Part shown: positions 1 to 64,000 of the stretch, in pieces | Layout: every line of letters starts with the position of its first letter | Numbering within the stretch: position 1 is the stretch's first letter | The notes under the pieces: model-generated | Database searches by the model: none | What the model saw: the letters and a program-made list of their open reading frames with translations, nothing else | Told to the model about the DNA's origin: nothing | Position numbers and translations under genes: made by a program | Assembly (NCBI GenBank): GCA_964513645.1 | Contig: CAZENF010000002.1 | Span: 142,072 to 206,071 of the forward strand | DNA: 64,000 nucleotides | DNA from: an uncultured Candidatus Saccharibacteria bacterium | Lineage (GTDB): Bacteria; Patescibacteriota; Minisyncoccia; 2-02-FULL-40-12; GWA2-44-9 | Direction of reading: 5' to 3'

Positions 1-10
1 TTGAATTCGC

Positions 11-84
11 GGGTGTGTAGCTCAGTTGGTTAGAGCACGTCACTTATAATGACGGGGTCGATGGTTCGAATCCATCCACACCCA
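11..84 (+). tRNA. tRNA-Ile, anticodon UAU
   Basis: Cloverleaf read by eye: acceptor gggtgtg/cacaccc, anticodon stem cgtca/tgacg, loop cttataa (TAT), T-loop ttcgaat. No encoded CCA. Confidence 0.7.
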
Positions 85-107
85 CAACGTCAACAATATC
101 GACGAGA

Positions 108-181
108 GCGCGCTTAGCTCAGTTGGTTAGAGCGACTCGTTTACACCGAGTAGGCCGGGGGTTCGAGTCCCTCAGCGCGCA
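108..181 (+). tRNA. tRNA-Val, anticodon UAC
   Basis: Acceptor gcgcgct/agcgcgc, anticodon stem actcg/cgagt, loop tttacac, T-loop ttcgagt. Confidence 0.75.
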
Positions 182-183
182 CT

Positions 184-903
184 ATGGATCTTGAACCTCA
201 AATCGTTTACGAAGACAAGAATTTGTTGGCAATCGATAAGCCCTTCGGCCTTATAACTCATCCTAAGAATAGGGACGATAAGAGCGAGAGCGTCGTTTCC
301 TGGCTTGTTTCCAAATATCCGGAAATTGAAAACATTGGAGAGCCGTTCATCGCTTCAGGTACGCCGATGCCCCGGGCAGGTGTAGTTCACCGGCTGGACA
401 GAGATACGTCCGGACTTTTGTTGGTTGCCAAAACAACCGAAGCTTTTGTATTCTTAAAAAATCTTTTTCAGACCAGGAAAATACAGAAACACTATCAGGC
501 CCTTGTCTCCGGCCACCTGAAAAATCCTTCAGGAATAATCGATTCCCCTCTCGGTCGGATAGGTCTAAAGAGAACAACAAAAATACAGGGCAAGAAACTT
601 ATTGACCAGAAAGAAGCCGTGACCGAATATAGAACTCTCAAAAAATTCGAAAAATTTACCCTTTTGGAAGTTCTGCCCAAGACCGGCCGAACGCACCAGA
701 TAAGGGTGCACCTTAATTCCATTGGTCACCCTGTTTGCGGAGATATGATTTACGGTTTTAAAAAAGCTGACAAACCCGAAGGACTAACCCGCCTTTTTCT
801 CCATGCCTATAAGCTCGAGTTCGCCACTCCCGACGGCAAGGCCTTAACCCTCGAAACTGACCTGCCCCAGGATTTACAAAATGTCCTAAATAAGCTACAA
901 TAG
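184..903 (+). CDS. RluA-family 23S rRNA pseudouridine synthase (RluD/RluC-like)
   Basis: 239-aa ORF with the HRLDRDTSGLLLVAKT catalytic motif and overall RluA-family layout. Starts 3 nt after tRNA-Val. Confidence 0.85.
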   Translation: MDLEPQIVYEDKNLLAIDKPFGLITHPKNRDDKSESVVSWLVSKYPEIENIGEPFIASGTPMPRAGVVHRLDRDTSGLLLVAKTTEAFVFLKNLFQTRKIQKHYQALVSGHLKNPSGIIDSPLGRIGLKRTTKIQGKKLIDQKEAVTEYRTLKKFEKFTLLEVLPKTGRTHQIRVHLNSIGHPVCGDMIYGFKKADKPEGLTRLFLHAYKLEFATPDGKALTLETDLPQDLQNVLNKLQ

Positions 904-909
904 GTTCTT

Positions 910-1272
910 ATGGATAAGCTACAGTCGTTTACGTCCAAATATTCAGGCGAAAGCAAATTCAAAGACCTCCAACCAGGTTGGACAGTTAAGATATTCCAGA
1001 AGATAAAAGAAGGCGATAAAACAAGGGTTCAGGCCTTCGAAGGCATGGTAATCGCCAGAAAACACGGCCAAGAAGCCGGTGGAACAATAACCGTACGGAG
1101 AGTTTCGGGCGGTATTGGCGTAGAGAAGGTTTTCCCGGTTTATTTGCCGTCGATTGAAAAGATCCAGGTTCTAAAAAAACCGAAAGTACGCCGGGCTAAA
1201 CTTTATTATCTGCGCGATAAGTCATCTCGAGAAATTAAGAAGAAAATGAAGCAGCAAGAAGCTTCCGCTTAA
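910..1272 (+). CDS. rplS: 50S ribosomal protein L19
   Basis: 120-aa basic protein whose length and sequence pattern match bL19. Confidence 0.85.
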
Positions 1273-1302
1273 GCTTACGCTCTCGGAGTGTCATGCTTGA
1301 AT

Positions 1303-1386
1303 GCGCGGGTGGCGAAACTGGCAGACGCACTACCTTGAGGTGGTAGCGGGGGCAACCCCATGGAGGTTCAAATCCTCTCCCGCGCA
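1303..1386 (+). tRNA. tRNA-Leu, anticodon GAG
   Basis: 84 nt, long variable arm, anticodon stem ctacc/ggtag, loop ttgaggt, T-loop ttcaaat. Confidence 0.75.
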
Positions 1387-1416
1387 CTCTGATATAATGA
1401 ATTGGTATCGATGACT

Positions 1417-1490
1417 GCGCGCTTAGCTCAGTTGGTAGAGCACATTCTTGACGTGAATGGGGTCATAGGTTCGAGTCCTATAGCGCGCAC
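1417..1490 (+). tRNA. tRNA-Val, anticodon GAC
   Basis: Acceptor gcgcgct/agcgcgc, anticodon stem cattc/gaatg, loop ttgacgt, T-loop ttcgagt. Confidence 0.75.
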
Positions 1491-1497
1491 AAATTAA

Positions 1498-1863
1498 ATG
1501 TCCAATAAAGAAAAAATAGAAAACCAAAGCGTAACTGAAGGAGCCACAATGTCTGAAGACGAATTTTCATCTCTGCAAAGAGCTGAGAAGGGATTAGACG
1601 AACTCATGGGCTATAATCCGTCTGAGGTTGTTAAAAGAATCGCAAAAGAAATATATATAGAACGTCATACCACGTCGGAAAAAAGAAACTACTCCGTCGA
1701 AATAATAAAAAACAAAGACACGGGTATTGAGTCGGCGGTTATAAAGCTACTGGGTAGAATTACATACTCAACAAGTGAGAAGAATGAAATTGAACTCCTA
1801 AAACTCATAGATACAGGCAAGGATTTTAACTTTGATATATTTAAGGAAGAAAACGAGGAGTAA
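1498..1863 (+). CDS. hypothetical acidic protein (121 aa)
   Basis: Intact ORF between tRNA genes, followed by an intrinsic terminator. No recognisable domain. Confidence 0.45.
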   Translation: MSNKEKIENQSVTEGATMSEDEFSSLQRAEKGLDELMGYNPSEVVKRIAKEIYIERHTTSEKRNYSVEIIKNKDTGIESAVIKLLGRITYSTSEKNEIELLKLIDTGKDFNFDIFKEENEE

Positions 1864-1880
1864 AAAATAATCTCATCATA

Positions 1881-1903
1881 AAACCGCCTAACTGGCGGTT
1901 TTA
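1881..1903 (+). terminator. rho-independent terminator
   Basis: Hairpin aaccgcc-taact-ggcggtt followed by a T-run. Confidence 0.7.
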
Positions 1904-1914
1904 TGACGTTTATG

Positions 1915-1986
1915 TGCCGCGGGAGGGAATTGAACCCCCGACGCCAGCCTCTTCAGGGCTGCGCTCTACCACTGAGCTACCGCGGC
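1915..1986 (-). tRNA. tRNA-Phe, anticodon GAA
   Basis: Minus strand: gccgcgg...ccgcggc a, anticodon stem cagcc/ggctg, loop cctgaag? read as ctgaaga (GAA), T-loop ttcaatt. Confidence 0.7.
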
Positions 1987-2047
1987 CTACGTAATATATT
2001 ACCCCAAATATCCTAAATTTTCAAGATATATTCCGATTATTTTATAA

Positions 2048-2056
2048 TTATCCACA
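2048..2056 (+). promoter_or_regulatory. perfect DnaA-box consensus TTATCCACA
   Basis: Exact 9-mer in the AT-rich region upstream of the ORF at 2136. Confidence 0.3.
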
Positions 2057-2135
2057 TTTTTATCTACAAAAACTGAACCCCTTTGTTATAATAAACGTAC
2101 ATATTATACTGAGAGTCGTCTTACCATATCCACAA

Positions 2136-2819
2136 ATGAGAAAAGATAAAGAAAAAGCTATACAATTGCGCCAACAAGGCAGAAGCTACAAACAAATAAA
2201 CCATGAGCTAAGTATACCCATTTCTACCCTTGCTGCATGGTTCAAGAACGAACCATGGTCTCGGGAAATAAAATCCCGCCTATCGAAAGAGGTATCGTGG
2301 TTAAATCCCAAAGCCTTGGAACTTCTCGTTCACGCCAATAAAGAACGTTGGCGCTTAAAGCACGAAGAATACAGGACAGCAGCATTAAGAGAATTCAAAA
2401 GATACAAAGATGATCCCCTTTTTCTGGCAGGTATTATGCTCTACTGGGGCGAAGGAGAGAAGCAATCCAAATCAAGCGTCGTTAGGCTTGGCAATAGCGA
2501 ACCGGAAATGATAAGAATTTTTAATCTTTTTCTGACTAAAGTTTTGAAAATAGATCCCGAAAGAATATCTGCCTGGCTATTACTTTATCCTGACCTTGTA
2601 GATAGCGTTCAGAAAAACTTTTGGAGCAAATCTACGGGATTATCTCTAAGCCAATTTAAAAGATCGATATATATTAAGGGTCGCCACCCGACCAAACGTC
2701 TTTCTTACGGTGTCTGTACTATATATATTCCGAGTAGAGCTTTGAAAGAGCGGATGCTTAAGTGGCTTGAGTTATATCAGGATCATTTACGTTCACATGC
2801 CATGAAACTTGAAATATAG
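2136..2819 (+). CDS. HTH-domain protein with a LAGLIDADG-like motif (possible free-standing homing-endonuclease-like gene)
   Basis: N-terminal resolvase-type HTH (IQLRQQGRSYKQINHELSIPISTLAAWF). Internal FLAGIMLYWGEGEK resembles the LAGLIDADG dodecapeptide. Embedded in a tRNA island. Confidence 0.45.
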   Translation: MRKDKEKAIQLRQQGRSYKQINHELSIPISTLAAWFKNEPWSREIKSRLSKEVSWLNPKALELLVHANKERWRLKHEEYRTAALREFKRYKDDPLFLAGIMLYWGEGEKQSKSSVVRLGNSEPEMIRIFNLFLTKVLKIDPERISAWLLLYPDLVDSVQKNFWSKSTGLSLSQFKRSIYIKGRHPTKRLSYGVCTIYIPSRALKERMLKWLELYQDHLRSHAMKLEI

Positions 2820-2846
2820 GTCAAAAAAACGTAGAATATCAGAATT

Positions 2847-2920
2847 GCGGGTATCGTATAACGGTATTATGTGATCTTGCCAAGATCGAGACACGGGTTC
2901 GACTCCCGTTACCCGCTCCA
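2847..2920 (+). tRNA. tRNA-Gly, anticodon GCC (CCA encoded)
   Basis: gcgggta...tacccgc t cca, anticodon stem tgatc/gatcg, loop ttgccaa, T-loop ttcgact. Confidence 0.75.
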
Positions 2921-2921
2921 G

Positions 2922-3383
2922 ATGTTCCCAGTTAATATATTCTCAAAAGTAAGGACCGGCATAAATGAGCGGGTCCTTAATGCAGAACCGGGCTTGTATC
3001 TGTATATTGCATTTCCAATAGCTTTTGCTTTTCTCGTTACTTTTGTCTGTGCCAGGATATTAAGCCATGTTGACCCTGATGCATACATCCCCTGGTCCGG
3101 TATCCATGTTCATCATTTTGCATATGGATTTTTTATATTGGCCGCTGCCGGTTATCTGGCACTGGTTTTTTCGAGTCCCAGGGCTAAATTCTTTATCGCT
3201 CTTCTTCATGGCATAGGCTTAGGATTAGCTTTTGATGAATTCGGGATTTGGCTGCATCTGGATGACAGCGATCCGGCCAGGTTTAGTTATGATGGTTTTT
3301 TGATCGTGGTAGCCGGTTTTTTCCTATTAGTCACCATTAGACCGGGCCTAAAAATGGCCAAAAAACTGCTCAATTTGATGTAA
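2922..3383 (+). CDS. hypothetical polytopic membrane protein
   Basis: The track ORF at 2871 begins inside tRNA-Gly, so the first in-frame ATG after the tRNA is taken as start. Several hydrophobic helices. Start uncertain. Confidence 0.45.
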   Translation: MFPVNIFSKVRTGINERVLNAEPGLYLYIAFPIAFAFLVTFVCARILSHVDPDAYIPWSGIHVHHFAYGFFILAAAGYLALVFSSPRAKFFIALLHGIGLGLAFDEFGIWLHLDDSDPARFSYDGFLIVVAGFFLLVTIRPGLKMAKKLLNLM

Positions 3384-3403
3384 CAAGGGGTATTGACTTT
3401 TTG

Positions 3404-3437
3404 ACCCTGATTTGATACAATTAGAGCATAACCTGAA
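3404..3437 (+). promoter_or_regulatory. sigma70-like promoter (TTGACT-17-TACAAT)
   Basis: -35 ttgact, 17-nt spacer, -10 tacaat. Lies about 170 nt upstream of the 3D-domain gene. Confidence 0.5.
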
Positions 3438-3608
3438 ATATGGGTTATGTAACAAGTAATGGCTTTGATAGCCGTTTTTTGTTGCTCAAATCGCTTAAAA
3501 ATAACCTCACTTTGTAAACCGAGGCATCTATTGCGGAGCATCTCCGGGAGGGAGATAAGCCAAGCTATCTTGGCTGGCCTCTAAAACTGATTAATATCGG
3601 TCTACATC

Positions 3609-4175
3609 GTGACCATAATGGGTAAACGATTGAAGAGAACTTCAGCTTTCGCTCTTGTTCTTTTATATCAATTATCCTTTTCAGGAATTGCTTCAGCCGC
3701 TGGTAATTTCAGCAAATTAGCCAGTGACAGTACGTCTCTCCAGGTAAACATGGAAAACTTAGACGGACATACACTGTCTTCCAGCGAGAACACATGGGAT
3801 ATCATCAACCAAAACATACAGTTGCAGGCAAACCCGGTCCAATACCGCGTGTTAGGAACTTATAACATCTTAGCAACCGGATATACCGCCTCTCCTGAAC
3901 AAACAGACGACTCCCCTTGCGTAGCCGCAAGCGGATACAATATCTGTACAGGAGACGAGAATGTTATCGCTGCCAACTTCTACGTTAACGGCAAGAGAGT
4001 TCCTTTCGGAACTCTGGTAAGAATACCGTCCGTTTACGGAGACAAACTGTTCGTGGTTGAAGACAGAATGAACAGCCGCTATCACAACAATATTGATATA
4101 TTATTCTCTGATATACATGAAGCCAGACTATTCGGTGCTCAAAGACATAACATTGAAATAGTCGAGGAGATATAA
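3609..4175 (+). CDS. secreted 3D-domain protein (YabE/MltA-type cell-wall-binding/lytic domain)
   Basis: Signal peptide. C-terminal TGYTASPEQTDDSPC...NFYVNGKRVPFGTLVRIP...FVVEDRMNSRY... pattern of the 3D (three-Asp) domain. Confidence 0.7.
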   Translation: MTIMGKRLKRTSAFALVLLYQLSFSGIASAAGNFSKLASDSTSLQVNMENLDGHTLSSSENTWDIINQNIQLQANPVQYRVLGTYNILATGYTASPEQTDDSPCVAASGYNICTGDENVIAANFYVNGKRVPFGTLVRIPSVYGDKLFVVEDRMNSRYHNNIDILFSDIHEARLFGAQRHNIEIVEEI

Positions 4176-4180
4176 AATCT

Positions 4181-4202
4181 AAAAACCCCTTACGGGGTTT
4201 TT
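4181..4202 (+). terminator. rho-independent terminator
   Basis: aaaaacccc-ttac-ggggttttt. Confidence 0.75.
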
Positions 4203-4250
4203 AGGTGGATTGATTGAGCAAGATATCTCCTTATGATGACTTAAAAAATA

Positions 4251-4616
4251 TTATAAATTTTTTGAGCTATTTTGAGAAAGAGTTTCTTTTTCAAATCTTA
4301 GAGTCTTGAAAATATAATAAGTGACGAGATACCAAAATACAAAAACTATCGACGCACCAAAATTATAACTTTCGATTGTAGTGAATATTTTAAATCCCGA
4401 GACAATGGTCCATAGAATCGCCAACAAAGTCAAAGATATCCTTGAACCTTTATATACAAAAAATAAAACCGGTCCATAGATAGCTATGGCCACCAAGAAG
4501 ATAGACTCTCCTTCTCTAAAACCTGTGATTAGTATCGCTATTATAAAGAATAAAATAATTTTAAATCGTCGAGATTTTATTTTCATAAATATTTGTCCGC
4601 CCACAAGGAATCTCAC
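4251..4616 (-). CDS. hypothetical small membrane protein
   Basis: 121-aa ORF with 3-4 hydrophobic helices. No homolog recognised. Confidence 0.4.
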   Translation of the reverse strand: MRFLVGGQIFMKIKSRRFKIILFFIIAILITGFREGESIFLVAIAIYGPVLFFVYKGSRISLTLLAILWTIVSGFKIFTTIESYNFGASIVFVFWYLVTYYIFKTLRFEKETLSQNSSKNL

Positions 4617-4786
4617 GTCGAAAAAGATTTGACTCGCAGACTATCAAATCTTTTTCTCCTTGAAACCTTGCGGTTTCAATACTTCCACCACGGGAAAGAA
4701 CTTTTCTTTCCCGACCCCTATCTTGTTCGAGTCCTTGTGGTCTACAAAAGACAAAACCAACTTAATGTCGGTTTTGTCTTTTGTTG

Positions 4787-4859
4787 TCCGCCCACAAGGA
4801 CTCGAACCTTGAACCGTATCCTTAAGAGGGATCTGCTCTACCAATTGAGCTATGGGCGG
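4787..4859 (-). tRNA. tRNA-Lys, anticodon CUU
   Basis: Minus strand: D-arm tagctcaattggtagagc, anticodon loop ctcttaa, T-arm caagg-ttcgagt-ccttg, acceptor ccgccca/tgggcgg. Confidence 0.65.
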
Positions 4860-4873
4860 ATTTATTTTGAATG

Positions 4874-4945
4874 TGCCCCCACCAGGAGTCGAACCCAGAT
4901 CTCCACCTTCGAAGGGTGTCGCTCTATCCATTGAGCTATGGGGGC
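4874..4945 (-). tRNA. tRNA-Arg, anticodon UCG
   Basis: Minus strand: gccccca...tgggggc a, anticodon loop cttcgaa, T-loop ttcgact. Confidence 0.65.
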
Positions 4946-5019
4946 GGGATTCGCTACTTCCTGCCTGCCCTCCTACGGCGGGTAAACCGGCAGGCAGGTA
5001 TCCGTTAAGCTACGGGCGC
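4946..5019 (-). ncRNA. unassigned 74-nt tRNA-sized structured element (not a canonical cloverleaf)
   Basis: Abuts tRNA-Arg. Contains a 10-bp GC stem cctgcctgcc/ggcaggcagg, a GGUUUACC segment and GGAAGUAGCG. Could not be folded as a tRNA. Strand uncertain. Confidence 0.3.
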
Positions 5020-5059
5020 TTTACCCTGTATCTTAACAGAAAGTTGACATTTTTTCAAT

Positions 5060-6235
5060 TTATTTCTTATATCTTTTTCTAATGTCGGAAATTACTTTCG
5101 GCAGCACTTCTAAGACATAATCTAAATCCTTTTTGCGCGTCTGGCGGCCCAAACTTAAACGCAAAGCACCGTTAAGATATTTTTCAGGCACGCCGATAGC
5201 TTTGAGGACATGTGATGGTTCAACGGAATGAGAAGTACAGGCAGACCCAGAACCGGCTGAAATTCCATATTTATCTAACTCAAGAAGTAAATTCTCGCTA
5301 TCCATTCCAGGTATAGAAATATTTATATTATTCGGCAAACGCTCGCTTCCTGTTGCTCCGTTAATTTTTATCTCCGGTAATTCTTTTTCGAGCCGATTTA
5401 AAAAATAATCTCTCAGTTTGCTTGTCCGGCTGGAGTCTTCAGTATTTATAATCTCAAGAGCCTTAGCCAAGCCGGCAATAGCAGAGAGGTTTTCCGTCCC
5501 AGCCCGATATCCCCTTTCCTGACCACCGCCCATGATATATGGAACAAAAGGAGTGTTTCTTTTTATATAAAGAACACCTATACCATGAGGACCGTATATT
5601 TTACCTCCATTAAAGGTCAAAAGATCCACCCCAAGATTATTTACATTCATATCCAGATAACCAGCCGCCTGACAGGCATCGACATGTAATAACGGATAGA
5701 TACTGTCTTTCTTAAAATCTTTAATCAGTTTCCCTATTTTCTTTATCGGTTCGATGGTGCCTATTTCGTTGTTAGCGTACATAATACTCACCAGCATCGT
5801 TCGGGTTGAAAGCTTAGACCTGATATCTTCAACATTAATCAGGCCTTTATTGTCTACTCTAACAAATAGACTTTCTTTCCCTTCGTATTTTAAAAATTTT
5901 AAAGGTTCGAGAACGGATAGATGCTCTATCGGAGTAGTTATGAGTTCATTTTTTTCTTTCGGTGCCGCAAAAGCCGGACACATCACAGCCATATTATTGG
6001 CTTCAGAACCGGATGAAGTAAAGATTATCTCTTCCGGCCTTGCACCTAAAAATCTGGCCACCTTAAGCCGGGACTCTTCGAGCTTTTTCTTGGCTTCGCG
6101 GCCCACATTATTAAAAGACGATGGATTACCATAAACACTCCCGACTGAGTTCATCTCTGCCATTACTCTCCCGTCCACCGGTGTAGCGGCAGCATTGTCT
6201 AAATAAATATTGTGTTTTTTGGCTTCTATTGACAT
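5060..6235 (-). CDS. iscS: cysteine desulfurase (class V aminotransferase, IscS/NifS family)
   Basis: 391 aa with SSGSEANN and HVDACQAAG PLP-lysine-region motifs of NifS/IscS. Confidence 0.85.
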   Translation of the reverse strand: MSIEAKKHNIYLDNAAATPVDGRVMAEMNSVGSVYGNPSSFNNVGREAKKKLEESRLKVARFLGARPEEIIFTSSGSEANNMAVMCPAFAAPKEKNELITTPIEHLSVLEPLKFLKYEGKESLFVRVDNKGLINVEDIRSKLSTRTMLVSIMYANNEIGTIEPIKKIGKLIKDFKKDSIYPLLHVDACQAAGYLDMNVNNLGVDLLTFNGGKIYGPHGIGVLYIKRNTPFVPYIMGGGQERGYRAGTENLSAIAGLAKALEIINTEDSSRTSKLRDYFLNRLEKELPEIKINGATGSERLPNNINISIPGMDSENLLLELDKYGISAGSGSACTSHSVEPSHVLKAIGVPEKYLNGALRLSLGRQTRKKDLDYVLEVLPKVISDIRKRYKK

Positions 6236-6505
6236 AAGTATAAAATTGTGATACTATATTAGTATCAGTCTGGGTTCCTATTTAGAGACCGGTAACGAAA
6301 TGTAACTCTGATAGGATACTCCCGATTTCGTAGGCCCGTAGTTACAACCCAGCCCCACCTTGGTGGGGCTGGACAAACAATATTCTCTATTATACAGAGA
6401 ATTTATGTAACTGCAATCTTGCTTATCGGGTCGGGGGTTTCGCGAAGCCATACAGGAAGCCCGCTTCTGGATTCAGAAAAAAAGTTTCCTGAATGAGTAT
6501 CAAAA

Positions 6506-6533
6506 TCAAAAAGCGCCTGACGGCGCTTTTTGA
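6506..6533. terminator. bidirectional intrinsic terminator
   Basis: aaaaagcgcc-tga-cggcgcttttt, with an A-run before and a T-run after. Sits just after the tig stop. Confidence 0.7.
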
Positions 6534-6535
6534 TT

Positions 6536-7816
6536 TTACGAGATACAATTTTTCTCAAGATATTTAAATACTCTTTCGTTGACCAGTTCGCCGGTAATTG
6601 CGTCTTTTAACTTTTCGATATCAAGTTCTTCCGGATTTACTTCCCCTCTTATGGCCATCGTCTGGGCTGCTTTTTCGGATTCTTCGTTTATCTCTTCTTG
6701 AGATGGGTAGAGGTTATTTTCTTTGGCTAATTTTCTTAGGATCAGAGCATAAGCAACCTGCCGTTCGGCGTCAGGGCGCCAGTTTGTGCGAAGCTCGTCC
6801 TCGGTCTTACCCAAATGAGCGAGATAAAAAGACAGTTCCATGCCCTTGGCGTGCAATTCATTGTCAAAACCCGCGATCATACCGTCCAATTTTTCAATTA
6901 CCATCTCTTCGGGCACTTCGACTTTTGATTTATCGAATATTTTTGAAAGTATTTCTATCCTGACACGCTGTTTTTCCTTGTGTTTCTTTTCTTCTGAAAT
7001 CCCTTCTTTGATATTTTCCTCGAGCTCTTTGAGGTCGTTAAACCGGCCCAGACCTTTGGCAAACTCGTCATTAAGGGCCGGCCTTTCTATTCTTTGGACA
7101 GTCACAACTTTGACCTTAAAATCTAGCTTCTTACCGGCAACACTTTTATGAAAATATTCTGCCGGAGCGTTCAGAGAAAAATCCTTCTCTTCACCGGTTT
7201 TCATCCCGACAAGCTTGTCTTCAAAACCTGGGATAAATTTATTGTCGCCTAAAATAAGCGGGTGGTTCTTGCTTACTCCGCCTTCAACCGGCAAGCCTTC
7301 TGAAGTAACTTCGAAATCAACCTCAACCCGGTCACCTTTGTCAGCTGAACCGTCCTTGGCCAGGAATTTTGAACGTGAGGTCCTTAAAAAATCCAAAGCA
7401 TCGTTAATTTCCACCGGAGTTATTTCAATACCGCGTTCTTTAACTTTAATCCCTGACAGATCCGTTAATTTAATTAGCGGAAAAACGGTAAGTGAGACTG
7501 AGTAGATAAGTTTGGCAGTCGAATTATCTTTAACCTTGAGGTCTGATATTTTCAGGACTTCGAGTTCTTTTTCTTTTACAGTCCGACTTAAGCTGTCGTT
7601 CACAGCCATATCCATCGCTTCTTTAAGTATCGGCTGTTCACCGACTTTTTTGCGAATGAGGTCTTTGGGCGCCTTGCCTTTGCGAAAACCGTCAAGCTGG
7701 ATATTTTCAGCAAAACGTTCTTCCGCTTTTTTGACATAAGCCGACAGCTCTTCACGGCCTAATTCGACTGTAAGATCATACTTATTTGACGCTGTCTTTT
7801 TAAGAGAAGATTCCAA
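6536..7816 (-). CDS. tig: trigger factor
   Basis: 426 aa. N-terminal ribosome-binding domain, central FKBP-type PPIase region and C-terminal chaperone arm pattern. Confidence 0.9.
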   Translation of the reverse strand: MESSLKKTASNKYDLTVELGREELSAYVKKAEERFAENIQLDGFRKGKAPKDLIRKKVGEQPILKEAMDMAVNDSLSRTVKEKELEVLKISDLKVKDNSTAKLIYSVSLTVFPLIKLTDLSGIKVKERGIEITPVEINDALDFLRTSRSKFLAKDGSADKGDRVEVDFEVTSEGLPVEGGVSKNHPLILGDNKFIPGFEDKLVGMKTGEEKDFSLNAPAEYFHKSVAGKKLDFKVKVVTVQRIERPALNDEFAKGLGRFNDLKELEENIKEGISEEKKHKEKQRVRIEILSKIFDKSKVEVPEEMVIEKLDGMIAGFDNELHAKGMELSFYLAHLGKTEDELRTNWRPDAERQVAYALILRKLAKENNLYPSQEEINEESEKAAQTMAIRGEVNPEELDIEKLKDAITGELVNERVFKYLEKNCIS

Positions 7817-7833
7817 TTTTTATTTTAATTAGA

Positions 7834-9069
7834 TTATTTGCTGGCCTCTTTATCTGCTTCTACTTCTTTATAATCGAGGTTTTCTTTGGGTGAGCGGACA
7901 TCTATTTTCCAAGCTGTGAGTTTGGCCGCCAAGCGGACATTCTGTCCCCTCTTGCCGATAGCCAAAGAAAATTGGTCATCCGAAACTTCAACCAACGCGT
8001 GCTTTCTTTTCTCGTCCAGAACCTTAACATCTAAGATCTTGGCCGGAGACAAAGAATTTGCTATAAAATCTTTGGGTTTTTCACTCCAAAGGATTATATC
8101 TATTTTTTCTCCTGAAAGCTCATTGATCACTGTCTGAACCCGGACACCTTTCTGACCGACGAGCGAACCTATCGGGTCAACGCCTTCTTCCTGCGATGCA
8201 ACCGCGATTTTGGTTCTTGAACCGGCTTCTCTGGCGATTGATTTTACCACAACTGTTCCGCTGTCTATTTCCGGAACTTCCATTCTAAACAATTCTATTA
8301 CTAATTTGGGATGAGATCTCGAAAGTAAGACCACTGGACCACGGGATGTTTCATCAACTTTTAATATCATAAATCTCAATCTTTGGCCGATGCGATAATT
8401 GTCTCCGTAAACCTGTTCGGCCGGAGTGAGCAAGCCATTGGTCTTGCCGATATCAATAAAGACCAGTGCTCCTTCTTTACGTTGAACGACGCCTCCGACT
8501 ATCTCTCCTTCACGCTTCTTGAATTCAGAAAATATCGCATCCCGTTCCGCTTCGCGCAGTCTCTGGATAACGACTTGCTTTGCGGTTTGGGCCGCAATGC
8601 GGCCAAAATCGGTATGGCTTTCGAGCTTGATAACAAGTTCGTCGCCGACCTTTATTTTTTTGCTTTTCTTTTTGGCATCCTTGAGAGTGATGTGTTTTTC
8701 GGGATTGAATTTTATCTTTATTTCGCCTTCTTCCGTCTTGGCTGTTTCAGTTTCTTCAACCGGAGCCCCTCTTTTTGTTCTTTCGAGGTCGTGAAAATCT
8801 TGCTTGTCTTCAGCAACTTTAACCGGCAACTGCCCGGTAATATAGCCCTCTTCGTCAACGTCCTCTATCACATAGAAGATCTGGGTCATTTCCAATTTCC
8901 CGGTCTCAATGTCAAGCTTAGCTTTAACTATCTGGCCTTTTTTGCCATAGTCTCTCTTGTAGGCCGCAGCAATCGCCGCTTCGATTGTTTCTATCACACT
9001 TTCCTGGGGAATACCCTTTTCTTCCGAAATTTGATTTATAGCTGATAAAAATTGTTTGATATCAAACAT
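7834..9069 (-). CDS. nusA: transcription termination/antitermination factor NusA
   Basis: 411 aa. NusA N-terminal domain plus S1 and KH regions (GPVVLLSRSHPKLV..., VKSIAREAGSRTKIAV...). Confidence 0.9.
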   Translation of the reverse strand: MFDIKQFLSAINQISEEKGIPQESVIETIEAAIAAAYKRDYGKKGQIVKAKLDIETGKLEMTQIFYVIEDVDEEGYITGQLPVKVAEDKQDFHDLERTKRGAPVEETETAKTEEGEIKIKFNPEKHITLKDAKKKSKKIKVGDELVIKLESHTDFGRIAAQTAKQVVIQRLREAERDAIFSEFKKREGEIVGGVVQRKEGALVFIDIGKTNGLLTPAEQVYGDNYRIGQRLRFMILKVDETSRGPVVLLSRSHPKLVIELFRMEVPEIDSGTVVVKSIAREAGSRTKIAVASQEEGVDPIGSLVGQKGVRVQTVINELSGEKIDIILWSEKPKDFIANSLSPAKILDVKVLDEKRKHALVEVSDDQFSLAIGKRGQNVRLAAKLTAWKIDVRSPKENLDYKEVEADKEASK

Positions 9070-9288
9070 ATTTCTGAACTATTAAGGTTTGATCCCTAAT
9101 GCAGAATGCTTTAGTTATTAATCCTTAGCCGCTAATTAAAATACGAGGCCCGCTATAGCGGACCTATCACATACCTTACTGCTTGTATGTTAACAAAAAG
9201 TTAACCGATAGTCAATAGGGTGTAGTATAATATAGATATCCACAAAATTTATCTTTACAAATAACCCCAGTCCGATAATACAAGATAT

Positions 9289-10947
9289 ATGCCCCCTCAA
9301 CCGCCCGTTGCCAAAAAAGAAGATGAGCTTGAAAAAAAATTAAAAGAAATCAAGCTCAAACAGGAAGACGAACGCTATGCTGAAATGGCCCAAAGGTTTG
9401 GGATTCCCTTTTCAACCTTAAAAGGCGTTCCGATAGATACCGAAGCTCTTAACCTTCTCACAGAGGAAGATGCCCGGAAATCAAATTTGGCAGTTCTTTA
9501 TAAAAGTGGGAAAAAAATAATAGTCGCTCTGACCGATCCCGAGAATGCTGAAACAAAAAAGACACTTTCCGCTTTCGAAAGCCAGGGCTTTACCTTGAGT
9601 ACGCTGTTCGTTTCTCCAAGCACCTTAAATACTGTCTGGCAAAGGTATAAGACGATCAAACAAAAGGTTTTTAAGATCGGGGCCATCGAGATAAACGAAG
9701 AAGAACTGACACAACTACAGGAACAGATAAAAGACCTCAGTGATCTTAAAAACAAGCTCCAAAATATCTCTGTTACCAAACTGCTTGAAATACTTATCGC
9801 CGGTGCATTAAAGACAAAAGCTTCGGACATGCACTTTGAACCGGAACATGAGACTGCGAGAATAAGGTACCGTCTCGACGGAATCTTGCACGACATCACT
9901 AATCTTGATGTTGATTTTTATGAGAAAATACTGAATCGCATCAAAGTTTTGTCGAAAATGAAACTTAATATCCATGATTCTCCTCAAGATGGACGCTTTA
10001 CTATCAAACAAAGGAATCTTGACATTGAAGTCAGAGTTTCGATAATCCCGAGTGAATTCGGCGAAACGATCGTCATGCGACTTCTCGATCCACGGAGTAT
10101 AAAAGTAGAGCTCGAAGATCTTGGCATCAGAAAAGACCTTCTCGAAACGATCCAACAACAACTTAAGAAAAAAACTGGCGCGATCATGGTTTCGGGACCG
10201 ACTGGAGCCGGCAAAACCACGACCCTGTATGCTTTTGCTAACCGGCTGAACGAGCCCGGTACGAAAATAATCACCATCGAAGACCCTATCGAGTATCATG
10301 TTAAAAACATCTCTCAAACCCAGGTTAACCCGAAGAAGGGTTATACCTTTGCCAACGGCCTTCGGTCTATTGTCAGACAGGATCCCGATATTATCCTTGT
10401 CGGAGAGATAAGAGATGTTGAGACGGCGGAAATCGCTTTGCATGCCGCTTTGACGGGACATTTTGTCCTTTCTACCATCCACACAAACGACGCCGCCGGC
10501 GTCATCCCCCGTTTGGTTGACTTGGGTATCCGTACACAGATAATCGCCCCGGCCATCAATATAACCATTGCTCAACGCCTTGTCAGGCGACTTTGTACTA
10601 AATGTAAAAAACAGGAAAAAGTAAAACCGGAAGACCTTGAGAAGATCAAAAAAATCCTTATACCAATCAAAGAACGTTTTAATTTGCCGGCTTTGGATCC
10701 GTCTCTTAAGATCTACTACGCTGGCCGGTGCAACGAGTGTAACATGTCAGGTTATGAGGGTCGGGTGGGAGTCTTTGAAATATTCGTCGTTTCCAAAGCC
10801 ATGGAGCAGTTAATCCTGACATCCCCACCGATATCCCAGATCCAGGAACTTGCCGTTTCAGAAGGCATGACCACCTTGATACAGGATGTTTACCTTAAAG
10901 TTTTGGATGGATTAACATCGATCGAAGAAATAGAAAGAGCGATGTAG
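9289..10947 (+). CDS. pilB: GspE/PilB-family secretion ATPase (type IV pilus assembly ATPase)
   Basis: N-terminal GspII_E-like domain, Walker A VSGPTGAGKTTTLY, Asp/His boxes and a CxxC...CxxC zinc site. Confidence 0.85.
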   Translation: MPPQPPVAKKEDELEKKLKEIKLKQEDERYAEMAQRFGIPFSTLKGVPIDTEALNLLTEEDARKSNLAVLYKSGKKIIVALTDPENAETKKTLSAFESQGFTLSTLFVSPSTLNTVWQRYKTIKQKVFKIGAIEINEEELTQLQEQIKDLSDLKNKLQNISVTKLLEILIAGALKTKASDMHFEPEHETARIRYRLDGILHDITNLDVDFYEKILNRIKVLSKMKLNIHDSPQDGRFTIKQRNLDIEVRVSIIPSEFGETIVMRLLDPRSIKVELEDLGIRKDLLETIQQQLKKKTGAIMVSGPTGAGKTTTLYAFANRLNEPGTKIITIEDPIEYHVKNISQTQVNPKKGYTFANGLRSIVRQDPDIILVGEIRDVETAEIALHAALTGHFVLSTIHTNDAAGVIPRLVDLGIRTQIIAPAINITIAQRLVRRLCTKCKKQEKVKPEDLEKIKKILIPIKERFNLPALDPSLKIYYAGRCNECNMSGYEGRVGVFEIFVVSKAMEQLILTSPPISQIQELAVSEGMTTLIQDVYLKVLDGLTSIEEIERAM

Positions 10948-10957
10948 TAAGCTAAAA

Positions 10958-11112
10958 CCCTATAACCTGTAGGCAAAGTCCGAATTTTAAAAAAATTCGG
11001 GGCAGGATAGTTCAGAGGAGTAGTCCAGTCGAAACCAAACTATCCGAGCTTAGATATTATCCCGATTGGGCCTGCGGAAATCCTTAACCCAATTGCCTAC
11101 AGATTATAGGGG
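10958..11112. repeat. nested inverted-repeat structured element between pilB and ruvB
   Basis: Outer 19-bp IR ccctataacctgtaggcaa / ttgcctacagattataggg (1 mismatch) encloses perfect palindrome ccgaattttt-aaaaaaattcgg, ggatagtt/aactatcc and attggg/cccaat stems. Confidence 0.6.
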
Positions 11113-11173
11113 TTCAGAGGTTTTGCTTTTTGTCCGGCAAAACCATCGAGTCTATATTTTAATCTAAAATAAT

Positions 11174-12184
11174 ATGAATGTCAAGGAATCAAATGTTGCC
11201 GCCCAGGGCGTTTTAGATGACCAGGTTTTGGATCTGGCTTTACGGCCCAAGAATTTTCATGAATATGTCGGTCAGGATAAGATAAAAGACAATCTAAAAA
11301 TAATGATTGGGGCGGCCAAAAAGAGGGGTGAAATTATGGAGCACTTGCTCCTCCACGGCCCTTCCGGCTTGGGCAAAACCACCCTCGCCTATCTTATTGC
11401 CCGAGAGCTTGGCTCAGGTATCAAAATAACCTCGGGTACAGCGATTGAAAAGGCCGGAGACGTCGGTTCTATTCTTACTGGTTTAAACGACGGTGACGTC
11501 ATGTTCATAGATGAGGTTCACCGACTTAACAAGGCCGTGGAAGAGGTCATTTATCCGGCAATGGAGAATTTTAAGCTGGATATCATAATCGGCAAAGGTA
11601 CCTCGGCTAAAACTCTTCAGATAGACCTACCCAAGTTCACCCTTATCGCTGCTACAACCAAGATCTCAATGCTCTCAAGTCCTTTTCGTTCGCGTTTCGG
11701 CGTTAATTTCCGTTTGGACTTTTACAAGCAAAAAGACATCGAAAACATCGTTGCCCGTTCAGCTTCGCTTCTTCAAGTCAACATCGACAAGAGTGGAATT
11801 GAATCCATTGCGAAGTCTTCTCGGTTTACGCCCCGTATCGCCAATCGGCTATTAAAACGTGTCCGTGATTATGCCGAGGTTAAAGATCATAATTCCATAA
11901 ATGCTACCATCGCCGGAGAAGCCTTGAGCATGCTTGAAATAGACGACCAAGGTCTCGAAGAAACAGACCGCAAAATACTGACAACGATCGCGCAAACATT
12001 TGAAGGCGGTCCGGTCGGATTAAAAGCCGTGGCTGCAGCGATTTCTGAAGAAGAGAGTACAATTGAAGATGTTTATGAACCTTATCTCATTCAGATAGGT
12101 TTTATATCCAGAACACCCAAAGGCAGAGTTATTACTCGGGAAGGCAAAAAACATATAGGAATAAAGTCAGGTTTTGACATCTAA
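11174..12184 (+). CDS. ruvB: Holliday junction branch-migration helicase RuvB
   Basis: AAA+ Walker A LLHGPSGLGKTTLA, Walker B MFIDEVHRL and a RuvB C-terminal winged helix. Confidence 0.9.
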   Translation: MNVKESNVAAQGVLDDQVLDLALRPKNFHEYVGQDKIKDNLKIMIGAAKKRGEIMEHLLLHGPSGLGKTTLAYLIARELGSGIKITSGTAIEKAGDVGSILTGLNDGDVMFIDEVHRLNKAVEEVIYPAMENFKLDIIIGKGTSAKTLQIDLPKFTLIAATTKISMLSSPFRSRFGVNFRLDFYKQKDIENIVARSASLLQVNIDKSGIESIAKSSRFTPRIANRLLKRVRDYAEVKDHNSINATIAGEALSMLEIDDQGLEETDRKILTTIAQTFEGGPVGLKAVAAAISEEESTIEDVYEPYLIQIGFISRTPKGRVITREGKKHIGIKSGFDI

Positions 12185-12189
12185 CTCAC

Positions 12190-12696
12190 ATGAGCGGTCA
12201 CTCGAGATGGTCACAAATAAAGCATAAGAAAGCGACAACTGACAAAAAAAGAGGTCAGTTGTTTTCTAAACTCTCCAAACTGATCTCTCTCGCCGCCCGC
12301 AGAGGAACAAACCCTGAAACAAATCTTGAACTTAAAAGTGCCATAGAGCAGGCACGTTCTTTTAATGTTCCGAGCGATAATATTGAACGGGCCATAAAAA
12401 AGGTCTCCGACAAATCCGCCACCCAGCTTGAGGAGTTGTACATAGAAGCTCTGGGCCCTGGCGGAGTTGCCTTAAAAATTAAGGCCGTAACTGATAACAA
12501 AAACCGAACTATCGCTGAAGTTAAAAGTATTCTAACCGAAAATAGTTCAAAGATGGTCCAACCCGGAAGTATTTCCTGGATGTTCAATCAATCCATTAGC
12601 CTTGATTCGCCAGAAGTTCAGACTCAACTCGACAAACTTCTCGAAGCCCTCGACGACCAAGATGATGTTGAAGATGTGGTCTCAAACCTTAAATAA
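12190..12696 (+). CDS. YebC/PmpR-family probable transcriptional regulator (short, 168 aa)
   Basis: N-terminus MSGHSRWSQIKHKKATTDKKRG matches the YebC/TACO1 signature. Shorter than typical ~240 aa. Confidence 0.7.
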   Translation: MSGHSRWSQIKHKKATTDKKRGQLFSKLSKLISLAARRGTNPETNLELKSAIEQARSFNVPSDNIERAIKKVSDKSATQLEELYIEALGPGGVALKIKAVTDNKNRTIAEVKSILTENSSKMVQPGSISWMFNQSISLDSPEVQTQLDKLLEALDDQDDVEDVVSNLK

Positions 12697-12698
12697 CT

Positions 12699-13169
12699 AT
12701 GATAATACTCGGTATAGACCCTGGAACAACCCGTATCGGATATGGCGTAATCGAAAAAAAACAAAACAACTTGGCCTGGCTTGAACATGGCCTGGTAAAA
12801 AGCTCTGACCCGGCGGAGGTAATTAAAGAGTTGGGTCGTTTATGTTCAAAATACAAGCCTGAACTGGCAGCTGTGGAAAAGTTATTTTTCTTTAAAAACA
12901 AAAAAACTATAATAGCTGTAAGCGAGATGCGCGGCGTTATAATGTCCGCCCTCGCCATGCACAAGATAGAGGTTAAAGAATACACTCCCCTTCAGGTCAA
13001 GCAGGCTGTATCAAATTATGGCCGGGCCGACAAAGCACAAGTTGAGCATATGGTCCGTCTGATCCTTGGTATAAAAGAGCGGATAAACCCGGACGATGCC
13101 GCTGACGGATTAGCTATTGCAATTTGTTGTGCAAATAATATAGTATACCAATCTAAAAATTTAATTTAA
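12699..13169 (+). CDS. ruvC: crossover junction endodeoxyribonuclease RuvC
   Basis: MIILGIDPGTTRIGYGVIE N-terminus and RNase H-like fold pattern. 156 aa. Confidence 0.85.
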   Translation: MIILGIDPGTTRIGYGVIEKKQNNLAWLEHGLVKSSDPAEVIKELGRLCSKYKPELAAVEKLFFFKNKKTIIAVSEMRGVIMSALAMHKIEVKEYTPLQVKQAVSNYGRADKAQVEHMVRLILGIKERINPDDAADGLAIAICCANNIVYQSKNLI

Positions 13170-13228
13170 CTAACTTGCGGCTTGAATGATTTTCCGGAGA
13201 CACAGGACCCGGGAATCGTTAAAAGCTT

Positions 13229-13411
13229 TTGCAAAGAAAGATGGTCGAAGAAAAAAAATATGCCCAGATAGAAGCCTTTGAAGAAATGGAAGATGCGGAG
13301 GATGCAAAAGACGAAGATGATGACGATGTTGAGGATGATATGGATGACGACGACACTGAAGATGAAGATGATGACGAGGAAGATTCCGGCGGCTCTGATT
13401 ACGAGAGTTAA
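13229..13411 (+). CDS. hypothetical 60-aa hyper-acidic (D/E-rich) small protein
   Basis: ORF with roughly 60% Asp/Glu, followed by an intrinsic terminator. Could be real or a low-complexity artefact. Confidence 0.35.
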   Translation: MQRKMVEEKKYAQIEAFEEMEDAEDAKDEDDDDVEDDMDDDDTEDEDDDEEDSGGSDYES

Positions 13412-13419
13412 GCTTACTA

Positions 13420-13446
13420 AATAACCCCTCCCGGGGTTATTTTATT
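13420..13446. terminator. bidirectional intrinsic terminator (acidic ORF / tyrS)
   Basis: taacccc-tccc-ggggtta followed by ttttattt. Confidence 0.65.
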
Positions 13447-14570
13447 TCTACAAACTTACCTTTACCATATTTTATTTTATCTCCTTTTTTGGGTTCGATC
13501 TTCCAATTAGTCTCGACTTTACCGTTTATCTCGACTGCGCCTGCTTTAATCAGTTCTTTGGCTTGAGATATCGAGGGAATGATTCCGCTATCCACGGACG
13601 TAGTGGCTAAATTACCTCCTTCATTGCCTGCTTTAGGGCTGATAGCCTCTTTGACTTTATCTTCTCCGTGATAAATTCTTATCAATTCCTCGGCTAATTT
13701 TTCCTTGAACTCTCTGGGCTCTTTTTTACTTTCTTCGTCAATCCACTCCTGGTCTTTGTCGGTACATAATTCAAAAACAGTTTTGGTCATCTTGTCATCC
13801 ATCGCCAGTATTTTTCTTCTTATCTCACTCGGCTCATCTTTTATCGAAATAATTTCACCTTCACTCTTGCTCATTTTCTTTCCGGTACCTGCATCAATAA
13901 GAAGTCGAGTTGCTAAGACCATTTTGTCTTTATTAAGGAGGGTCTTTTCGAGGTCGCGTCCGACAAGCATATTAAATATCTGGTCATGGCCGCCTATTTC
14001 GCCGTCCACCTTCATCGCAACCGAATCATATCCTTGCATTAACGGATAGAGAAATTCGTGAAGAGCTATCGACTGATTGTTTTTTATCCTTTCCTGAAAC
14101 ATGTCTCTGACTATCATCTGCTGTACAGTTACATGTGAGGCTATTTTAATTAAGTTTCCCATATCCATTTTTTTGAGCCATTCACTGTTATGCTTAACTT
14201 CAAAATTTCCTTCAAGCAGTATTTTTTGAACCTGCTCGAGATATCCTTTCATGTTTTCTTTTATATTTCCCTCATCCAACGGCTTTCTGGTTTTATCCTT
14301 ACCCGTCGGATCACCTATCATTGCTGTAAAATCACCCATTAAGAGAATTATTTTATGTCCGAGATGGCCAAGACCTTTCAGCAGGTAAAGTTGGGCAGTG
14401 TGACCTAAATGAATGTCTTTTCCAGTCGGGTCTATTCCATAATAAAATGTCAGTGCTTGGCCGGAGGATAATTTATTTATAACTTCTTCTTTGGAAGGAT
14501 AAAATCCGTCGGGCGAAACCCGTCGGTCGAGAAGGAGTCCTATTTTGTTTTTATCCGTCTCTACCGCCAT
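13437..14570 (-). CDS. tyrS: tyrosyl-tRNA synthetase
   Basis: Class I HIGH (DIHLGH) and KMSKS motifs with a C-terminal S4-like domain. 377 aa. Confidence 0.8.
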   Translation of the reverse strand: MAVETDKNKIGLLLDRRVSPDGFYPSKEEVINKLSSGQALTFYYGIDPTGKDIHLGHTAQLYLLKGLGHLGHKIILLMGDFTAMIGDPTGKDKTRKPLDEGNIKENMKGYLEQVQKILLEGNFEVKHNSEWLKKMDMGNLIKIASHVTVQQMIVRDMFQERIKNNQSIALHEFLYPLMQGYDSVAMKVDGEIGGHDQIFNMLVGRDLEKTLLNKDKMVLATRLLIDAGTGKKMSKSEGEIISIKDEPSEIRRKILAMDDKMTKTVFELCTDKDQEWIDEESKKEPREFKEKLAEELIRIYHGEDKVKEAISPKAGNEGGNLATTSVDSGIIPSISQAKELIKAGAVEINGKVETNWKIEPKKGDKIKYGKGKFVEIK

Positions 14571-14641
14571 ATTTATAAATAATATAGGTTATTAATATCC
14601 TTGTAAATATCGATTTTTTATGGCATTATTTTAAGGAATTA

Positions 14642-16771
14642 ATGCTGCCTAATTTTACCGTTGAAAACCTCCGGAAACGTAAATATCCGGTCAAAAAGAT
14701 AATAAAAACCTCCCTCACACTCTTTGTGTGGTTTTTTGTTATTGGGTCTATAATATTTTTAACTTATTTTATTTATATCGAAAGAACCCTGCCTGACCCG
14801 GAATCAATAATTACGCGTAAAGTCGGTGAGTCAACAAAAATATATGACCGGACAGGTCAGGTACTCCTATACGATATTCACGGGGAAGAAAAAAGAACCA
14901 TTGTTCCCTGGGAAAAAATACCCGATTCCATAAAAAAAGCGACTATTGCGTCTGAAGATAACGATTTTTACAGTCATCGCGGTATTGATTTTAGAGGCAT
15001 TGCCCGGGCTTTTCTTAAAGATATTTCGGGCGGAGGAATTTCCCAGGGCGGTTCAACTATCACCCAGCAATTGGTAAAAAAAGCTCTTTTGGGTGATGAG
15101 CGGACACTTACCCGGAAACTTAAAGAAATAATCCTAACTATAGAGATAGAGCGCCGGTTCAGTAAAGATGAAATATTTTGGATGTATCTTAACCAAATAC
15201 CTTACGGTTCGAACGCTTATGGAATTGAGTCGGCCAGCCGGACATTTTTTAACAAATCGGCGAAAGATCTTACTTTGGCCGAATCAGCCACTTTATCCGT
15301 CCTCCCTAAAGCGCCCACCTACTACTCCCCTTACGGGAATCACGTCGATGAACTGATGACTCTTAAAAACGGTATTCTCTCGAAAATGCTTGAACTTGGT
15401 TATATAACTAAAGACCAGTACTCCGCCGCTCTTAGCACAAAGATAGTTTTTACCCCTGGAATAGAAAAAATTTCCGCTCCTCATTTTGTAATGATGGTCA
15501 AAGAATACCTCGAATCTAAATACGGAGGAAATGCGGTTGAGAATGATGGTCTTCAAGTGATTACCTCTCTTGATGCAAACCTTCAACAATCAGCCGAAAA
15601 TTTGGTTGCCAAATACTCCGCCATTAACAAAGAACGCTATAAGGCCAATAATGCAGCCTTGGTCTCTATCGATCCCAGGTCAGGAGAGGTTCTGGCTTTG
15701 GTCGGTTCAAGTAATTATTTTGATGTCGCAAACCAGGGTAATTTTAATGTTGCCACGGCTTTAAGACAGCCTGGTTCGTCTTTTAAACCTTTTGCCTATG
15801 CTACCGCTTTCAAAAAAGGATATCCCGATGCAACAGTTCTTTTTGACGCTAAAACAGAGTTCAATCCTAATTGCCCCCCTGATTCGAGCGGTGAGAAAGA
15901 CCAGTACGGCCTCGACTGTTATTCGCCAGATAACTATGATGGGCGCTTCCGCGGACCGGTTACCCTTAGGAATGCCCTGTCTCAATCTTTAAACGTTCCT
16001 TCGGTAAAAACTCTGTATCTCGCCGGAGTTGATGATACAATAAACACCGCTCAATCAATGGGCATTTCAACTTTACAGGACCGGTCGAGATTCGGTTTAT
16101 CTTTGGTTCTGGGCGGTGCCGAGGTAAAACTTATTGACCTTACATCTGCTTACGGTGTTTTTGCCAACGATGGGATCAGAAACCCTTGGTTTATTATAAA
16201 TAAGGTTACCTCGTCTGACGGAACGGTCCTTGAAGAACATAAAGCTGAACCAAAACGAGTTCTCGACCCTCAAGTAAGCCGGCTTGTCAGCGACGTTCTG
16301 TCTGATAACAACGCCAGGGCTCCTGAATTCGGCTATAACAGTTCTCTTTACATCACGGGCCGGGATGTTGCCGCAAAAACTGGAACTACACAAGAAAACC
16401 GGGACGCCTGGGTTGTAGGTTTTACTCCTTCTTTAGCAACAGGAGTTTGGACAGGAAATAATGATAATCAGTCTATGACAAAAGCTGGCGCCGGTATAAG
16501 CGCTTCAGGCCCCATGTGGCACGAATTTATGGTCACGGCCCTTGGAAGCACTCCGGTTGAAACGTTCAATAAACCTGACCCCGCTTATTCATCGAAACCT
16601 ATGCTTAACGGCCAGTATCTACCAAACTCGAATACCCAGGATACCCATACAATTCTTTACTATGTTAACCGAAGTGACCCTTTAGGCCCTCCTTCTGTTC
16701 AGCCAGGAGACGACCCCCAATTCAAGAACTGGGAGTGGGCTGTCAGAAATTATTATCAGTTATCTAATTAG
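14642..16771 (+). CDS. bifunctional class A penicillin-binding protein (glycosyltransferase + transpeptidase, PBP1A-like)
   Basis: N-terminal TM helix, GT51 motifs (EDNDFYSHRGID, ITQQL), transpeptidase SSFKP, SLN and KTGT motifs. Confidence 0.85.
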   Translation: MLPNFTVENLRKRKYPVKKIIKTSLTLFVWFFVIGSIIFLTYFIYIERTLPDPESIITRKVGESTKIYDRTGQVLLYDIHGEEKRTIVPWEKIPDSIKKATIASEDNDFYSHRGIDFRGIARAFLKDISGGGISQGGSTITQQLVKKALLGDERTLTRKLKEIILTIEIERRFSKDEIFWMYLNQIPYGSNAYGIESASRTFFNKSAKDLTLAESATLSVLPKAPTYYSPYGNHVDELMTLKNGILSKMLELGYITKDQYSAALSTKIVFTPGIEKISAPHFVMMVKEYLESKYGGNAVENDGLQVITSLDANLQQSAENLVAKYSAINKERYKANNAALVSIDPRSGEVLALVGSSNYFDVANQGNFNVATALRQPGSSFKPFAYATAFKKGYPDATVLFDAKTEFNPNCPPDSSGEKDQYGLDCYSPDNYDGRFRGPVTLRNALSQSLNVPSVKTLYLAGVDDTINTAQSMGISTLQDRSRFGLSLVLGGAEVKLIDLTSAYGVFANDGIRNPWFIINKVTSSDGTVLEEHKAEPKRVLDPQVSRLVSDVLSDNNARAPEFGYNSSLYITGRDVAAKTGTTQENRDAWVVGFTPSLATGVWTGNNDNQSMTKAGAGISASGPMWHEFMVTALGSTPVETFNKPDPAYSSKPMLNGQYLPNSNTQDTHTILYYVNRSDPLGPPSVQPGDDPQFKNWEWAVRNYYQLSN

Positions 16772-17047
16772 TATCTTGTTAGGATTTATATTTTTATCTT
16801 TAAGAAAATTTGTCAGAAGTTCTAATCTTATCACCAGTTCGTTCGCTATTACTTTATTAACTGTGGTTATTGTAAGAGTATTATCCTTGGCACTGTAGCT
16901 AACCACAAAAGGAATATCCTTTAAGACTTCGCCAAACTCTTTTTTCATAAACAAGCCGAATTCATCGGTTATTTTTCTGTTCTTGTCTTGGTTTTTAACA
17001 AGAGAAATTTCTTTCCTTTCAAAAGCTTTTTTGAGATCTTTAAACAT
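16760..17047 (-). CDS. small protein downstream of dnaN, possibly DUF721/DciA-like
   Basis: 95-aa ORF directly after dnaN. The C-terminal pattern TLTITTVNKVIANELVIRLELL resembles DUF721 proteins that sit near dnaA-dnaN. Weak, context-based. Confidence 0.35.
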   Translation of the reverse strand: MFKDLKKAFERKEISLVKNQDKNRKITDEFGLFMKKEFGEVLKDIPFVVSYSAKDNTLTITTVNKVIANELVIRLELLTNFLKDKNINPNKILIR

Positions 17048-17058
17048 TATTTTTAACC

Positions 17059-18150
17059 CTACCTTCTAAGAGGCATGATGAGGTACACGAAGTCTTTATT
17101 ATCGTGTTCTGGTCTGATAACCAAGGGACTTCCTTGACCGGTATATTCAATGATAATATTATCCGTCGGGATTATTTTAAGACCATCTATCAGGTAATAA
17201 TGGTTCACCGATATCTCAAAAGGTTCGTTCTTAAGCAAAGAATCAACTACAACCTGAATCTCTCCTTTGTCGGAGTTTTTAGAAGTTATCGTCGTGTTTT
17301 TTTCTTTAAATACCATCTTTATATCCGCTATATTCGAAGAAAATAATCCGGCTAAACGTGCGTTCTTTTCGAGATCTTCTTTTTTAATTAAAACGCGTGA
17401 AATGAATTTATCAGGAATAACTTTCTTGTAGTCAGGATAGTTTCCGTCTATCAAACGGGAGATCACCTCAACCTCATCAGTATAAAAACACACCTGATTT
17501 TCTCCGTATCTTACTTCAATGTCTCCTTCTACATCCCCTAAGACCCTTAATAACTCTAAGACTGTGTTTCTCGGCAGTATAAAAGAAATATTTTCTTTAT
17601 TTTTAATTTCAATTATTCTTTCTGCCAATCTGAAACTGTCTGTTGCGGCTAATGTCATTTTATTCTGATTAAATTGAGTAAAAACCCCTGATAACTCGGG
17701 TCTTGCTTCTGAAACAGCGACCGAGTCGAGAACCGCAGTTAAAGATGCACGGATAACTTTGGAAGGTACAGCTAAAGAGTTCCCTGATTTTATTTTAGGT
17801 ATTATCGGAAACTCTTTAGGGTCGAAACCTAAGATCTGGGTTTTGTATTTTTCGGTATTGATCGATAGGATATTATTCTTGGTTACCAATGTCACTTTCT
17901 CATCATTTAAATTGTCTACAAAATCTGAAAATATCCTTGCTGGGACCGCTATCTCGCCCGTTTCTTCTATTTTAGCGCCGAGATAATAACTTATCCCTAT
18001 TTCTAAATTTGTAGCCGATATTTTTAATCTGCCACTTTCAGTTCGGATAAGAACATTATTAAGTATCGGAAGAGATGGGTTTCTGGAAATAACTCTTTCA
18101 ACAGTATTTAAGGATTGTTTTAATTTTTTCTGGCTGGTAGTTATTCTCAT
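17059..18150 (-). CDS. dnaN: DNA polymerase III beta sliding clamp
   Basis: 363 aa, three-domain clamp pattern. Lies immediately downstream of dnaA on the same strand. Confidence 0.85.
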   Translation of the reverse strand: MRITTSQKKLKQSLNTVERVISRNPSLPILNNVLIRTESGRLKISATNLEIGISYYLGAKIEETGEIAVPARIFSDFVDNLNDEKVTLVTKNNILSINTEKYKTQILGFDPKEFPIIPKIKSGNSLAVPSKVIRASLTAVLDSVAVSEARPELSGVFTQFNQNKMTLAATDSFRLAERIIEIKNKENISFILPRNTVLELLRVLGDVEGDIEVRYGENQVCFYTDEVEVISRLIDGNYPDYKKVIPDKFISRVLIKKEDLEKNARLAGLFSSNIADIKMVFKEKNTTITSKNSDKGEIQVVVDSLLKNEPFEISVNHYYLIDGLKIIPTDNIIIEYTGQGSPLVIRPEHDNKDFVYLIMPLRR

Positions 18151-18266
18151 ATATAAATAAAATTAATTATTATTATTAGGGGTGTTCATATGTTTATAAT
18201 TTACGTGGCTCGGTAAACTAGATAAGGTAGATCCTTTAAAATTACTTGGGGACAATATTTTATTTT

Positions 18267-18275
18267 TGTGTATAA
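18267..18275 (-). promoter_or_regulatory. DnaA-box-like TTATACACA in the dnaA-dnaN intergenic region (candidate oriC element)
   Basis: Minus-strand TTATACACA fits the TTATNCACA consensus. The surrounding intergenic 18151-18353 is extremely AT-rich. Confidence 0.35.
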
Positions 18276-18353
18276 CGTCTTGATTTCAAAGGGATTAATT
18301 CCGGATAATATTTAAGTTTTAAGAAATAAACAAAGATATAAATAAAATATCCA

Positions 18354-19724
18354 CTACTTATCAAAAGAATTATAAACACGTTCCCGGATAAGAAGAAGTT
18401 CCTGTTTCTGCAGTTCGTCCTCGGCTTCTTCCTTCTTAATTTTATCGCAAGCATGGATAACCGTCGAATGATCCCGACCACCGAGTTTTTGACCTATTTC
18501 AGGAAAAGATAATTTGGTTTCTTCACGGAGCAGGAACATAGCCACTTGTCTTGGTTTAACAACCTCTTTTTTGCGACTTCTTTTAACCAGGTCGTTGATT
18601 GAGATATTGTAAAAATCAGCCACGCTTTTAAGGACTGTTTGAGGAGAGGTTTTACGGTAGGGACTACTAAGATAGGTCGTAAGAATGTTTTTTACTTCCT
18701 TTAAGCCAGGTTCTTTATTGTAGATCTGACTGAAGGCAACAACTCTGTTTAAAGCTCCTTCAAGCTCTCGGACGTTTTTTTGAATATTGGTGGCGATATA
18801 AGAAAGAACCTCATTATTAAGATTTGATTTCTTTTCTACCGCCTTAAGGTTGAGAATAGCCAGTCTCGTCTCAAAATCAGGTATGCCTATATCCGCTATC
18901 ATCCCCCCTTCAAAACGCGACCTCAAGCGTTCTTCGAGAGCAGGAATGGCCTTGGGTGGGCGGTCCGAAGACAGAATGACTTGTTTGTTTTTACCGTGTA
19001 ATTCGTTGAAGATGGAAAAAATAATGTCCTGGGTCTTTTCTTTTCCGGCAATGAACTGGACATCATCAATTATAAGAAGGTCAAGTTGAGAATAACTGCT
19101 CTTAAGCTGTTCAATGGATCCGGTTTTAATAGATTCGAGAAGGTCGGCAGTCATGCGTTCCGCCGGAGTATAGAGAACCTTAACATCCTTGATGTCTGCG
19201 CATAAGCGATTGCCGATGGCTTGAAGCAGGTGTGTTTTACCCAAACCAACTCCGCCATAAACGAACAAAGGGTTATAGAGTCTGCCTAAGTTCTTTGTAA
19301 TAGCCAAAGAAGCGGCATGAGCCAGATCATTGTTTGAACCGACGATATAAGAGTCGAAAGAGTATTTTCTGTTAAGGTTAGTATTTCGGTCAATGTCTTT
19401 ATCCGAATCAGAGCTGTTTTTATCTTCAAAATCTTTATCCAAGATAGCCACAGGCATCGGCTGTCTTAGATCTATCTTGGGAATACCGACGACATATTTT
19501 ATTTCCCTTACCTCCGGAGAAAGTGATCTGATAGAATCAAGGAGTTTTTTATTAAATTTATTTTCGAGCCACTCCTTAATGAACCCGTTAGGGACACTGA
19601 CGACAACCGACCGGGTATCACGCGAAAGAATAGAAGTGCTTTTAAACCAAGTCGCAAAGTTAGCCCTGGAAAGAGAAATCTCCATATCCCCCAAAACCGC
19701 CTTCCATAACTCCTCGTTGGTCAT
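18354..19724 (-). CDS. dnaA: chromosomal replication initiator DnaA
   Basis: AAA+ Walker A GGVGLGKTHLLQAIG, sensor motifs and a C-terminal DNA-binding domain (DHSTVIHA). Confidence 0.9.
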   Translation of the reverse strand: MTNEELWKAVLGDMEISLSRANFATWFKSTSILSRDTRSVVVSVPNGFIKEWLENKFNKKLLDSIRSLSPEVREIKYVVGIPKIDLRQPMPVAILDKDFEDKNSSDSDKDIDRNTNLNRKYSFDSYIVGSNNDLAHAASLAITKNLGRLYNPLFVYGGVGLGKTHLLQAIGNRLCADIKDVKVLYTPAERMTADLLESIKTGSIEQLKSSYSQLDLLIIDDVQFIAGKEKTQDIIFSIFNELHGKNKQVILSSDRPPKAIPALEERLRSRFEGGMIADIGIPDFETRLAILNLKAVEKKSNLNNEVLSYIATNIQKNVRELEGALNRVVAFSQIYNKEPGLKEVKNILTTYLSSPYRKTSPQTVLKSVADFYNISINDLVKRSRKKEVVKPRQVAMFLLREETKLSFPEIGQKLGGRDHSTVIHACDKIKKEEAEDELQKQELLLIRERVYNSFDK

Positions 19725-19986
19725 TGAGTAAAATATAAGTTATCAGTACGAGAGTCTTAAATTCAGATACTGACAATTAAGTTAAGACTAAAACTACAAG
19801 TATAAAAATATTATAGCTAAGAAAAGGAACAGACTAAAGAACATAAAAGGACCGAAAAAGTTGATATAGTGTTTATAACAAGTGGAAAAACAAGCGCAAT
19901 ATTGACCGCCTCTTTAAAAAAATGTTTAATCAAAAATTTAAAAAAAATTTTGTCAATAATAAAAATTTTAACCGGACCAAGAAGGG

Positions 19987-20015
19987 GTTGACCTGAAGCC
20001 AGAAAATTTTTATAC
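19987..20015 (+). promoter_or_regulatory. sigma70-like promoter TTGACC-17-TATACT upstream of rpmH
   Basis: Near-consensus -35/-10 with a 17-nt spacer, 14 nt before the rpmH region. Confidence 0.6.
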
Positions 20016-20028
20016 TGGTTATTACTAT

Positions 20029-20176
20029 TATGACGATATCAAAAGCCTGGACATATAGGCCTAAAAAGAAAAAAAGGAAGGTAAAGCATGGTTTTTTCGC
20101 AAGGTCCCAATCACGATACGGACGGAGGGTTTTAGCCCGCAGAAGGAAAAAAGGCAGATATAAACTGACCGTATGA
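20029..20176 (+). pseudogene. rpmH: 50S ribosomal protein L34 gene with apparent frameshift or missing start
   Basis: Frame encoding ...[42 protein letters not shown] is clearly L34. It has no start codon and begins at an in-frame TGA. The only ATG (20029) is in the +1 frame and runs into a stop after 9 codons. A 1-nt change in the A5 run at 20040-20044 would fuse them. Confidence 0.6.
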
Positions 20177-20208
20177 TCTTTTACCGGTAAAACCAGTCCC
20201 GGAAGACA

Positions 20209-20535
20209 GTGGCATTACCAACAAAAAATCGTTTAAAAAAAAGAACCGATTTCGACAAGGTCTTTAAGACCGGAAAAGCTGTTAAAGGCAGTTTTTTGTT
20301 TATAAAGTTAAAAAATAGTTCCGGGGTAACAAGATTCGGATTAATAATACCCAAAACAGTCGAGGCGCGAGCAACAGCCAGAAACCGCTTGAAGAGAGTT
20401 TTTTCAGAAAAAATAAGAGCTTACCTGAAAGAAAATGGTCTTGCCGGAAAAGACATAGTGGTAACGGTTAAAAAAGTCGATAAAGAAGAAGTGCTCCTTT
20501 CCGAACTTGGCAGATTGCTCGGAATGCTTAAATAA
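20209..20535 (+). CDS. rnpA: ribonuclease P protein component
   Basis: 108-aa basic protein in the canonical rpmH-rnpA-yidD-yidC order. Sequence pattern matches RnpA. Confidence 0.8.
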   Translation: MALPTKNRLKKRTDFDKVFKTGKAVKGSFLFIKLKNSSGVTRFGLIIPKTVEARATARNRLKRVFSEKIRAYLKENGLAGKDIVVTVKKVDKEEVLLSELGRLLGMLK

Positions 20536-20538
20536 AAA

Positions 20539-20769
20539 ATGAACACAATGATCAGTTTGATAAAATTGTATCAGTATCTCACAAGAAATGTGTTTGGCTA
20601 TGTTGCACTGCCTTTAGCTGTGAAACCGGAATGCAAATTTTACCCCTCCTGTTCAGACTATGCCGTCGAATCATTAAATAAGCACGGATTCATAAAAGGA
20701 ACATACAAATCATTTGTAAGAATATTGAAATGTAATCCCTGGGCCAAACCAGGAGTAGATATGCCTTAA
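20539..20769 (+). CDS. yidD: membrane protein insertion efficiency factor YidD
   Basis: 76 aa with the conserved YQ...SPxxxxxCxFxPSCSxY motif. Confidence 0.8.
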   Translation: MNTMISLIKLYQYLTRNVFGYVALPLAVKPECKFYPSCSDYAVESLNKHGFIKGTYKSFVRILKCNPWAKPGVDMP

Positions 20770-20773
20770 AACA

Positions 20774-21481
20774 ATGCTCGAACTATTCAATACAATTTTG
20801 TACAGACCGTTATTCAACGCCGTAATATTTCTATACGATATTATTCCCGGCGGAGATTTCGGCCTGGCAATTGTGGCTTTAACCGTGATTATTCGCTTGG
20901 CCTTTTCCCCTCTTAGCATCAAGACCATACAATCCCAGAAAACGATGAATAAAATAAATCCTAAACTCAAAGCGATAAAAGAAAAATTCAAGAATGATAA
21001 TCAGGCCCAATCGGCTGCGATCATGGAACTCTACAAGGAGCACAAGGTTAACCCGTTCTTCGGCTGCCTACCCCTCTTGATACAACTGCCGATACTGATC
21101 GCTCTTTATAGAGCTTTTAGAGCTGGATTCCAGGAAGCCAACCTCTCTATGCTGTACAGTTTTGTAAAAAATCCGGGACATATTCATACAATCTCACTTG
21201 GTTTTATAGATATAACCTCGAGAAGTATTGCCCTGGCCATTATCACCGGGGTTTTCCAGTTTATCCAATTAAAACAAAATTCCTCCATCACAGGTTCAGC
21301 CGGGGGTGTTTCTGACCAAAAAGAGCTTCAGGCTTTGAATAGCCAAATGTTGTACTTTTTTCCGGTTATGATTATAATAATTGGTTGGAACCTACCGGCC
21401 GGACTCCTTTTTTATTGGGTAGCTGCTACTTTATTCTCCATGGGCGAGCAGCTCTATGTTAAGACAAGATATAAGGATTAA
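20774..21481 (+). CDS. yidC: membrane protein insertase YidC (short form)
   Basis: 235 aa, 5-TM YidC/Oxa1 core pattern. Position after yidD. Confidence 0.8.
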   Translation: MLELFNTILYRPLFNAVIFLYDIIPGGDFGLAIVALTVIIRLAFSPLSIKTIQSQKTMNKINPKLKAIKEKFKNDNQAQSAAIMELYKEHKVNPFFGCLPLLIQLPILIALYRAFRAGFQEANLSMLYSFVKNPGHIHTISLGFIDITSRSIALAIITGVFQFIQLKQNSSITGSAGGVSDQKELQALNSQMLYFFPVMIIIIGWNLPAGLLFYWVAATLFSMGEQLYVKTRYKD

Positions 21482-21482
21482 A

Positions 21483-21968
21483 ATGGAAAATAATGAACAA
21501 AAAAACTTAAAAGAACTTATTTCGGAAACTCTTCTAAAGATGGGTCAGTTTATGAACATCGAGTGTCAGGTTGAATTTAAGGAGGAACTTGATGACCGGA
21601 ACAGTAAATCTCTCCTGATCTCGATTTATACTCCGGACAGTGCCCGGTTTCTTATAGGTAAGAACGGCCAGAATCTCAAATCTCTTGAGCAGGTTTTAAG
21701 GGCGATGCACGCTAAGAATATGTCAGATTTTAATAATATCGTTGTTGACGTTAATGATTACCGTAGATCAAGAGCCATGTACGTTCTTGATATTGCACGT
21801 CAGGCAGTGACCCGGGTCAGAAGTACCCAGAAATCAGAGGCCCTAATGCCGATGTCCCCTTACGAAAGAAGAATAGTTCACATGGAATTAGCCTCCTGTC
21901 CCGACATTGCTACCGAGAGTATCGGCGCCGAACCTAACAGAAGGATAGTTGTAAAACCTTACCCTTAA
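21483..21968 (+). CDS. jag: Jag/KhpB-like KH + R3H RNA-binding protein
   Basis: Canonical position after yidC. R3H-type C-terminus (SPYERRIVHMEL). Start placed at ATG 21483 to avoid overlap with yidC. Confidence 0.7.
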   Translation: MENNEQKNLKELISETLLKMGQFMNIECQVEFKEELDDRNSKSLLISIYTPDSARFLIGKNGQNLKSLEQVLRAMHAKNMSDFNNIVVDVNDYRRSRAMYVLDIARQAVTRVRSTQKSEALMPMSPYERRIVHMELASCPDIATESIGAEPNRRIVVKPYP

Positions 21969-21972
21969 ACAT

Positions 21973-21997
21973 AAAAGCTACCATCACGGTAGCTTTT
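21973..21997. terminator. bidirectional intrinsic terminator
   Basis: aaaagctacc-atcac-ggtagctttt between convergent genes. Confidence 0.7.
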
Positions 21998-22016
21998 ATA
22001 AAAATTTAAGAACCAC

Positions 22017-23129
22017 TTACTTGCCTAACCTCAAGGCGTAAAGCTTTTCGTCCGAATTATTAATAAATAAAATATAATCTTCTGTGTTCGAGAGGAATAG
22101 CGTTTTCACCGCGAAATCCAATTGATAGACTAATTTTTTTGAACCGTCGGAAGAGTTTATCTTGTATACATCATCAGCCGACGGCGAACTTGGGATTGCG
22201 CAGTAAAAATTAATATCATCGATGCTCCAGGCGCATTTTAAGGCGTCCGCCTGAATGTTCAATGGCTTTTCATCCCCGGAATCAGCAGACTTTAGATAAA
22301 GGTCAGGTAAGGATGAATTTGGGTCAACCTGGGTTGAAAAAAGTTCTTTGTTACCGCTCTTTGACCAGTTTTCCTGAACGTTAACCTTAGGATCCATGAA
22401 ATTCTTAAGCCAGACCTTGTCAGGGTCAAGGAGAAGAATTCCCTTATCCGGAGTCTCAAGCACTATCTGGTTCAGAGATGGCCATAAAATTTGCAGACCA
22501 CTTATCCGGGTACCGAGTACCTTCTTAGGTGTACTGCCGTCTGATTGAGCAACAAACACAGAACCTTCTGCCGAACCGCTCGATGTAGGATCGGTGGAAA
22601 AATAGGCCAAATAATTTCCATCCGGTGAAAAAGCCATTGATTGAACACCGGGACCGAGCAAAATGGTTTTTCCGGTATCCAGGTTTGAATATTTAAAATC
22701 AAAACCTTTTTCCGAATAGAATGCGTTTATAACCTCTTTTTTGTTGGGCGACCAGAGGGCTGATACAAAATTGGTCAGAATTTGGCTTGAGACAGAGGTT
22801 TCGGATTTATTAACCAGGTCGTACTCAAAGAGTTTGCCGGTGTTCTTTTCGTAATACAGAACACTGCCATTGTCGGGAGAAGTTGTCGGCGAGACCACTT
22901 TCCGGTCCGAAACCAAAAAAGGTGTTGTTTCGTCAGGCGTTGCATTAGGGGTCGGACTGTTTTTATCTGAAGAGGCCGAATCACTCCCAAACTTATCAAG
23001 GATGGTACCTGTTTTTGAGGAGGGAGAATTTATCAGACCTAAATCCCCTTTTAGGAACAAATAGCCGCCCAAAAAAGCCGTCAAAGACAGAGAAACAATA
23101 AGGAATGGTGAAAGTTTTTTGTTTTTCAT
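22017..23129 (-). CDS. secreted hypothetical protein, beta-propeller-like (last gene of T4SS-like operon)
   Basis: Signal/anchor helix then repetitive segments (DGNYLAYFS, DGSTPKKV, DGSKKLVYQ) suggestive of TolB-like beta-propeller blades. Inference only. Confidence 0.4.
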   Translation of the reverse strand: MKNKKLSPFLIVSLSLTAFLGGYLFLKGDLGLINSPSSKTGTILDKFGSDSASSDKNSPTPNATPDETTPFLVSDRKVVSPTTSPDNGSVLYYEKNTGKLFEYDLVNKSETSVSSQILTNFVSALWSPNKKEVINAFYSEKGFDFKYSNLDTGKTILLGPGVQSMAFSPDGNYLAYFSTDPTSSGSAEGSVFVAQSDGSTPKKVLGTRISGLQILWPSLNQIVLETPDKGILLLDPDKVWLKNFMDPKVNVQENWSKSGNKELFSTQVDPNSSLPDLYLKSADSGDEKPLNIQADALKCAWSIDDINFYCAIPSSPSADDVYKINSSDGSKKLVYQLDFAVKTLFLSNTEDYILFINNSDEKLYALRLGK

Positions 23130-23165
23130 AAAGGACAGGATAATTGATTATAGCACCTCGAAGAT

Positions 23166-23894
23166 TTATTGGGAAAATTGTTCTCGAGCCTCCTGGGCGG
23201 CCTTACTCGCCTGTTCATACAATTTTTTTTCAATAAAATAGGCCCAGAAGACGGATATGGTTGTCCAAGGCATAACATCAAGATAGGGTACAAAATCTAA
23301 ACCTGCCCCGGTACCCAAGGCTCCAAGAGGACTTTTATTGACTATATTGCTCAATTTTTTAGTGGTATTTAAAAGTTTTTCGGAAGTACCTTTAAGACCG
23401 GGAATTTTGCCGACCAACTTAGCTCCTTGCTGAACCCGCTGTTCTAAATAAACTATTCTCTGGGCGGCTGCGGTCATGTTATCGCTAAGATCAGTGATGA
23501 AAGACTTGGCTTCTTTTTGCTTGGCATCGGTGAACCAGTAGATAAGAAACATAGCTGCCGTAATGAATTTGGTGATAATCCAGGCAAAAACCGCACCAAC
23601 CCCGGTCATATCCAGAAGATCTATAATGTCTTTAATTATGCCTAAAGGTAAAAGAAGGACAAAATATTTGAATAAAGAAGGTCGTTTGTAGGACGAACCC
23701 TGATTCAAAAGTAACTCCTTTTCCTTATTCAGTTCTTGTTCGATTGCTAACTGATTAGCATATCCAGCTTCCTCATCTTCCTGTTGTTCTAACTCTTCTT
23801 GTATAGTCTCAATCTCTTCTTTTGAAATTTCTTCCTGTTGAACTGGTCTGTTTTGAACAGAGCTCTCTAAAAGTTGTTGTTCTTGGTCGGACAT
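23166..23894 (-). CDS. hypothetical membrane protein with acidic coiled N-terminus (T4SS-like operon)
   Basis: Acidic Glu-rich N-terminal segment, then 3-4 TM helices. Start set at the internal Met to abut the VirB4-like stop. Confidence 0.4.
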   Translation of the reverse strand: MSDQEQQLLESSVQNRPVQQEEISKEEIETIQEELEQQEDEEAGYANQLAIEQELNKEKELLLNQGSSYKRPSLFKYFVLLLPLGIIKDIIDLLDMTGVGAVFAWIITKFITAAMFLIYWFTDAKQKEAKSFITDLSDNMTAAAQRIVYLEQRVQQGAKLVGKIPGLKGTSEKLLNTTKKLSNIVNKSPLGALGTGAGLDFVPYLDVMPWTTISVFWAYFIEKKLYEQASKAAQEAREQFSQ

Positions 23895-23898
23895 AGTA

Positions 23899-25662
23899 TT
23901 AACTGTTCTCTTTTGCCCACTCTTCTTTAGCTTTTTCGACTTCAAGTATCTGTCTCGGGTCAGAGGTTATTATCTGGTCTTCAGCGTATGATGCGACAAC
24001 ACGGATGCCGACATGATTTTGTCCAATGAACAAAAGCCCGAAACCTACCCGGGCTTCGAGAAGATAATATTTTTCAGCATCAGTCAGGTTGAAAGTCTGC
24101 TTAACAACGTCTATTGCCGCCGGCGATTGTTTCATTAGGACCTGCATTGAGGAGTTGGTCACTATCGCCTTCCCTTGAGCCGTGGCCATAAAATCAGGAA
24201 TATCTTGAGAAATGGTCGTGAGGCCTAAATAATATTTCCTGGCCCGTTTGGCGATATTGAACAGGAACTCTGCGCCCAAGGGATATTTCATCAGCCACCA
24301 GGCCTCGTCTACGGCCAGAACTCTTTTTTTCAGATCTCTTCTGACCTGGGTCCAGATATGGTTCAAGATCAAATACATTGCGATAGGTCTTAGCTCCTCT
24401 TCCATGTCGCGGATACTGAAAACAACCAGACGATTCTCGAGAGAAACATTGGTTGGATTGTTCAAAAATCCGGCGAAAGTTCCCTGGGAGTATTTTTTAA
24501 GACGGACAGCCATTGATTCAGCGCCGGTCAAACCTTCCATAACATTTTGAAGGTCGGATAATATTGGTGGAGGGCGGTTGGTAAAATCCTGTTCCGCGGT
24601 TATATCTTTAATCGCATAGGTTTGGATAAGGGCTTCATCAAGTATGGAATCCTCTTCAGGCGTAAGTGTGCCGAGGATTAATTTTAAAAGACCGAGCAGA
24701 TCAAGAAGGTGAGACTTAAAGACATCGGCCGGAGATTCGTCTTGTTTCGGCGCCGGCAGATCAAAGGGGTTAAGGTGATGGGGGGAGTTTATCGATATTT
24801 TAACGGTTGAACCGCCGACGGTCTCGGCAAGATATTTATACTCATCTTCAGGATCGATCACCAGAACCTGAGTTCCGAATATCATGCTTCGGAGGATTTC
24901 AAGTTTGACGGTATAACTTTTTCCGCCGCCTGATTTTCCGAATACAACCGAATTTGCATTCTCAAGCTCAAAGCGGTCATAAAGCACGAGAGAATTGTTG
25001 TGAGTATTTATGCCGTACAGTATCCCAGAGTTTGAAGTGAGGTCAAAAGATACGAACGGGAATACGGAAGATAAGGGTTCGGTATTCATCGAGGTATAGA
25101 CATTGACCTTGTCCGTATTTAGAGGAAGAGTCGAAGTAAATCCTTCAGACATTCTGAAAGTGGCCGGCCGCGAAAATATCAGCTGATATTCGAGCATGCC
25201 TCGAAGCTTATTCTCCGTTTCATCAAGCTCTTTTAAACTCGATTCATAGAAGGTTAGATAGATGCCAATCTCGAAAAATCTGTCCGTCCCCTGCTGAAGA
25301 CGATCTCGCAGACTTTCAATGTCTTGAATTGCGGTCTCAAGTATTGGATTACGAACCTTACCGGCAGCAGATTCTTCCATCACTTCAGCTTCGAGACGGG
25401 CTAACTGGTCACGTAGCTGTTTAAGGATTTGGGCGGTATTCTTTGGGTTTACGAAGATAGAGATATCAAAAACCCGGTCGAGGTTTATTACCGGCGAGAA
25501 CCAGTTGGTATGGAGATAACGCGGGTAGGTGGCCAGAAAGATCGTCCGGGCGTATTGATTCCCGATCTGAATATGATTCGGCGCAACACTAAGAGCCGAC
25601 GGTGCTAAGAAGCTGTCGATATTTTTTGTATTGGTCTCGGTTGTTGGTTTAGGTTTGGCCAT
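23899..25662 (-). CDS. VirB4/TrbE/CagE-family type IV secretion ATPase (C-terminal ATPase module)
   Basis: Walker A SVVFGKSGGGKSY and Walker B RVLAVDEAWWLM (the DEAW hallmark of VirB4), then GLTTISQDIPDF. Start chosen at MAKPKP, 4 nt after the upstream stop. Confidence 0.7.
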   Translation of the reverse strand: MAKPKPTTETNTKNIDSFLAPSALSVAPNHIQIGNQYARTIFLATYPRYLHTNWFSPVINLDRVFDISIFVNPKNTAQILKQLRDQLARLEAEVMEESAAGKVRNPILETAIQDIESLRDRLQQGTDRFFEIGIYLTFYESSLKELDETENKLRGMLEYQLIFSRPATFRMSEGFTSTLPLNTDKVNVYTSMNTEPLSSVFPFVSFDLTSNSGILYGINTHNNSLVLYDRFELENANSVVFGKSGGGKSYTVKLEILRSMIFGTQVLVIDPEDEYKYLAETVGGSTVKISINSPHHLNPFDLPAPKQDESPADVFKSHLLDLLGLLKLILGTLTPEEDSILDEALIQTYAIKDITAEQDFTNRPPPILSDLQNVMEGLTGAESMAVRLKKYSQGTFAGFLNNPTNVSLENRLVVFSIRDMEEELRPIAMYLILNHIWTQVRRDLKKRVLAVDEAWWLMKYPLGAEFLFNIAKRARKYYLGLTTISQDIPDFMATAQGKAIVTNSSMQVLMKQSPAAIDVVKQTFNLTDAEKYYLLEARVGFGLLFIGQNHVGIRVVASYAEDQIITSDPRQILEVEKAKEEWAKENS

Positions 25663-25666
25663 AATT

Positions 25667-26311
25667 TTATATCTTCTTCTCTTCGCCGGTGGTTTTAGCG
25701 ACAGGATTGTAAAGATTATAGAACATCTGGACGAGCTCATCTCTTTCAAGCACCCTGGTCTTCAATCCAATTCCGACCAAGCCGCCAAAAATCAGTTCCG
25801 CTCTTTGCATAAGCTGATTTCTGTAGATTTGGAATTTATCGTCGGAGATAGATTGTGTCTGGCCTCCCTGGCCTGCGATGCTTTTTATACTTTGGAATAT
25901 TCCGGTTTTGGTCGGAGCTTCAAAAATATAGAACGGAACAACGATATAGAATTTTTTAGACATTATATTGGTAAGAGATGAGAGCTCTTTTATAAATTTC
26001 ATATATTCATTTGCTTGAATGCGGAGAAGTTCATTATCAAGTCCGGCAGAAGCTTCGGAAGCCAGTTTAAGATAGTCATCTATGTAAAGTCTTCTCGAGA
26101 CGATAGAAATATGAAGCGGGAAATCTATAGAGTTTAAAAATTTCTGGAAATTCTGAATTATGGCTATTTGTTCATCTTCCGAGCGGAGCTCAAAATTGAT
26201 GGCCGAAACCTCAACTATTACCCGCATCGAGCCGTCTTTAAGAAGCAAGACGCTGTCTCTTATCTCGGATATCGAAACCAGATTTTGGGTCGAAGGACCG
26301 GCGGTCGCCAT
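25667..26311 (-). CDS. VirB4 N-terminal-domain-like protein (possible split VirB4)
   Basis: 214-aa ORF immediately upstream of the ATPase ORF. Length and pattern resemble the VirB4/TrbE N-terminal domain. Assignment is by context. Confidence 0.4.
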   Translation of the reverse strand: MATAGPSTQNLVSISEIRDSVLLLKDGSMRVIVEVSAINFELRSEDEQIAIIQNFQKFLNSIDFPLHISIVSRRLYIDDYLKLASEASAGLDNELLRIQANEYMKFIKELSSLTNIMSKKFYIVVPFYIFEAPTKTGIFQSIKSIAGQGGQTQSISDDKFQIYRNQLMQRAELIFGGLVGIGLKTRVLERDELVQMFYNLYNPVAKTTGEEKKI

Positions 26312-26322
26312 ATTAATTATGT

Positions 26323-26667
26323 TTACTTATTTTTCCTGTCTGAAATTATAATCTCTTTTTCAACACCTATTTCCTGCATATCGGACTTTTCTTCTTTTTT
26401 AAAAACATATTGCTTTGGATTAAAAAGATAACCAAGCCAGTAAAGAATGTAATTTATCAAAGGGACGTCGCTTATCCTGACAAAGGCCAGAGCGGCGGAT
26501 AATCCCGCGACAGGTATGGCCAGGAAAAAAAATATAAGACGGTTCATGGTCAGAAACATGAAAAATACCACTGCCCCGCCGCTTGCAAGCCAGAGAAATT
26601 GTTTAAGGGTTAAAGGCCCAATAAGTTTTGTTTCTGTCTCTATGAATTGTGGAACTTGAAATTTCAA
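26323..26667 (-). CDS. VirB3-like small two-TM membrane protein
   Basis: 114 aa with two adjacent TM helices, placed directly upstream of the VirB4-like genes as VirB3/TrbD usually is. Confidence 0.35.
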   Translation of the reverse strand: MKFQVPQFIETETKLIGPLTLKQFLWLASGGAVVFFMFLTMNRLIFFFLAIPVAGLSAALAFVRISDVPLINYILYWLGYLFNPKQYVFKKEEKSDMQEIGVEKEIIISDRKNK

Positions 26668-26670
26668 TGT

Positions 26671-27924
26671 TTATGCGTCGGGTTTATTTCTCAAGTCAAT
26701 TATACTGGCGACCTTTTGAAGCTCATTCTCAAGTGATTTCTGGGCTTCACTCGGAAGTTGTTCTTTTGCCCCTGGTTGAGTCGGTTGTATAGGAAGAGGG
26801 TTTGGTTTAATCGGGGCGGCGCCAAAAGTCTTAGTACTGCTGCCGGCCTCAAAAGGGCCAAGGTCTGGGATTTTAAATTCCGGTTTTGGCGGAAGCTTGG
26901 GTGGAATTGGAGGCGCTTGGGTCACTGGAGGAGAGGCGGTCGGTTTAGGCGCTCTTATTTCTTCCATTGTCGGAACAGGAGCAGGTTTTATTTCAGGTTT
27001 TGGCGCTTGAGCAACTGGAACCATTGGAGCGGCGGGTGCAGTTGCCGGTTTTTGGAATTGAGGCGGAGGTATGCTGGGCTTTGGCGGAGATGCTACAGGA
27101 GGAGTGGTGGCTGGAACTGGGTTTGGGGCATTCTGCCTTGGAGGAAGCGGCGACGATTGAGGAGGTTTTGGGGTAAATGAAGGCGCGGGCACCGATACTT
27201 TGGCTTGAGGAACTGTCGCGCTTTGACCGGAAGGTGTTTGAGGCAAAACAGGTTTGGCGGGCGATATATTTGGAGAAGATTGAGGGGCACTCTTCGGTAT
27301 GGTTTGCTGTGCCTGAACCGGGGGTGACGGTGGTAGCGTAGAAGGTCTTAAAGCCGGAGACGGTGAAACAGGAGGTGCCGGAGGTCGGAGTGCCGGAGAG
27401 GGTTGTGAGACGGTCGGTGCCATGCCGACAGGAGGTAGCGGCGAAGGAACAGTTAAGGGTTTAGGTATGTCAGGTTTCTGGACGGTCGAGGATTCTTTTT
27501 GTATCTGCGCGATCTTTTCCGGGAATTTATTTCTCTGGATCCTTTTCAACTCTTCAATTATCGGGGTGAATGATTGCGAAACAATATAATTAACGACTTC
27601 AGCTGCCTTGTTTTCATCAATGTTTGATTGAGAAGCAAGGGTGCTTGGAAAATCTTTTATGAAAATATTGCCGAGGACTACATCGCGGACTAATTGGGCG
27701 GCCTTTGATATCTGAGGTTCTTGAAGCTCATATTTTAAACCGGCCAAGGTTATCGCGGTTGCCGTATCTTCTGAGGAAATAAAATTTTTAACCGATTCAG
27801 GCAAACGGCCGTAAATCTCAAAGAAGGCTTTGGATTCAGGAGTGTCAGAGTTTTTAAAACCAGCAAAATAAGGACTGGAAATAAAATACTGATATGAAGT
27901 TATGGGATTAGTGACCGGTTCCAT
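26671..27924 (-). CDS. proline-rich low-complexity protein (about 150-aa N-terminal domain plus about 250-aa Pro/Ser/Ala-rich tail)
   Basis: Long PxxP/PPxP tract (VPSPLPPVGMAPTVSQPSPALRPPAPPV...). No catalytic motif. Confidence 0.45.
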   Translation of the reverse strand: MEPVTNPITSYQYFISSPYFAGFKNSDTPESKAFFEIYGRLPESVKNFISSEDTATAITLAGLKYELQEPQISKAAQLVRDVVLGNIFIKDFPSTLASQSNIDENKAAEVVNYIVSQSFTPIIEELKRIQRNKFPEKIAQIQKESSTVQKPDIPKPLTVPSPLPPVGMAPTVSQPSPALRPPAPPVSPSPALRPSTLPPSPPVQAQQTIPKSAPQSSPNISPAKPVLPQTPSGQSATVPQAKVSVPAPSFTPKPPQSSPLPPRQNAPNPVPATTPPVASPPKPSIPPPQFQKPATAPAAPMVPVAQAPKPEIKPAPVPTMEEIRAPKPTASPPVTQAPPIPPKLPPKPEFKIPDLGPFEAGSSTKTFGAAPIKPNPLPIQPTQPGAKEQLPSEAQKSLENELQKVASIIDLRNKPDA

Positions 27925-27926
27925 GT

Positions 27927-30407
27927 TTATTTTAGAGAAGTTAGAAGTGTTTTAATTTGTTCAAATTCATTCTTAGCCGCATCAACCTGATACTTTGTTG
28001 CGGAATCATTAATAGCAAGTTCGTCAACTATCTTTCTGGCCATGTTCAATATACGCTGAGCTTCGGTAGATAATTGGGCAGCCTTCTGGCTATCATTAGC
28101 AGCTTTAGCCGATCTAATACCCGTGGTCAGGTTTTTTATATTATCCAGATACTTATCAAGGGGTTTTATCTTTTCATCGATAAAGGCGTCATTTCGCACT
28201 TTAAAGAATAAGGTGTTTAAGGCCTCCACTTTTTCCGCGGAAGCTTTAGGATGAGATATTATTGAACTAATTCTGCCGGGCGTAAGGTTTGCCTCAAGGG
28301 CAGTCTGAAAATCTGAATTAGAAATAGTGTCTTTCGATAGTTCAAGAATGTCCTCGGTACTTAGCTTTCCGGCCGCCTTTTTCAGGGCCTGGTCGTAAGT
28401 ATCGTTACCAAGAAGCTGCAAGGATTCTTTGGCTTTAAGAGCGGCGATAATGTTTTTCTTCTGAACTCTCGACAGGAAATTATCTTTCTGGTTAGCTGCC
28501 TGGAACAGATTTGCCGCGTCCTTAAGTTGGTCTGTAGTCATATCGCCGAAGTCCCCTTTTTCCGCCATGACCATAGCCATTTCCTTCTTCATATCTGGCG
28601 TCACCTTGCTATTGTTGAAAATAGATCTTCTTTGGTCAGCCTTGAGTCTCTCCAGATAGTCTTTGGCCTTCTTTACATAGTCTGCTTTGTCTGCTTCAGA
28701 CGTAAATATGGTGGACTGTTCTACAAAAACGTCCTCGGCGCTTTTAACTATATTGCCTTGAGCGTCTTTAATATCAGCAAATTCGCTGTTCTCCGCTCTA
28801 ACATCCGCTATTTTTTGTTTTAATCGAAGGTTGTTTACCTGGTTGTAAAGCATATCCCGGTCTGGCTTGCTTAGATGTTTAAGGTCAACTTTTTCAATCG
28901 CTCTTCTGGCGTTCATAGAACTAGCTCCACCGTATAGGTCGTAGAGTGATAAGACTTGGCCTCCGTTCAGTCCTTGCCGTTCTTCAAGAATTTCGAGAGC
29001 GGCTATCTTCTCATTCTTTGTACCGTTCTGGCTGAGATTCTGAAGTTCGGTTAGGTCTGTTATCTTTTGGACTCTTTGGCGGGCACTTGTTACTGCTTGA
29101 GCCAGGGTCTTATCTGCGGTTTCTTGGGCCCCGAACCTCTGGGCAACTCCTGATTGTAGTCTTTGGGCCCCCTCCTCACCTCCATATATGTAACCTAATC
29201 TTCCTGGTAAACCTTTCTTTTGAATTTCGCCAAGCTTCTCTCCCATAGCGCCGGTTACACCGGTTCTTCTGCCGATGTACTGGCCGAAGCCGATTGGTGC
29301 AGATGCACCCCACCTCGCTACAGCCGCACTTCTGGCCCAAATTCCGCCCGCAACCGCTCCGGCACTCGCGGTTATGGACATTGACCTCGCTATTTTAGCT
29401 CCGCCGATGAAAACTATCCCTACCAGAATGAAGAAAAATAATTGTTGAGCGGTGATGCCCAAGGTATCAATAAGGGGCCGGGTCGGATCTGTTCCGAAAT
29501 TTGCAGCGACCCTTTGTTGTTGTGCCAGCATGTAAGAACCGAAGTATATAATGAAAAGATATAACGGCATAAAAATATTCCAGCCGATGAACTCACGCCA
29601 CCAGTTATGCCACACCTTCCGGGTCGTAGGCAGAATAAAACCTATCCAGGCGATGGGAGAAGCGATAAGAAGCGCCCAAAGTATCGGTATCCGGACAATG
29701 GAGAAAAAGAAAAGCACCATCATACTGAAAAATATTATGGATAGTAATATCATTTTGGCGAAAGCGGCCATGGTGCTATCCCAACCGGTCTGGGTTATGG
29801 CCGGACTATTCTTCAAACTGTTCGTAAATGTATCGGCAAGAGCCGTGCCTTGAGCGACTCTGTTACCGATATCGCCGATAGAGGTCAGAAACACATTACT
29901 TAAAGACTGGGACCAGTCGATGATAATATTACCGATAACTAAACTGAAATTTATTAACAACACAACAATGAGAAATTTAACTATTAAAGAACTGAAATTA
30001 TATCCGCCGACATTAAATATCGTCCCGAAGGCCATTATTATCAGAGCAATAATGAAGAACATATTTGCAAAATCTCTGACTGTCGCCCACAAATCCCTTA
30101 CGACCGGAGCATTGGCTATCCCATAGCTTAGTACAGCAGTTGTGCCGGTTGACAAAAGACCGGTCCCATTGGCCAGGACGCCGTTCAAAAAGTTAATGAA
30201 CTGCTCTATGATACCTGTCCCGCAGCCCACGTCTGTTACCAGACAAAATGCGGCCGTAGCAACGGCACCTGGTACGCTTGCTCTTGCTTGGTATAAAGGT
30301 ACGGACGTGCTTAAAATCAAAACCATCAGGACTATCAGACCCATTTTGAGGCTAACTCTGTTTTTATCTTCTAAAATTTTAAACATTCTTTTTAAGATCA
30401 AGGACAA
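27927..30407 (-). CDS. VirB6/TrbL-like polytopic membrane protein with about 400-aa C-terminal coiled-coil extension
   Basis: About 8 predicted TM helices in the first 400 aa, then a long charged alpha-helical region. Size and topology match VirB6/TrbL-family channel proteins. Confidence 0.45.
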   Translation of the reverse strand: MSLILKRMFKILEDKNRVSLKMGLIVLMVLILSTSVPLYQARASVPGAVATAAFCLVTDVGCGTGIIEQFINFLNGVLANGTGLLSTGTTAVLSYGIANAPVVRDLWATVRDFANMFFIIALIIMAFGTIFNVGGYNFSSLIVKFLIVVLLINFSLVIGNIIIDWSQSLSNVFLTSIGDIGNRVAQGTALADTFTNSLKNSPAITQTGWDSTMAAFAKMILLSIIFFSMMVLFFFSIVRIPILWALLIASPIAWIGFILPTTRKVWHNWWREFIGWNIFMPLYLFIIYFGSYMLAQQQRVAANFGTDPTRPLIDTLGITAQQLFFFILVGIVFIGGAKIARSMSITASAGAVAGGIWARSAAVARWGASAPIGFGQYIGRRTGVTGAMGEKLGEIQKKGLPGRLGYIYGGEEGAQRLQSGVAQRFGAQETADKTLAQAVTSARQRVQKITDLTELQNLSQNGTKNEKIAALEILEERQGLNGGQVLSLYDLYGGASSMNARRAIEKVDLKHLSKPDRDMLYNQVNNLRLKQKIADVRAENSEFADIKDAQGNIVKSAEDVFVEQSTIFTSEADKADYVKKAKDYLERLKADQRRSIFNNSKVTPDMKKEMAMVMAEKGDFGDMTTDQLKDAANLFQAANQKDNFLSRVQKKNIIAALKAKESLQLLGNDTYDQALKKAAGKLSTEDILELSKDTISNSDFQTALEANLTPGRISSIISHPKASAEKVEALNTLFFKVRNDAFIDEKIKPLDKYLDNIKNLTTGIRSAKAANDSQKAAQLSTEAQRILNMARKIVDELAINDSATKYQVDAAKNEFEQIKTLLTSLK

Positions 30408-32164
30408 ATATAGCCTTGAATGCCGTCTGATGCTGCGTTTGGAGCGTTTTCACAAGTTGAAGACAGGGTCGAGTAATGATCTATCCCTGCAGCGTTTGAA
30501 CTCGGGACATAGCATCGATAGATCGGGGTATTAGCATTTAACATCGGGCTTGAAACAAGATATCCTATCACACCCTCATCACCATACGTTCCGCATGGAT
30601 TAGGGCCACTGGCCAGCATATGGTCTCCGTTTAAGAAACATGAATGAAGTTCTTGTGTATATCCGGGGACCGTAGCTGAAAGGACGATAAACGAAGGCCC
30701 ATCATATGAATAACCCAGCGGAGGAGGGTTTAATATCGGGTCTGGATGCTGGTAATGGTCTGGGCCGTTATAGTATCTTTGTATCGTCTCATTACAGGTA
30801 AAACTTGATGGCGGTGTGGGGATGGGAGTTGGAACTGGTGTTGGTGTCGGCGTCTGTCCTACTGGTGTTGGTGTCGGAGTTCCTCCGGGCGGAACTGTTG
30901 GCATTACTGTTGAGCAAGGTGTTGAAGCGGTCGATACTCCAACTGAAACAGGATAAGGTTTCGGGTTACCTGGGTCTTCAGGAGGATAAGGCAGACCGCC
31001 GGGCCCGGTCGGGGTTGTCGGACAAGGTATCTCCGGATTCGGTACATCAGGAGGATAAGGTTCAGGTTTATAGGGTTCCTGTTGGCGTTCGTCAGGTGCG
31101 GCAAGGTTAAGAACGCGGCTCATCAGTGTCGAAGTAAGGTCGGAAATTATACCCTGAAGAGAGTTGACGTTAGTTAACCAGGCAAGTTCTTCTTGAACAA
31201 CCGAAACTGCAGTTCCTTGAAGTGCGCTGCCGGGAGTTAAGATATTTTTAAAAACAATGCAGGAGCCGTTCGAGGCCCGTAAAAGACAACTGTCTTCAGG
31301 ACCATAACCGGTTCTCGAAGTAAAACCAAGGCCTGATACTGCTTGGTTCACGTCGCTACCTGACTCTAAAGCTCTTTGAGCCTGAAGTTCAGCCATCGAT
31401 AAAAGCATAGAGCCGTAATAGTTATTTTGAGGTTCGGCAAGGCGGGATAAAGTATTCCAGCCCCCGTTACCGGCAAAATTATTACGATAATTGCCCATTG
31501 AAAAATTGGCACCCATCGTACATCCGGCTCTTAAATTGAACGGATCAAGGTTACCTGTTCTTGTCAGGGGTCCACCATAGAAATTAAGGTTGGGCTGGTT
31601 ATTAGCATTAAAAACATTTTTCAGATCTCCGGAAAAAAAGGAACAAAGATTGGTTCCGCCAAGGATTGAACGGAAAAGGTTCTCACCTCGGTGTTCGGCG
31701 TCTATCTGAAAATTTCGCCAACTTCTGACAAAGGCTGGTCCTCCGTTCCGGCCGCTGGTTCTGACCGCACCTATCATTCTACCCGTCATCCCGTTCATTA
31801 TTTGTCTGGCAAAGCAGCGGCCGACCACATCGCCATAATTTTTAGCGCCTTCCAGGACCGCATTCATAGTCGGTACGTTTTGGGTGAACAGGTTAAAAAT
31901 ACCGAGCCAGTTAAAAACGTTACTAAGGGTACTACTTAAATTAGAAAGGATCTGTACGCCGGTATAAAGTTTGTTAATCACCCATTGGGCCAAAATTCCG
32001 CCGACCGAACAAGACACTCCTCCGATAAGAACGTCGGTAAAACTGACCTGCGCCTGGGGCGGAGGGGCTGATTGGGCATAGGCGTCCGGAATGAAGCTTA
32101 AGCTCGGCAGGATTACAGCCAGAATGGTTATAGATACTGTAAATATTTTAAAACTTCTGAACAT
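30398..32164 (-). CDS. secreted protein with Pro/Thr linker and Cys-containing C-terminal domain
   Basis: Signal peptide, Gly/Asn-rich central region, PTPTPVGQTPTPTPVPTPIPTPP linker, C-terminal domain with several Cys. Confidence 0.45.
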   Translation of the reverse strand: MFRSFKIFTVSITILAVILPSLSFIPDAYAQSAPPPQAQVSFTDVLIGGVSCSVGGILAQWVINKLYTGVQILSNLSSTLSNVFNWLGIFNLFTQNVPTMNAVLEGAKNYGDVVGRCFARQIMNGMTGRMIGAVRTSGRNGGPAFVRSWRNFQIDAEHRGENLFRSILGGTNLCSFFSGDLKNVFNANNQPNLNFYGGPLTRTGNLDPFNLRAGCTMGANFSMGNYRNNFAGNGGWNTLSRLAEPQNNYYGSMLLSMAELQAQRALESGSDVNQAVSGLGFTSRTGYGPEDSCLLRASNGSCIVFKNILTPGSALQGTAVSVVQEELAWLTNVNSLQGIISDLTSTLMSRVLNLAAPDERQQEPYKPEPYPPDVPNPEIPCPTTPTGPGGLPYPPEDPGNPKPYPVSVGVSTASTPCSTVMPTVPPGGTPTPTPVGQTPTPTPVPTPIPTPPSSFTCNETIQRYYNGPDHYQHPDPILNPPPLGYSYDGPSFIVLSATVPGYTQELHSCFLNGDHMLASGPNPCGTYGDEGVIGYLVSSPMLNANTPIYRCYVPSSNAAGIDHYSTLSSTCENAPNAASDGIQGYICP

Positions 32165-33070
32165 TTATTTTGGAAAATTAAAAACAAGACCTTCTGTCTG
32201 GACTTTATCGGCATAAGCTTTTATCGCTTGAGGGATGTTATCAGAAACTTTAGACAAAAAGCTGAAGGCAATGGCGGCTTTTATGGTGTCATCATTCGCT
32301 TCCGAAAGGGCTTTGTTTATTATTATCATTTCGGAGATTAATTGATAAAAACTGACATGAGCGTCTTTCCATTCGGTAGGCACCTTTGCTTGAGCCAAAG
32401 AATCGGCTATTTTTTGGAACTCATCTCTTTTTGATTTGAAGTAAGAAATGTATTCTTCATTTACGAACCCTCCGTTATTTGTGGCTTCTATCTTGTTACC
32501 CATATTTTTTATCTCATCAACGAACAAGTCCATGAATGATTTCCAGGTCTTAGTTGAGTAATCCACATATTGTTGTTGGCTTTCTTTTGAAGAATCTACG
32601 ATCGTGATTTGGGGAGGATTTGAAGGTGCCAAGTCTTTTATCCCGTCGCTTAACAGTGAGTCGGTTAGGTCGCTTAAGGATGAACCATAGTTTTTACTGT
32701 CCGGCTGGAGAGAGCCCTCGGCTAATCCTCCGATGAGCAGATTCGCCGCTTTACTAGTCAGGTTGTTGTTCAAAAGAAGGTCGTTGGGACCCGGTATCAT
32801 CGGGTCATGGCCCGAGGCAACCTCTTCTCCATCAAGATATCCGTCACCGTCGCTGTCAGGATTGGTATAATCAGTACCCCAATATGATTCTTGTGAATCG
32901 GTCAGACCATCATGATCAGTATCTTGGTTCGGGTCAACCGGGGCGATAGACGAGACAGGGTTGCTGATATTGGCAAGTTGAATACCTCTGAAAGATTCAA
33001 AAAAAGAAAAAACAAAAACAACGGCTAAAACAGCCAAGAGGCCGATGGATATTTTTATTTTTGTTGTCAT
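32165..33070 (-). CDS. N-terminally anchored protein with thrombospondin-type-3-like Ca-binding Asp repeats
   Basis: TM anchor then DTDHDGLTDSQE / NPDSDGDGYLDGEE repeats (DxDxDG). Confidence 0.45.
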   Translation of the reverse strand: MTTKIKISIGLLAVLAVVFVFSFFESFRGIQLANISNPVSSIAPVDPNQDTDHDGLTDSQESYWGTDYTNPDSDGDGYLDGEEVASGHDPMIPGPNDLLLNNNLTSKAANLLIGGLAEGSLQPDSKNYGSSLSDLTDSLLSDGIKDLAPSNPPQITIVDSSKESQQQYVDYSTKTWKSFMDLFVDEIKNMGNKIEATNNGGFVNEEYISYFKSKRDEFQKIADSLAQAKVPTEWKDAHVSFYQLISEMIIINKALSEANDDTIKAAIAFSFLSKVSDNIPQAIKAYADKVQTEGLVFNFPK

Positions 33071-33175
33071 AACAAACCAGCCGTAACAAAATTATCGGTT
33101 GGCTGGACACATTAATTATAGTATATAAAAATCCAGTAAAATACTGGTTAACTGTGCATATCTACAGTGAATGAT

Positions 33176-34984
33176 TTAAGGCCAGGGGAAGGAGGGATAT
33201 TTCGATTTAAGTTCGGTAAGCACGCTTTGGGGAACGCTGTTAGGACTCGTCCCGATCAGGCGTATAACTTTGTAAATATCGATTCCGAACTGGTCTTTTT
33301 TGCCGGAGACCTTACAGTCGAATCTGAAATCGTCAAAACATACTCCCGAGTAGGGTGCACCGTAAGTTATTACGCCGACTGCGCATGGAAGTAAGTCCCC
33401 TGTCTGGGTAGGAGGTATGTGGATGATTATTTTACCGAGCTCGTCATTGATGGCCGGCAATGGAAAAGGTGTAAAGCCAAGACCAAGAGCCCAAGGACCC
33501 TGTTGGTTTTCCTTATTATTGCGGTATTTTTGAGTTATAAATGGAAACTCTATTACTTTGCCATTGCTTGGTGTTGGCGGGCCGACCTCAATTGCGCTTC
33601 CGATAAGAGGAATGGTCACTGGACCCCCCAGCGGTACTGAATAGCAAACCCCGAAGAAGCAGAAGGTCGGTTGTTCCCAGAATGCATGAAATTTAAAATC
33701 ACAGGCCCGTTCGCTTGATAATATCGGACCGCCGAACGGAAACTGATGAGGGATATAATCTAATACTTGCGTTGTGCGTCTTATGGTCGTGATTATGTCA
33801 AAAACCTTTTTGACAATACAGATAATTCGTCCCCACCAGGCCAGTGAACAAGACGGAAAAACTGTACCTGTCCCGCCGGTTGGAAGTTCGCCCCAGTTCG
33901 GAGTTATATCGGTACTGGGCAGGTTTTGGGCAAAAGAAGTTTTAACCGAAAGCATGGAAACTAAATTCTTAAATATATTGTTAAGGAATTTGAAAATGCT
34001 GTCTAACCAACTATCTGATGGAATTTTTTGTTGTTCGGTGGTGCCGGTTGAGTTTTGAAAAGTTTGGACCGGTGACGGAGAAATATTTAAGATTTGTTCA
34101 ATTTGTTCCCGAGAAGGAATGTTTGAGGGTGATAACTTAGTTGTTTCTCGGACCGGCGTCGGAGTTATAATGCCGGGAGTTTTTTTGGATTGAGTGGAGG
34201 AAACCGGAGAAATTGGAGGAGAAGGAATAATGCAATAACCGTCTTTGGCGTATGACCCGGAACCATGTATGGATTGGCAGATTTGGTCGGCCTGGACACA
34301 TTGACCCTGATTCAGAAAATAACCCTGGGCGCACACACAGAGGTCAAGGTCAAATTCATAAGAGGAATACTTACCGTAGTATATCGGGCAGAAAACAGCT
34401 TTTAACAACGGTATGGATAGTTTTCCGGTGGGTGTAAAATCCGGTCGGCCTTGTGCTACTAAACATTGATGGTATTCAGCGTCAGCCGCCGCATAGTCCG
34501 TCATTTGCTGGCGGCATTGATCCGTCTCCAGTTTTCCAAGCTCTGAATTAGAAACACTCCCAAGATATTTCAGGAGATTAGTATAGGATTGTGCGGTAGT
34601 GCAGCCAAGCTCACTCGGAGGATAGCAGGCGCTTTTTAAAATAAAATCAGAATCTTGGTCGGCTTTTTGAAGTATTTGATCCTGGCATTCAGGAATGCCG
34701 TAGATAAAAGGAAAATTCTTGTCTAAGGTACCGTCTTTACAGACCACTGACCCCTCCTGATTAATGACGGAGCAATCCACTCCTCCATGACCGGAACATA
34801 TCTTTGCAAAAAACTCTTTGTTATATTCAGCTCTGGCTGCGGCGTCAGGTGTGGCAAAAGGAAGAGGAGAAGGGCTCGGAGCACCGGCCCCGGCGGTTAT
34901 AGCGCTTGCAAAATTATTCAATACGAAAAGAGTGGAGCAAAACAAGATAAATACCCCCGCTGTTATTTTTAGTTTTCGAGCCAT
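33176..34984 (-). CDS. secreted cysteine-rich protein (first gene of T4SS-like operon)
   Basis: Signal peptide. More than 25 Cys in 602 aa. No recognised domain. Confidence 0.45.
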   Translation of the reverse strand: MARKLKITAGVFILFCSTLFVLNNFASAITAGAGAPSPSPLPFATPDAAARAEYNKEFFAKICSGHGGVDCSVINQEGSVVCKDGTLDKNFPFIYGIPECQDQILQKADQDSDFILKSACYPPSELGCTTAQSYTNLLKYLGSVSNSELGKLETDQCRQQMTDYAAADAEYHQCLVAQGRPDFTPTGKLSIPLLKAVFCPIYYGKYSSYEFDLDLCVCAQGYFLNQGQCVQADQICQSIHGSGSYAKDGYCIIPSPPISPVSSTQSKKTPGIITPTPVRETTKLSPSNIPSREQIEQILNISPSPVQTFQNSTGTTEQQKIPSDSWLDSIFKFLNNIFKNLVSMLSVKTSFAQNLPSTDITPNWGELPTGGTGTVFPSCSLAWWGRIICIVKKVFDIITTIRRTTQVLDYIPHQFPFGGPILSSERACDFKFHAFWEQPTFCFFGVCYSVPLGGPVTIPLIGSAIEVGPPTPSNGKVIEFPFITQKYRNNKENQQGPWALGLGFTPFPLPAINDELGKIIIHIPPTQTGDLLPCAVGVITYGAPYSGVCFDDFRFDCKVSGKKDQFGIDIYKVIRLIGTSPNSVPQSVLTELKSKYPSFPWP

Positions 34985-35010
34985 TTAATAATTATAGAAC
35001 ATCGGACAAA

Positions 35011-35790
35011 TTACCTGAAGAGCAGGTCTGACAGTCTCTGCCAATCTTCAATTGAGAGATTTTCCGGCCGGGCTTGGATTTCAATGCCGGCTTTTTGAAG
35101 AGAGCTCGCTATCCCTTCTTTGGATTGACCAAGTTTTTTGGCAAGCGTGCCGGCAAGCTGTTTTCTTTTTTCTGAAAATCCCATTTTCATAAGATTGAAT
35201 AATTTAGTATTTCGGATAGCCGGTTTAGGGGTTAATTTTATAATTGCAGAATCCACTTTTGGCACCGGCCGGAAATTATTTTTTGATACAAATCCGATTA
35301 TTTCGGGCTCGGTATAATATTGGACAGACAAAGCCAGCAAGTTCATGTGAGGCGGCTTGGCAACTATCCTTTGGGCGACTTCTTTTTGGATCATTAATAG
35401 TATCAATTTTGTTTGAGGCCACTCTTCAAGTATTTTCCGGATAAGGTTTGAAGTAATATAGTAGGGTATGTTGGCGACTATTTTGTATCTCTTTTCCTGT
35501 AGGCCGTAATGGACCGGTTTTATTTTAAGGACGTCGTCTTCGGATATCTCTACGTTCGGAGAATTTTTAAAATTTTCTTTAAGCATACTCACCAGGTGCC
35601 GGTCTTTTTCGACCGCGATTATCTGGCTTGCCTTTTCAGCAAGTTCTTTGGTTAGATTTCCGGTGCCGGGGCCGATCTCGAGAATGATATCGTCTTTTTT
35701 AATATCGGCCGCAGAAATTATTTTATCCAGGATATGAGGATTGATAAGAAAATTCTGACCGAGGGATTTTTTGGCTGTAACTTTCATCAA
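35011..35790 (-). CDS. ksgA: 16S rRNA (adenine1518/1519-N6)-dimethyltransferase
   Basis: LGQNFL...EIGPGTGNLT motifs of KsgA/RsmA. Confidence 0.85.
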   Translation of the reverse strand: MMKVTAKKSLGQNFLINPHILDKIISAADIKKDDIILEIGPGTGNLTKELAEKASQIIAVEKDRHLVSMLKENFKNSPNVEISEDDVLKIKPVHYGLQEKRYKIVANIPYYITSNLIRKILEEWPQTKLILLMIQKEVAQRIVAKPPHMNLLALSVQYYTEPEIIGFVSKNNFRPVPKVDSAIIKLTPKPAIRNTKLFNLMKMGFSEKRKQLAGTLAKKLGQSKEGIASSLQKAGIEIQARPENLSIEDWQRLSDLLFR

Positions 35791-37805
35791 TAAAAAACTT
35801 TTTCATCGCCGTCATCATAATTAATATCAAGCGACTGAAAGTCAATTAATTTTTCAGGTATTTCGCCGATAAAACGCGAAGGCAGGGTTATTGAATGTGA
35901 ACCGAAAATACTTCGATACTTGGCAAAGGTCAGGATAAGGTGTTCTTTGGCTCGGGTAGTGGCGACATAACACAGCCGGCGTTCCTCTTCGAGTTCGACC
36001 GGATTTACAATTGTCCGGTTGTGCGGGAAAAGACCCTCTTCCATACCCACAATGAAAACCACTGGAAATTCAAGACCCTTAGAAGCGTGAATGGTCATCA
36101 GAGTTATTTTGTTCGGGTCGTCTCTTAGCTTATCCGTATACTGGATGAGGGTTACTTCCTCTAAGAATCTTTCTATCCCCTCTCTTCCCGGCAGTACGTC
36201 GTATTTTGCGGCAACTGTCTGAAGTTCTTTTATATTTTCGAGGCGGTCTTCAAAGTTTTCGTAATCACCGGTTTTGGTTGTACTGAATTCTTTTAAATAA
36301 TCCTCGTAGTTTATTTTTTTGACGATGTGTTTGATCGTTTCACGTAGGTTCTTTTTGTCTGGCACGCCGGTAAGTTCGCTAAGGGTTCTATGAAATTCGG
36401 AAACCGCGTTCAATTGTCTCGGCGGTAAGGCCTTGTTGTCTATAATTCGGGCCATTGAGATAAGGATGTTTTCGTCTTTGTTGTCTCTTAGTTTCTCAAC
36501 CAGAGATTTGCCTATGCCTCGGGCAGGAACGTTATATATTCTGTCGAGGGCCAATGAGTCGGCCGGATTAACGATAAGTTTAAGATATGCGAGAAGGTCT
36601 TTAATTTCCTTCCGGTCATAGAACTTAAGTCCGCCGATTATCTGATAAGGGAATCCGCGGGTTATCATCGCTTCTTCAACCGCACGGGACTGGGCGTGGG
36701 TCCGGTAAAGAACGGCGAAGTCTTTGATCTTATAGCCCTTGGCCGAAAGATCTTCTATTTTGGAAATAACAAAATTTGCCTCATGCCTCTCGTTCATTGT
36801 CTCCGCAACGGTGAGCTTCTCTCCCCCATCGTTATCCGTCCATAAAGATTTGGGTATCTGGTTCCGGTTGTTTGAAATTATTTCCTGGGCTGCAGTAATT
36901 ATGTTCTTAGTCGAGCGGTAGTTCTGTTCAAGGAGGATTATCTTTGCATCGGGATAATCTTTTTGAAAATTTAAAATGTTACGGATATCGGCCCGGCGGA
37001 ACTGGTATATCGACTGGGCGTCATCGCCGATACAAAATAAATTTTTATATTTTCCGGCCAGGAGGCCGATCAAAATATACTGGTCATAACTTGTATCCTG
37101 GTATTCGTCTACCAGGATATATTTCCAGGCTTCCTGATATTTTTTTAGAGTCTCCTCATTTTGGCGGAATATCCTTACCGGCAGAACTATCAGGTCGTCA
37201 AAATCAAGCAGATTGTTTTCTTTCAGAGTTGATTGATACTTTGAATATATCCTTGCGACTATCCCGGATAAAAAATCTTTTGGTTCGTTATTTTCGGGGA
37301 ATATTAATTTTGTCTTCAATTCCGATATTTTGGCCAATATCATGCGAGGATTGAAGCTTTTAATATCAATTTCCGATTCGAGCATGACACGCTTCACGAC
37401 TGCCAATGCCTCATCTTCATCGAGAACGTTAAAATTTCGTCTGTAGCCGAGCTGGGGGATTTCGTTCCTAAGTATTCTAAGGCCGATCGAGTGGAAGGTT
37501 CCGATAAGCGGGAATTTGAAATCCTGGTATCCGAACCTTGTGTCCGGAATTTTTAAACCCAGGAGTTGTCCGATGCGGTCCCTCATTTCCCCCGCGGCTT
37601 TGTTGGTGAAAGTTACGGCCAGAATATTTGAAGGGTTTATTTTCTGGGAGATAAGATAAGCAACCCGGTGGGTCAGACAGCGGGTTTTGCCTGAACCCGG
37701 ACCCGAGATAACTAAAACCGGACCGTCGATTATTTTGACGGCTTCTACCTGTTTTTCGTTCAATTTTTCTAAGATTTTATCCGACATTCGATAGAACTTT
37801 ATCAC
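35787..37805 (-). CDS. pcrA: ATP-dependent DNA helicase PcrA/UvrD (SF1)
   Basis: Walker A VISGPGSGKT and SF1 motifs (ILVDEYQDT, VTFTNKAA). Confidence 0.85.
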   Translation of the reverse strand: MIKFYRMSDKILEKLNEKQVEAVKIIDGPVLVISGPGSGKTRCLTHRVAYLISQKINPSNILAVTFTNKAAGEMRDRIGQLLGLKIPDTRFGYQDFKFPLIGTFHSIGLRILRNEIPQLGYRRNFNVLDEDEALAVVKRVMLESEIDIKSFNPRMILAKISELKTKLIFPENNEPKDFLSGIVARIYSKYQSTLKENNLLDFDDLIVLPVRIFRQNEETLKKYQEAWKYILVDEYQDTSYDQYILIGLLAGKYKNLFCIGDDAQSIYQFRRADIRNILNFQKDYPDAKIILLEQNYRSTKNIITAAQEIISNNRNQIPKSLWTDNDGGEKLTVAETMNERHEANFVISKIEDLSAKGYKIKDFAVLYRTHAQSRAVEEAMITRGFPYQIIGGLKFYDRKEIKDLLAYLKLIVNPADSLALDRIYNVPARGIGKSLVEKLRDNKDENILISMARIIDNKALPPRQLNAVSEFHRTLSELTGVPDKKNLRETIKHIVKKINYEDYLKEFSTTKTGDYENFEDRLENIKELQTVAAKYDVLPGREGIERFLEEVTLIQYTDKLRDDPNKITLMTIHASKGLEFPVVFIVGMEEGLFPHNRTIVNPVELEEERRLCYVATTRAKEHLILTFAKYRSIFGSHSITLPSRFIGEIPEKLIDFQSLDINYDDGDEKVFY

Positions 37806-37873
37806 GGAATTTAAGTTTTGGACAACTTATCGGGACTGTCTCATAGCTGTATTTCTGTGTTATTATTATATTA

Positions 37874-38269
37874 ATGGCCACTATCTTCTTGGAATACTTC
37901 TATTGGCACTACGCTATTGCCCCGACCGAAATTTTGCGGATAATGGGCAATTATCTTAAGGGTGCTCAACATCAGTTCATGATGTCACAGCATTTTAAGA
38001 CGCTTTTTGCTCCATGGCATCGGCAAAATCCTTCTGACCTCGGAAAGCGTGACAGGAATTTTACTGACAAGGTCCTCGACTTCGTCGCCGACATCTATAT
38101 CCGTCTCATTGCAGCTTTTATCCGACTTTTAATCATTCTGACCGGACTTTGCTGGCAATTATTGTTAATACTTAGCTTTGTTGTCTTGCTGGTTATTTGG
38201 CTATCCTGGCCGCTCATTTCGGTATATTCGGTTGTGAACGGGGTAAATCTTCTTTTAACAATGAAATAA
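37874..38269 (+). CDS. hypothetical small membrane protein
   Basis: 131-aa ORF with two C-terminal TM helices, 7 nt upstream of the Clp-like gene. Confidence 0.35.
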   Translation: MATIFLEYFYWHYAIAPTEILRIMGNYLKGAQHQFMMSQHFKTLFAPWHRQNPSDLGKRDRNFTDKVLDFVADIYIRLIAAFIRLLIILTGLCWQLLLILSFVVLLVIWLSWPLISVYSVVNGVNLLLTMK

Positions 38270-38275
38270 ATTTAT

Positions 38276-40786
38276 ATGGATTTTGATCTTAAAAATTCTC
38301 AAATATATAAAGCGGTAATATTTTACGGCCTTTTTCCGAATTGGCTCTTAAGAATATACCGGACTTCATTTTTGATAATCGGTTCTTTGCCTTTAGCCGG
38401 ACTGATGGCTGATAAATTCTTTGCCGCTAACATTAATCTGAACTTAGGTTGGGCCTATGTTTTTCTGCCACTTGGTTTTTCGGTTCTGTTCTTTGAACTG
38501 TTCGGTAATTATTACCTCCGTTATCCTAAAATCCCCAAGAACAATAACTTAGCCGAGCAGTTAGAATATGAGGCGGCGGCCGTGATGGAGAAGGCATATA
38601 TAATGGCAAACAAGATTGGCGAAGCGAAGATCTCCACCAGAACCGTGCTTATCGCGATGTTTAATGACCCGGTTACGGCTAAAGTTATCCGGCGCCTCAT
38701 CCCCAACTTTAATGATGTTAAGCCACAACTCGTTGGTCTATTGGGAACCGAAGAACAAAGATCTTCGGGCATGTCATCAAAGAAGGAACTTTCACCGGAA
38801 ATGAAAGAAGTTCTGGAAGGAGCCCTTAAATCAAAAGACCGCCACAAGGGTTACCGTGTATCCATCCTCGATATTCTGGCCTCAATGTTCGATTACAACG
38901 ATGGATTCAAATCTTTTATTTTAAATCAAGGATTCGATGAGAATGATCTTGAGGAATTATCGGATTGGTACGAAAATATCTGGAGTTTTTGGCGCGAATA
39001 CAAAAAGTTCTGGAGCTTGGATAATCTCCTCCGTCAGCCGCCGATCGGCCGGGACTGGATATACGGTTATGCAGGCCATCTGACCGCTTTTTCAATGAAC
39101 CTGACTGATAAAATGGAATTTTCAAAGCCGACCCTCCGTTTATTTATGCGCCAAAAAGAAATTAATCAAATGGAACAGGTCTTAGCTCGTTCAGGCGAAA
39201 ACAATGTTCTGTTGGTCGGTGAAGAAGGTGTCGGTAAGGATTCGATAATTGCCGACCTGGCTGAAATGGCGGCGAAGGGTCACGCCCTGCCCCAGCTTAA
39301 TTACCGGAAGATATTTGACCTTAATCTTTCTCTGGTCGCCGGAGCGTCTAAAAACATTGTTGAGGTTCAGAACTTGCTCCTCGAAATATTTAACGAGGCG
39401 ATCAGGGCCGGAAATGTTATTTTGGTTCTTCGGGATTTTCACAATTTTATCGGAGAAATAGGCGGCTTAGGTCGGATAGATGTTTCACAAGTCCTCCTCC
39501 CCTACCTTAAGGCATCTAACATTCAAGTTATCGCTACTACTACTCCGCAGGCGTTCCATAAATTTATCGAAAGCCGTTCAGAGCTATCAAGTATTTTTGA
39601 AAGAATAGATATCTCCGAACCGAGCGCAACAGAAACAAGAAGAATATTGGAAGAAGCCGTGCCGGGTGTCGAAAGCCGTTCCGGAGTTATCGTTACTTAC
39701 GGAGCGATAAAACAAATTGTCGACGGTGCCGATAAATTCATCCGTTCCTCGCCTTTTCCTGAAAAGGCCTTCGCGCTCTTAAGCGAAGTCGTTTCATACA
39801 ATGTTGCGGCCAAAAAAAGATTGATAACCCGAGAAGATGTCGAGGCGGTCATCAGCCGCAAGACGGGTGTGCCTTTGGGACCGGTTGAAGGAGATGAGAA
39901 GGTCAAATTAACCCGCTTAGAAGAGTTGATGCACAAGGAATTAGTAGGCCAGAACCGGGCGGTCCAGGTTGTAGCTTCAACTATGCGACGGCTTCGAACC
40001 GGTCTTGCCAAGCGCGGCAAACCGGCCGGAGTTTTCCTTTTTGTCGGTCCGACCGGTGTCGGTAAAACTCAAACCGCAAAGATACTCGCCAAAACTTATT
40101 TTGGTTCGACCGACCGGATGCTTAGGTTTGATATGTCGGAATATCAGAAACTTGATTCGATCGACCAATTTTTGGGTTCGACCAAAACCAATGAACCGGG
40201 CCAGTTTGTTACCGCGGTTCGCGATCACCCGTTCTCCTTAATACTTCTTGATGAAATAGAAAAAGCCGATAAAAATATTCTTAACATTTTCCTCCAAGTT
40301 TTCGATGAAGGCCGCCTGACCGATGTTTTCGGCAGAAAAATAAACTTTGAACAAAATATCATAATTGCAACTTCGAACGCCGGAGCAGATGTTATCCGGG
40401 ACCTGGTCAAAGAAGGTCTCGATCCTTCGATGGAAAAGGAAAAAATTGTCGACGTCCTGATAAAGGGCGGCTATTTCCGGCCAGAACTTTTAAACCGTTT
40501 TGATGAGATAGTCGTATTCCATCCCCTTTCGCAGGTAGAGGTCGGACTCATTTCAGGACTTCTGATGGATAACCTTGCGACGAGAATGAAAGATCAAGGA
40601 TATATTTTTAAACCCACCCAGGATGTTACCGACTATGTTTCCAAGGTCGGTTTTGATCCTCAATTCGGCGCACGGCCGATGGAGCGTGTGATACGAGATA
40701 AAGTCGAGAGCGCCATTGCTAAAAAAATTCTCGACGGAGATATTGTAAAGGGCAAGCCCTTTTCTCTCAAACAAGAAGATCTCTAA
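38276..40786 (+). CDS. membrane-anchored ClpB/ClpC-type AAA+ protein with degenerate first nucleotide-binding domain
   Basis: N-terminal 2-3 TM helices, Clp_N repeat pair, NBD1 with altered Walker A (GEEGVGKDS) and Walker B (ILVLRDFHNF, no DE). NBD2 is canonical (GPTGVGKTQ, ILLDEIEKA). No IGF/LGF ClpP-docking loop. Confidence 0.7.
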   Translation: MDFDLKNSQIYKAVIFYGLFPNWLLRIYRTSFLIIGSLPLAGLMADKFFAANINLNLGWAYVFLPLGFSVLFFELFGNYYLRYPKIPKNNNLAEQLEYEAAAVMEKAYIMANKIGEAKISTRTVLIAMFNDPVTAKVIRRLIPNFNDVKPQLVGLLGTEEQRSSGMSSKKELSPEMKEVLEGALKSKDRHKGYRVSILDILASMFDYNDGFKSFILNQGFDENDLEELSDWYENIWSFWREYKKFWSLDNLLRQPPIGRDWIYGYAGHLTAFSMNLTDKMEFSKPTLRLFMRQKEINQMEQVLARSGENNVLLVGEEGVGKDSIIADLAEMAAKGHALPQLNYRKIFDLNLSLVAGASKNIVEVQNLLLEIFNEAIRAGNVILVLRDFHNFIGEIGGLGRIDVSQVLLPYLKASNIQVIATTTPQAFHKFIESRSELSSIFERIDISEPSATETRRILEEAVPGVESRSGVIVTYGAIKQIVDGADKFIRSSPFPEKAFALLSEVVSYNVAAKKRLITREDVEAVISRKTGVPLGPVEGDEKVKLTRLEELMHKELVGQNRAVQVVASTMRRLRTGLAKRGKPAGVFLFVGPTGVGKTQTAKILAKTYFGSTDRMLRFDMSEYQKLDSIDQFLGSTKTNEPGQFVTAVRDHPFSLILLDEIEKADKNILNIFLQVFDEGRLTDVFGRKINFEQNIIIATSNAGADVIRDLVKEGLDPSMEKEKIVDVLIKGGYFRPELLNRFDEIVVFHPLSQVEVGLISGLLMDNLATRMKDQGYIFKPTQDVTDYVSKVGFDPQFGARPMERVIRDKVESAIAKKILDGDIVKGKPFSLKQEDL

Positions 40787-40789
40787 GTG

Positions 40790-40860
40790 TGGACCCACCG
40801 GGAATTGGACCCGGACCTCGGCAATGCGAATGCCGTGTAATACCGTTTTACTATGGGCCC
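40790..40860 (-). tRNA. tRNA-Ala, anticodon CGC
   Basis: G3:U70 pair, anticodon stem cggca/tgccg, loop ttcgcat, D-stem gtaa/ttac. Confidence 0.7.
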
Positions 40861-40930
40861 TCGCGTTGAGGGTTAAACGTCAGCTGTAATATATCTCATT
40901 TCCCTCTTAATTTAAAGTTTTTATAAAGAA

Positions 40931-40957
40931 AGAACCTCCGTTTTACCGGAGGTTCTT
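40931..40957. terminator. intrinsic terminator hairpin (end of minus-strand cca-dut-tRNA-Pro unit)
   Basis: agaacctccg-tttta-ccggaggttct with a T-rich tail on the minus strand. Confidence 0.6.
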
Positions 40958-41173
40958 TCCAAGATTGTTTCGCGATCTACTATACAATTTGAAATCTGAC
41001 CTTTGCCTTTTTTAGCAAAGCCAGAAGTTCATATTTGAATTCTACTAAAAAGCACAAACCTTAGCAATCCACACTGTGAACAATTCAAAATCGGGCCGCC
41101 GACCTGCCCGCCCTCCTTCGTCGGGTAAATTGGCAGGTAGAGAGTCGAACGAAACTGGAGTTTAAGTATTGAG

Positions 41174-41244
41174 TCGGGCCGCCGAGAATCGAACTCGGTC
41201 TTTACGCACCCGAAGCGTACGTACTACCGGCATACTCCGGCCCG
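41174..41244 (-). tRNA. tRNA-Pro, anticodon CGG
   Basis: Anticodon stem tacgc/gcgta, loop ttcgggt (G37), T-arm ccgag-ttcgatt-ctcgg, acceptor cgggccg/cggcccg. Confidence 0.7.
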
Positions 41245-41260
41245 ACTCAATACTTACTTG

Positions 41261-41698
41261 TTAGTTTTTCCCGGTACTGCCAAATCCGCCGCGGTTCTTA
41301 CTTTTCATTTTCGAAACTTCCTTAAAATCCGCTTTTAGATATTTTACAAAAATTCCTTGAGCTATCCGCAGACCCTTGGCTATCGTAACCGGTCGTCCGG
41401 TAAAATTAAAGGCTGGCATTTTGTATTCATCCTCATCTCCACAGTAATCCCAATCCCCTATTCCGATGCCATGGATAGGTAGAATGCCATGCTTATGCAT
41501 TGAGCCGCGCGCGGCCAGAAGCAACATGTATCCTTTCGGCGTCTCAACTGCGATGTTCAAAGGAATGTATCCTACCATGCCCGGAGCTATTTTTACAGTT
41601 TCTCTCGCGGTTAAATCAAATCCTGCCGCACCCACGGTCTTATATTCCGGCATGGGAATCTTCTTATCAAAGCGTTTAATCTTTACTTTCTCAGACAT
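41261..41698 (-). CDS. dut: dUTP diphosphatase
   Basis: AAGFDL motif and C-terminal RGGFGSTG (dUTPase motif 5). 145 aa. Confidence 0.8.
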   Translation of the reverse strand: MSEKVKIKRFDKKIPMPEYKTVGAAGFDLTARETVKIAPGMVGYIPLNIAVETPKGYMLLLAARGSMHKHGILPIHGIGIGDWDYCGDEDEYKMPAFNFTGRPVTIAKGLRIAQGIFVKYLKADFKEVSKMKSKNRGGFGSTGKN

Positions 41699-43124
41699 AG
41701 TATTTTTTCATTCTTTCTTTCTCTTCTTCCTCAACCGCTTTTTCAATACGTTCGAGAGCTTTCTTGAGTTCTTCTGCGGATTGCTTGTCGAGTTCGTGAA
41801 TGCGTTGCTCAAGATATTCTTTTTTGTTTTTAGAAGGGTCGTCGAGAACTTCGGCTAACAAAGAGTTAAGTATCAGACCGATCTTCGGCCCCGGTTTAAT
41901 CTTGAGCTCTTTCATTATGTCTTCTCCGTTGACCTTAAGCATCTTCGCCGAGATAGGGTCATGCGACACTTTATCAATTATATACTTCATGTGCCTTAGT
42001 TTGTAAGGCACGGCCTTGGGGCGGCCCGAACCGACACGGTCTGCTTCGCGGACCTTAAGTAGGTCTTCCATATTTTCTTTGCCGACATTGACCATCAGCC
42101 GTCTGACCGAAGACTCCGTCACCTCGCCGACATTGTAATAGAACAAGTGATAGCGGACCAGCTTGATGACCTTTTCGGAAATATCTTTTGGAAATTTAAG
42201 CCGCTCCATTATCTGGGCCGTAATTTTGCCGCCGACGACATCATGACCGTAGAAAGTTGAATACTTGCCTTCGCCTCTTTTGGTTTTGGGCTTGCCGATG
42301 TCATGGAACAGAGCGCCTAAGCGGACAGCTAAGGAATATTTTTTATCCACGGTATATTTTAAGGCCCGGGTATTGTGTTCCCAGACGGTATAAATGTGAT
42401 GAAGGTTTTGTCCAACGTCTATCCCCTCTCTTAATTCTGGAACGATGTATTTTAAGAGTCCGGTTTCCTCGAGAAGAAGAATTCCGTCATAAGCATTGTC
42501 CGATTCGATTATTTTTACAAACTCGTCCCTTATACGTTCTTTGGATATCGCTCTCAACCATTCGGAATTTTCTTTTATGGCTTCTAAAGTCTTTTCTTCT
42601 ATCTTAAAATCGAGAACTGTGGCAAAACGGACTGCTCTTAAAAGTCGCAAAGCATCTTCGGCGAATCTGTCCTCGGGTTTACCGACAGTTCTTATAACCT
42701 TTTTCTTTATATCCTCTTCTCCCTGGAACAAATCCACGCCTTTGCCATTAATGTCAAAGGCGATTGCATTAACTGTAAAATCACGGCGGGCCAGATCGTC
42801 TTCTAATTTGGATACGAATTTTATTTCTCCCGGATGCCGTTTGTCGGTATATTTACCTTCTATTCTGTAAGGAGTTATTTCAACGATGGATAATGACGTG
42901 TCTTCCGAGCCAGTCTTAACTCCAACCGTGCCGAAGGTATTCTCGTAAACATGTTCCGGAAATATTTTTTGTATCTCCTCGGGCTTGGCGTTGGTGGTCA
43001 CGTCCCAATCCTTAGGTTCTTTTTTCATTAACAAGTCGCGAACGCAGCCGCCGACAATATAGCCTTCATAGCCGGCTTTGGAAAGTTCCTGGAGTATGTT
43101 TTTGATTTCTTTGGGTAAGGTCAC
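41691..43124 (-). CDS. cca: CCA-adding tRNA nucleotidyltransferase with HD domain
   Basis: GGCVRDLLM...DWD nucleotidyltransferase head and HDIGKP HD motif. Confidence 0.8.
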   Translation of the reverse strand: MTLPKEIKNILQELSKAGYEGYIVGGCVRDLLMKKEPKDWDVTTNAKPEEIQKIFPEHVYENTFGTVGVKTGSEDTSLSIVEITPYRIEGKYTDKRHPGEIKFVSKLEDDLARRDFTVNAIAFDINGKGVDLFQGEEDIKKKVIRTVGKPEDRFAEDALRLLRAVRFATVLDFKIEEKTLEAIKENSEWLRAISKERIRDEFVKIIESDNAYDGILLLEETGLLKYIVPELREGIDVGQNLHHIYTVWEHNTRALKYTVDKKYSLAVRLGALFHDIGKPKTKRGEGKYSTFYGHDVVGGKITAQIMERLKFPKDISEKVIKLVRYHLFYYNVGEVTESSVRRLMVNVGKENMEDLLKVREADRVGSGRPKAVPYKLRHMKYIIDKVSHDPISAKMLKVNGEDIMKELKIKPGPKIGLILNSLLAEVLDDPSKNKKEYLEQRIHELDKQSAEELKKALERIEKAVEEEEKERMKKYYV

Positions 43125-43143
43125 CCTGGAAGTGGAAGTTCTG

Positions 43144-43214
43144 TGGACCTACCGGGAATCGAACCCGGCCCTCGTCCATGCCATGGACGCGTCGTACCGA
43201 TAGACTATAGGCCC
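43144..43214 (-). tRNA. tRNA-Ala, anticodon GGC
   Basis: G3:U70, anticodon stem cgtcc/ggacg, loop atggcat, T-loop ttcgatt. Confidence 0.7.
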
Positions 43215-43313
43215 ATTTAACTCCGAGCTGATTTAAAATTACCATTGAAAAATAACACAAAAATGATAAAATTACAAGGAAAATAGGTATTGCCGACATC
43301 GACCCTCTTGGTC

Positions 43314-43398
43314 GCCTACGCGTGTCCCCATAAGAAGCAAACCTCTCGGGAGCAGTTAAGAAAGGGGTCTTCTTATGGGGCCCCTCGCGGGCGACCTA
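43314..43398 (+). ncRNA. candidate rod-shaped structured RNA (possibly SRP/4.5S-like), unassigned
   Basis: Nested helices: ggtcgcc/ggcgacc (7 bp), cgcg/cgcg, ccccataagaag/cttcttatgggg (12 bp), cctct/agggg. Apical loop cgggagcagttaagaa. Ends 18 nt before tRNA-Arg. Confidence 0.35.
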
Positions 43399-43416
43399 AC
43401 GGGTCCCTCGACGAGA

Positions 43417-43488
43417 GCCCTCGTCGTTCAACGGATAGGACGGAGGTTTCCTAAACCTTAAATCGAGGTTCGATTCCTCGCGAGGGCA
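43417..43488 (+). tRNA. tRNA-Arg, anticodon CCU
   Basis: Acceptor gccctcg/cgagggc, anticodon stem gaggt/acctt (G:U), loop ttcctaa, T-loop ttcgatt. Confidence 0.7.
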
Positions 43489-43551
43489 CCCTGATTTGAC
43501 ATTTCACCTCCGTAGTGCTATAATATAGAAGCTTAAAGGCTTACTTTATAT

Positions 43552-45171
43552 ATGATTAAAAACCCTATGAAAATTGAGCTTTTACTTACTGTAGCCCTTA
43601 TCGGGTCGTTTTTGGCTGTTTCCCCTGCCTTGGCTGCCGCTCCAAGTGTTACTACAAACACAGCAAATATTACCTCCGACCATAACGTCACTCTTTATTG
43701 TAGCTATAACTCAAACGGGCTTTATACCACGATTTGGTTCGAGCTTGGAACAAATTCTTCTTTAAGCGGAGCCAGGACGGTTTATGCCAACACCGATTGT
43801 ACGGCGGGAGTTATAAATCTTTTATCCGGAACTACGTATTATTACCAGGCGGTCGCAAGGAACTCTGACGGAACAACGTTCGGTTCAACAAATAGTTTTA
43901 CCATGCCTGGCAGTTCCGGCGGAAGTTATACTAATACCGGCGGGAACAATGGTTCGGGATACAATTCAGGTTACAACAATTGTTACAACAATTGCTATAA
44001 CAACGGTTACGTGCCTAACGGTAACACTTCTTATGGCGGATATAACATAAATAGCGGTCCGGCTGTACCCCAGGCACTAACAAATGGCCCGGCTTCAGTT
44101 GCTCCGACGACCGCCGTTTTGAACGGAAGCGTTAACCCTGAAAATTCTCCGGAAACAAAGTTCTGGTTCATGTTCGATACTTCACAGATCTTGGATGCAA
44201 GTAGCCAGAAAACCAGTGTCCAACCGACCGGAGGCGGAAATGCCAATCAATTAGTAACCGCAAACATATCTGGACTTACTCCCGGTACTACGTATTATTA
44301 CCAGGTCGTTGCGCAAAACAATTCTGGCACGGCTTTTGGTGGCAGCCGGACTCTAACTACTCCGACCGAGGCCCAGTACAACGCAAACCAGGCTAACGGC
44401 CAGGTTTTAGGTGCTACAACTTCGGTAAACGGCACTTCGGGCTCAACTTCAACTGGAAAAACAACTTCGAAGACAACTAGCCATAAAACATCAATCGCTC
44501 CCATCGAAAAAAATGCTCAAAATCCTCGCCCTTCATTTATTTCACTTGAGTATTCACTCGAAGGCCAAGGTGCCTTGGTTCTCTCGGCTGATAATATAAA
44601 ACCTAATCCGGGCGATAATTTTAATTACACGGTTGTCTACAAAAACGATACCAATTCGACTTTCAACAACGCCGGATTAAAAGTAATTATTCCTTCGGAC
44701 ACCAGCTTTCTTAACGCCAGTACGGAACCGATCATAGTTTCAGGCGATATAGTTCAGTTCGATCTCGGCAACGTTGCTCCTCATCAGAACGGCGAAGTGA
44801 TTGTGACGGTTAAGATAAAAGAAACTGCCGCTGCCGGTGAAAATCTTATCTTTACCTCGGTTATGACCTACAAAGACAGCTTCGGTATTCAATTGGCCAC
44901 GACCTCGTATCTGACATTAAAAATCGGCGCTTCAGGTAAAACAGAAAAAACCGCTTCTATTTTTGGCGCCTTTTCTGGTTCGGCCGGATTGTTATTGTTC
45001 GCTTTCGGCCTCATCATTCTTTTGGGAATAGTCATCTATGTTTTCTTGCGCTACAAGAAAATGAAGAAAGAGGAAAGCAAGGATTTTGATATGGGTATGA
45101 TACCGCCGACAGTTGAGCCGCTTCCGGCTCCGATGGGTCGGCCGGATGTCTTTCAGCCAATTAGCAAATAA
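43552..45171 (+). CDS. cell-surface protein with fibronectin-III-like repeats and C-terminal TM anchor
   Basis: Signal peptide. Two TTYYYQ(A/V)VA(R/Q)N..GT(T/A)FG repeat units, a Gly/Tyr/Asn low-complexity tract, and a C-terminal hydrophobic anchor followed by KKMKKEE. Confidence 0.5.
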   Translation: MIKNPMKIELLLTVALIGSFLAVSPALAAAPSVTTNTANITSDHNVTLYCSYNSNGLYTTIWFELGTNSSLSGARTVYANTDCTAGVINLLSGTTYYYQAVARNSDGTTFGSTNSFTMPGSSGGSYTNTGGNNGSGYNSGYNNCYNNCYNNGYVPNGNTSYGGYNINSGPAVPQALTNGPASVAPTTAVLNGSVNPENSPETKFWFMFDTSQILDASSQKTSVQPTGGGNANQLVTANISGLTPGTTYYYQVVAQNNSGTAFGGSRTLTTPTEAQYNANQANGQVLGATTSVNGTSGSTSTGKTTSKTTSHKTSIAPIEKNAQNPRPSFISLEYSLEGQGALVLSADNIKPNPGDNFNYTVVYKNDTNSTFNNAGLKVIIPSDTSFLNASTEPIIVSGDIVQFDLGNVAPHQNGEVIVTVKIKETAAAGENLIFTSVMTYKDSFGIQLATTSYLTLKIGASGKTEKTASIFGAFSGSAGLLLFAFGLIILLGIVIYVFLRYKKMKKEESKDFDMGMIPPTVEPLPAPMGRPDVFQPISK

Positions 45172-45214
45172 TAACTGGGCCCACGCTCGGAATTTTTTAA
45201 AAAGTTCCGAGCGT

Positions 45215-45290
45215 GGGCCCATAGCTCAAAGGTTAGAGCCACCGGCTCATAATCGGTTGGTTCCTGGTTCAAGTCCAGGTGGGCCCACCA
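45215..45290 (+). tRNA. tRNA-Met (elongator), anticodon CAU, CCA encoded
   Basis: Anticodon stem accgg/tcggt, loop ctcataa, G1:C72. Lacks the initiator 3xGC anticodon stem. Confidence 0.65.
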
Positions 45291-45316
45291 CCTCGTTCTT
45301 TACAAGGAGAAATGAA

Positions 45317-45610
45317 ATGAAATTAGTACATCTGGTCGAAGCCATGGGTTCCGGTCAAAGCAACATGCCGCCTCAGATCGCAGAACTTCGAAAAACCAAG
45401 GTCGATGAGATCAAGGGCCTTCTCGAAGAGCACTACAAAAGAACTGATTGCAAGCATGATTTTCTTTCAGATGAATGCGGGGGAGTTTCTCTCGAGATGT
45501 TTCTTTACGACTTGCTCAATCATGAACCAGATCAGGATGAGTTAAATGCACTGAGCGGCGGACATGTCCCCGCTTTCCTTCAGCCCGGAGTTGGTGGTCG
45601 GTCAGCTTGA
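45317..45610 (+). CDS. hypothetical 97-aa protein in tRNA island (locally GC-richer)
   Basis: RBS aaggag 7 nt before ATG 45317. The 165-aa track ORF overlaps tRNA-Met, so its 5' part is rejected. No domain recognised. Confidence 0.4.
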   Translation: MKLVHLVEAMGSGQSNMPPQIAELRKTKVDEIKGLLEEHYKRTDCKHDFLSDECGGVSLEMFLYDLLNHEPDQDELNALSGGHVPAFLQPGVGGRSA

Positions 45611-45617
45611 ATACTGT

Positions 45618-45701
45618 GCCGGGGTGGCGGAAACGGCAGACGCAGCGGACTTAAAATCCGCGGCTCGAAAGAGCATGCGGGTTCGACCCCCGCTCTCGGC
45701 A
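45618..45701 (+). tRNA. tRNA-Leu, anticodon UAA (copy 1)
   Basis: 84 nt, long variable arm, anticodon stem gcgga/tccgc, loop cttaaaa, T-loop ttcgacc. Confidence 0.7.
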
Positions 45702-45713
45702 TGACCTTTGTGT

Positions 45714-45789
45714 GCACCCGTAACTCAGTTGGCAGAGTGCCTGACTTTTAATCAGGAGGTCGGGGGTTCAAATCCCTCCGGGTGCACCA
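45714..45789 (+). tRNA. tRNA-Lys, anticodon UUU, CCA encoded
   Basis: Acceptor gcacccg/cgggtgc, anticodon stem cctga/tcagg, loop cttttaa, T-loop ttcaaat. Confidence 0.75.
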
Positions 45790-45950
45790 AACTCACCTTC
45801 GTGAGTTTGGTGAGGATTTGAAAAGCGGAACCATATCGCAGTCAGCAGACTGAGATGGTGAGCTGGGGTTCTCGGAGTGAGATCTCAAATCACTCCTTGA
45901 GAACTCTGTCGACAGTTCGGCCGAGTGACCGGCGAGGCCGAAACTGGTGA

Positions 45951-45972
45951 CCAAATCCCTCCGGGTGCAATT
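45951..45972 (+). repeat. direct repeat of the tRNA-Lys(UUU) 3' end (18/18 nt caaatccctccgggtgca), att-site-like
   Basis: Exact copy of the T-arm/acceptor 3' half of the tRNA at 45767-45789, 160 nt downstream. No matching 5' half nearby. Confidence 0.6.
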
Positions 45973-45981
45973 CATTTTTGC

Positions 45982-46059
45982 GAGTCCGTAGCTCAGCTTG
46001 GACAGAGCACAAGCCTTCTAAGCCTGAGGCCGCAGGTTCGAATCCTGCCGGACTCGCCA
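45982..46059 (+). tRNA. tRNA-Arg, anticodon UCU, CCA encoded
   Basis: Acceptor gagtccg/cggactc, loop cttctaa, T-arm gcagg-ttcgaat-cctgc. One A:C mismatch in the anticodon stem. Confidence 0.55.
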
Positions 46060-46122
46060 TCCCCTCATTTGAGGGGATTCACTTTATTAATAATCGGCTA
46101 AATGATAAATTTTATTTAACTG

Positions 46123-46211
46123 GAAGCGTGCCAGAGTGGTTGAATGGGCCTGACTCGAAATCAGGTATAGGGGCAACCCTATCGGAGGTTCGAATCCTCC
46201 CGCTTCCGCCA
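46123..46211 (+). tRNA. tRNA-Ser, anticodon CGA, CCA encoded
   Basis: Long variable arm, anticodon stem cctga/tcagg, loop ctcgaaa, T-loop ttcgaat. Confidence 0.7.
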
Positions 46212-46306
46212 GAAATAAAAACCGCTCTCGGAGTATTTTCGGCTACTTGTTGACTGAAGAGATTATTAATAGTATAATTATATTATAGCTATTTTGGAGG
46301 TTTCAG

Positions 46307-46528
46307 ATGCTACACAAAAGTCCGTCCGAGCTCTTAAAAGAATGTCGAAGAGAGTGCCTACTTCATTTACATGGGATGATGTCAGGTAGAATACATACTC
46401 GTCGACAGATAGAAAATTCGAAGAAAAAATGCGTATCGTTGAGGAGGAAGTATCTCGCCGCTCTTAAACGTAATCCCGGAATTGATTTATATGGGGAACG
46501 AGGGTTTCCTCCGAAAAAAATTTCTTAG
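46307..46528 (+). CDS. hypothetical small basic protein (73 aa)
   Basis: ORF with ggagg RBS 7 nt upstream. Rich in Arg/Lys/Cys. No homolog recognised. Confidence 0.3.
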   Translation: MLHKSPSELLKECRRECLLHLHGMMSGRIHTRRQIENSKKKCVSLRRKYLAALKRNPGIDLYGERGFPPKKIS

Positions 46529-46624
46529 AATATATAATTACGCCGACCTATTTGTCGGCTTTTTAATTTCTTAAAACCGCACCAAAATCAAAATTAATTT
46601 TCCAGATAATCCCGCTTCCGCAAA

Positions 46625-48973
46625 TTGACCCCACCTATAAATTATTATAGTATTTCAGCACTTTACCGTACCTTAAAAATGGTTTTTATGAGACTTGAAG
46701 ACCTCGACATTTCACCCAGTAAAATAGGTGAAACTGCAAATAGAGTTTTGGAGAGGGCTTTTGAAGAAGTTCGTCGACGGGAGCACGGTTTTCTTAACAC
46801 CGAACATTTATTCTTAGCCTATATCCAAACAGAATGGGATTTCTTTGCCGAGGTGATGCGGGACTTAGAAGTTAACCCCAATACTATTTTGCGGGCAATA
46901 GAGGAACATATGGATCGAGCCCCGGCTTCTAAACGTGAACCAAAAGTATCCCCTTCGGTTAAGCTTATTCTCAAGCTTGCCGTGCATAATGCTTCAAGGG
47001 CAGGAAGGTCGCAAGTAGAAGCATCCGACCTTTTTGGTGCTATCTTTGAAGAGACCCAGGGTCCGCCTGTATCAATTCTCCGACGTCATGGCGTTGAGCC
47101 GGATACTCTTATATCCCGAGTAAATTCCAGGATGCGTGACTTTGAACTCCGACAAGAGCGTCTGAAGAAAAAGTTCGAACTCCCACCGTTCCTTAAACAT
47201 TTCGGCACGAATCTTAATTTGCTTGCTCGTCAGGACAAAATACCGCCCGTATATTTCAGGGAAAAGGAAATTAGTCAGGCCATGGAAATTCTGTGTCACC
47301 GGGAGCGGCCCAACTCGGTCATTCTTATCGGCGAGCCCGGGGTCGGCAAGACCGCGGTTGTTGAAGGTTTGGCGAGTAAGATAGAGCTCGATCCGTCAGG
47401 TGTGCCGCTAAGACTAAGGGATTGTCAGATCGTAAATTTGGCCATGAATACCATGGTCGCCGGAACAATGTTAAGAGGAATGTTTGAAGACAGGATACAA
47501 AATGTTATTCGGGAGATCAAAGAAAAACCTAACCTCATTCTTTTCATCGATGAAGCTCATACTATGGTCGGGGCGGGTTCGGCTCTTGGTGCTCCAACTG
47601 ATGCGGCTAATGTTTTTAAATCAGTTATGGCTCGAGGAGAAATAAGAATTATTGCCGCTACAACCCTGACAGAGTACAAGGAATATATAGAAGAGGACGA
47701 GGCTCTTTCCAGAAGGATGAAACCTGTAATGGTAAGAGAGCCGACGATAGATGAGACCCGTAAGATCATATACATGCTCAAAGGCAGACTCGAAAGGAAT
47801 TACTCGGTAAAATTTACCGATGAAGCCATTGAAGCGGCTCTTGAAATGTCTCCCAGATATCTTCGGCATCTTCGTTTGCCGGACAAGATCGTCGGCTGGC
47901 TTGATACCGCTGCTGTCAAAGTTGAAATGTCAAGAAAATTGGAAGTTAAGCCCGAGAATATTATTAATGTTATTTCAGAGGCCTCACGAATCCCGGAGAA
48001 TATGGTTTTCAGAAATGTAAGTGAACAGTTCAAAGATATGGAACAAATTCTCGGTCGTAGAATTGTCGGCCAAAGGCATGCGATAGAAAAGGTTTCAAGC
48101 ACGATACGCCTGAACAAAGGACCGCTCAAGGACGGCTTTGATCGCCCCGACGGAGTTCTGCTATTTCTCGGCCCGACCGGTGTCGGCAAAACAGAATTAG
48201 CCAAATCATTGGCTGAATTTCTTTTTGGTGATGAAAAAAGGATGATTCGGATAGACATGTCAGAATATCAGGACGGCTCTGTCTCGGTAGACAAGCTCAT
48301 AGGTATGCCCCGCGGCATAGTCGGCTCTCAAAGAGGTGGCATTCTCACCAACCAACTTAAGGATAATCCTTATTCGGTAATTCTTCTGGACGAAGTAGAA
48401 AAAGCGGCTTCGAGTCTGTTGAATCTTTTTCTGCAGGCATTTGATGAGGGCTGGCTTACCGACGGACATGGCAAAAGAGTTTATCTTAGCGACGCGATTG
48501 TTATTATGACATCCAATATTGGTTCGAGATTTTTCCAGACCAACAAATGCGGTTTTTTAAGCAACAAGACTGATTTGAATCATGTCAAAGGCGATGTAAT
48601 GAAAGAACTTAACAAGCATTTTAGCCCCGAATTCAGGAACAGAATAGATGAGGTGATTATGTTTTCTCCCCTAACTCAAGATGAGGTAAGTGAAATTGCT
48701 AACAAATATATTAAAAAGACCGCCGATGTTTTAAAAGCAGCTGGAAAGACTCTAAAGATAACAACCGGTGCTTTTGAACATATAATTACGAACGGCCACA
48801 GTCATCAATTTGGAGCAAGGTTTTTGAAACGCTTTATAGACGATAAAATAAAAATTAAAGTTAACGACAACCTTAATAAAAATAGCTTTTTATTCGATAT
48901 TGGTCAGAATGGCGAACTTTTATTTGAAGCTGACGGACCTGAACTGCAAAACCGGATGATGGCGATGACATAG
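46625..48973 (+). CDS. ClpA/ClpC-type AAA+ unfoldase (two canonical NBDs)
   Basis: Clp_N-like N-terminus. NBD1 GEPGVGKTA / ILFIDEAHTMVGAG. NBD2 GPTGVGKTE / ILLDEVEKA. Possible ClpP-docking CGF tripeptide. Start may be the internal Met at 46688. Confidence 0.8.
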   Translation: MTPPINYYSISALYRTLKMVFMRLEDLDISPSKIGETANRVLERAFEEVRRREHGFLNTEHLFLAYIQTEWDFFAEVMRDLEVNPNTILRAIEEHMDRAPASKREPKVSPSVKLILKLAVHNASRAGRSQVEASDLFGAIFEETQGPPVSILRRHGVEPDTLISRVNSRMRDFELRQERLKKKFELPPFLKHFGTNLNLLARQDKIPPVYFREKEISQAMEILCHRERPNSVILIGEPGVGKTAVVEGLASKIELDPSGVPLRLRDCQIVNLAMNTMVAGTMLRGMFEDRIQNVIREIKEKPNLILFIDEAHTMVGAGSALGAPTDAANVFKSVMARGEIRIIAATTLTEYKEYIEEDEALSRRMKPVMVREPTIDETRKIIYMLKGRLERNYSVKFTDEAIEAALEMSPRYLRHLRLPDKIVGWLDTAAVKVEMSRKLEVKPENIINVISEASRIPENMVFRNVSEQFKDMEQILGRRIVGQRHAIEKVSSTIRLNKGPLKDGFDRPDGVLLFLGPTGVGKTELAKSLAEFLFGDEKRMIRIDMSEYQDGSVSVDKLIGMPRGIVGSQRGGILTNQLKDNPYSVILLDEVEKAASSLLNLFLQAFDEGWLTDGHGKRVYLSDAIVIMTSNIGSRFFQTNKCGFLSNKTDLNHVKGDVMKELNKHFSPEFRNRIDEVIMFSPLTQDEVSEIANKYIKKTADVLKAAGKTLKITTGAFEHIITNGHSHQFGARFLKRFIDDKIKIKVNDNLNKNSFLFDIGQNGELLFEADGPELQNRMMAMT

Positions 48974-49061
48974 AGAGATAGTCACGACAAGCCCTTTTCA
49001 GGGCTTTTTAGTTTGTAAAAATGCCGAAAAAATGTTAAAGTTTGTTGTAAATTAAAGCATT

Positions 49062-50591
49062 ATGACAGAGCATAAAGACGTAAAAAACGGGACAAAGACC
49101 AGGCCGCCGATCGTGGTTGTTTTGGGTCATGTTGACCACGGCAAAACTACCCTCCTCGACACTATCCGCAAAACCAAAGTGGCCGAAAAAGAATCCGGAG
49201 GTATCACCCAGCATATCGGCGCTTATCAGTCCGAGATCAATGGCAGACTGATAACATTTTTGGATACGCCGGGCCACGAAGCTTTTACCGCTATCAGATC
49301 CCGCGGCGTGAAAGTTGCCGATGTAGCAGTTTTAGTAGTGGCGGCCGATGAAGGTATTAAACCTCAAACCAAGGAAGCCATCGGTATAATTAAAAATGAA
49401 AACATTCCCGTTATCGTTGCGATAAATAAGATAGACAAAGAAGGGGCGAATGTTCAGAAAGTAAAACAGGAACTGGCTGCCGAAGGAATTCTGACCGAAG
49501 ATTGGGGCGGTAAAGTTCCGGCCGTGGAGATATCAGCCAAACAAAACCGTAACATCGACGACCTCTTGGAAATGATAATCTTAGTCTCTGACCTCGAAGA
49601 CCTCAAAGAAGATCTTTCTTTGCCGGCCGAAGGGGTAATTATCGAATCTCATCTCGACAAGAACCGCGGATATGTGGCGACCGCGCTTGTTCAAAAAGGC
49701 ACTATCAAACCCGGAGATTGGATAGTGGTCGGAACCGGTATCGGTAAAATAAAATCAATGGATGATTTTACCGGAAAAATATTAAGTCACGGCCTCCCCT
49801 CCCAGCCGGTAAGGATAATTGGCTGGTCTTTTGCTCCCGGCATAGGCCAAAAATTTATCACCTCAAATTCTAAAGATGACGCCGAAAAAATATCCGTCGG
49901 CAACAAGGACCAGGCCCCGCTTTTCCAGCTCTTTAAGGAAAAAGGCGCAATAGAAGAAAACAAGAAAACCCTGAAGATTATTTTTAAAGCCGATGTTGCG
50001 AGCTCACTCGAAGCGATAGAAGCTGCTCTGGGATCGATAGCTTCCCAGGAAGTCGTTTGCCAGGTTGTCGGCCACGATATTGGTAATATATCCGAGAATG
50101 ATGCAAAAATGGCGGCCGGGTCAAAAGCCCAGGTTATCGGCTTCAGGGTTTCAATCGATGCTTCAGCTAAGAAATTATCCGAAAAAGAGAACGTAAAATT
50201 AACAGTCTTCGATATTATTTATGAGCTTATAGAATATGTCCGCAAAGAAATGGGTGATCTTCTCGACCCAGAGATAAAAAGGACGGCCTTGGGCCGACTT
50301 AAGGTTCTGGCTATTTTTAAACAGGATTCGAGGTCACAGATTATCGGCGGCAAGGTTGTTTCAGGTAAAATAAGCCGGGGTTCTTTGGCCGACGTTTTAA
50401 GGAATAACAATAAAATTTTAAGCGGCAGGATAACTCAACTCCAGCACAACAAAGAAGACGTTCAGGATGTCAAAGAAGGATTTGAGTGCGGATTGAAGTT
50501 CGAACCTATGAAGGACCAGCCAAGCTGGGATATTAAAGAGGGAGACGTTTTGGATATTTATAGCGAAGAAAAAATAACCCGCTCATTATAA
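49062..50591 (+). CDS. infB: translation initiation factor IF-2 (short form)
   Basis: G-domain [27 protein letters not shown], and IF-2 C-terminal beta-barrel domains. 509 aa. Confidence 0.85.
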
Positions 50592-50600
50592 CTATAAAGT

Positions 50601-50672
50601 GGCGGCATAGCCAAGTGGTAAGGCAGAGGGTTAAGTCTGTCCCGATTGCGAAGCAATTGCGGATCCACGATT
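50601..50672 (+). ncRNA. tRNA-like pseudogene/fragment (5' half resembles tRNA-Cys paralog)
   Basis: Begins ggcggca-ta-gcc-aagtggtaa-ggc like the adjacent tRNA-Cys but lacks a canonical anticodon/T-arm. Its acceptor 5' strand is complementary to tgccgcc at 50816-50822. Confidence 0.4.
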
Positions 50673-50689
50673 TTTGTAAAAATTTGTTT

Positions 50690-50764
50690 GGCCAGGTAGC
50701 CAAGCAGTAAGGCATCGGTCTGCAAAACCGATATACACGGGTGCAATTCCCGTCCTGGCCTCCA
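50690..50764 (+). tRNA. tRNA-Cys, anticodon GCA, U73, CCA encoded
   Basis: Acceptor ggccagg/cctggcc, anticodon stem tcggt/accga, loop ctgcaaa, T-arm acggg-tgcaatt-cccgt. Confidence 0.7.
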
Positions 50765-50852
50765 AATTTTTGCAAAAATCGAGACAAAACTCCTATACGC
50801 CGGTTCAATTCCGGCTGCCGCCTCAAGTTTGTAATACAATATATAAAAGTTT

Positions 50853-50936
50853 GCCCGGGTGGTGGAATGGTATACACGCACGACTTAAAATCGTGTGCCG
50901 CAAGGCTTGTGGGTTCGAGTCCCACCCCGGGCACCA
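50853..50936 (+). tRNA. tRNA-Leu, anticodon UAA (copy 2, divergent from copy 1), CCA encoded
   Basis: Long variable arm, anticodon stem cacga/tcgtg, loop cttaaaa, T-loop ttcgagt. Confidence 0.7.
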
Positions 50937-50971
50937 AACTAAGCTAATAACTTTCTTAGCTTATCTGTAAT

Positions 50972-51043
50972 GCGTCCGTAGTTCAACGGATAGAGCGCAG
51001 CCCTCCGAAGGCTGAAATGCAAGTTCGATTCTTGCCGGGCGCA
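50972..51043 (+). tRNA. tRNA-Arg, anticodon CCG
   Basis: Acceptor gcgtccg/cgggcgc, anticodon stem cagcc/ggctg, loop ctccgaa, T-arm gcaag-ttcgatt-cttgc. Confidence 0.7.
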
Positions 51044-51223
51044 CACCTGCACAAAAAAAGAACCCTCCGAAGAGAGTTCTCAGAACTTACGTTCTGTTTG
51101 AGAGCCGAAGCTCTCTAATAGGAACTGCCTGAATATTAACACCCTCAAATATTTGTGCAAGTCCTATCTGTGGATAATTTGTACCCTATTGATTAATGCA
51201 CTCCCTTCTTTTAAAGTTCCTAT

Positions 51224-51763
51224 ATGGGTAATTTTTATACTGGAAAAGGAGATAAGGGTAAAAGCTATGTTGGAAAAATTTCGGTTTCCAAGACTTGTCT
51301 TGAAGTTGAATCATTGGGCCAGCTCGATGAACTGAATAGCATGCTCGGAGTGTTAAAGAGCCAGAAAATACCAAAAAAATTAAAGAACATCCTTCACGGT
51401 GTCCAGGAAAATCTTTTTATAATCCAATCCCACATTGCCAACATTATGCTGGGTGGAAGTTTCAAGGTACCGGAATTCAAAGAGGTCAAGATTAAGGATA
51501 TGGAGAAGATGATAGACGACATAGAATCAAGATTACCGCCGGTTAAAAAATTTATTATCTCCGGAATTAATCCGGTCTCGGCCTGGCTTGATCTGATCAG
51601 GGCAAAATCGAGAAATGTTGAAAGAAGCGTTTTAAAGATAAAAAAAATAAATAGGCTTGACCAGAATATCAGAACGTACCTTAACCGATTATCAAGTCTC
51701 TTCTTTGCCCTTGCCCGTTACGAAGCCAGAAATGTTAAAGAATCTAATCCGTCATACAAATGA
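51224..51763 (+). CDS. PduO-type ATP:cob(I)alamin adenosyltransferase family protein
   Basis: N-terminal YTGKGDKGKS...G (IYTxxGDKGxT-like) signature of the Cob_adeno_trans family. 179 aa. Confidence 0.65.
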   Translation: MGNFYTGKGDKGKSYVGKISVSKTCLEVESLGQLDELNSMLGVLKSQKIPKKLKNILHGVQENLFIIQSHIANIMLGGSFKVPEFKEVKIKDMEKMIDDIESRLPPVKKFIISGINPVSAWLDLIRAKSRNVERSVLKIKKINRLDQNIRTYLNRLSSLFFALARYEARNVKESNPSYK

Positions 51764-52260
51764 TCTGGTTTTTTGTGATAATTTTATTTGTTTTCCTCGG
51801 TACCTTTGCTTATGCGGGTGTTCTTGCCGCGCCCTGGTTCCCGACCTGGTCACGAGATATTGAGAGATTTCTTAAATTAGCTCAAATAAAACCGGGCGAA
51901 AGATTTTATGATCTTGGTTGCGGCGACGGCAAACTTGTTTTTGCTGCAGCCGGAGCCGGAGCAAAAGCGACCGGATTTGAAATATCTCTCCTCCCCTACC
52001 TCATAGCCATATCAAGGTCAAAATATATAAATAACTCGGAAATTAAATTTAAAGATTTTTGGAAACAAAATTTATCCGATGCTGATGTGGTGTATCTTTT
52101 CCTAACCCCCAAAGTAAATCCCCAGGCGAAAATAAAACTTGAGAAAGAACTTAGAAAAGGTGCTCGCGTTATTGCATATACCTGGCCGATAGACGGTTGG
52201 CAACCGGTCATGACTGATATCCCAAAGGATCAACCTGCGATGTATCTCTATGAACTCTAA
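51760..52260 (+). CDS. small class I SAM-dependent methyltransferase with N-terminal TM helix
   Basis: YDLGCGDGKLV motif I. 166 aa. Confidence 0.6.
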   Translation: MIWFFVIILFVFLGTFAYAGVLAAPWFPTWSRDIERFLKLAQIKPGERFYDLGCGDGKLVFAAAGAGAKATGFEISLLPYLIAISRSKYINNSEIKFKDFWKQNLSDADVVYLFLTPKVNPQAKIKLEKELRKGARVIAYTWPIDGWQPVMTDIPKDQPAMYLYEL

Positions 52261-52323
52261 GTACGATAGTAAATTAAAGTCATTTTTGGTAGGATAGGCC
52301 CAACTCTATAGGGGAAAAGGTCC

Positions 52324-53163
52324 TTGAAAAAGATAATTTTTCTGGCCTGGTTTGTTTTATTTTCCATCTCTGCCCGGGCTCAAAATTTTGAGATTCTTAA
52401 CCCAACAATTGAACAGGGTGGGGTACTTATCATACATGTTATCTCTGAACAGCAAAGTTCAAGAACCGTTGTCTCTTTTACTGACCGATTTTACCCCGTA
52501 AATCATAACGGCTATGTTTTTATCGGCATTGATACTAATCTTCTGCCTGGTAAATATTCTCTATCTTTAGTTAAGTTTGAAGGAGCAAGAATTATCGATT
52601 CCTCCACACAGGAAGTTGAAGTTAGGGAAAAGTATTTTCCCGAAGTTATTTATGCTTTTAAAAAACCGGCGGCGGAATCTAAAAGACGTGCTAGTGAAAG
52701 AGCTATTTTGGCCGCGGCATATGGTCGTGCGGACATACGTTCAGACAATGCGGAAGGAGTTTATAAAAATCCCCTCGAGGATATGTATGTAACAGGAGAA
52801 TTCGGCAAAAGACGGCGTTACTTAAATGGCGATGTTGTACACGGCGGAGTCGATTTAAGGGCCGCAAAGGGTATCCGGGTTGAGGCCATAAATTCTGGAG
52901 TCGTTCTTCTGGCCAGAAAGAATTTTTCTCTCGAAGGCAATCTGGTCGTTATAGACCACGGTTCGGGAATATTTTCGCTGTACCTTCATCTTTCGAGGAT
53001 AAATATCAAAGAAGGAGATTTTGTCACAAAAAGCCAGATGATAGGTCTATCTGGCGCGACTGGGGATGCGAGAGGTCCTCATCTCCATTTTATGGTCAAA
53101 GTTAACGGAACAAATGTTGACCCGCTTAATTTTATTGATATAATGAATCAGTTCTTTAGATAA
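52324..53163 (+). CDS. M23-family (LytM-type) peptidoglycan endopeptidase
   Basis: HGGVDL..., DHGSG...YLHLS, GPHLHF motifs. N-terminal signal peptide. Confidence 0.8.
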   Translation: MKKIIFLAWFVLFSISARAQNFEILNPTIEQGGVLIIHVISEQQSSRTVVSFTDRFYPVNHNGYVFIGIDTNLLPGKYSLSLVKFEGARIIDSSTQEVEVREKYFPEVIYAFKKPAAESKRRASERAILAAAYGRADIRSDNAEGVYKNPLEDMYVTGEFGKRRRYLNGDVVHGGVDLRAAKGIRVEAINSGVVLLARKNFSLEGNLVVIDHGSGIFSLYLHLSRINIKEGDFVTKSQMIGLSGATGDARGPHLHFMVKVNGTNVDPLNFIDIMNQFFR

Positions 53164-53175
53164 AAGGCGTGATAA

Positions 53176-53523
53176 GTGATAAATAATTCCGGCATTGCTT
53201 GTAAGGTTTGTTACCTCGGGAATATTGTGGTTATAACTAAAAGCGCCGGTCAGTATAAGCCGATATCTTGGCGAGAGCATTTTTTTGGAGAAACCCCATT
53301 TTTCCAGAGACTTCTCTCCAGATCGATTTGGCAGAGAATCTTTATCAGGCGCACGGTCTTAGATCGGGCGTCAGAATACCAGATAGTTATTATGCATTGT
53401 AATGTTTGCGGCGTAAAATATGAATTTTTACCTGCAAAAGACTTAACTCCGCCGAAGACAACTATCGGTTCTATTCAGATAAGGCCTGACTTAAATACCC
53501 CAGAAAAAACTAAAAGCCGATAA
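53176..53523 (+). CDS. hypothetical protein with two CxxC pairs (possible Zn-ribbon)
   Basis: 115-aa ORF with CKVC...CNVCG. No RBS evaluated. May be non-coding. Confidence 0.25.
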   Translation: MINNSGIACKVCYLGNIVVITKSAGQYKPISWREHFFGETPFFQRLLSRSIWQRIFIRRTVLDRASEYQIVIMHCNVCGVKYEFLPAKDLTPPKTTIGSIQIRPDLNTPEKTKSR

Positions 53524-53540
53524 ATATTGGCTTTTTAAAT

Positions 53541-54452
53541 TTACTTTTTATTATGGAACTTTTCATGAACTTCTTTTAGCTGTTTATCGGTAACGTGAGT
53601 ATATATTTGAGTGGTTGTGACCGAGGCGTGACCGAGCATAGCTTGGACCGAACGGATATCCGCTCCGTTCCGAAGCAGGTCAGTCGCAAAGGAATGCCGT
53701 AAAGTATGCGGAGAGATCTTCTTGCCTAAAATCCCCGCTTTTATGGAATATTTTTTTATTATACGTTGAATACTTCGCGGGGTAAGTCTTAGGTCTGAAT
53801 CCTTTGAGAAGTTTACTGTTTTAGGAATACGGATAAATAATGCCTCGTCAACGTCGGTCCTCTTCTGGACATAATCACTTATGTTTTTTCTGGCGAGGTC
53901 GGAAAGAAATACCACCCGGATCTTTGAACCTTTGCCTCTGACGGACAACTCTCCCCTTTTCAGATCTATCTCATCCCGATTCAGGGAGCAAAGTTCTGAA
54001 ACTCTCATCCCAGTACTGAAAAGAGTTGTAAGGATGGCCCGGTCACGCAAACTATCCAAACTACCATCCTCGGCTGCTCCAAAAAGCCGGCTAAGTTCTT
54101 CTGGCTGAAGAAAAGTAACTTCCCGGTCTTCCTGTTTGCCTAATTCTACCCGCTCGGCAGGGACAGTTTTTATACCTGTTTTGGCCAGATATTTAAGAAA
54201 ATTCCGGAGGGTAATTATGTGATAATTCTGGGTTATTTTTTTGAGTGGCCTATCATTTACGTCCCGTAACCTGTTCAGGTGAAGCCGATATTGACGGACG
54301 AGTTCTTCGTCCAACTGGTTTATATTTTTTATCTTGGCAAAGTTCAAAAAACGGTCCAGATAACGGCCATAATTCTCGAGTGTTTTAAGTGACTTGTTCT
54401 TCTCTATTTCGAGGTACTCGAGGTAACGGATTTTGAGTTCTTTGACATCCAT
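53541..54452 (-). CDS. tyrosine site-specific recombinase XerC/XerD family
   Basis: C-terminal R...HxxR...Y catalytic pattern (LRHSFATDLLRNGADIRSVQAMLGHASVTTTQIYTHV) and an N-terminal SAM-like core-binding domain. Confidence 0.85.
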   Translation of the reverse strand: MDVKELKIRYLEYLEIEKNKSLKTLENYGRYLDRFLNFAKIKNINQLDEELVRQYRLHLNRLRDVNDRPLKKITQNYHIITLRNFLKYLAKTGIKTVPAERVELGKQEDREVTFLQPEELSRLFGAAEDGSLDSLRDRAILTTLFSTGMRVSELCSLNRDEIDLKRGELSVRGKGSKIRVVFLSDLARKNISDYVQKRTDVDEALFIRIPKTVNFSKDSDLRLTPRSIQRIIKKYSIKAGILGKKISPHTLRHSFATDLLRNGADIRSVQAMLGHASVTTTQIYTHVTDKQLKEVHEKFHNKK

Positions 54453-54521
54453 GTCGCATAATTATTATAGCACAGTCCATCAGTTGTAAAAATCCCGGTG
54501 ATGTGTTAGAATAGTTTTGTT

Positions 54522-54788
54522 ATGTTATCTACACAACAGAAGACAAAGATCCTGACCCAATATAGGATACACGATAAAGATACTGGCTCTCCGGAAGCCC
54601 AGATTGCTTTATTTACCGAAGAAATTGAGCGTTTAACCAAACACCTCAAAAAGCACGGCAAGGACAACAGCTCCAGGGTCGGACTCCTGAAAATGGTTGC
54701 TAAAAGAAAACGACTTTTAGATTATCTGAAGCGCGAAAATCCCAAAAGGCACGCTTCCATTATCAAAAAACTCGGTTTAGGTAAGTAA
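54522..54788 (+). CDS. rpsO: 30S ribosomal protein S15
   Basis: 88 aa, conserved uS15 pattern. Canonical position upstream of pnp. Confidence 0.9.
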   Translation: MLSTQQKTKILTQYRIHDKDTGSPEAQIALFTEEIERLTKHLKKHGKDNSSRVGLLKMVAKRKRLLDYLKRENPKRHASIIKKLGLGK

Positions 54789-55327
54789 TGGCCCATAAAT
54801 ACTCAATTCCTCAGCGAAAAAACCACCGGGTTGGTGTTTTTGTCGATGTTCAGAATATGTATCATTCGGCAAAAAACCTTTACGGAGCAAGGGTTAATTT
54901 TAATGAACTCCTCAAGATAATAACCGCAGGCAGGGAACTTGTCAGGGCGGTTGCCTATGTCGTTAAGTCTGACACCGAAGAAGAAAAAGCATTTTTTGAA
55001 GCTCTGGAAAAAGCCGGTTTCGAACTTAAAATAAAAGACCTTCAGATATTTCCGGGCGGCATGAAAAAGGGTGACTGGGATGTCGGTTTAGCCATTGACG
55101 CCATTAGTTTATCCAAACAACTTGACGTTGTCGTTGTGGTGTCGGGTGACGGCGACTTTGAGCCTTTGGTAAACTATCTTAAATTTGACGGTCTTATCGT
55201 CGAAGCAGCCGGATTCAAAAGAAGTACCAGTTCTAAGATCGTTGAAGTAGCTAATAATTTCATCGACTTGGAAGAGGTTGCAGATAAAGTTATACTAAGA
55301 AATAGAAAAAATTTAAATAAATATTAA
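54788..55327 (+). CDS. NYN-domain (LabA-like PIN-fold) protein
   Basis: VGVFVDVQNMYH...VVVVVSGDGDF pattern of the NYN/DUF88 family. Inserted between rpsO and pnp. Confidence 0.65.
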   Translation: MAHKYSIPQRKNHRVGVFVDVQNMYHSAKNLYGARVNFNELLKIITAGRELVRAVAYVVKSDTEEEKAFFEALEKAGFELKIKDLQIFPGGMKKGDWDVGLAIDAISLSKQLDVVVVVSGDGDFEPLVNYLKFDGLIVEAAGFKRSTSSKIVEVANNFIDLEEVADKVILRNRKNLNKY

Positions 55328-55441
55328 TAACTAAAACCGACCGAGGAACAGGATGAACGGGGCCTTCCCCTGTGCTCTCCGGAACCGGAGACCATAGGAG
55401 AAAATCTCGTTACTCGTCGGTCAGGTTATTCTTCGGCCTTT

Positions 55442-57538
55442 ATGGCGATAAAAAAATACGAACAGGAATTTGCGGGAAAACCGCTGAAGGTTGAAATTGG
55501 TCGCTTAGCCAACTTAGCTAACGGTTCTGTCTATGTTCAGTATGGTAATACTGCGGTCCTGGTCACAGCAGTTATGTCTCCCTCGGCCAGAGCCGTTGAT
55601 TATATGCCGCTTTCAGTTGATTATGAGGAGCGCTACTATGCGGCAGGTAAAATCAAGGGTTCTAAATGGATAAAGCGCGAAGGCCGTCCGTCGGAAGAAG
55701 CGATTTTATCCGGCCGGCTTATTGACCGTTCTTTAAGACCGAGATTTGATCACCGTATCCGGAATGATATGCAAGTGGTTGCAACGGTCTTATCTTTTGA
55801 CAGCCAGAATGACCCGGATATGCCCGCGCTTTTTGGTGCTTCTTTGGCGCTGATGATCTCGGACATTCCTTTTAACGGCCCTGTTGCGGGTATTCGGGTA
55901 GGAAAAGTTGGCGACAAACTCGTTTTTAATCCTGTTTATTCAGAAAGAAAAGAAAGTAACTTTGATATTGTTGTCGCAGGAACTTCTAACCGGATAAATA
56001 TGATTGAAGCCGGAGCATCTATAATTTCGGAAAAAGAGATAGTCGAAGCTATCGGAGCGGGATTTAAGGAGCTCAAGAAATTGATAGAGTTTCAAAGACA
56101 CATTACCGATGATATCAAGCCTGTTAAAAAGGAACTGGCTTTGGCTGAAATAGACGGGAAACTTACCAAGCTGGTCAAAGATTTTTTGTCACCTAAGCTT
56201 GAGAAATTTATCTATACCAGAGTAAAACAGGAATATGTTGACGGTATGGCAAAGGTCAGAAAAGAAGTCCAGGATCACGTCAAAGAAAGCTATAAGGAAG
56301 ATAAAGATCTTGCCAAAAAACTTCAAGAAACAGAGCATTTGTTTGACGAAGAAATAGGCCAGGTCGTTCACCAAAATATTTTGGACCATGAAAAAAGACC
56401 CGATTCGAGAAAATTAGACGAAATAAGAGAGCTCTCGGTTGATACGGCCGTTCTCCCTTACACCCACGGCTCCGGCTTGTTTCAGAGAGGAACAACTCAA
56501 GTTCTTTCGACCTTAACCCTGGCTTCGCCCGGGATGGAACAGTGGGTTGAAACGATGGAAATAGAACTTACCAAAAAAAGATTTATGCATCACTACGCCT
56601 TTCCCCCTTTCAGCGTCGGGGAAGTCGGACGTATGGGTGGAACAGGGCGCAGGGATATCGGCCACGGTGCTTTGGCAGAAAGAGCTTTGATTCCGGTCAT
56701 CCCTTCAAAAGAAGATTTTCCATATACTATCAGGATGGTTTCCGAAACCTTGGCCTCTAACGGCTCTTCTTCAATGGCCTCTGTTTGCGGTTCTTCACTG
56801 GCTTTGATGGACGGCGGGGTACCAATCTCTTCTTCAGTTGCCGGTATTGCCATGGGTGTTATGTTCGATGAAAAAGGCCAAAATTATAAGGTTATAACTG
56901 ATATTCAAGGACCAGAAGATCATCATGGCGATATGGATTTTAAAGTAGCTGGGACTAAAGAAGGTGTTACGGCGATGCAAATGGATGTTAAGGTTGAGGG
57001 TATTACTGAAGAGGTTCTTGAAAAAGCTCTGGCGCAAGCTAAGAAAGCCCGTCTTGAAATACTTGAAAAAATGAATTCTAAGATAGATAAACCAAGACCG
57101 GAATTATCACCTCTGGCGCCTCGGGTAAAGACCATCAATATCGACCCTGATAAAATCGGTACAGTTATAGGTAAGGGCGGGGAAACGATAAATAAAATAA
57201 TCGAGGAAACCGGTGCTGAAATAGATATTGAAGACGACGGTTCTGTTTTTATAACCTGCTCTTCGGCAGACGGTATGGAGAGAGCGATACAGATAATAAA
57301 AGACCTGACTTATGAACCTAAGCCGGGTGATGCTTTTGAAGGCAGAGTGACACGTCTGTTGGATTTTGGAGCTATGATAGAATATATGCCTGGAAGAGAG
57401 GGATTGGTGCATGTGTCAGAGATATCTAAAGAGAGGATCCGCCGACCGTCTGATGTTTTGAAAGTAGGTGAAAAAGTCCAGGTTAAAGTGAAAAACACCG
57501 ATGAATATGGTAGAATTAATCTGACGATGAAGCAATAA
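55442..57538 (+). CDS. pnp: polynucleotide phosphorylase
   Basis: Two RNase PH-like domains with C-terminal KH (TVIGKGGETINKI) and S1 domains. 698 aa. Confidence 0.9.
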   Translation: MAIKKYEQEFAGKPLKVEIGRLANLANGSVYVQYGNTAVLVTAVMSPSARAVDYMPLSVDYEERYYAAGKIKGSKWIKREGRPSEEAILSGRLIDRSLRPRFDHRIRNDMQVVATVLSFDSQNDPDMPALFGASLALMISDIPFNGPVAGIRVGKVGDKLVFNPVYSERKESNFDIVVAGTSNRINMIEAGASIISEKEIVEAIGAGFKELKKLIEFQRHITDDIKPVKKELALAEIDGKLTKLVKDFLSPKLEKFIYTRVKQEYVDGMAKVRKEVQDHVKESYKEDKDLAKKLQETEHLFDEEIGQVVHQNILDHEKRPDSRKLDEIRELSVDTAVLPYTHGSGLFQRGTTQVLSTLTLASPGMEQWVETMEIELTKKRFMHHYAFPPFSVGEVGRMGGTGRRDIGHGALAERALIPVIPSKEDFPYTIRMVSETLASNGSSSMASVCGSSLALMDGGVPISSSVAGIAMGVMFDEKGQNYKVITDIQGPEDHHGDMDFKVAGTKEGVTAMQMDVKVEGITEEVLEKALAQAKKARLEILEKMNSKIDKPRPELSPLAPRVKTINIDPDKIGTVIGKGGETINKIIEETGAEIDIEDDGSVFITCSSADGMERAIQIIKDLTYEPKPGDAFEGRVTRLLDFGAMIEYMPGREGLVHVSEISKERIRRPSDVLKVGEKVQVKVKNTDEYGRINLTMKQ

Positions 57539-57600
57539 ATCCAATTACCTGGTACAAATTTTTAATCTGTACTTAAGTACCCTGGATTTTCTACCATAGA

Positions 57601-59181
57601 ATGGATGGAGACCAGAAGACACTTACTGTTGGTGATATTCTTGACCAATTAGTCAAATCCCCTGCTGCTCAAGGGCCTGGTCCTCAAGTTCCCCAAACTC
57701 CCAAACCGGCCCCACCACCTACATCTACGCCTCCTGTAAACTTAAGCCAGGAAAGGGGTTTTAGCTTACCTCAACTTGGCAAAAAAGAAGAATCTTCTGA
57801 ACCAAGCGTTCAAACAAAACCTTCTGCATCTTTTCCGGTCTCAAACCAGACTCTAACCCCCAGACTTTATATTAGAACTATGGCTGATGATCTGGTGAGA
57901 TTAAAAAAAGGCCAGACACCGACCGAAGTTCAAATCAAATCAGCTCCGACCGTGTTCAGTGAAGGAAAAAAACTTGAACCACAAATCCAGTCTCCCAAAA
58001 TTCAACAAATTCAACCGACACAGCAAGTTGTTGGGCAGGAAGTCGAATCACAGCCTGAACCAGGTAAGGGCCTGGTATCCGAAGTATCCGATCTGCTAAA
58101 AACTTTGCCTGTGACCGGTCCTTTTGGCGGCTCAACACAATCGAATGCCAAAATCCCGCCAATAAAAATACCGTTTTTTGGTTCAAAACCGTCCTCGGAA
58201 CCCCCTCTTAAAGCTTCAATTTCACTACCTTCAATACCCTCTCCCGGCCAGTCTGTACCTGAACAATCTCAACCTCCTTTTTCTGGGTTACCGCCGCATA
58301 TTCACGAAGAAGTAGAAATATCAGATAAAGACCTCTTGCCCGCTTTTCCGGGAGCCCCTATGCCCAAAAAGATACCTAAAAAACAGGAAGAAAAAGTCGA
58401 ATACAGGGCTATTGCCAGAGTGGTCAGTAGCGGAATGGTAACTGGTATTTTAGGAACGGTAATTCTTGCGGTGGTGGTTTATTTTGCTCTGACCTTTTTT
58501 GTATTCAAGAAAGAACCACTTTCTTTAAATTCAACCACTCCTACCCCGGTCGACCAAACATCGGGTAGCGACGATAAGGGGTTAGAAACAATATTCAAAT
58601 CAACCCCGCTAATTAATTTTAACGTTCCCACCGACAATAAAACCACAGCCAGAGAATTGCAGTCTTTTATGGACGGGCAAAATATTGATAAAAAAGAGTT
58701 CAAAAGGATTAACTTCCAAATTCCAGGGCTTGCACCGGATCAGAACCCTTCTTTTGTGGATATAATGAAAAGCTTGGCTATAACTCCTCCGCCCGAACTA
58801 AAAGATATAATCAGCAAGGATAATATGGTTTTCTTGTATGGTCAGGAAGAGGTTTTTGGTAATGAAGCCAATTTAAAAAGACTGGTATTTATAGTTGAAA
58901 TAAAAGATTCTGATAAGGTTCAGGAAGTAATGAATAAATGGGAGGCAACTTTAGCCGACGATTTTAATGAGGTTTTCAATATCGACCCTTCAAAACAGGC
59001 AAGCTATACATTTTTAACCAACGACCACAGAGGAGTTACAATAAAGTACAAAAACTTTCCCTTGCCTGACAAGAGTATCGACTACACGATCATAACCTCG
59101 TTAACCGGCCGGCATTATCTGATGATTACAAATTCGAGGGAATCGATGTTTTCTCCTGCCGACAAGATTAAAGGTCTTTAG
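57601..59181 (+). CDS. hypothetical membrane protein (Pro-rich N-terminal region, one TM, C-terminal globular domain)
   Basis: 526-aa ORF. TM segment VTGILGTVILAVVVYFALTFFVF. No domain recognised. Confidence 0.45.
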   Translation: MDGDQKTLTVGDILDQLVKSPAAQGPGPQVPQTPKPAPPPTSTPPVNLSQERGFSLPQLGKKEESSEPSVQTKPSASFPVSNQTLTPRLYIRTMADDLVRLKKGQTPTEVQIKSAPTVFSEGKKLEPQIQSPKIQQIQPTQQVVGQEVESQPEPGKGLVSEVSDLLKTLPVTGPFGGSTQSNAKIPPIKIPFFGSKPSSEPPLKASISLPSIPSPGQSVPEQSQPPFSGLPPHIHEEVEISDKDLLPAFPGAPMPKKIPKKQEEKVEYRAIARVVSSGMVTGILGTVILAVVVYFALTFFVFKKEPLSLNSTTPTPVDQTSGSDDKGLETIFKSTPLINFNVPTDNKTTARELQSFMDGQNIDKKEFKRINFQIPGLAPDQNPSFVDIMKSLAITPPPELKDIISKDNMVFLYGQEEVFGNEANLKRLVFIVEIKDSDKVQEVMNKWEATLADDFNEVFNIDPSKQASYTFLTNDHRGVTIKYKNFPLPDKSIDYTIITSLTGRHYLMITNSRESMFSPADKIKGL

Positions 59182-59316
59182 AAACCCTAACTTTGTTGGT
59201 ATCTTGTTAATAAGTCATTTTTTAACTCGGAATTTAAAAGCAGATTGTCACCAAAAAGTGCAGAGTTTAAGAGGATTTCTTTTAAATTTGTGTCACCAAT
59301 AACAATAGGTGACAAA

Positions 59317-59325
59317 TTATCCACA
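59317..59325 (+). promoter_or_regulatory. perfect DnaA-box 9-mer TTATCCACA within repeated tgtcaccaat / ggtgaca motifs
   Basis: Palindrome tgtcacc-N10-ggtgaca (59291-59314), a second tgtcaccaat at 59341, and an exact TTATCCACA between them. About 200 nt upstream of the DksA/TraR-like gene. Confidence 0.35.
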
Positions 59326-59527
59326 GTTTCGATTGACCGGTGTCACCAATCTTAGTATACTCTAAGTAGTTCATTTGGCTGGTTATTATTAAGATTTTAA
59401 TAATAGTTGGCTTTTGTTCATGTTTTAAAGGCTTGGGCTCAGGCTTACCCACTTCGGGTTTTTGTACGGGCTACCAAGCCTTTTTTGTTTGCTTTTTTAT
59501 TTTTGCATGATATGCTAACTTCGAATT

Positions 59528-59893
59528 ATGGATAATGATCAATTAAAAAAATTAAGAGAAAATCTGAACAAAAGGTTAAAAGAGATAGATTTGGAATTAT
59601 TAAAAATTGCCTCAGAAAACCCGTTAGTTAAAGGCGATTTTGAGGTGAAGGTTGAAGATCTTGGCAAATCATTGGAGGATACGGAACAAGAAGCCGGAGA
59701 ATTAGACAGGAATCAGGCTTTAGTTAATGCCCTTGAAAAAGAAGGTAAAGATATCAGAAATACTCTTAACAAGATAAATTCAGGCCTATACGGTAAATGT
59801 GAGAATTGTTCTTCCGAAATAGCTCAGGCAAGACTGAAGGCGGTTCCTGTGGCTAAACTTTGTATCAATTGCGCTAAGAAAAACCCTTTTTAA
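59528..59893 (+). CDS. DksA/TraR-family C4 zinc-finger protein
   Basis: N-terminal coiled coil and C-terminal CxxC-17-CxxC (CENCSSEI...CINCAKK). Confidence 0.7.
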   Translation: MDNDQLKKLRENLNKRLKEIDLELLKIASENPLVKGDFEVKVEDLGKSLEDTEQEAGELDRNQALVNALEKEGKDIRNTLNKINSGLYGKCENCSSEIAQARLKAVPVAKLCINCAKKNPF

Positions 59894-59922
59894 ATAATTT
59901 TCCTGGAGGGGAAAATATAAGA

Positions 59923-61464
59923 TTGTCAGTAACTATTTTTTCCGCTGCTCTATATGGTATAGATGCCAAGTTAATAGAAGTAGAGGTGGATTCATCGAGA
60001 GGCATCCATTCTTTTAACATAGTTGGTTTAGCGGATAAAGCTGTTCAAGAATCTAAGGAAAGAATAAGTTCCGCTATGAAAAATAGCGGATTTTTGCCTC
60101 CAAAATCAAAAACCGGCAAAGTTATAGTTAACCTTGCCCCAGCCGATATTAAAAAAGAAGGTCCGGCATACGACTTACCCATTGCCCTTGGCTATCTTTT
60201 TGAGACCAAACAAATAAAATTTGACCCCAATAAACGGATTTTTGCCGGAGAGTTGTCTTTGGACGGACGTTTAAAAAATACAGCCGGAATATTGGCAATG
60301 TCTATTTTGGCTCAAAAATTGGGTTTTAAGGAAATCATTGTTCCCAAAATTAATTCCAGTGAAGCTTCTATTGTCAGGGGTATAGATGTTGTTGGAGCCG
60401 AGAACTTGGCTCAGGTTATTTCACATCTGGACAGAACCAATATCCTGGATCCGGTTAAAGAAAACCAATCTCAAAACAAAGAATATTACCCCGAATCATT
60501 TACATCCATTAAAGGCCAGGAATATGCCAAAAGAGCACTTACTATTGCTGCTGCCGGAGGGCATAATCTGTTTATGTCTGGTCCGCCTGGGGCGGGCAAA
60601 ACCTTATTAGCCAGGTCCTTAACTGATATTTTACCGCCTTTGTCATTTGTTGAGGCAATAGAGGTTGCCAAGATATATAGTTCCTTGGGTTTAATGGACA
60701 GTAACTCCCCTCTTTCTTTAGGCAGGCCATTTCGAAGTCCTCATCATACAACCTCAGCCGTCGCAGTTATCGGCGGCGGAACCTTACCCAAACCAGGAGA
60801 AATAAGCTTAGCCCATAGAGGTGTTCTTTTTCTCGATGAATTACCAGAATTTCCAAGGAATGTTATAGAGGCACTCAGACAACCTCTTGAAGATGGTACG
60901 GTGACTGTTTCACGGGTTTCCGGCTCGGTTAAACTGCCGGCAAAGTTTATGCTTATCGGGGCAATGAATCCCTGCCCGTGTGGCAATTATGGTAATCCAC
61001 ACGGCGAATGCATTTGCAGCCCTTTTAGTGTTCTCAAGTACCGTAAAAAAATATCAGGACCATTATTAGACAGAATAGACATACATATAAATGTTCCGCG
61101 CGAAACATTGGGGGAAAATGACGATAAATACGAAGAAAAACTTGCTGATTTTGCGAAGATTAAGGAAGGTATAGGGAAAGCACGAACCATCCAGCTGGAT
61201 AGGTTCGCCAACTTAAATGTTTTCAGTAACTCAGAAATGAACTACAAAAATGTTGAAAAATTAAGCAATATTGATACAACAGCCAAGCTTGTTCTCAAAA
61301 AAATAATAAACCAAAAAGGCCTATCCTTAAGAACTTTTCACAAGACTTTAAAGGTGGCCAGAACAATCGCAGATCTCGAAAATTCCGAATCTGTCAAAGA
61401 GGCTCATATTTCGGAAGCCCTTGCTTTCAGAATGAATGAGAAGATTCTGACGGAACTTGGCTGA
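59923..61464 (+). CDS. comM: YifB/ComM-family Mg-chelatase-like AAA+ protein
   Basis: Lon-like N-terminal domain, Walker A FMSGPPGAGKTLLA, Mg-chelatase ChlI-type motifs, and a CxxC...C cluster. Confidence 0.85.
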   Translation: MSVTIFSAALYGIDAKLIEVEVDSSRGIHSFNIVGLADKAVQESKERISSAMKNSGFLPPKSKTGKVIVNLAPADIKKEGPAYDLPIALGYLFETKQIKFDPNKRIFAGELSLDGRLKNTAGILAMSILAQKLGFKEIIVPKINSSEASIVRGIDVVGAENLAQVISHLDRTNILDPVKENQSQNKEYYPESFTSIKGQEYAKRALTIAAAGGHNLFMSGPPGAGKTLLARSLTDILPPLSFVEAIEVAKIYSSLGLMDSNSPLSLGRPFRSPHHTTSAVAVIGGGTLPKPGEISLAHRGVLFLDELPEFPRNVIEALRQPLEDGTVTVSRVSGSVKLPAKFMLIGAMNPCPCGNYGNPHGECICSPFSVLKYRKKISGPLLDRIDIHINVPRETLGENDDKYEEKLADFAKIKEGIGKARTIQLDRFANLNVFSNSEMNYKNVEKLSNIDTTAKLVLKKIINQKGLSLRTFHKTLKVARTIADLENSESVKEAHISEALAFRMNEKILTELG

Positions 61465-61489
61465 TGTTCCGCGCGGAACATCTAACGCA

Positions 61490-62449
61490 CTATCGTATAA
61501 ACCCTGCAATAGTTGAGTTATTAATGGGAACCTCACGGTGATCTACTACTCGCAGTCCATAGAAGTTTTGTTCTACAACCTGGATGCTATCTTCCTTAAC
61601 TGAGGTTATCAGGGCTATGTGGCCGTACCGGCCGTAACTTTTACCTACAAACACCACTACTCCTCCGGCTTGAGGATAAGACGTATTTATGTATTTTCTC
61701 CAATCCTTTGCGTTACCTCTTAGGCCCGAGTATCCATGAGCCTGAACAAACGAAACACATTGGCCATCCCTTGTCGGAAGGTAAACTTGAGAACCGACGG
61801 TGACCGACTTAGCAATATAAATTGGATTAGGTCCCGGCATTTCACCGTCCGGGACGATTATTTCAATGCCTGATTCAAGCTGACTTTCAGTTTCAATCTT
61901 GTTGAAGGATAATATTTTTTGAGAGTCAGCTTTATACTCCTTAGCAATTGACGCGACCGTATCCCCATTTTTTACCGTATGAATAACACCACTAACTGGA
62001 AGAATCTTCAAAACCTGGCCTAAACTCAGCTGATTCGGATTTCTTATGTTATTGGCCCAAATAATAGTGTTGGTGCTAACACCGTAATCAGAAGCAATAG
62101 AAGCGATCGAGTCTCCCTGTTCCACAGTATACTTAATTACCTGGTCAGGTTTGAAACCGTCTAAGTAATCAGTAGATGCCGGATTTATAGCTTGGATTGA
62201 GTTATCATTCATGCCGGAAGTGCTTACAAACGATTCAACGGTTGTTTTTCCTGGGTCATCAGGGCTTAAAGCCGAGAGGGTACTTATGTCAGCGAGCTGA
62301 CTTGGTGATTCTTTGTAATCCAACATTGAGGCCGAGGTTTCCTCAATAGAATCTTTAAGTAAATTACTGAATACTGTCGGTTGGCCTTGTTCGGAGGCTT
62401 TAAAACTTAGAACCGTAAAAACAGCCCCAATAATTAGGAAGCAATACAA
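61490..62449 (-). CDS. peptidoglycan hydrolase with two LysM domains and C-terminal CHAP domain
   Basis: LysM repeats (GDSIASIASDYGVSTNTIIWANNI, GDTVASIAKEYKADSQKIL). C-terminal Cys...His CHAP pattern (CVSFVQ...GHIALI). Confidence 0.7.
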   Translation of the reverse strand: MYCFLIIGAVFTVLSFKASEQGQPTVFSNLLKDSIEETSASMLDYKESPSQLADISTLSALSPDDPGKTTVESFVSTSGMNDNSIQAINPASTDYLDGFKPDQVIKYTVEQGDSIASIASDYGVSTNTIIWANNIRNPNQLSLGQVLKILPVSGVIHTVKNGDTVASIAKEYKADSQKILSFNKIETESQLESGIEIIVPDGEMPGPNPIYIAKSVTVGSQVYLPTRDGQCVSFVQAHGYSGLRGNAKDWRKYINTSYPQAGGVVVFVGKSYGRYGHIALITSVKEDSIQVVEQNFYGLRVVDHREVPINNSTIAGFIR

Positions 62450-62645
62450 AACGTCACTTTTAAGAAATGACAGGGTTTTCTTTACCCAGTATCGTTTAAG
62501 GAAAGAAGAACGATATTTGTCGGAGAAGATACTAATGGTTTAGCTCTTATTTAGTACGGACAGTGTTATAAACGCAAAAATTCTCGCAATGAGAATTACA
62601 GTATCTAAATTAGCATTTTTAGTTCAGGGCGTCAATCAGAGGCTG

Positions 62646-62674
62646 TTGACATAAACAACCTGTTGGATATAAAT
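62646..62674 (+). promoter_or_regulatory. sigma70-like promoter (TTGACA-16/17-TATAAA) upstream of yraN
   Basis: Consensus -35 ttgaca and AT-rich -10 about 8 nt before ATG 62682. Confidence 0.45.
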
Positions 62675-62681
62675 TTCGATA

Positions 62682-63050
62682 ATGACAACCACTAGTGAGT
62701 TCGGCAATTGGGCTGAATATTACGTCGCACAATATCTTAAATCCAAAGGGTATGTAATTTTGGATAAAAATTACCGCAAAAAATGGGGAGAAATAGATAT
62801 AGTTGCAGAAAAAAAAGGAATACTTATTTTTGTTGAAGTAAAAGCCAATAAGAATAATATTCCTGGATTTGAGGCCGAAAACAGGGTAAGCCGTGAAAAG
62901 TTAAGAAGGATGAACAGGGCTATCCAGAGTTACCTCTTTAATAAAAAATTAAGGTCAGACCAGGACTGGCAGATCGATGTAATTTCACTAAACTTAGAGC
63001 GGGACAGGGGATTGGCCAGAATCCGCCATTTTAAAAACATCGAAATGTAG
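62682..63050 (+). CDS. yraN: YraN-family (UPF0102) endonuclease-like protein
   Basis: EIDIVAEKKGILIFVEVKA core motif of YraN. 122 aa. Confidence 0.75.
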   Translation: MTTTSEFGNWAEYYVAQYLKSKGYVILDKNYRKKWGEIDIVAEKKGILIFVEVKANKNNIPGFEAENRVSREKLRRMNRAIQSYLFNKKLRSDQDWQIDVISLNLERDRGLARIRHFKNIEM

Positions 63051-63169
63051 GCCAAGTTTTAAGAGGGCTATTTCGCTTTACAAATTGATTATAATCTGGT
63101 ATAATATGAGTATAAGGATTTGTCCTTTGAAAACTCGGTTTTGCCCTAATTTGGGCAGGGAGAGAGAAA

Positions 63170-63997
63170 ATGAAACGGTTTTTCCTGATGTTGATTGCTT
63201 TGTTTTTCTTGTCGCTGCCGTCAAAGGCGTCGGCCCAGCAATTGTGGGTGTACGATTCGCGGGCGGGAGTGATCCCGGTCAGCGGATACGGGTATGACCC
63301 GTATTATCGACAGCCGTACGGCGGTTACTATGATCCCAAGATGATCGATCCGTGCTACGGTTCGGACCAGTTCTATCAGGGGATGCGTGGCAGCATGCAT
63401 GTCCACAAAGGTGAGGTCCATTTCCGTCCCTGCGATCCGACCGACAGCCGTATCAATACAGCCGTCGGAGGAGCGCTTGGTGCGGGTGGCGGAGCTCTTG
63501 TCGGAGCTTCGGTTGCTGGTCAAAGAGGCGCTGCTATCGGCGCCACGGCCGGGGCTATCGTGGGAGGCGTTCTTGCTTCTCGTCGTTCTCATGACAATTG
63601 TCTTGTTGTGAGGTCGGCAACGGCAGTCGAGACGCGGTCGGGACATGTCACGACCGAGGCGGTATCCGCAACGGCTCCAGTAAACGTTCCTGAACTGCAA
63701 ACAATTCCGGAAGTTACTTCACAGAGACCGATTGCCGGTCCGGCCGTTTCTGGTTCGGCCGAGGAACTGGAGATTTGCAATCAGACTCGGGTTTACGTCG
63801 AGCTTTACGACGGCGACACCTATCTCGGGCGCATGAGCCCGGGATCTGTACTGCGGGTCGGTTTTCCCAAGAACAGGTATCGGGGTTTTGCCCTGGTGCC
63901 CAATCCTGACGGCGGTTTCCGGAAAGACGAACTTGACCGCGAGGTTAGTCCGACAAGTTGGATTTTCGTCGAGCCCGATGTGGCTCGAGGGAGGTAG
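63170..63997 (+). CDS. secreted glycine-zipper protein in GC-rich segment
   Basis: Signal peptide MKRFFLMLIALFFLSLPSKASA. GGALGAGGGALVGASVAGQRGAAIGATAGAIVGGVLAS glycine-zipper tract. Local GC is far above the window average. Confidence 0.45.
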   Translation: MKRFFLMLIALFFLSLPSKASAQQLWVYDSRAGVIPVSGYGYDPYYRQPYGGYYDPKMIDPCYGSDQFYQGMRGSMHVHKGEVHFRPCDPTDSRINTAVGGALGAGGGALVGASVAGQRGAAIGATAGAIVGGVLASRRSHDNCLVVRSATAVETRSGHVTTEAVSATAPVNVPELQTIPEVTSQRPIAGPAVSGSAEELEICNQTRVYVELYDGDTYLGRMSPGSVLRVGFPKNRYRGFALVPNPDGGFRKDELDREVSPTSWIFVEPDVARGR

Positions 63998-64000
63998 TGA

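Follow-up and report, generated by a model that had tools for sequence, protein, structure and literature searches.

We identify the ten minus-strand genes at 22017-34984 of the analysed window (64 kb, a part of a larger genome) as a chromosomal, vertically inherited and non-conjugative type IV secretion system (T4SS) of the 'Patescibacteria type', derived from monoderm MPF-FATA (Gram-positive-like) conjugation machinery, with a probability of about 0.85. The host genome is Candidatus Yanofskybacteria-like (Parcubacteria/Paceibacteria), and the operon lies a few kb from dnaA and dnaN, beside the replication origin. Although genuine and of biological importance, the operon is not new, as the same chromosomal non-conjugative cluster, near-universal in Patescibacteria (CPR), was published in 2025; with descriptions of the system dating from 2023-2025, the novelty implied by the initial annotation was overestimated. 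In two respects the locus adds to the published catalogue: the Yanofskybacteria clade is devoid of a VirB2-like pilin gene, and five conserved partners had remained unannotated.

Table 1. Genes of the operon, listed in the direction of the minus strand, with their upstream neighbours.
Gene	Product	Coordinates	Strand	Basis
uvrD/pcrA	upstream same-strand neighbour	35787-37805	-	
ksgA	upstream same-strand neighbour	35011-35790	-	26-nt gap to operon
g10	secreted Cys-rich protein, 602 aa, first gene after ksgA	33176..34984	-	N-terminal hydrophobic signal
g09	301 aa; N-terminal anchor or signal, TSP3 repeats, ~200-aa helical C-terminal domain	32165..33070	-	Pfam
g08	secreted protein, 588 aa, variable C-terminal domain	30398..32164	-	signal peptide
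g07	extended VirB6-like polytopic membrane protein, 826 aa	27927..30407	-	predicted structure
g06	417 aa; conserved ~130-aa N-terminal helical domain, Pro-rich tail	26671..27924	-	composition, hydropathy, synteny
g05	PrgI-family (VirB3-like) two-TM protein, 114 aa	26323..26667	-	Pfam PrgI
g04	stand-alone VirB4 N-terminal-domain protein (TrsD-like), 214 aa	25667..26311	-	VirB4 profile matches
g03	VirB4 ATPase, 587 aa (middle and C-terminal ATPase domains)	23899..25662	-	NCBIfam NF045971, Pfam, PDB relatives
g02	membrane protein, ~242 aa (259 aa from upstream TTG)	23166..23894	-	hydropathy, synteny
g01	membrane-anchored extracytoplasmic TolB-like beta-propeller, 370 aa, last operon gene	22017..23129	-	family profile

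The VirB4, PrgI and VirB6-like core

The ATPase g03 starts at the ATG at 25662, and the listed ORF of 616 aa reaches a TTG at 25749. Both motifs first noted in this ORF, the GKSGGGKS P-loop (Walker A) and the VirB4 DEAW Walker B, are present. The protein scores 357.1 bits against NCBIfam NF045971 (VirB4-like, CD1110 family; cutoff 325), matches P-loop_TraG, AAA_10 and, weakly, CagE_TrbE_VirB in Pfam, and has VirB4 proteins as its only sequence relatives in the PDB (4ag5, E 8.6e-40; TrwK, 7e-7). A grouping with FtsK/HerA was not found, the VirB4 match lying above the curated cutoff.

The N-terminal domain of VirB4 is encoded separately by g04, as the initial annotation had proposed. This protein matches N-terminal parts of VirB4 profiles (VirB4_plasma 103-233/894, E 7.7e-9; CD1110 6-118/752), scores 24 bits against the TrsD profile and is 29% identical (E 1e-26) to a 274-aa Pontibacillus protein that precedes VirB4. 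This is further supported by in silico concatenation of g04 and g03: the joined sequence aligns continuously to TIGR00929 VirB4_CagE (18-724/792), and every VirB4 score rises. In 77 of 78 loci the g04 orthologue has an ORF of its own. Among 50%-identity cluster representatives g04 has 1947 relatives, and the best 150 of these include 148 stand-alone proteins; a natural fusion, P0296, exists and aligns to both g04 and g03. Directly upstream of the N-domain gene in essentially all related loci lies g05, whose assignment as VirB3-like is borne out by a full-length match to Pfam PrgI (PF12666, positions 2-91 of 91, 39.7 bits, cutoff 27) and by two TM helices in the hydropathy profile.

For g07 the likely start is the ATG at 30344, giving 805 aa, which comprise a signal peptide, ~5-6 membrane helices in a VirB6-like bundle, a disordered basic linker and an alpha-helical repeat domain of ~415 aa. 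By its predicted structure the protein is VirB6-like and resembles the TrwI/VirB6 fold. At the sequence level, VirB6 tests were negative or sub-threshold, with a probability of 0.9% against TrwI by hhalign and no Pfam TrbL match. The earlier description as a VirB6/TrbL-like protein with about 8 TM helices and a 400-aa coiled coil therefore holds for the VirB6 likeness, while the helix count has to be lowered and the signal peptide added; the C-terminal 400 aa are predicted to be a compact repeat domain rather than a coiled coil. This ARM/HEAT-like extension is variable among orthologues, and one VirB6-like homologue from Yanofskybacteria, P0077, ends in a DpnI_C DNA-binding domain (95.7 bits).

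Conserved partner proteins

The Ca-binding Asp repeats ascribed to one of the exported proteins are found in g09, which scores 30.0 bits against Pfam TSP3_bac (PF18884, bacterial TSP3; cutoff 25) and whose family profile matches the TSP3 region of the biofilm-associated surface protein 7c7u (E 1.2e-6). Across 25 orthologues the repeats show no variation in their D/G/E/P residues, and an orthologue occupies the same position in most related loci. Between g09 and g07, again in most related loci, is g08, with a signal peptide, the expected PT linker (TPTPTP) and 14 Cys. Its N-terminal ~350 aa form a conserved domain with invariant Cys/Arg/Trp, and an alignment of 30 homologues contains 29 invariant columns; no family or solved relative was found, and the AlphaFold model was unsuccessful (pLDDT 46.5). 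In the Cys-rich protein g10 we count 23 Cys rather than the more than 25 given before. It has no family match in Pfam, NCBIfam or PHROG, and by tblastn relatives occur in only ~4 of 80 related loci, restricted to the C-terminal ~190 aa. We therefore regard g10 as a lineage-specific accessory gene outside the conserved core.

The family profile of g01 matches TolB structures with E values of 2e-16 to 1e-13, single-sequence matches being weak (TIGR02800 TolB, E 3.9e-7; PD40). The propeller proposed initially is thus supported as TolB-like, with an N-terminal TM segment in the hydropathy profile that would anchor it. Located downstream of VirB4, the gene closes the operon on the 3' side, and its orthologue terminates the cluster in nearly all related loci. 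Between VirB4 and the propeller, g02 has a charged N-terminal ~85 aa followed by 2-3 TM helices; no family was matched in Pfam and NCBIfam searches, and proteins built alike, of 133-260 aa with an acidic N-terminus and 2-3 TM helices, lie directly 3' of VirB4 in related loci.

In 51 related loci the VirB6-like and PrgI genes enclose a positional orthologue of the Pro-rich protein g06 (20.9% Pro), and the motif LPxx(L/V)...S..T is common to these proteins. Searches for a Pfam family, a solved relative and, by word index, homologues returned nothing. Hydropathy indicates neither a signal peptide nor a TM segment, and as the protein is not anchored the suggested periplasm-spanning or TonB/VirB10-like role is without support.

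Proposed mechanism and function

The energising and membrane core consists of VirB4 in two pieces (the TrsD-like g04 and the ATPase g03), PrgI/VirB3 (g05) and the VirB6-like channel (g07). Following the positive-inside rule, the N-terminus of g07 would be outside and its repeat tail in the cytoplasm, where the tail, g06 and a VirB4 hexamer may form the cytoplasmic face, with g02, g05 and g07 as the membrane translocon. Export by Sec would bring the anchored propeller g01, g09 with its Ca-binding TSP3 repeats and the two Cys-rich proteins g08 and g10 to the cell surface, where they would build a wall-spanning, host-contact part that replaces the outer-membrane core complex of diderm systems. 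By conserved synteny g01, g02, g06, g08, g09 and g10 are putative members of the machine.

To judge from its gene content this T4SS is non-conjugative, and most likely it serves the transfer of macromolecules between episymbiont and host cell. VirB4, PrgI, the VirB6-like fold, synteny and the literature support the initial view of a T4SS-like envelope machine lacking conjugation hallmarks, and that it serves a CPR episymbiont in host interaction or uptake is likely, in agreement with PMC12102498, PMC10633639 and PMC12857230. Southlakia epibionticum cannot grow epibiotically without T4SS genes (Wang et al. 2023, PMC10633639; likewise PMC12857230), and Yanofskybacteria-related bacteria parasitise methanogenic archaea, with secretion genes highly expressed (PMC10936435). 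Uptake of nucleic acid or other macromolecules from the host has close to an even chance of being the function and is slightly favoured over export of effector proteins, which is possible.

Dedicated import of DNA or RNA, as in archaeal Ced or H. pylori ComB, with VirB4 driving transport through a VirB6-like channel to feed a nucleotide-auxotrophic symbiont, is a tentative but serious candidate. The missing T4CP and relaxase are shared with ComB and Ced, the minimal membrane core (a polytopic protein, small TM proteins and a VirB4-like ATPase) resides in a single-membrane cell, and the DNA-binding domain of P0077 and weak hits to the CedB and CedD models of NCBIfam (E 1e-7 to 1e-8) point in the same direction. 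The authors of PMC12102498 proposed import, and a 2026 preprint ties T4SS-like tubes to feeding on host RNA. However, the CedB likeness is that of a generic P-loop (31-34 bits versus a cutoff of 700) and the operon encodes no DNA-binding or nuclease component. Moreover, DNA uptake in S. epibionticum needs ComEC, whereas growth requires the T4SS but not ComEC, and the direction of transport is not readable from sequence.

Export of protein effectors or surface structures, perhaps the leaderless g06, onto or into the host, as by Brucella VirB or Streptococcus suis 89K, we regard as doubtful. T4CP-less effector translocators are known (PMC12857230), Wang et al. (PMC10633639) state that the Se system 'may instead export proteins', and g06 is conserved in the operon with its extended Pro-rich tail and without a signal peptide. 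It could equally be a cytoplasmic scaffold, however; no effector, chaperone or secretion signal is recognisable, and the remaining extracytoplasmic proteins, which carry Sec signals, can dispense with a T4SS.

Operon layout

All ten minus-strand ORFs are present. With the most likely start codons the gaps are 105 nt (g10 to g09), 0 nt (g09 to g08), 2 nt (g07 to g06), 3 nt (g06 to g05), 11 nt (g05 to g04), 4 nt (g04 to g03, TAA-aatt-ATG), 4 nt (g03 to g02) and 36 nt (g02 to g01); g08 and g07 overlap by 10 nt if g07 starts at TTG and are 53 nt apart with the ATG. As the same-strand run continues upstream into ksgA and uvrD/pcrA, the transcription unit may comprise 12 genes rather than 10. Promoter-like sites (36 versus 28.2 +/- 5.5 in the shuffled background, ~1.4 sd) and terminator-like sites (28 versus 19.3 +/- 4.3, ~2 sd) were near background with no convincing site, so it is from gene spacing only that we infer a single operon.

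Could the machine consist of VirB3, VirB4 and VirB6 only, with the genes for secreted, Cys-rich, TSP3 and propeller proteins being unrelated surface genes on the same strand? None of these genes matches a T4SS family, g10 is confined to a few relatives, and its 105-nt distance from g09, with a weak terminator-like hairpin, could part two units. Yet across lineages in which VirB4 is only 54-60% identical and the flanking content varies, the places of g09, g08, g06, g02 and g01 relative to VirB6/VirB3/VirB4 are unchanged, and from g09 to g01 the gaps are 0-36 nt, which makes this explanation improbable. A confident non-T4SS annotation was not obtained for any flanking ORF.

Chromosomal setting

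In the window dnaN, dnaA, rpmH, rnpA, yidC and jag directly adjoin the operon, and the GC-skew minimum lies at ~16-18 kb. Across Parcubacteria the gene order is dnaN-dnaA-rpmH-rnpA-yidC-jag, operon, ksgA-uvrD; uvrD-ksgA-(g09...g01)-jag-yidC is kept in Yanofsky-, Giovannoni-, Azam-, Sungii- and Portnoybacteria loci, with VirB4 identity declining smoothly from 90% to 54%. The conserved unit is the nine-gene block g09-g01, in which the VirB4/PrgI/VirB6-like core travels with g02, g06, g08, g09 and g01. The nearest non-CPR VirB4 relatives are those of monoderm plasmids, at 30-38% identity.

Relaxase, T4CP (VirD4) and VirB11, reported as missing before, were likewise found neither by a Pfam scan of window ORFs of at least 150 aa nor by tblastn in the whole window and 80 related loci (up to ~21.8 kb each); T4CP, relaxase or pilins may be encoded elsewhere in the genome. 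The operon contains no pilin gene and no recognised VirB1-like hydrolase or VirB8-like protein, and around it we found no bounding direct repeats, integrase or other element borders, or compositional anomaly. Quinonero-Coronel et al. (2025, Microb Genom, PMC12102498) describe a monophyletic clade of Patescibacteria VirB4 proteins that is nested within MPF-FATA, with TrsD(-like), PrgI and VirB6 homologues adjoining virB4, relaxases absent, dnaA, dnaN, rnpA, ksgA and rpmH nearby, and VirD4-like genes distant from virB4 in most genomes. Deep synteny without relaxase, coupling protein or element borders thus identifies a core vertical locus and not an ordinary ICE. That it is the conjugative module of an ICE or degraded plasmid, its relaxase and coupling protein outside the region or lost, is very improbable: many of the plasmid relatives are typed conjugative and an Embleya cluster has both a T4CP and a replication-relaxation protein alongside a VirB4 of 38% identity, but operon and both housekeeping flanks are syntenic across several candidate phyla, the tyrosine recombinase at 53541-54452 is XerC/D-like and 19 kb away, and relaxases occur in only 103 of 3035 genomes (PMC12102498).

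Comparison with known systems

The order VirB6-like ... VirB3-like, (TrsD-like), VirB4 is common to the locus and MPF-FATA systems. These include TrsC-TrsD-TrsE of pGO1/pSK41, TraD-TraE of pIP501 and PrgH-PrgI-PrgJ of pCF10. The names are also used in PMC12102498. The locus shares with the pGO1 subclass a separate small homologue of the VirB4 N-terminus, and with MPF-FATA systems in general the lack of an outer-membrane core. In contrast to MPF-FATA systems, the locus has no recognised relaxase, T4CP (TrsK/PcfC), VirB1-like hydrolase (TrsG/PrgK), VirB8-like protein (PrgL/TraM) or adhesin (PrgB), and it is chromosomal, vertical and not mobile, with VirB4 identity of only ~30-38%.

A Firmicute cluster on the megaplasmid of Pontibacillus sp. 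ALD_SL1 (NZ_CP062975.1, locus L082), also typed non-mobilizable, has a matching block in the same order: a 779-aa VirB6-like protein (23% identity), a 116-aa small TM protein, the TrsD-like protein mentioned above and a 621-aa CD1110-family VirB4 (34% identity). It differs in having a pilin-like gene of the Mbov_0395 type and a peptidoglycan endopeptidase of 1050 aa, and lacks the propeller, TSP3 and Cys-rich partners. Extended VirB6 proteins (Rickettsiales RvhB6, F-plasmid TraG type; PMC12857230) share with g07 a polytopic VirB6 domain and a large hydrophilic C-proximal domain, but no sequence similarity to g07 and its helical repeat was detected. Ced and ComB likewise combine a VirB4-type ATPase with few membrane proteins; similarity to the locus is limited to the generic ATPase, and no CedA or ComB homologues were found.

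The closest match is the Patescibacteria-clade T4SS (PMC12102498; S. epibionticum SEML1_0006-0019, PMC10633639), which likewise has a VirB4 with nearest relatives exclusively in CPR, adjacent TrsD-like, PrgI/VirB3 and VirB6 genes, a relaxase- and T4CP-free location beside dnaA, dnaN, rnpA, rpmH and ksgA, and a monoderm-type composition without VirB7/9/10. The cluster of S. epibionticum (Saccharimonadia), the sole T4SS of this kind with proven essentiality, differs in its pilin array and peptidoglycan hydrolases; the Yanofskybacteria-clade locus has no adjacent peptidoglycan hydrolase and no VirB2-like pilin, whereas a pilin is present in 28 sister-lineage loci and six pilins are essential in S. 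epibionticum. Conversely, the locus described here includes five conserved partners that are unannotated in PMC12102498, namely the TolB-like propeller, the TSP3 protein, the Cys-rich exoprotein, the Pro-rich protein and the 3-TM protein.

Organization and boundaries of the gene block

The ten minus-strand ORFs that the initial annotation had described as a single operon across 22017-34984 (g10 to g01 in order of transcription) are all present at matching coordinates. Taking the likeliest start codons, gaps of 0-36 nt separate the genes from g09 to g01, and the gap between g10 and g09 is 105 nt. As ksgA and the uvrD/pcrA helicase gene continue the same-strand run upstream, 26 nt before g10, the ten genes may belong to a longer unit. 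The run of ORFs itself is confirmed. Consensus promoter and terminator scans gave results near shuffled background with no convincing site, and the operon boundaries are putative. Throughout the related loci, tblastn and ORF maps give the gene order uvrD-ksgA-...-g09-g08-g07-g06-g05-g04-g03-g02-...-g01, followed by jag-yidC on the opposite strand. The nine genes from g09 to g01 form a conserved block, five of them without annotation.

Coordinates of features in the window and in related loci
Feature	Location	Strand	Remark
tRNA genes	11-181; 1303-1986; 4787-4945; 43144-43488; 45215-46208; 50690-51043		
Three DnaA boxes	2048-2134		cluster
PilB-type T2SSE ATPase	9289-10947	+	MshEN N-terminal domain; type IV pilus assembly
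dnaN to jag/khpB	17059-21968		left flank
g01	22017-23129	-	predicted TolB-type propeller
g02	23166-23894	-	~242 aa
g03	23899-25662	-	587 aa; VirB4
g04	25667-26311	-	214 aa; TrsD-like
g05	26323-26667	-	114 aa; PrgI/VirB3
g06	26671-27924	-	417 aa
g07	27927-30407	-	826 aa; putative VirB6-like
g08	30398-32164	-	588 aa
g09	32165-33070	-	301 aa; TSP3 repeats
g10	33176-34984	-	23-Cys protein, found in few relatives
ksgA	35011-35790	-	
uvrD/pcrA	35787-37805	-	
ClpB/ClpC-like AAA+	38276-40786	+	
ClpB/ClpC-like AAA+	46625-48973	+	
M23 peptidase	52324-53163	+	
PNPase	55442-57538		
ComM-like ATPase	59923-61464	+	
LysM-LysM-CHAP hydrolase	61490-62449	-	
VirB2-like pilin	L054:14132-14560		sister-lineage locus
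VirB2-like pilin	L077:13150-13809		sister-lineage locus
VirB2-like pilin	L070:13296-13802		sister-lineage locus
Apparent N-domain/VirB4 fusion	L026:5127-7292		related locus
Pontibacillus cluster (L082)	NZ_CP062975.1 347340-367067		megaplasmid

A VirB4 ATPase encoded in two parts

The g03 protein carries the Walker A motif GKSGGGKS and the Walker B motif DEAW, and alone scores 357.1 bits on NCBIfam NF045971 (VirB4-like conjugal transfer ATPase, CD1110 family; curated cutoff 325). The NCBIfam TraC, VirB4_CagE and TraG-type VirB4 models match more weakly, and Pfam reports P-loop_TraG, AAA_10, DUF87 and a weak CagE_TrbE_VirB. Solved structures akin to g03 at E<=1e-3 are VirB4 only, namely Thermoanaerobacter VirB4 (4ag5, E 8.6e-40) and R388 TrwK (7e-7). 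By these profile and structure matches g03 is assigned to VirB4, in agreement with the initial annotation. It does not group with FtsK/HerA; the Pfam HerA domain DUF87 reaches just 37.5 bits on g03 and FtsK has no Pfam match there. The PHROG family phrog_2666 ('terminase large subunit') matches both VirB4 halves (23899-26311; E 3.7e-26 and 2.9e-9). This label was rejected, as NCBIfam and PDB give VirB4, and phrog_2666 is probably a mislabelled PHROG containing VirB4-like proteins.

The CD1110 profile match of g03 begins at about position 183 of 752, and the N-terminal domain is not in the same polypeptide. Parts of the VirB4 N-terminus are matched by g04 instead (CD1110 profile 6-118, mycoplasma-type VirB4 103-233 and, weakly, TrsD). 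Every VirB4 score goes up when g04 and g03 are concatenated: NF045971 then gives 377.8 bits, and the in-silico join yields one end-to-end match to TIGR00929 (VirB4_CagE, 18-724 of 792), a model whose generic cutoff of 643 is not reached (108-118 bits). The junction reads TAA-aatt-ATG, with a purine-rich stretch before it. In 77 of 78 related loci, too, the halves occupy distinct ORFs, with differing stop codons and frames. The split is not a sequencing error, and the description of VirB4 as divided between two ORFs holds.

Fused halves do occur elsewhere. An exhaustive HMMER search over 50%-identity cluster representatives returned 1947 relatives of g04; among the best 150 of these 1947, 148 stand alone (83-443 aa) and two are long. 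The fused forms among close relatives are the proteins P0296 (797 aa) and P0237 (898 aa). In P0296, g04 aligns over residues 5-211 and g03 over 229-796 at 52% identity, so that natural fusions exist and are rare. One related locus (L026) has an apparent in-frame fusion of the TrsD-like N-domain to VirB4, with ~115 residues missing around the junction; either a genuine deletion-fusion or an error of assembly could account for it.

The protein preceding VirB4 has been described as a TrsD homologue remotely homologous to the VirB4 N-terminus (PMC12102498). Because NCBIfam NF041427 (TrsD/TraD) gives g04 24.1 bits (E 2.6e-5, 45 residues) against a cutoff of 200, we call g04 TrsD-like only; judged by sequence it resembles TrsD in role, position and remote similarity to the VirB4 N-terminus, and is no member of the NCBI TrsD family.

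The membrane core

The g05 protein, encoded 11 nt upstream of g04 and next to the virB4 genes, carries two TM helices and matches Pfam PrgI (PF12666) with 39.7 bits against a cutoff of 27, over profile positions 2-91 of 91. This confirms the VirB3-like protein proposed from its position. In g02 a charged N-terminal region is combined with 2-3 TM helices; its counterpart is found after VirB4 throughout the related loci.

The database form of g07 starts at an internal ATG (30344) and comprises 805 aa with a cleavable-looking signal peptide. It is predicted to adopt a polytopic inner-membrane fold (at least 5 TM) like that of solved VirB6 (TrwI, R388), and is encoded with virB3 and virB4. Its membrane domain is 23% identical to a 779-aa protein at the equivalent position in a Pontibacillus cluster. 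Neither Pfam nor NCBIfam matches g07, and TrbL/VirB6 PF04610 is absent even at E<=1; the family member P0103 reaches a sub-threshold 16.9 bits against the PF04610 cutoff of 25.9, spanning nearly the whole profile. PF19590 tags precomputed for some VirB6-like homologues were not reproduced in a current Pfam scan. A PDB profile search with the VirB6-like family returned coiled-coil and low-complexity noise only, and because hhalign of the family against R388 TrwI is not significant (probability 0.9%), the VirB6 call rests on structure. We therefore consider g07 VirB6-like in its predicted fold and in position, and membership of the PF04610 family lacks sequence support.

The C-terminal domain of g07 resembles ARM/HEAT repeat proteins (importin-alpha, probability 0.99), and this replaces the coiled coil that had been proposed for the 826-aa protein. 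The tail is confidently predicted as a helical-repeat domain that varies between orthologues. The positive-inside rule applied to the loops, together with a single long helix (183-227), points to a protein that crosses the membrane five times, its N-terminus lying outside and its repeat domain being cytoplasmic; the basic features behind this topology are a strongly basic segment after the last TM helix and a basic TTRKVWHNWWRE loop. A Yanofskybacteria homologue of g07 (P0077, 819 aa, 7 contigs) ends in DpnI_C (PF17726, 95.7 bits), the 'Dam-replacing' winged-helix DNA-binding domain, in place of the helical-repeat tail.

Accessory proteins

The g06 protein (20.9% Pro) has no signal peptide and no TM segment, so that the VirB10/TonB-like envelope-spanning role suggested initially is without an anchor. 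No VirB10 or TonB match was found in Pfam or NCBIfam, and this proposal is not upheld: the Pro-rich stretch is all that g06 has in common with such proteins. Conservation is confined to an N-terminal domain of ~130 aa, which recurs at the equivalent position in 51 loci. A word-index homologue search with this domain found nothing, Pfam scans of the 52 orthologues identified by position gave no match, and no solved relative emerged from a PDB profile search.

The g01 protein combines an N-terminal anchor with a TolB-type β-propeller (family profile against TolB structures, E ~1e-16 to 1e-13 over ~130 residues). It scores 29 bits on TIGR02800 (TolB) against a cutoff of 343, and the profiles point to a TolB-type propeller for which TolB orthology is not supported. 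The bacterial TSP3 repeats of g09 exceed the Pfam cutoff and their acidic residues are invariant. Features of g08 are a signal peptide, 14 Cys, a strongly conserved N-terminal domain and a PT linker; an AlphaFold2 model built with 30 homologues is unusable (pLDDT 46.5), and a PDB profile search with the family found only coiled-coil and low-complexity noise.

In 28 loci of sister lineages, which all fall within L050-L080 of the best-matching relatives, a VirB2-like T4SS pilin gene immediately precedes that for the propeller. PF18895, the pilin family of Pfam, reaches 41 bits in L054 and stays below threshold in others. A local pilin HMM, which recovers all 28 pilin-bearing loci, has no match (E<1) in the window (1-64000) or in the 49 Yanofsky-clade loci (L001-L049). 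In the 28 loci an extra single-TM protein of ~330-475 aa usually precedes the pilin gene; the Yanofskybacteria-clade loci and the window are without both genes. T4SS pilins have been reported for other Paceibacteria and not for a Yanofskyibacterium MAG (PMC10936435).

Genomic context and inheritance

To the left the block is flanked by dnaN, dnaA, rpmH, rnpA, a yidD-like ORF, yidC and jag/khpB, and to the right by ksgA, uvrD/pcrA and a clpB-like gene. Cumulative GC skew reaches its lowest value at ~16-18 kb in the window. A search for DnaA boxes found no cluster beside dnaA; three boxes cluster elsewhere in the window. We infer the position of the replication origin from gene content and GC skew only; if it lies there, replication meets transcription of the T4SS-ksgA-uvrD run head-on.

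In a scan of one genome per species, 212 loci encode a relative. The best 80 of these 212 are all CPR, with 54-90% VirB4 identity: Yanofskybacteria at 64-90%, and Giovannoni-, Azam-, Sungii-, Portnoybacteria and others at 54-60%. VirB4 is 88-90% identical to Yanofskybacteria MAGs, which suggests an organism of this group, and the top non-CPR matches are from monoderm plasmids (<=38%). These matches would fit a place of the window protein in the monophyletic Patescibacteria VirB4 clade within MPF-FATA. Pfam domains of T4CP, relaxase and VirB11 are absent from the scanned window ORFs of at least 150 aa, and tblastn with two T4CPs and two relaxases gave nothing in the 64-kb window or the 80 loci, which bears out, within the window, the lack of conjugation hallmarks noted initially. 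A repeat search returned short chance-level matches only, with no att-like, oriT-like or bounding repeats. A conjugative element (ICE or plasmid MPF module) is rejected, as these scans found no relaxase, T4CP, oriT or borders in the window; the locus is a vertically inherited core locus.

With VirB8, VirB1 and VirB11 queries the sole tblastn match is the PilB-type pilus ATPase, 11 kb from the operon, which was rejected as a VirB11 candidate since its T2SSE/MshEN architecture is that of a type IV pilus gene. The M23 peptidase and the LysM-LysM-CHAP peptidoglycan hydrolase might substitute functionally for the missing VirB1, although they are encoded 17-27 kb away from the operon. The window also encodes PNPase, a ComM-like Mg-chelatase/YifB family ATPase (competence-associated DNA-processing helicase family) and two ClpB/ClpC-like AAA+ paralogues within 10 kb, the first without a recognisable Clp_N domain and first canonical AAA module in Pfam. 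Its 19 tRNA genes in 64 kb, several tightly clustered, are a high density for a small genome.

Proposed function

The analysis establishes what the components are, the conservation of the block, its chromosomal site and the lack of conjugation genes in its vicinity. The initial annotation, a non-conjugative T4SS-like machine, is supported in its main points. The machine does not conjugate and most likely exchanges macromolecules with the host. In our model VirB4 (g03, with g04 in trans) would dock via PrgI/VirB3 onto the VirB6-like channel, with g02 as a further membrane subunit and the VirB6 repeat domain and g06 on the cytoplasmic side, while the Sec-exported g01, g09, g08 and g10 would form the wall-spanning, host-contact part. 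As to the direction of transport, we lean slightly towards uptake from the host, on three grounds: Ced and ComB likewise work without a T4CP, the organism is auxotrophic for nucleotides, and DpnI_C in one relative is a hint of DNA binding. Effector export is the alternative.

A more far-reaching reading, which we consider unlikely, is that the Yanofskybacteria-clade T4SS is a distinct sub-type without pilin and coupling protein, in which Parcubacteria-specific partners replace the pilus to form a new contact-dependent conduit through which nucleic acid would enter from the host, perhaps an archaeon (methanogen). The partners would be the anchored TolB-like propeller, the Ca-binding TSP3 protein, the Cys-rich exoprotein, the leaderless Pro-rich protein and the cytoplasmic α-solenoid tail of VirB6, with its DpnI-type DNA-binding end in one relative.

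The T4SS is among the few machines kept by nearly all CPR/Patescibacteria despite extreme genome reduction, and the window provides a clean, complete Parcubacteria example. Present-day T4SS profiles overlook five candidate components in the nine-gene block, all without annotation, and the large, confidently predicted α-helical repeat domain of VirB6 could be the missing substrate-docking element of a coupling-protein-less system.

Comparison with known systems

VirB4 is found in 2417 of 3035 Patescibacteria genomes, and these proteins make up a single monophyletic clade within MPF-FATA (Quinonero-Coronel et al. 2025, PMC12102498). It is accompanied by TrsD homologues (1664 beside virB4), PrgI/VirB3, VirB6 and, in many cases, VirB2-like pilins. 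Relaxases are nearly lacking, and in Paceibacteria dnaA, dnaN, rnpA, ksgA and rpmH are close by (PMC12102498). The window locus agrees in gene set, in the absence of relaxase and T4CP and in chromosomal site: TrsD-like, PrgI/VirB3 and VirB6 genes adjoin virB4, with no relaxase or T4CP nearby, close to dnaA, dnaN, rnpA and ksgA. It differs in the VirB2-like pilin, which is frequent near virB4 in that clade, if not universal (1135 assemblies; PMC12102498), whereas the window locus has none. This lack of the operon-linked pilin of sister lineages in the Yanofskybacteria clade goes past the published picture, as do the nine-gene block with its five unannotated members and the variable helical-repeat tail of VirB6. 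Patescibacteria T4SS are otherwise already known, described in a 2025 review as established newcomers to the superfamily (PMC12857230), and the window does not represent a new type.

The T4SS cluster of Southlakia epibionticum, likewise without coupling protein and relaxase, is essential for epibiotic growth by Tn-seq (Wang et al. 2023, PMC10633639), in the sole tractable species. Yanofskybacteria-related bacteria parasitise methanogenic archaea, with highly expressed secretion genes (PMC10936435).

The arrangement of a separate N-domain and VirB4 is not unique to CPR: on a Pontibacillus megaplasmid, the gene immediately ahead of a CD1110-family VirB4 encodes 274 aa with 29% identity to g04 (E 1e-26). 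The megaplasmid is typed non-mobilizable, and its cluster contains a homologous VirB6-like, small TM, TrsD-like and VirB4 block. It differs in also having a Mbov_0395-type pilin-like gene, a 1050-aa peptidoglycan endopeptidase and adjoining flagellar genes, and could represent an MPF-FATA-type system outside the CPR that does not serve conjugation.

Follow-up and report, generated by a model that had tools for sequence, protein, structure and literature searches.

A gene-less, structured insert behind tRNA-Lys(UUU) as a candidate miniature integrative element in a bacterial chromosome

Introduction

How does an intact tRNA gene come to be followed, some 160 nt downstream, by an exact copy of its own 3' end, and what is the folded, gene-less DNA enclosed between the two? 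The question is raised by tRNA-Lys(UUU) in a stretch of 64,000 nt of DNA, which was analysed as a whole and is called the window below. Prophages and genomic islands classically land at the ends of tRNA genes, and those elements known to us to do so span kilobases and carry the gene of an integrase of their own. A sequence-only reading of the locus had offered three options, i.e., a decayed remnant of an integrated element, a miniature non-autonomous integrative element, or a tRNA-derived small RNA, and had regarded the surrounding island as consistent with the acquisition of foreign DNA.

Results

Genomic setting and source lineage

The window carries dnaA, dnaN, nusA, ruvB, tyrS, pilB, uvrD and infB, the genes of trigger factor, PBP1 and PNPase, two Clp ATPases, a CCA-adding enzyme and 20 tRNA genes, and with this housekeeping set it is therefore regarded as bacterial chromosome. 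More than 100 homologues of the CCA-adding enzyme were found (74-86% identical), and for several the source is named as Candidatus Yanofskybacteria; judging from these sequence matches, the host is a member of Candidatus Yanofskybacteria within the CPR/Patescibacteria. Two other anchors for finding relatives were tried and rejected. With ClpC, the genome scan returned only Acidobacteria and similar loci at 56-73% identity without synteny, and the best non-self match in the homologue search was 70%, with no close relative. The 97-aa ORF of the tRNA cluster had no homologue other than itself.

The tRNA gene, the repeat and the insert

An intact tRNA-Lys(UUU) gene with its encoded CCA was called by ARAGORN at 45714-45789, and the Rfam tRNA model scored 75 bits at 45714-45786. 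The features of the locus are as follows:

45714-45789, plus strand: tRNA-Lys(UUU), with CCA at 45787-45789, which are also the first bases of hairpin A
45769-45786, plus strand: repeat copy 1 (S1), tRNA positions 56-73, CAAATCCCTCCGGGTGCA
45785-45812, plus strand: hairpin A, CACCAAACTCAC / GTGAGTTTGGTG, 12 perfect pairs, loop CTTC
45812-45822, plus strand: antisense segment GAGGATTTGAA, complementary to tRNA positions 54-65 (TTCAAATCC-CTC, one bulge)
45824-45864, plus strand: helix P2 (AGC/GCU) and hairpin B with loop AGCA and conserved GTCAGMAGAC, from MFE folds
45865-45907, plus strand: hairpin C, with an extra segment of ~40 nt (45870-45909) that is missing from the homologue in a related genome (L214, see below)
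45908-45951, plus strand: helix P4 (GUC/GAC) and hairpin D with conserved loop CCGAGYGRCCGGCGAGG, ending in conserved GTGAC
45952-45969, plus strand: repeat copy 2 (S2), tRNA positions 56-73, without CCA
45970-45981, plus strand: ancestral Lys-Arg spacer, ATTCATTTTTGC, from the alignment to the spacer of a sister genome (L205, see below)
45982-46059: tRNA-Arg(UCU), directly after the ancestral spacer
46059-46078: terminator-like hairpin after tRNA-Arg(UCU)

The 18-mer CAAATCCCTCCGGGTGCA has exactly two exact occurrences in the 64-kb window, both on the same strand, and with up to 3 mismatches allowed again just S1 and S2 were returned (0.01 expected from shuffles). S2 starts 166 nt past the discriminator of tRNA-Lys(UUU), or 162 nt past its CCA, and stops at the discriminator base, after which ATTC is found instead of CCA; the encoded CCA is missing from S2 and also from tRNA-Lys of the sister genome L205. 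As in an att scar, the repeat is on the same strand, matches at 18/18 nt and reaches the end of the tRNA gene. With both repeats kept around an insert without genes, the locus also has the form of a CIME, in which attL and attR are present without integration or transfer genes. Counting one repeat copy, the element unit comprises 183 bp (45787-45969). The longest ORFs in the 162-nt insert are frames of 60 aa and 56 aa on the minus strand, which are taken to be spurious. Two claims of the sequence-only reading were thus confirmed, i.e., the exact 18-nt copy of the tRNA-Lys(UUU) 3' end (45952-45969, 162 nt past the CCA) and the lack of an integrase in the insert, whose 162 nt are without genes.

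The orthologous site in a sister genome

Contigs with the closest homologue of the CCA enzyme (86%) were retrieved from JGI, ENA and NCBI (L205-L208) and were syntenic with the window; the arrangement of the sister cluster was seen in these 4 retrieved loci, 15 further similar places existing beyond those listed. The order in L205, i.e., tRNA-Met, a small ORF, Leu(UAA), Lys(UUU), Arg(UCU) and Ser(CGA), is that of the window, whereas the spacing between Lys and Arg is 11 nt in L205 vs 192 nt in the window. The alignment has one gap of ~183 nt in L205, and the window spacer after S2 (ATTCATTTTTGC) aligns with the Lys-Arg spacer of L205 (TTCTCTTTTGC). With this 11-nt spacer the orthologous site in L205 is therefore empty, and the homology of the spacer past S2 to the empty-site spacer indicates that S2 stands where the tRNA gene originally ended. 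From this alignment the extra DNA may be an insertion or, conversely, may have been lost precisely from L205, there being no outgroup with the site.

The comparison of related genomes that had been proposed in the sequence-only reading thus yielded the empty site looked for, in agreement with an insertion at the tRNA 3' end bounded by a tRNA-end repeat. The foreign island with a divergent tRNA-Leu, on the other hand, did not hold up, since L205 shares the Met-Leu(UAA)-Lys-Arg-Ser cluster and the tRNAs, including tRNA-Leu(UAA), are thus ancestral. The parts that vary between relatives are the pieces between the tRNAs, namely the 97-aa ORF, the 162-nt insert and the cassette with a 73-aa ORF. 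The 97-aa ORF is without homologue; a non-homologous 97-aa ORF is found at the equivalent place of L205 and none in L220. Foreign replacement of tRNA-Lys and tRNA-Ser themselves was considered and rejected: with identities to the sister genes of 70% and 63-64%, respectively, neither is a clear outlier, because the remaining orthologous tRNAs range from 64% to 96% identity against the sister genomes.

Fold of the insert

The RNA fold of 45787-45975 reached -83.5 kcal/mol (z = -5.98) and was equalled by 0/200 shuffles, which bears out the earlier description of the insert as highly structured. The reverse strand folded more weakly (-72.1 kcal/mol, z = -4.5), and this advantage of 11 kcal/mol agrees with a role for the tRNA-sense strand. 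The MFE fold consists of hairpin A, which includes the last bases of tRNA-Lys(UUU), and a four-way junction whose closing helix is formed by GAGGAUUUG (45812-45820) and S2. The antisense segment GAGGATTTGAA can form helix P1 with S2 or fold back onto the T-loop side of the tRNA itself. A degenerate third copy of the tRNA end (13/18, CAAATCACTCCTTGAGAA, 45886-45903) is held by hairpin C. Both stems named in the sequence-only reading proved real: ctcac/gtgag belongs to the perfect 12-bp hairpin of 45785-45796 with 45801-45812, and gttctc[ggagtga..tcactcc]gagaac is hairpin C.

With E values of up to 10 admitted, no family of Rfam 15 was found on the insert, only the tRNAs reaching threshold, and no ribozyme, intron or guide-RNA family gave a signal on it at permissive thresholds. 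Nothing credible was found in Rfam 15 for the other inserts of the window or for those of L214.

A homologue behind tRNA-Ser and covariation of the stems

In a further relative, L214 (GCA_034680565.1), whose CCA enzyme is 83% identical to that of the window, the neighbourhood consists of tRNA-Met, tRNA-Ser(CGA), ~310 nt and ClpC. A clear homologue of the window insert was found inside this ~310-nt trailer, behind tRNA-Ser(CGA), with the following parts in order:

First part: hairpin GCAAACCAAC..TTGGTTTGC, homologous to hairpin A of the window
Second part: CAGGACTTGAA, the exact complement of tRNA-Ser TTCAAGTCCTG
Third part: GAAAGGCGGA
Fourth part: hairpin with GTCAGAAGAC
Fifth part: GAGCCGGGGT
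Sixth part: hairpin with loop CCGAGCGGCCGGCGAGG
Seventh part: GTGAC
Eighth part: CAAGCCTCTACCCTC, an imperfect copy of the tRNA-Ser 3' end from position 56

Each folded alone, the two copies gave the same architecture, the sole difference being hairpin C of the window copy, which was left out of the structural alignment. All pairs in this alignment (32/32) were standard in both copies and 15 of the 32 had changed on both sides, while sliding the partners by 1-3 columns left 0-1 such pairs and 0/500 shuffles reached the observed value. Changes on both sides were found in 7/14 pairs of the hairpin B region with P2 and in 7/13 pairs of P4 with hairpin D, and hairpin A had 3 further compensatory changes (total range 15-18). 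The loops were near-invariant. This is one pairwise comparison of two homologous copies, from which the structure was also derived; within these two sequences, the combination of variable stems and constant loops points to selection on a folded single strand, and compensatory helices with conserved loops are what is expected of a structured family. A covariance model made from the pair scored 83 and 136 bits for the two copies and returned these two only in 224 kb of Yanofskybacteria DNA.

The option of a decayed remnant finds no support in these results: the homologue at tRNA-Ser keeps the ends, the fold and 15 compensatory pair changes, and two independent decays would not leave such shared structure. 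An identical arrangement in all relatives, with covariation in the insert, had been named in the sequence-only reading as an outcome that would speak against an att scar, and only half of it was observed: the relatives differ, which favours insertion, and covariation is present, which favours a selected structure.

Copies of tRNA ends in the window and lineage

The 20 tRNAs of the window were scanned for downstream copies ending at the discriminator +/- 3 nt, and 4/20 had such a copy of the 3' end:

Lys(UUU): copy of 18 nt, +166 downstream
Lys(CUU): copy of 17 nt, +178 downstream
Pro(CGG): copy of 12 nt, +72 downstream
Ser(CGA): copy of 12 nt, +402 downstream

A weak 10-nt match downstream of tRNA-Leu(UAA) is explicable by chance. 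Over the Yanofskybacteria loci, a copy of at least 10 nt reaching the tRNA end was found for 6/53 tRNAs, this weak match included, and the repeat lengths at different tRNAs were 18, 17, 12, 12 and 10 nt. Among the controls from unrelated metagenome loci, 3/143 tRNAs had a copy, which in all three cases was the next tandem tRNA gene.

Both tRNA-Lys genes of the window carry an element of this kind. The second is located as follows:

4593-4785, minus strand: Lys(CUU) element, with the tRNA at 4786-4859

It is made up of a long hairpin, CCACAAGGACTCGAAC (4725-4740), three hairpins and the sense copy TCCTTGTGGGCGGACAA (4593-4609), CCACAAGGACTCGAAC being the perfect complement of positions 53-68 of tRNA-Lys(CUU). 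The architecture is like that of Lys(UUU) in a different sequence family, and the fold has z = -9.2. The end of this element, TTCGACGTGAGATTCCT, was found again in L214.

Sense and antisense target copies

Each of three elements (Lys(UUU) of the window, Ser of L214 and Lys(CUU)) carries downstream a sense copy of the end of its own tRNA and, in addition, a segment antisense to the T-loop and 3' T-stem strand of that tRNA (9, 11 and 16 exact nt). In both homologues the tRNA-identical end begins at position 56, right behind the conserved GTGAC, and the antisense spans positions 54-64/65 of the own tRNA. The antisense fits the own T-arm better than the distal copy in all three elements.

With these copies, the 5' acceptor strand has two possible partners in the whole precursor. 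The MFE fold of the precursor pairs it with the distal copy, at -122.4 kcal/mol vs -115.5 kcal/mol with the own acceptor stem forced; since such energies ignore co-transcriptional folding and tertiary structure, they are read only as both states being reachable. A tRNA-derived small RNA, the last of the three earlier options, is not supported either: the terminal sense and antisense segments alone are tRNA-like and the core is not.

Transcription and a possible mobilising enzyme

Neither a promoter-like nor a terminator-like site was found inside the insert when it was scanned, and co-transcription with tRNA-Leu, tRNA-Lys and tRNA-Arg is therefore expected; the L205 sequence aligned with the terminator-like hairpin after tRNA-Arg likewise reads as a hairpin followed by a T-run. 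The insert would then be freed by tRNA end-processing as a structured RNA of ~190 nt.

No integrase, transposase or reverse transcriptase was found in or beside the element. The only recombinase of the window, and thus the nearest, is an Xer-type protein of 303 aa (XerC/D/XerA-like, 53541-54452), 8 kb from the element. Its neighbourhood, with M23 peptidase and PNPase, also surrounds a similar recombinase in a contig of a relative, and it is thus probably a housekeeping enzyme. The window ORFs scanned were those of at least 180 aa (all but one) and three smaller ones, and among them no reverse transcriptase, IS110-type protein, TnpB or IscB was found.

The searches of viral contigs, phages and plasmids yielded neither an autonomous parent nor a free form with an attP, and BLAST of the insert against phages and plasmids gave no match. 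A metagenome scan with the 18-mer returned 120 loci, none with two copies and none with a homologue of any trailer; these were mostly unrelated tRNA-Arg and tRNA-Leu genes sharing the 3' end, with a few non-tRNA matches. In the viral scan the 18-mer matched two tRNA-Leu genes of phages and, once, a site between tail genes in L084; the latter was considered as an attP and rejected as chance. Four motif scans and the covariance model, run on viral contigs, gave chance matches within coding regions only.

Discussion

Preferred reading

Based on these results, the insert is best explained as a mini integrative element that has no ORF, is non-autonomous and belongs to a structured family, to which reading a probability of about 0.55 is given. 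Of the three earlier options the miniature non-autonomous integrative element is the best-fitting one, given the empty site of L205 and the tRNA-end repeat. This repeat, the empty site and the serial copies in L214 follow the known logic of tRNA integration and tandem accretion. The size, the lack of genes, the conserved fold and the antisense copy, on the other hand, are outside that logic and lead therefore to the reading as a structured mini-element.

The element would have entered by site-specific recombination between its own copy of the last 18 nt of the tRNA and the tRNA gene. The original 3' end would thereby have been displaced, being now S2, and the element would supply the new 3' end and, incidentally, the CCA. 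The recombinase would act in trans, because the element has no coding capacity and the window offers no recombinase other than the Xer-type one at 8 kb. Transcribed with the tRNAs and released by tRNA end-processing, the element could use its conserved fold and the sense/antisense pair for itself, the most likely role being an attachment site presented as a folded strand or as RNA. The junctions to be expected would be GGGTGCA + ATTCATTTTT for the empty site and GGTGAC-CAAATCCCTCCGGGTGCA-CCAAAC for a circle. Against the mini-element it may be said that a double-stranded circle of 183 bp would be a poor recombination substrate, that the antisense target copy is not explained by classical att scars, that neither an integrase in or beside the element nor, in viral contigs, phages and plasmids, an autonomous parent or free form was found, and that the covariation comes from a single pair of copies.

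Alternative explanations

The trailer could instead serve the host, as a three-part switch on tRNA maturation in which the antisense pairs either with the own T-loop side, giving a misfolded precursor, or with the distal decoy copy, by which the tRNA is freed. The outcome could be a control of processing or of 3'-end stability, or a stable small RNA that has its own function. This would account for a fold kept by covariation, for the position within the tRNA operon and on the tRNA strand, for the better folding of the sense strand and for the presence of an element at both tRNA-Lys genes of the window. It would also agree with the better fit of the antisense to the own T-arm (3/3 elements) and with the precursor folds in favour of the distal copy (-122.4 vs -115.5 kcal/mol), although these MFE comparisons leave out co-transcriptional folding and tRNA tertiary structure. 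However, the orthologous tRNA-Lys of the sister genome is without the element and the homologue is found at a different tRNA elsewhere, and such variable placement counts against a switch because a required processing device would stay in place; the missing match to an Rfam family also speaks against it. A device of the host is therefore regarded as unlikely.

Somewhat less probable still is an RNA-guided or RNA-moving element, in which the antisense would guide the element, by base pairing, to the T-loop region in tRNA genes or their transcripts; instead of using a protein-only att site, the insertion would resemble that by a ribozyme or a bridge RNA or would proceed by reverse transcription. 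The target-complementary segment is tuned to the own tRNA in every structured copy, the fold is conserved despite sequence drift, and the scaffold with a terminal target match resembles, by analogy, guide RNAs. The CCA after S1, which is present neither after S2 nor in the sister gene, would fit copying from a mature tRNA; however, it can equally be read as the first bases of hairpin A (CCAAAC in the window, GCAAAC in L214), and the Lys(CUU) and Pro elements are without CCA at the junction. Moreover, the scanned window ORFs include no reverse transcriptase, IS110-type protein, TnpB or IscB, and no ribozyme, intron or guide-RNA family was detected even at permissive thresholds.

About as doubtful as RNA guidance is an inert scar, i.e., the arms of a larger element such as a prophage or integrative plasmid, the interior of which has been lost and the hairpins of which are incidental. 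The tRNA 3' end repeated in direct orientation is a textbook scar (PMC9897764; bioRxiv 10.1101/2020.12.28.424599), no integrase is present inside, and there is much tRNA debris at tRNA flanks, as in the tRNA-Ala half of L205 and the serial copies of L214. What a scar does not explain is the L214 homologue of the same size and with the same ends at another tRNA, with constant loops and 15 compensatory changes, since neutral decay does not preserve pairing, and the fold of z = -6 is likewise against it.

An assembly artefact or a chance repeat is highly improbable, for which the metagenome-type assembly and a Logan contig of the same strain that breaks within the neighbouring tRNA-Leu could be quoted, but against which stand the 0.01 expected repeats, the recurrence of this arrangement, homologous core included, in another species that was assembled independently, and the 18-nt length of the repeat, which is shorter than usual assembler k-mers, so that no chimeric join is expected.

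Comparison with known systems

Site-specific integration at tRNA genes and tandem accretion are established (PMC5704250; PMC9897764; bioRxiv 10.1101/2020.12.28.424599). The element shares with CIMEs and other tRNA-targeted elements the intact tRNA, the insert, the repeat of the 3' part up to the gene end and the empty site in a relative, and the serial partial copies of L214 resemble tandem accretion. Unlike CIMEs, it is 183 bp instead of kilobases in length, i.e., about a hundredfold smaller; there is no sign of an origin by deletion and no larger relative was found; and it has a covarying multi-helix fold, antisense and sense target copies and no known cognate integrase.

Cas1 inserts casposons at the tRNA-Pro 3' end, by which ~15 bp are directly duplicated, and a T-loop segment forms part of the target; casposons have terminal inverted repeats, and the fixed 15-bp duplication overlaps the tRNA by 5 bp (PMC5137440). 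The insertion at a tRNA 3' end with a direct duplication of similar length is thus alike, whereas here the termini are not inverted, the ends CCAAACTCACC... and ...AAACTGGTGAC forming no inverted repeats as a casposon or staggered-cut insertion would have, and the repeat lies inside the tRNA and varies in length from 10 to 18 nt. Among those window ORFs that were compared with Pfam, no match to Cas1 was obtained.

Folded single strands are the working form of some recombination sites, such as integron attC and, with XerCD, the attP hairpin of CTX phage. As in these, structure is conserved over sequence, a hairpin rebuilds the target duplex (here with the sense and antisense T-loop copies) and there is no ORF or one small ORF. 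However, an integron integrase and R/L boxes are absent here and the target is a tRNA gene rather than attI or dif; the likeness is one of form only. Similarly, the omega RNA of TnpB/IscB and the bridge RNA of IS110 are structured RNAs of ~150 nt at an element edge with a stretch, terminal or internal, matching the target of their own element. Unlike them, the element has no nuclease or recombinase gene and no Rfam match; elements with omega or bridge RNA are not known to duplicate 18 nt of the target, and the matching segments here pair with each other. The likeness to guide-RNA scaffolds is again in form only. A group I intron in a tRNA gene is found in the anticodon loop, has a P3-P8 core and shows no exon duplication; here the insert follows position 73, the tRNA is complete without splicing, and no intron family gave a score on the insert at E up to 10.

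If the mini-element reading holds, the insert is among the smallest site-specific mobile elements in bacteria known to us, and the reduced CPR genomes carry a mobile layer that is invisible to gene-based annotation. With 120-180 bp, no genes, a conserved fold and both sense and antisense target copies, it contrasts with elements of kilobases that code for an integrase. The sense/antisense design would predict recognition of the target by pairing and presentation of the site on a folded strand, and in the modelled folds a structured RNA in a tRNA operon, with two partners for the acceptor stem, could affect tRNA maturation. A more far-reaching claim, to which we attach only a low probability, is that of a class not described before, i.e., ORF-less RNA-structured elements that recognise the T-loop by an antisense guide, insert at the 3' end and make the tRNA precursor bistable, the acceptor stem closing on either 3' end. 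Full-text searching of the literature found no description of elements like the present insert, by which their absence from it is not proven.

Further partial tRNA copies

The two remaining inserts of the window that end in a copy of the tRNA 3' end are located as follows:

41091-41172, minus strand: Pro(CGG) insert, with the tRNA at 41173-41244, ending in the 12-nt copy TCGGCGGCCCGA (41091-41102)
46212-46621, plus strand: Ser(CGA) insert, a tiny cassette with a 73-aa ORF and a 12-nt copy

The Pro(CGG) insert includes a hairpin motif of 34 nt (41103-41136), and the Ser(CGA) insert consists of a promoter-like site (46250-46278), the 73-aa ORF (46307-46528) and a terminator-like hairpin (46542-46559). 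The small ORFs, considered as excisionase or toxin genes, had no match in Pfam, PHROG or NCBIfam. Outside the window, L205 has a 10-nt copy behind tRNA-Ala(CGC) and, following its tRNA-Pro, the 5' half of a tRNA-Ala, and L214 has serial partial copies after tRNA-Ser. The distal copy of the Ser(CGA) insert, TCCCGCTTCCGC (46610-46621), abuts the conserved ClpC promoter region, and so does the last partial copy of L214, CCCTCCGC.

Copies of tRNA 3' ends within and beyond the tRNA-Lys(UUU) insert

Within hairpin C of the insert behind tRNA-Lys(UUU), the 3' end of tRNA-Lys is found a third time at 45886-45903 (plus strand), in a degenerate copy (13/18) that pairs with its own antisense. The hairpin C segment is absent from the homologous insert of the relative GCA_034680565.1 (locus L214), and the third copy is a hint that an insertion, nested or earlier, took place within the element. 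Both tRNA-Lys genes of the window carry elements of the same type, i.e., hairpin, antisense, hairpins and sense copy. Three further tRNAs of the window are followed by a copy of their own 3' end stopping at the discriminator:

4593-4859, minus strand, tRNA-Lys(CUU) with downstream 3'-end copy
41091-41244, minus strand, tRNA-Pro(CGG) with downstream 3'-end copy
46122-46621, plus strand, tRNA-Ser(CGA) with downstream 3'-end copy

The insert behind tRNA-Ser(CGA) (46250-46559, plus strand) appears to be a self-contained mini-cassette, in which TTGACT-17-TATAAT is followed by a 73-aa ORF, for which no family match was found, and then by a terminator-like hairpin. For tRNA-Leu(UAA), a weak 10-nt match, possibly a chance one, was present directly past tRNA-Ser (46222-46231).

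A 34-nt hairpin motif, CTGCCNNTTTACCCGNCGNAGGAGGGCNGGCAGG, occurred twice in the window (0 copies expected) and had no match in Rfam:

41103-41136, minus strand, adjoining the 3' copy behind tRNA-Pro
4960-4993, minus strand, immediately upstream of tRNA-Arg(UCG)

The latter is preceded by a 17/21 copy of the tRNA-Arg(UCG) 5' end (4997-5017). The motif may represent a third family of small elements, one whose members invariably adjoin a partial tRNA.

The surroundings of tRNA-Met and clpC

The gene upstream of tRNA-Met is closed by a long hairpin that includes the 5' acceptor strand of this tRNA. The hairpin is kept in three genomes with differing stem sequences:

45176-45221 of the window, at the end of the upstream gene
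about 449-493 of L220 (the locus of a further relative), minus strand, counterpart
about 3910-3985 of L214, minus strand, counterpart

Pairing of leaders and trailers with tRNA acceptor strands seems to be common in the Yanofskybacteria lineage.

The slot behind tRNA-Met holds ORFs in two of the loci compared:

45317-45610 of the window, plus strand, 97-aa ORF between tRNA-Met and tRNA-Leu
7644-7937 of L205 (the sister-genome locus), minus strand, 97-aa ORF in the equivalent place

The window ORF matched only itself among 5.8 billion proteins. Since the L205 ORF is not homologous to it, and L220 has just 26 nt in this slot, the slot is also variable, although the end of tRNA-Met was not observed to be repeated.

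The ClpC-like ATPase (46688-48973, plus strand) shared 70% identity with its closest database match, and many matches at 67-70% carry the names Acidobacteria or Vicinamibacterales, whereas identity to the ClpC at the equivalent position in the Yanofskybacteria relative L214 was only 64%. This suggests that clpC was possibly exchanged horizontally.

tRNA debris and CCA ends

The tRNA flanks of the relatives were rich in tRNA debris:

11946-12030 and 12392-12500 of L205
3285-3600 of L214, minus strand

In L205, the 5' half of tRNA-Ala(CGC) lies behind tRNA-Pro, and tRNA-Ala(CGC) itself is followed by a 10-nt copy of its 3' end, its trailer also containing the exact antisense of its own leader and 5' acceptor strand. 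The tRNA-Ser end is present in four serial partial copies in L214. A CCA-adding enzyme gene (41691-43124) lies amid the tRNA clusters of the 64-kb window, yet CCA is encoded in seven of the 20 tRNA genes and not in the other 13.
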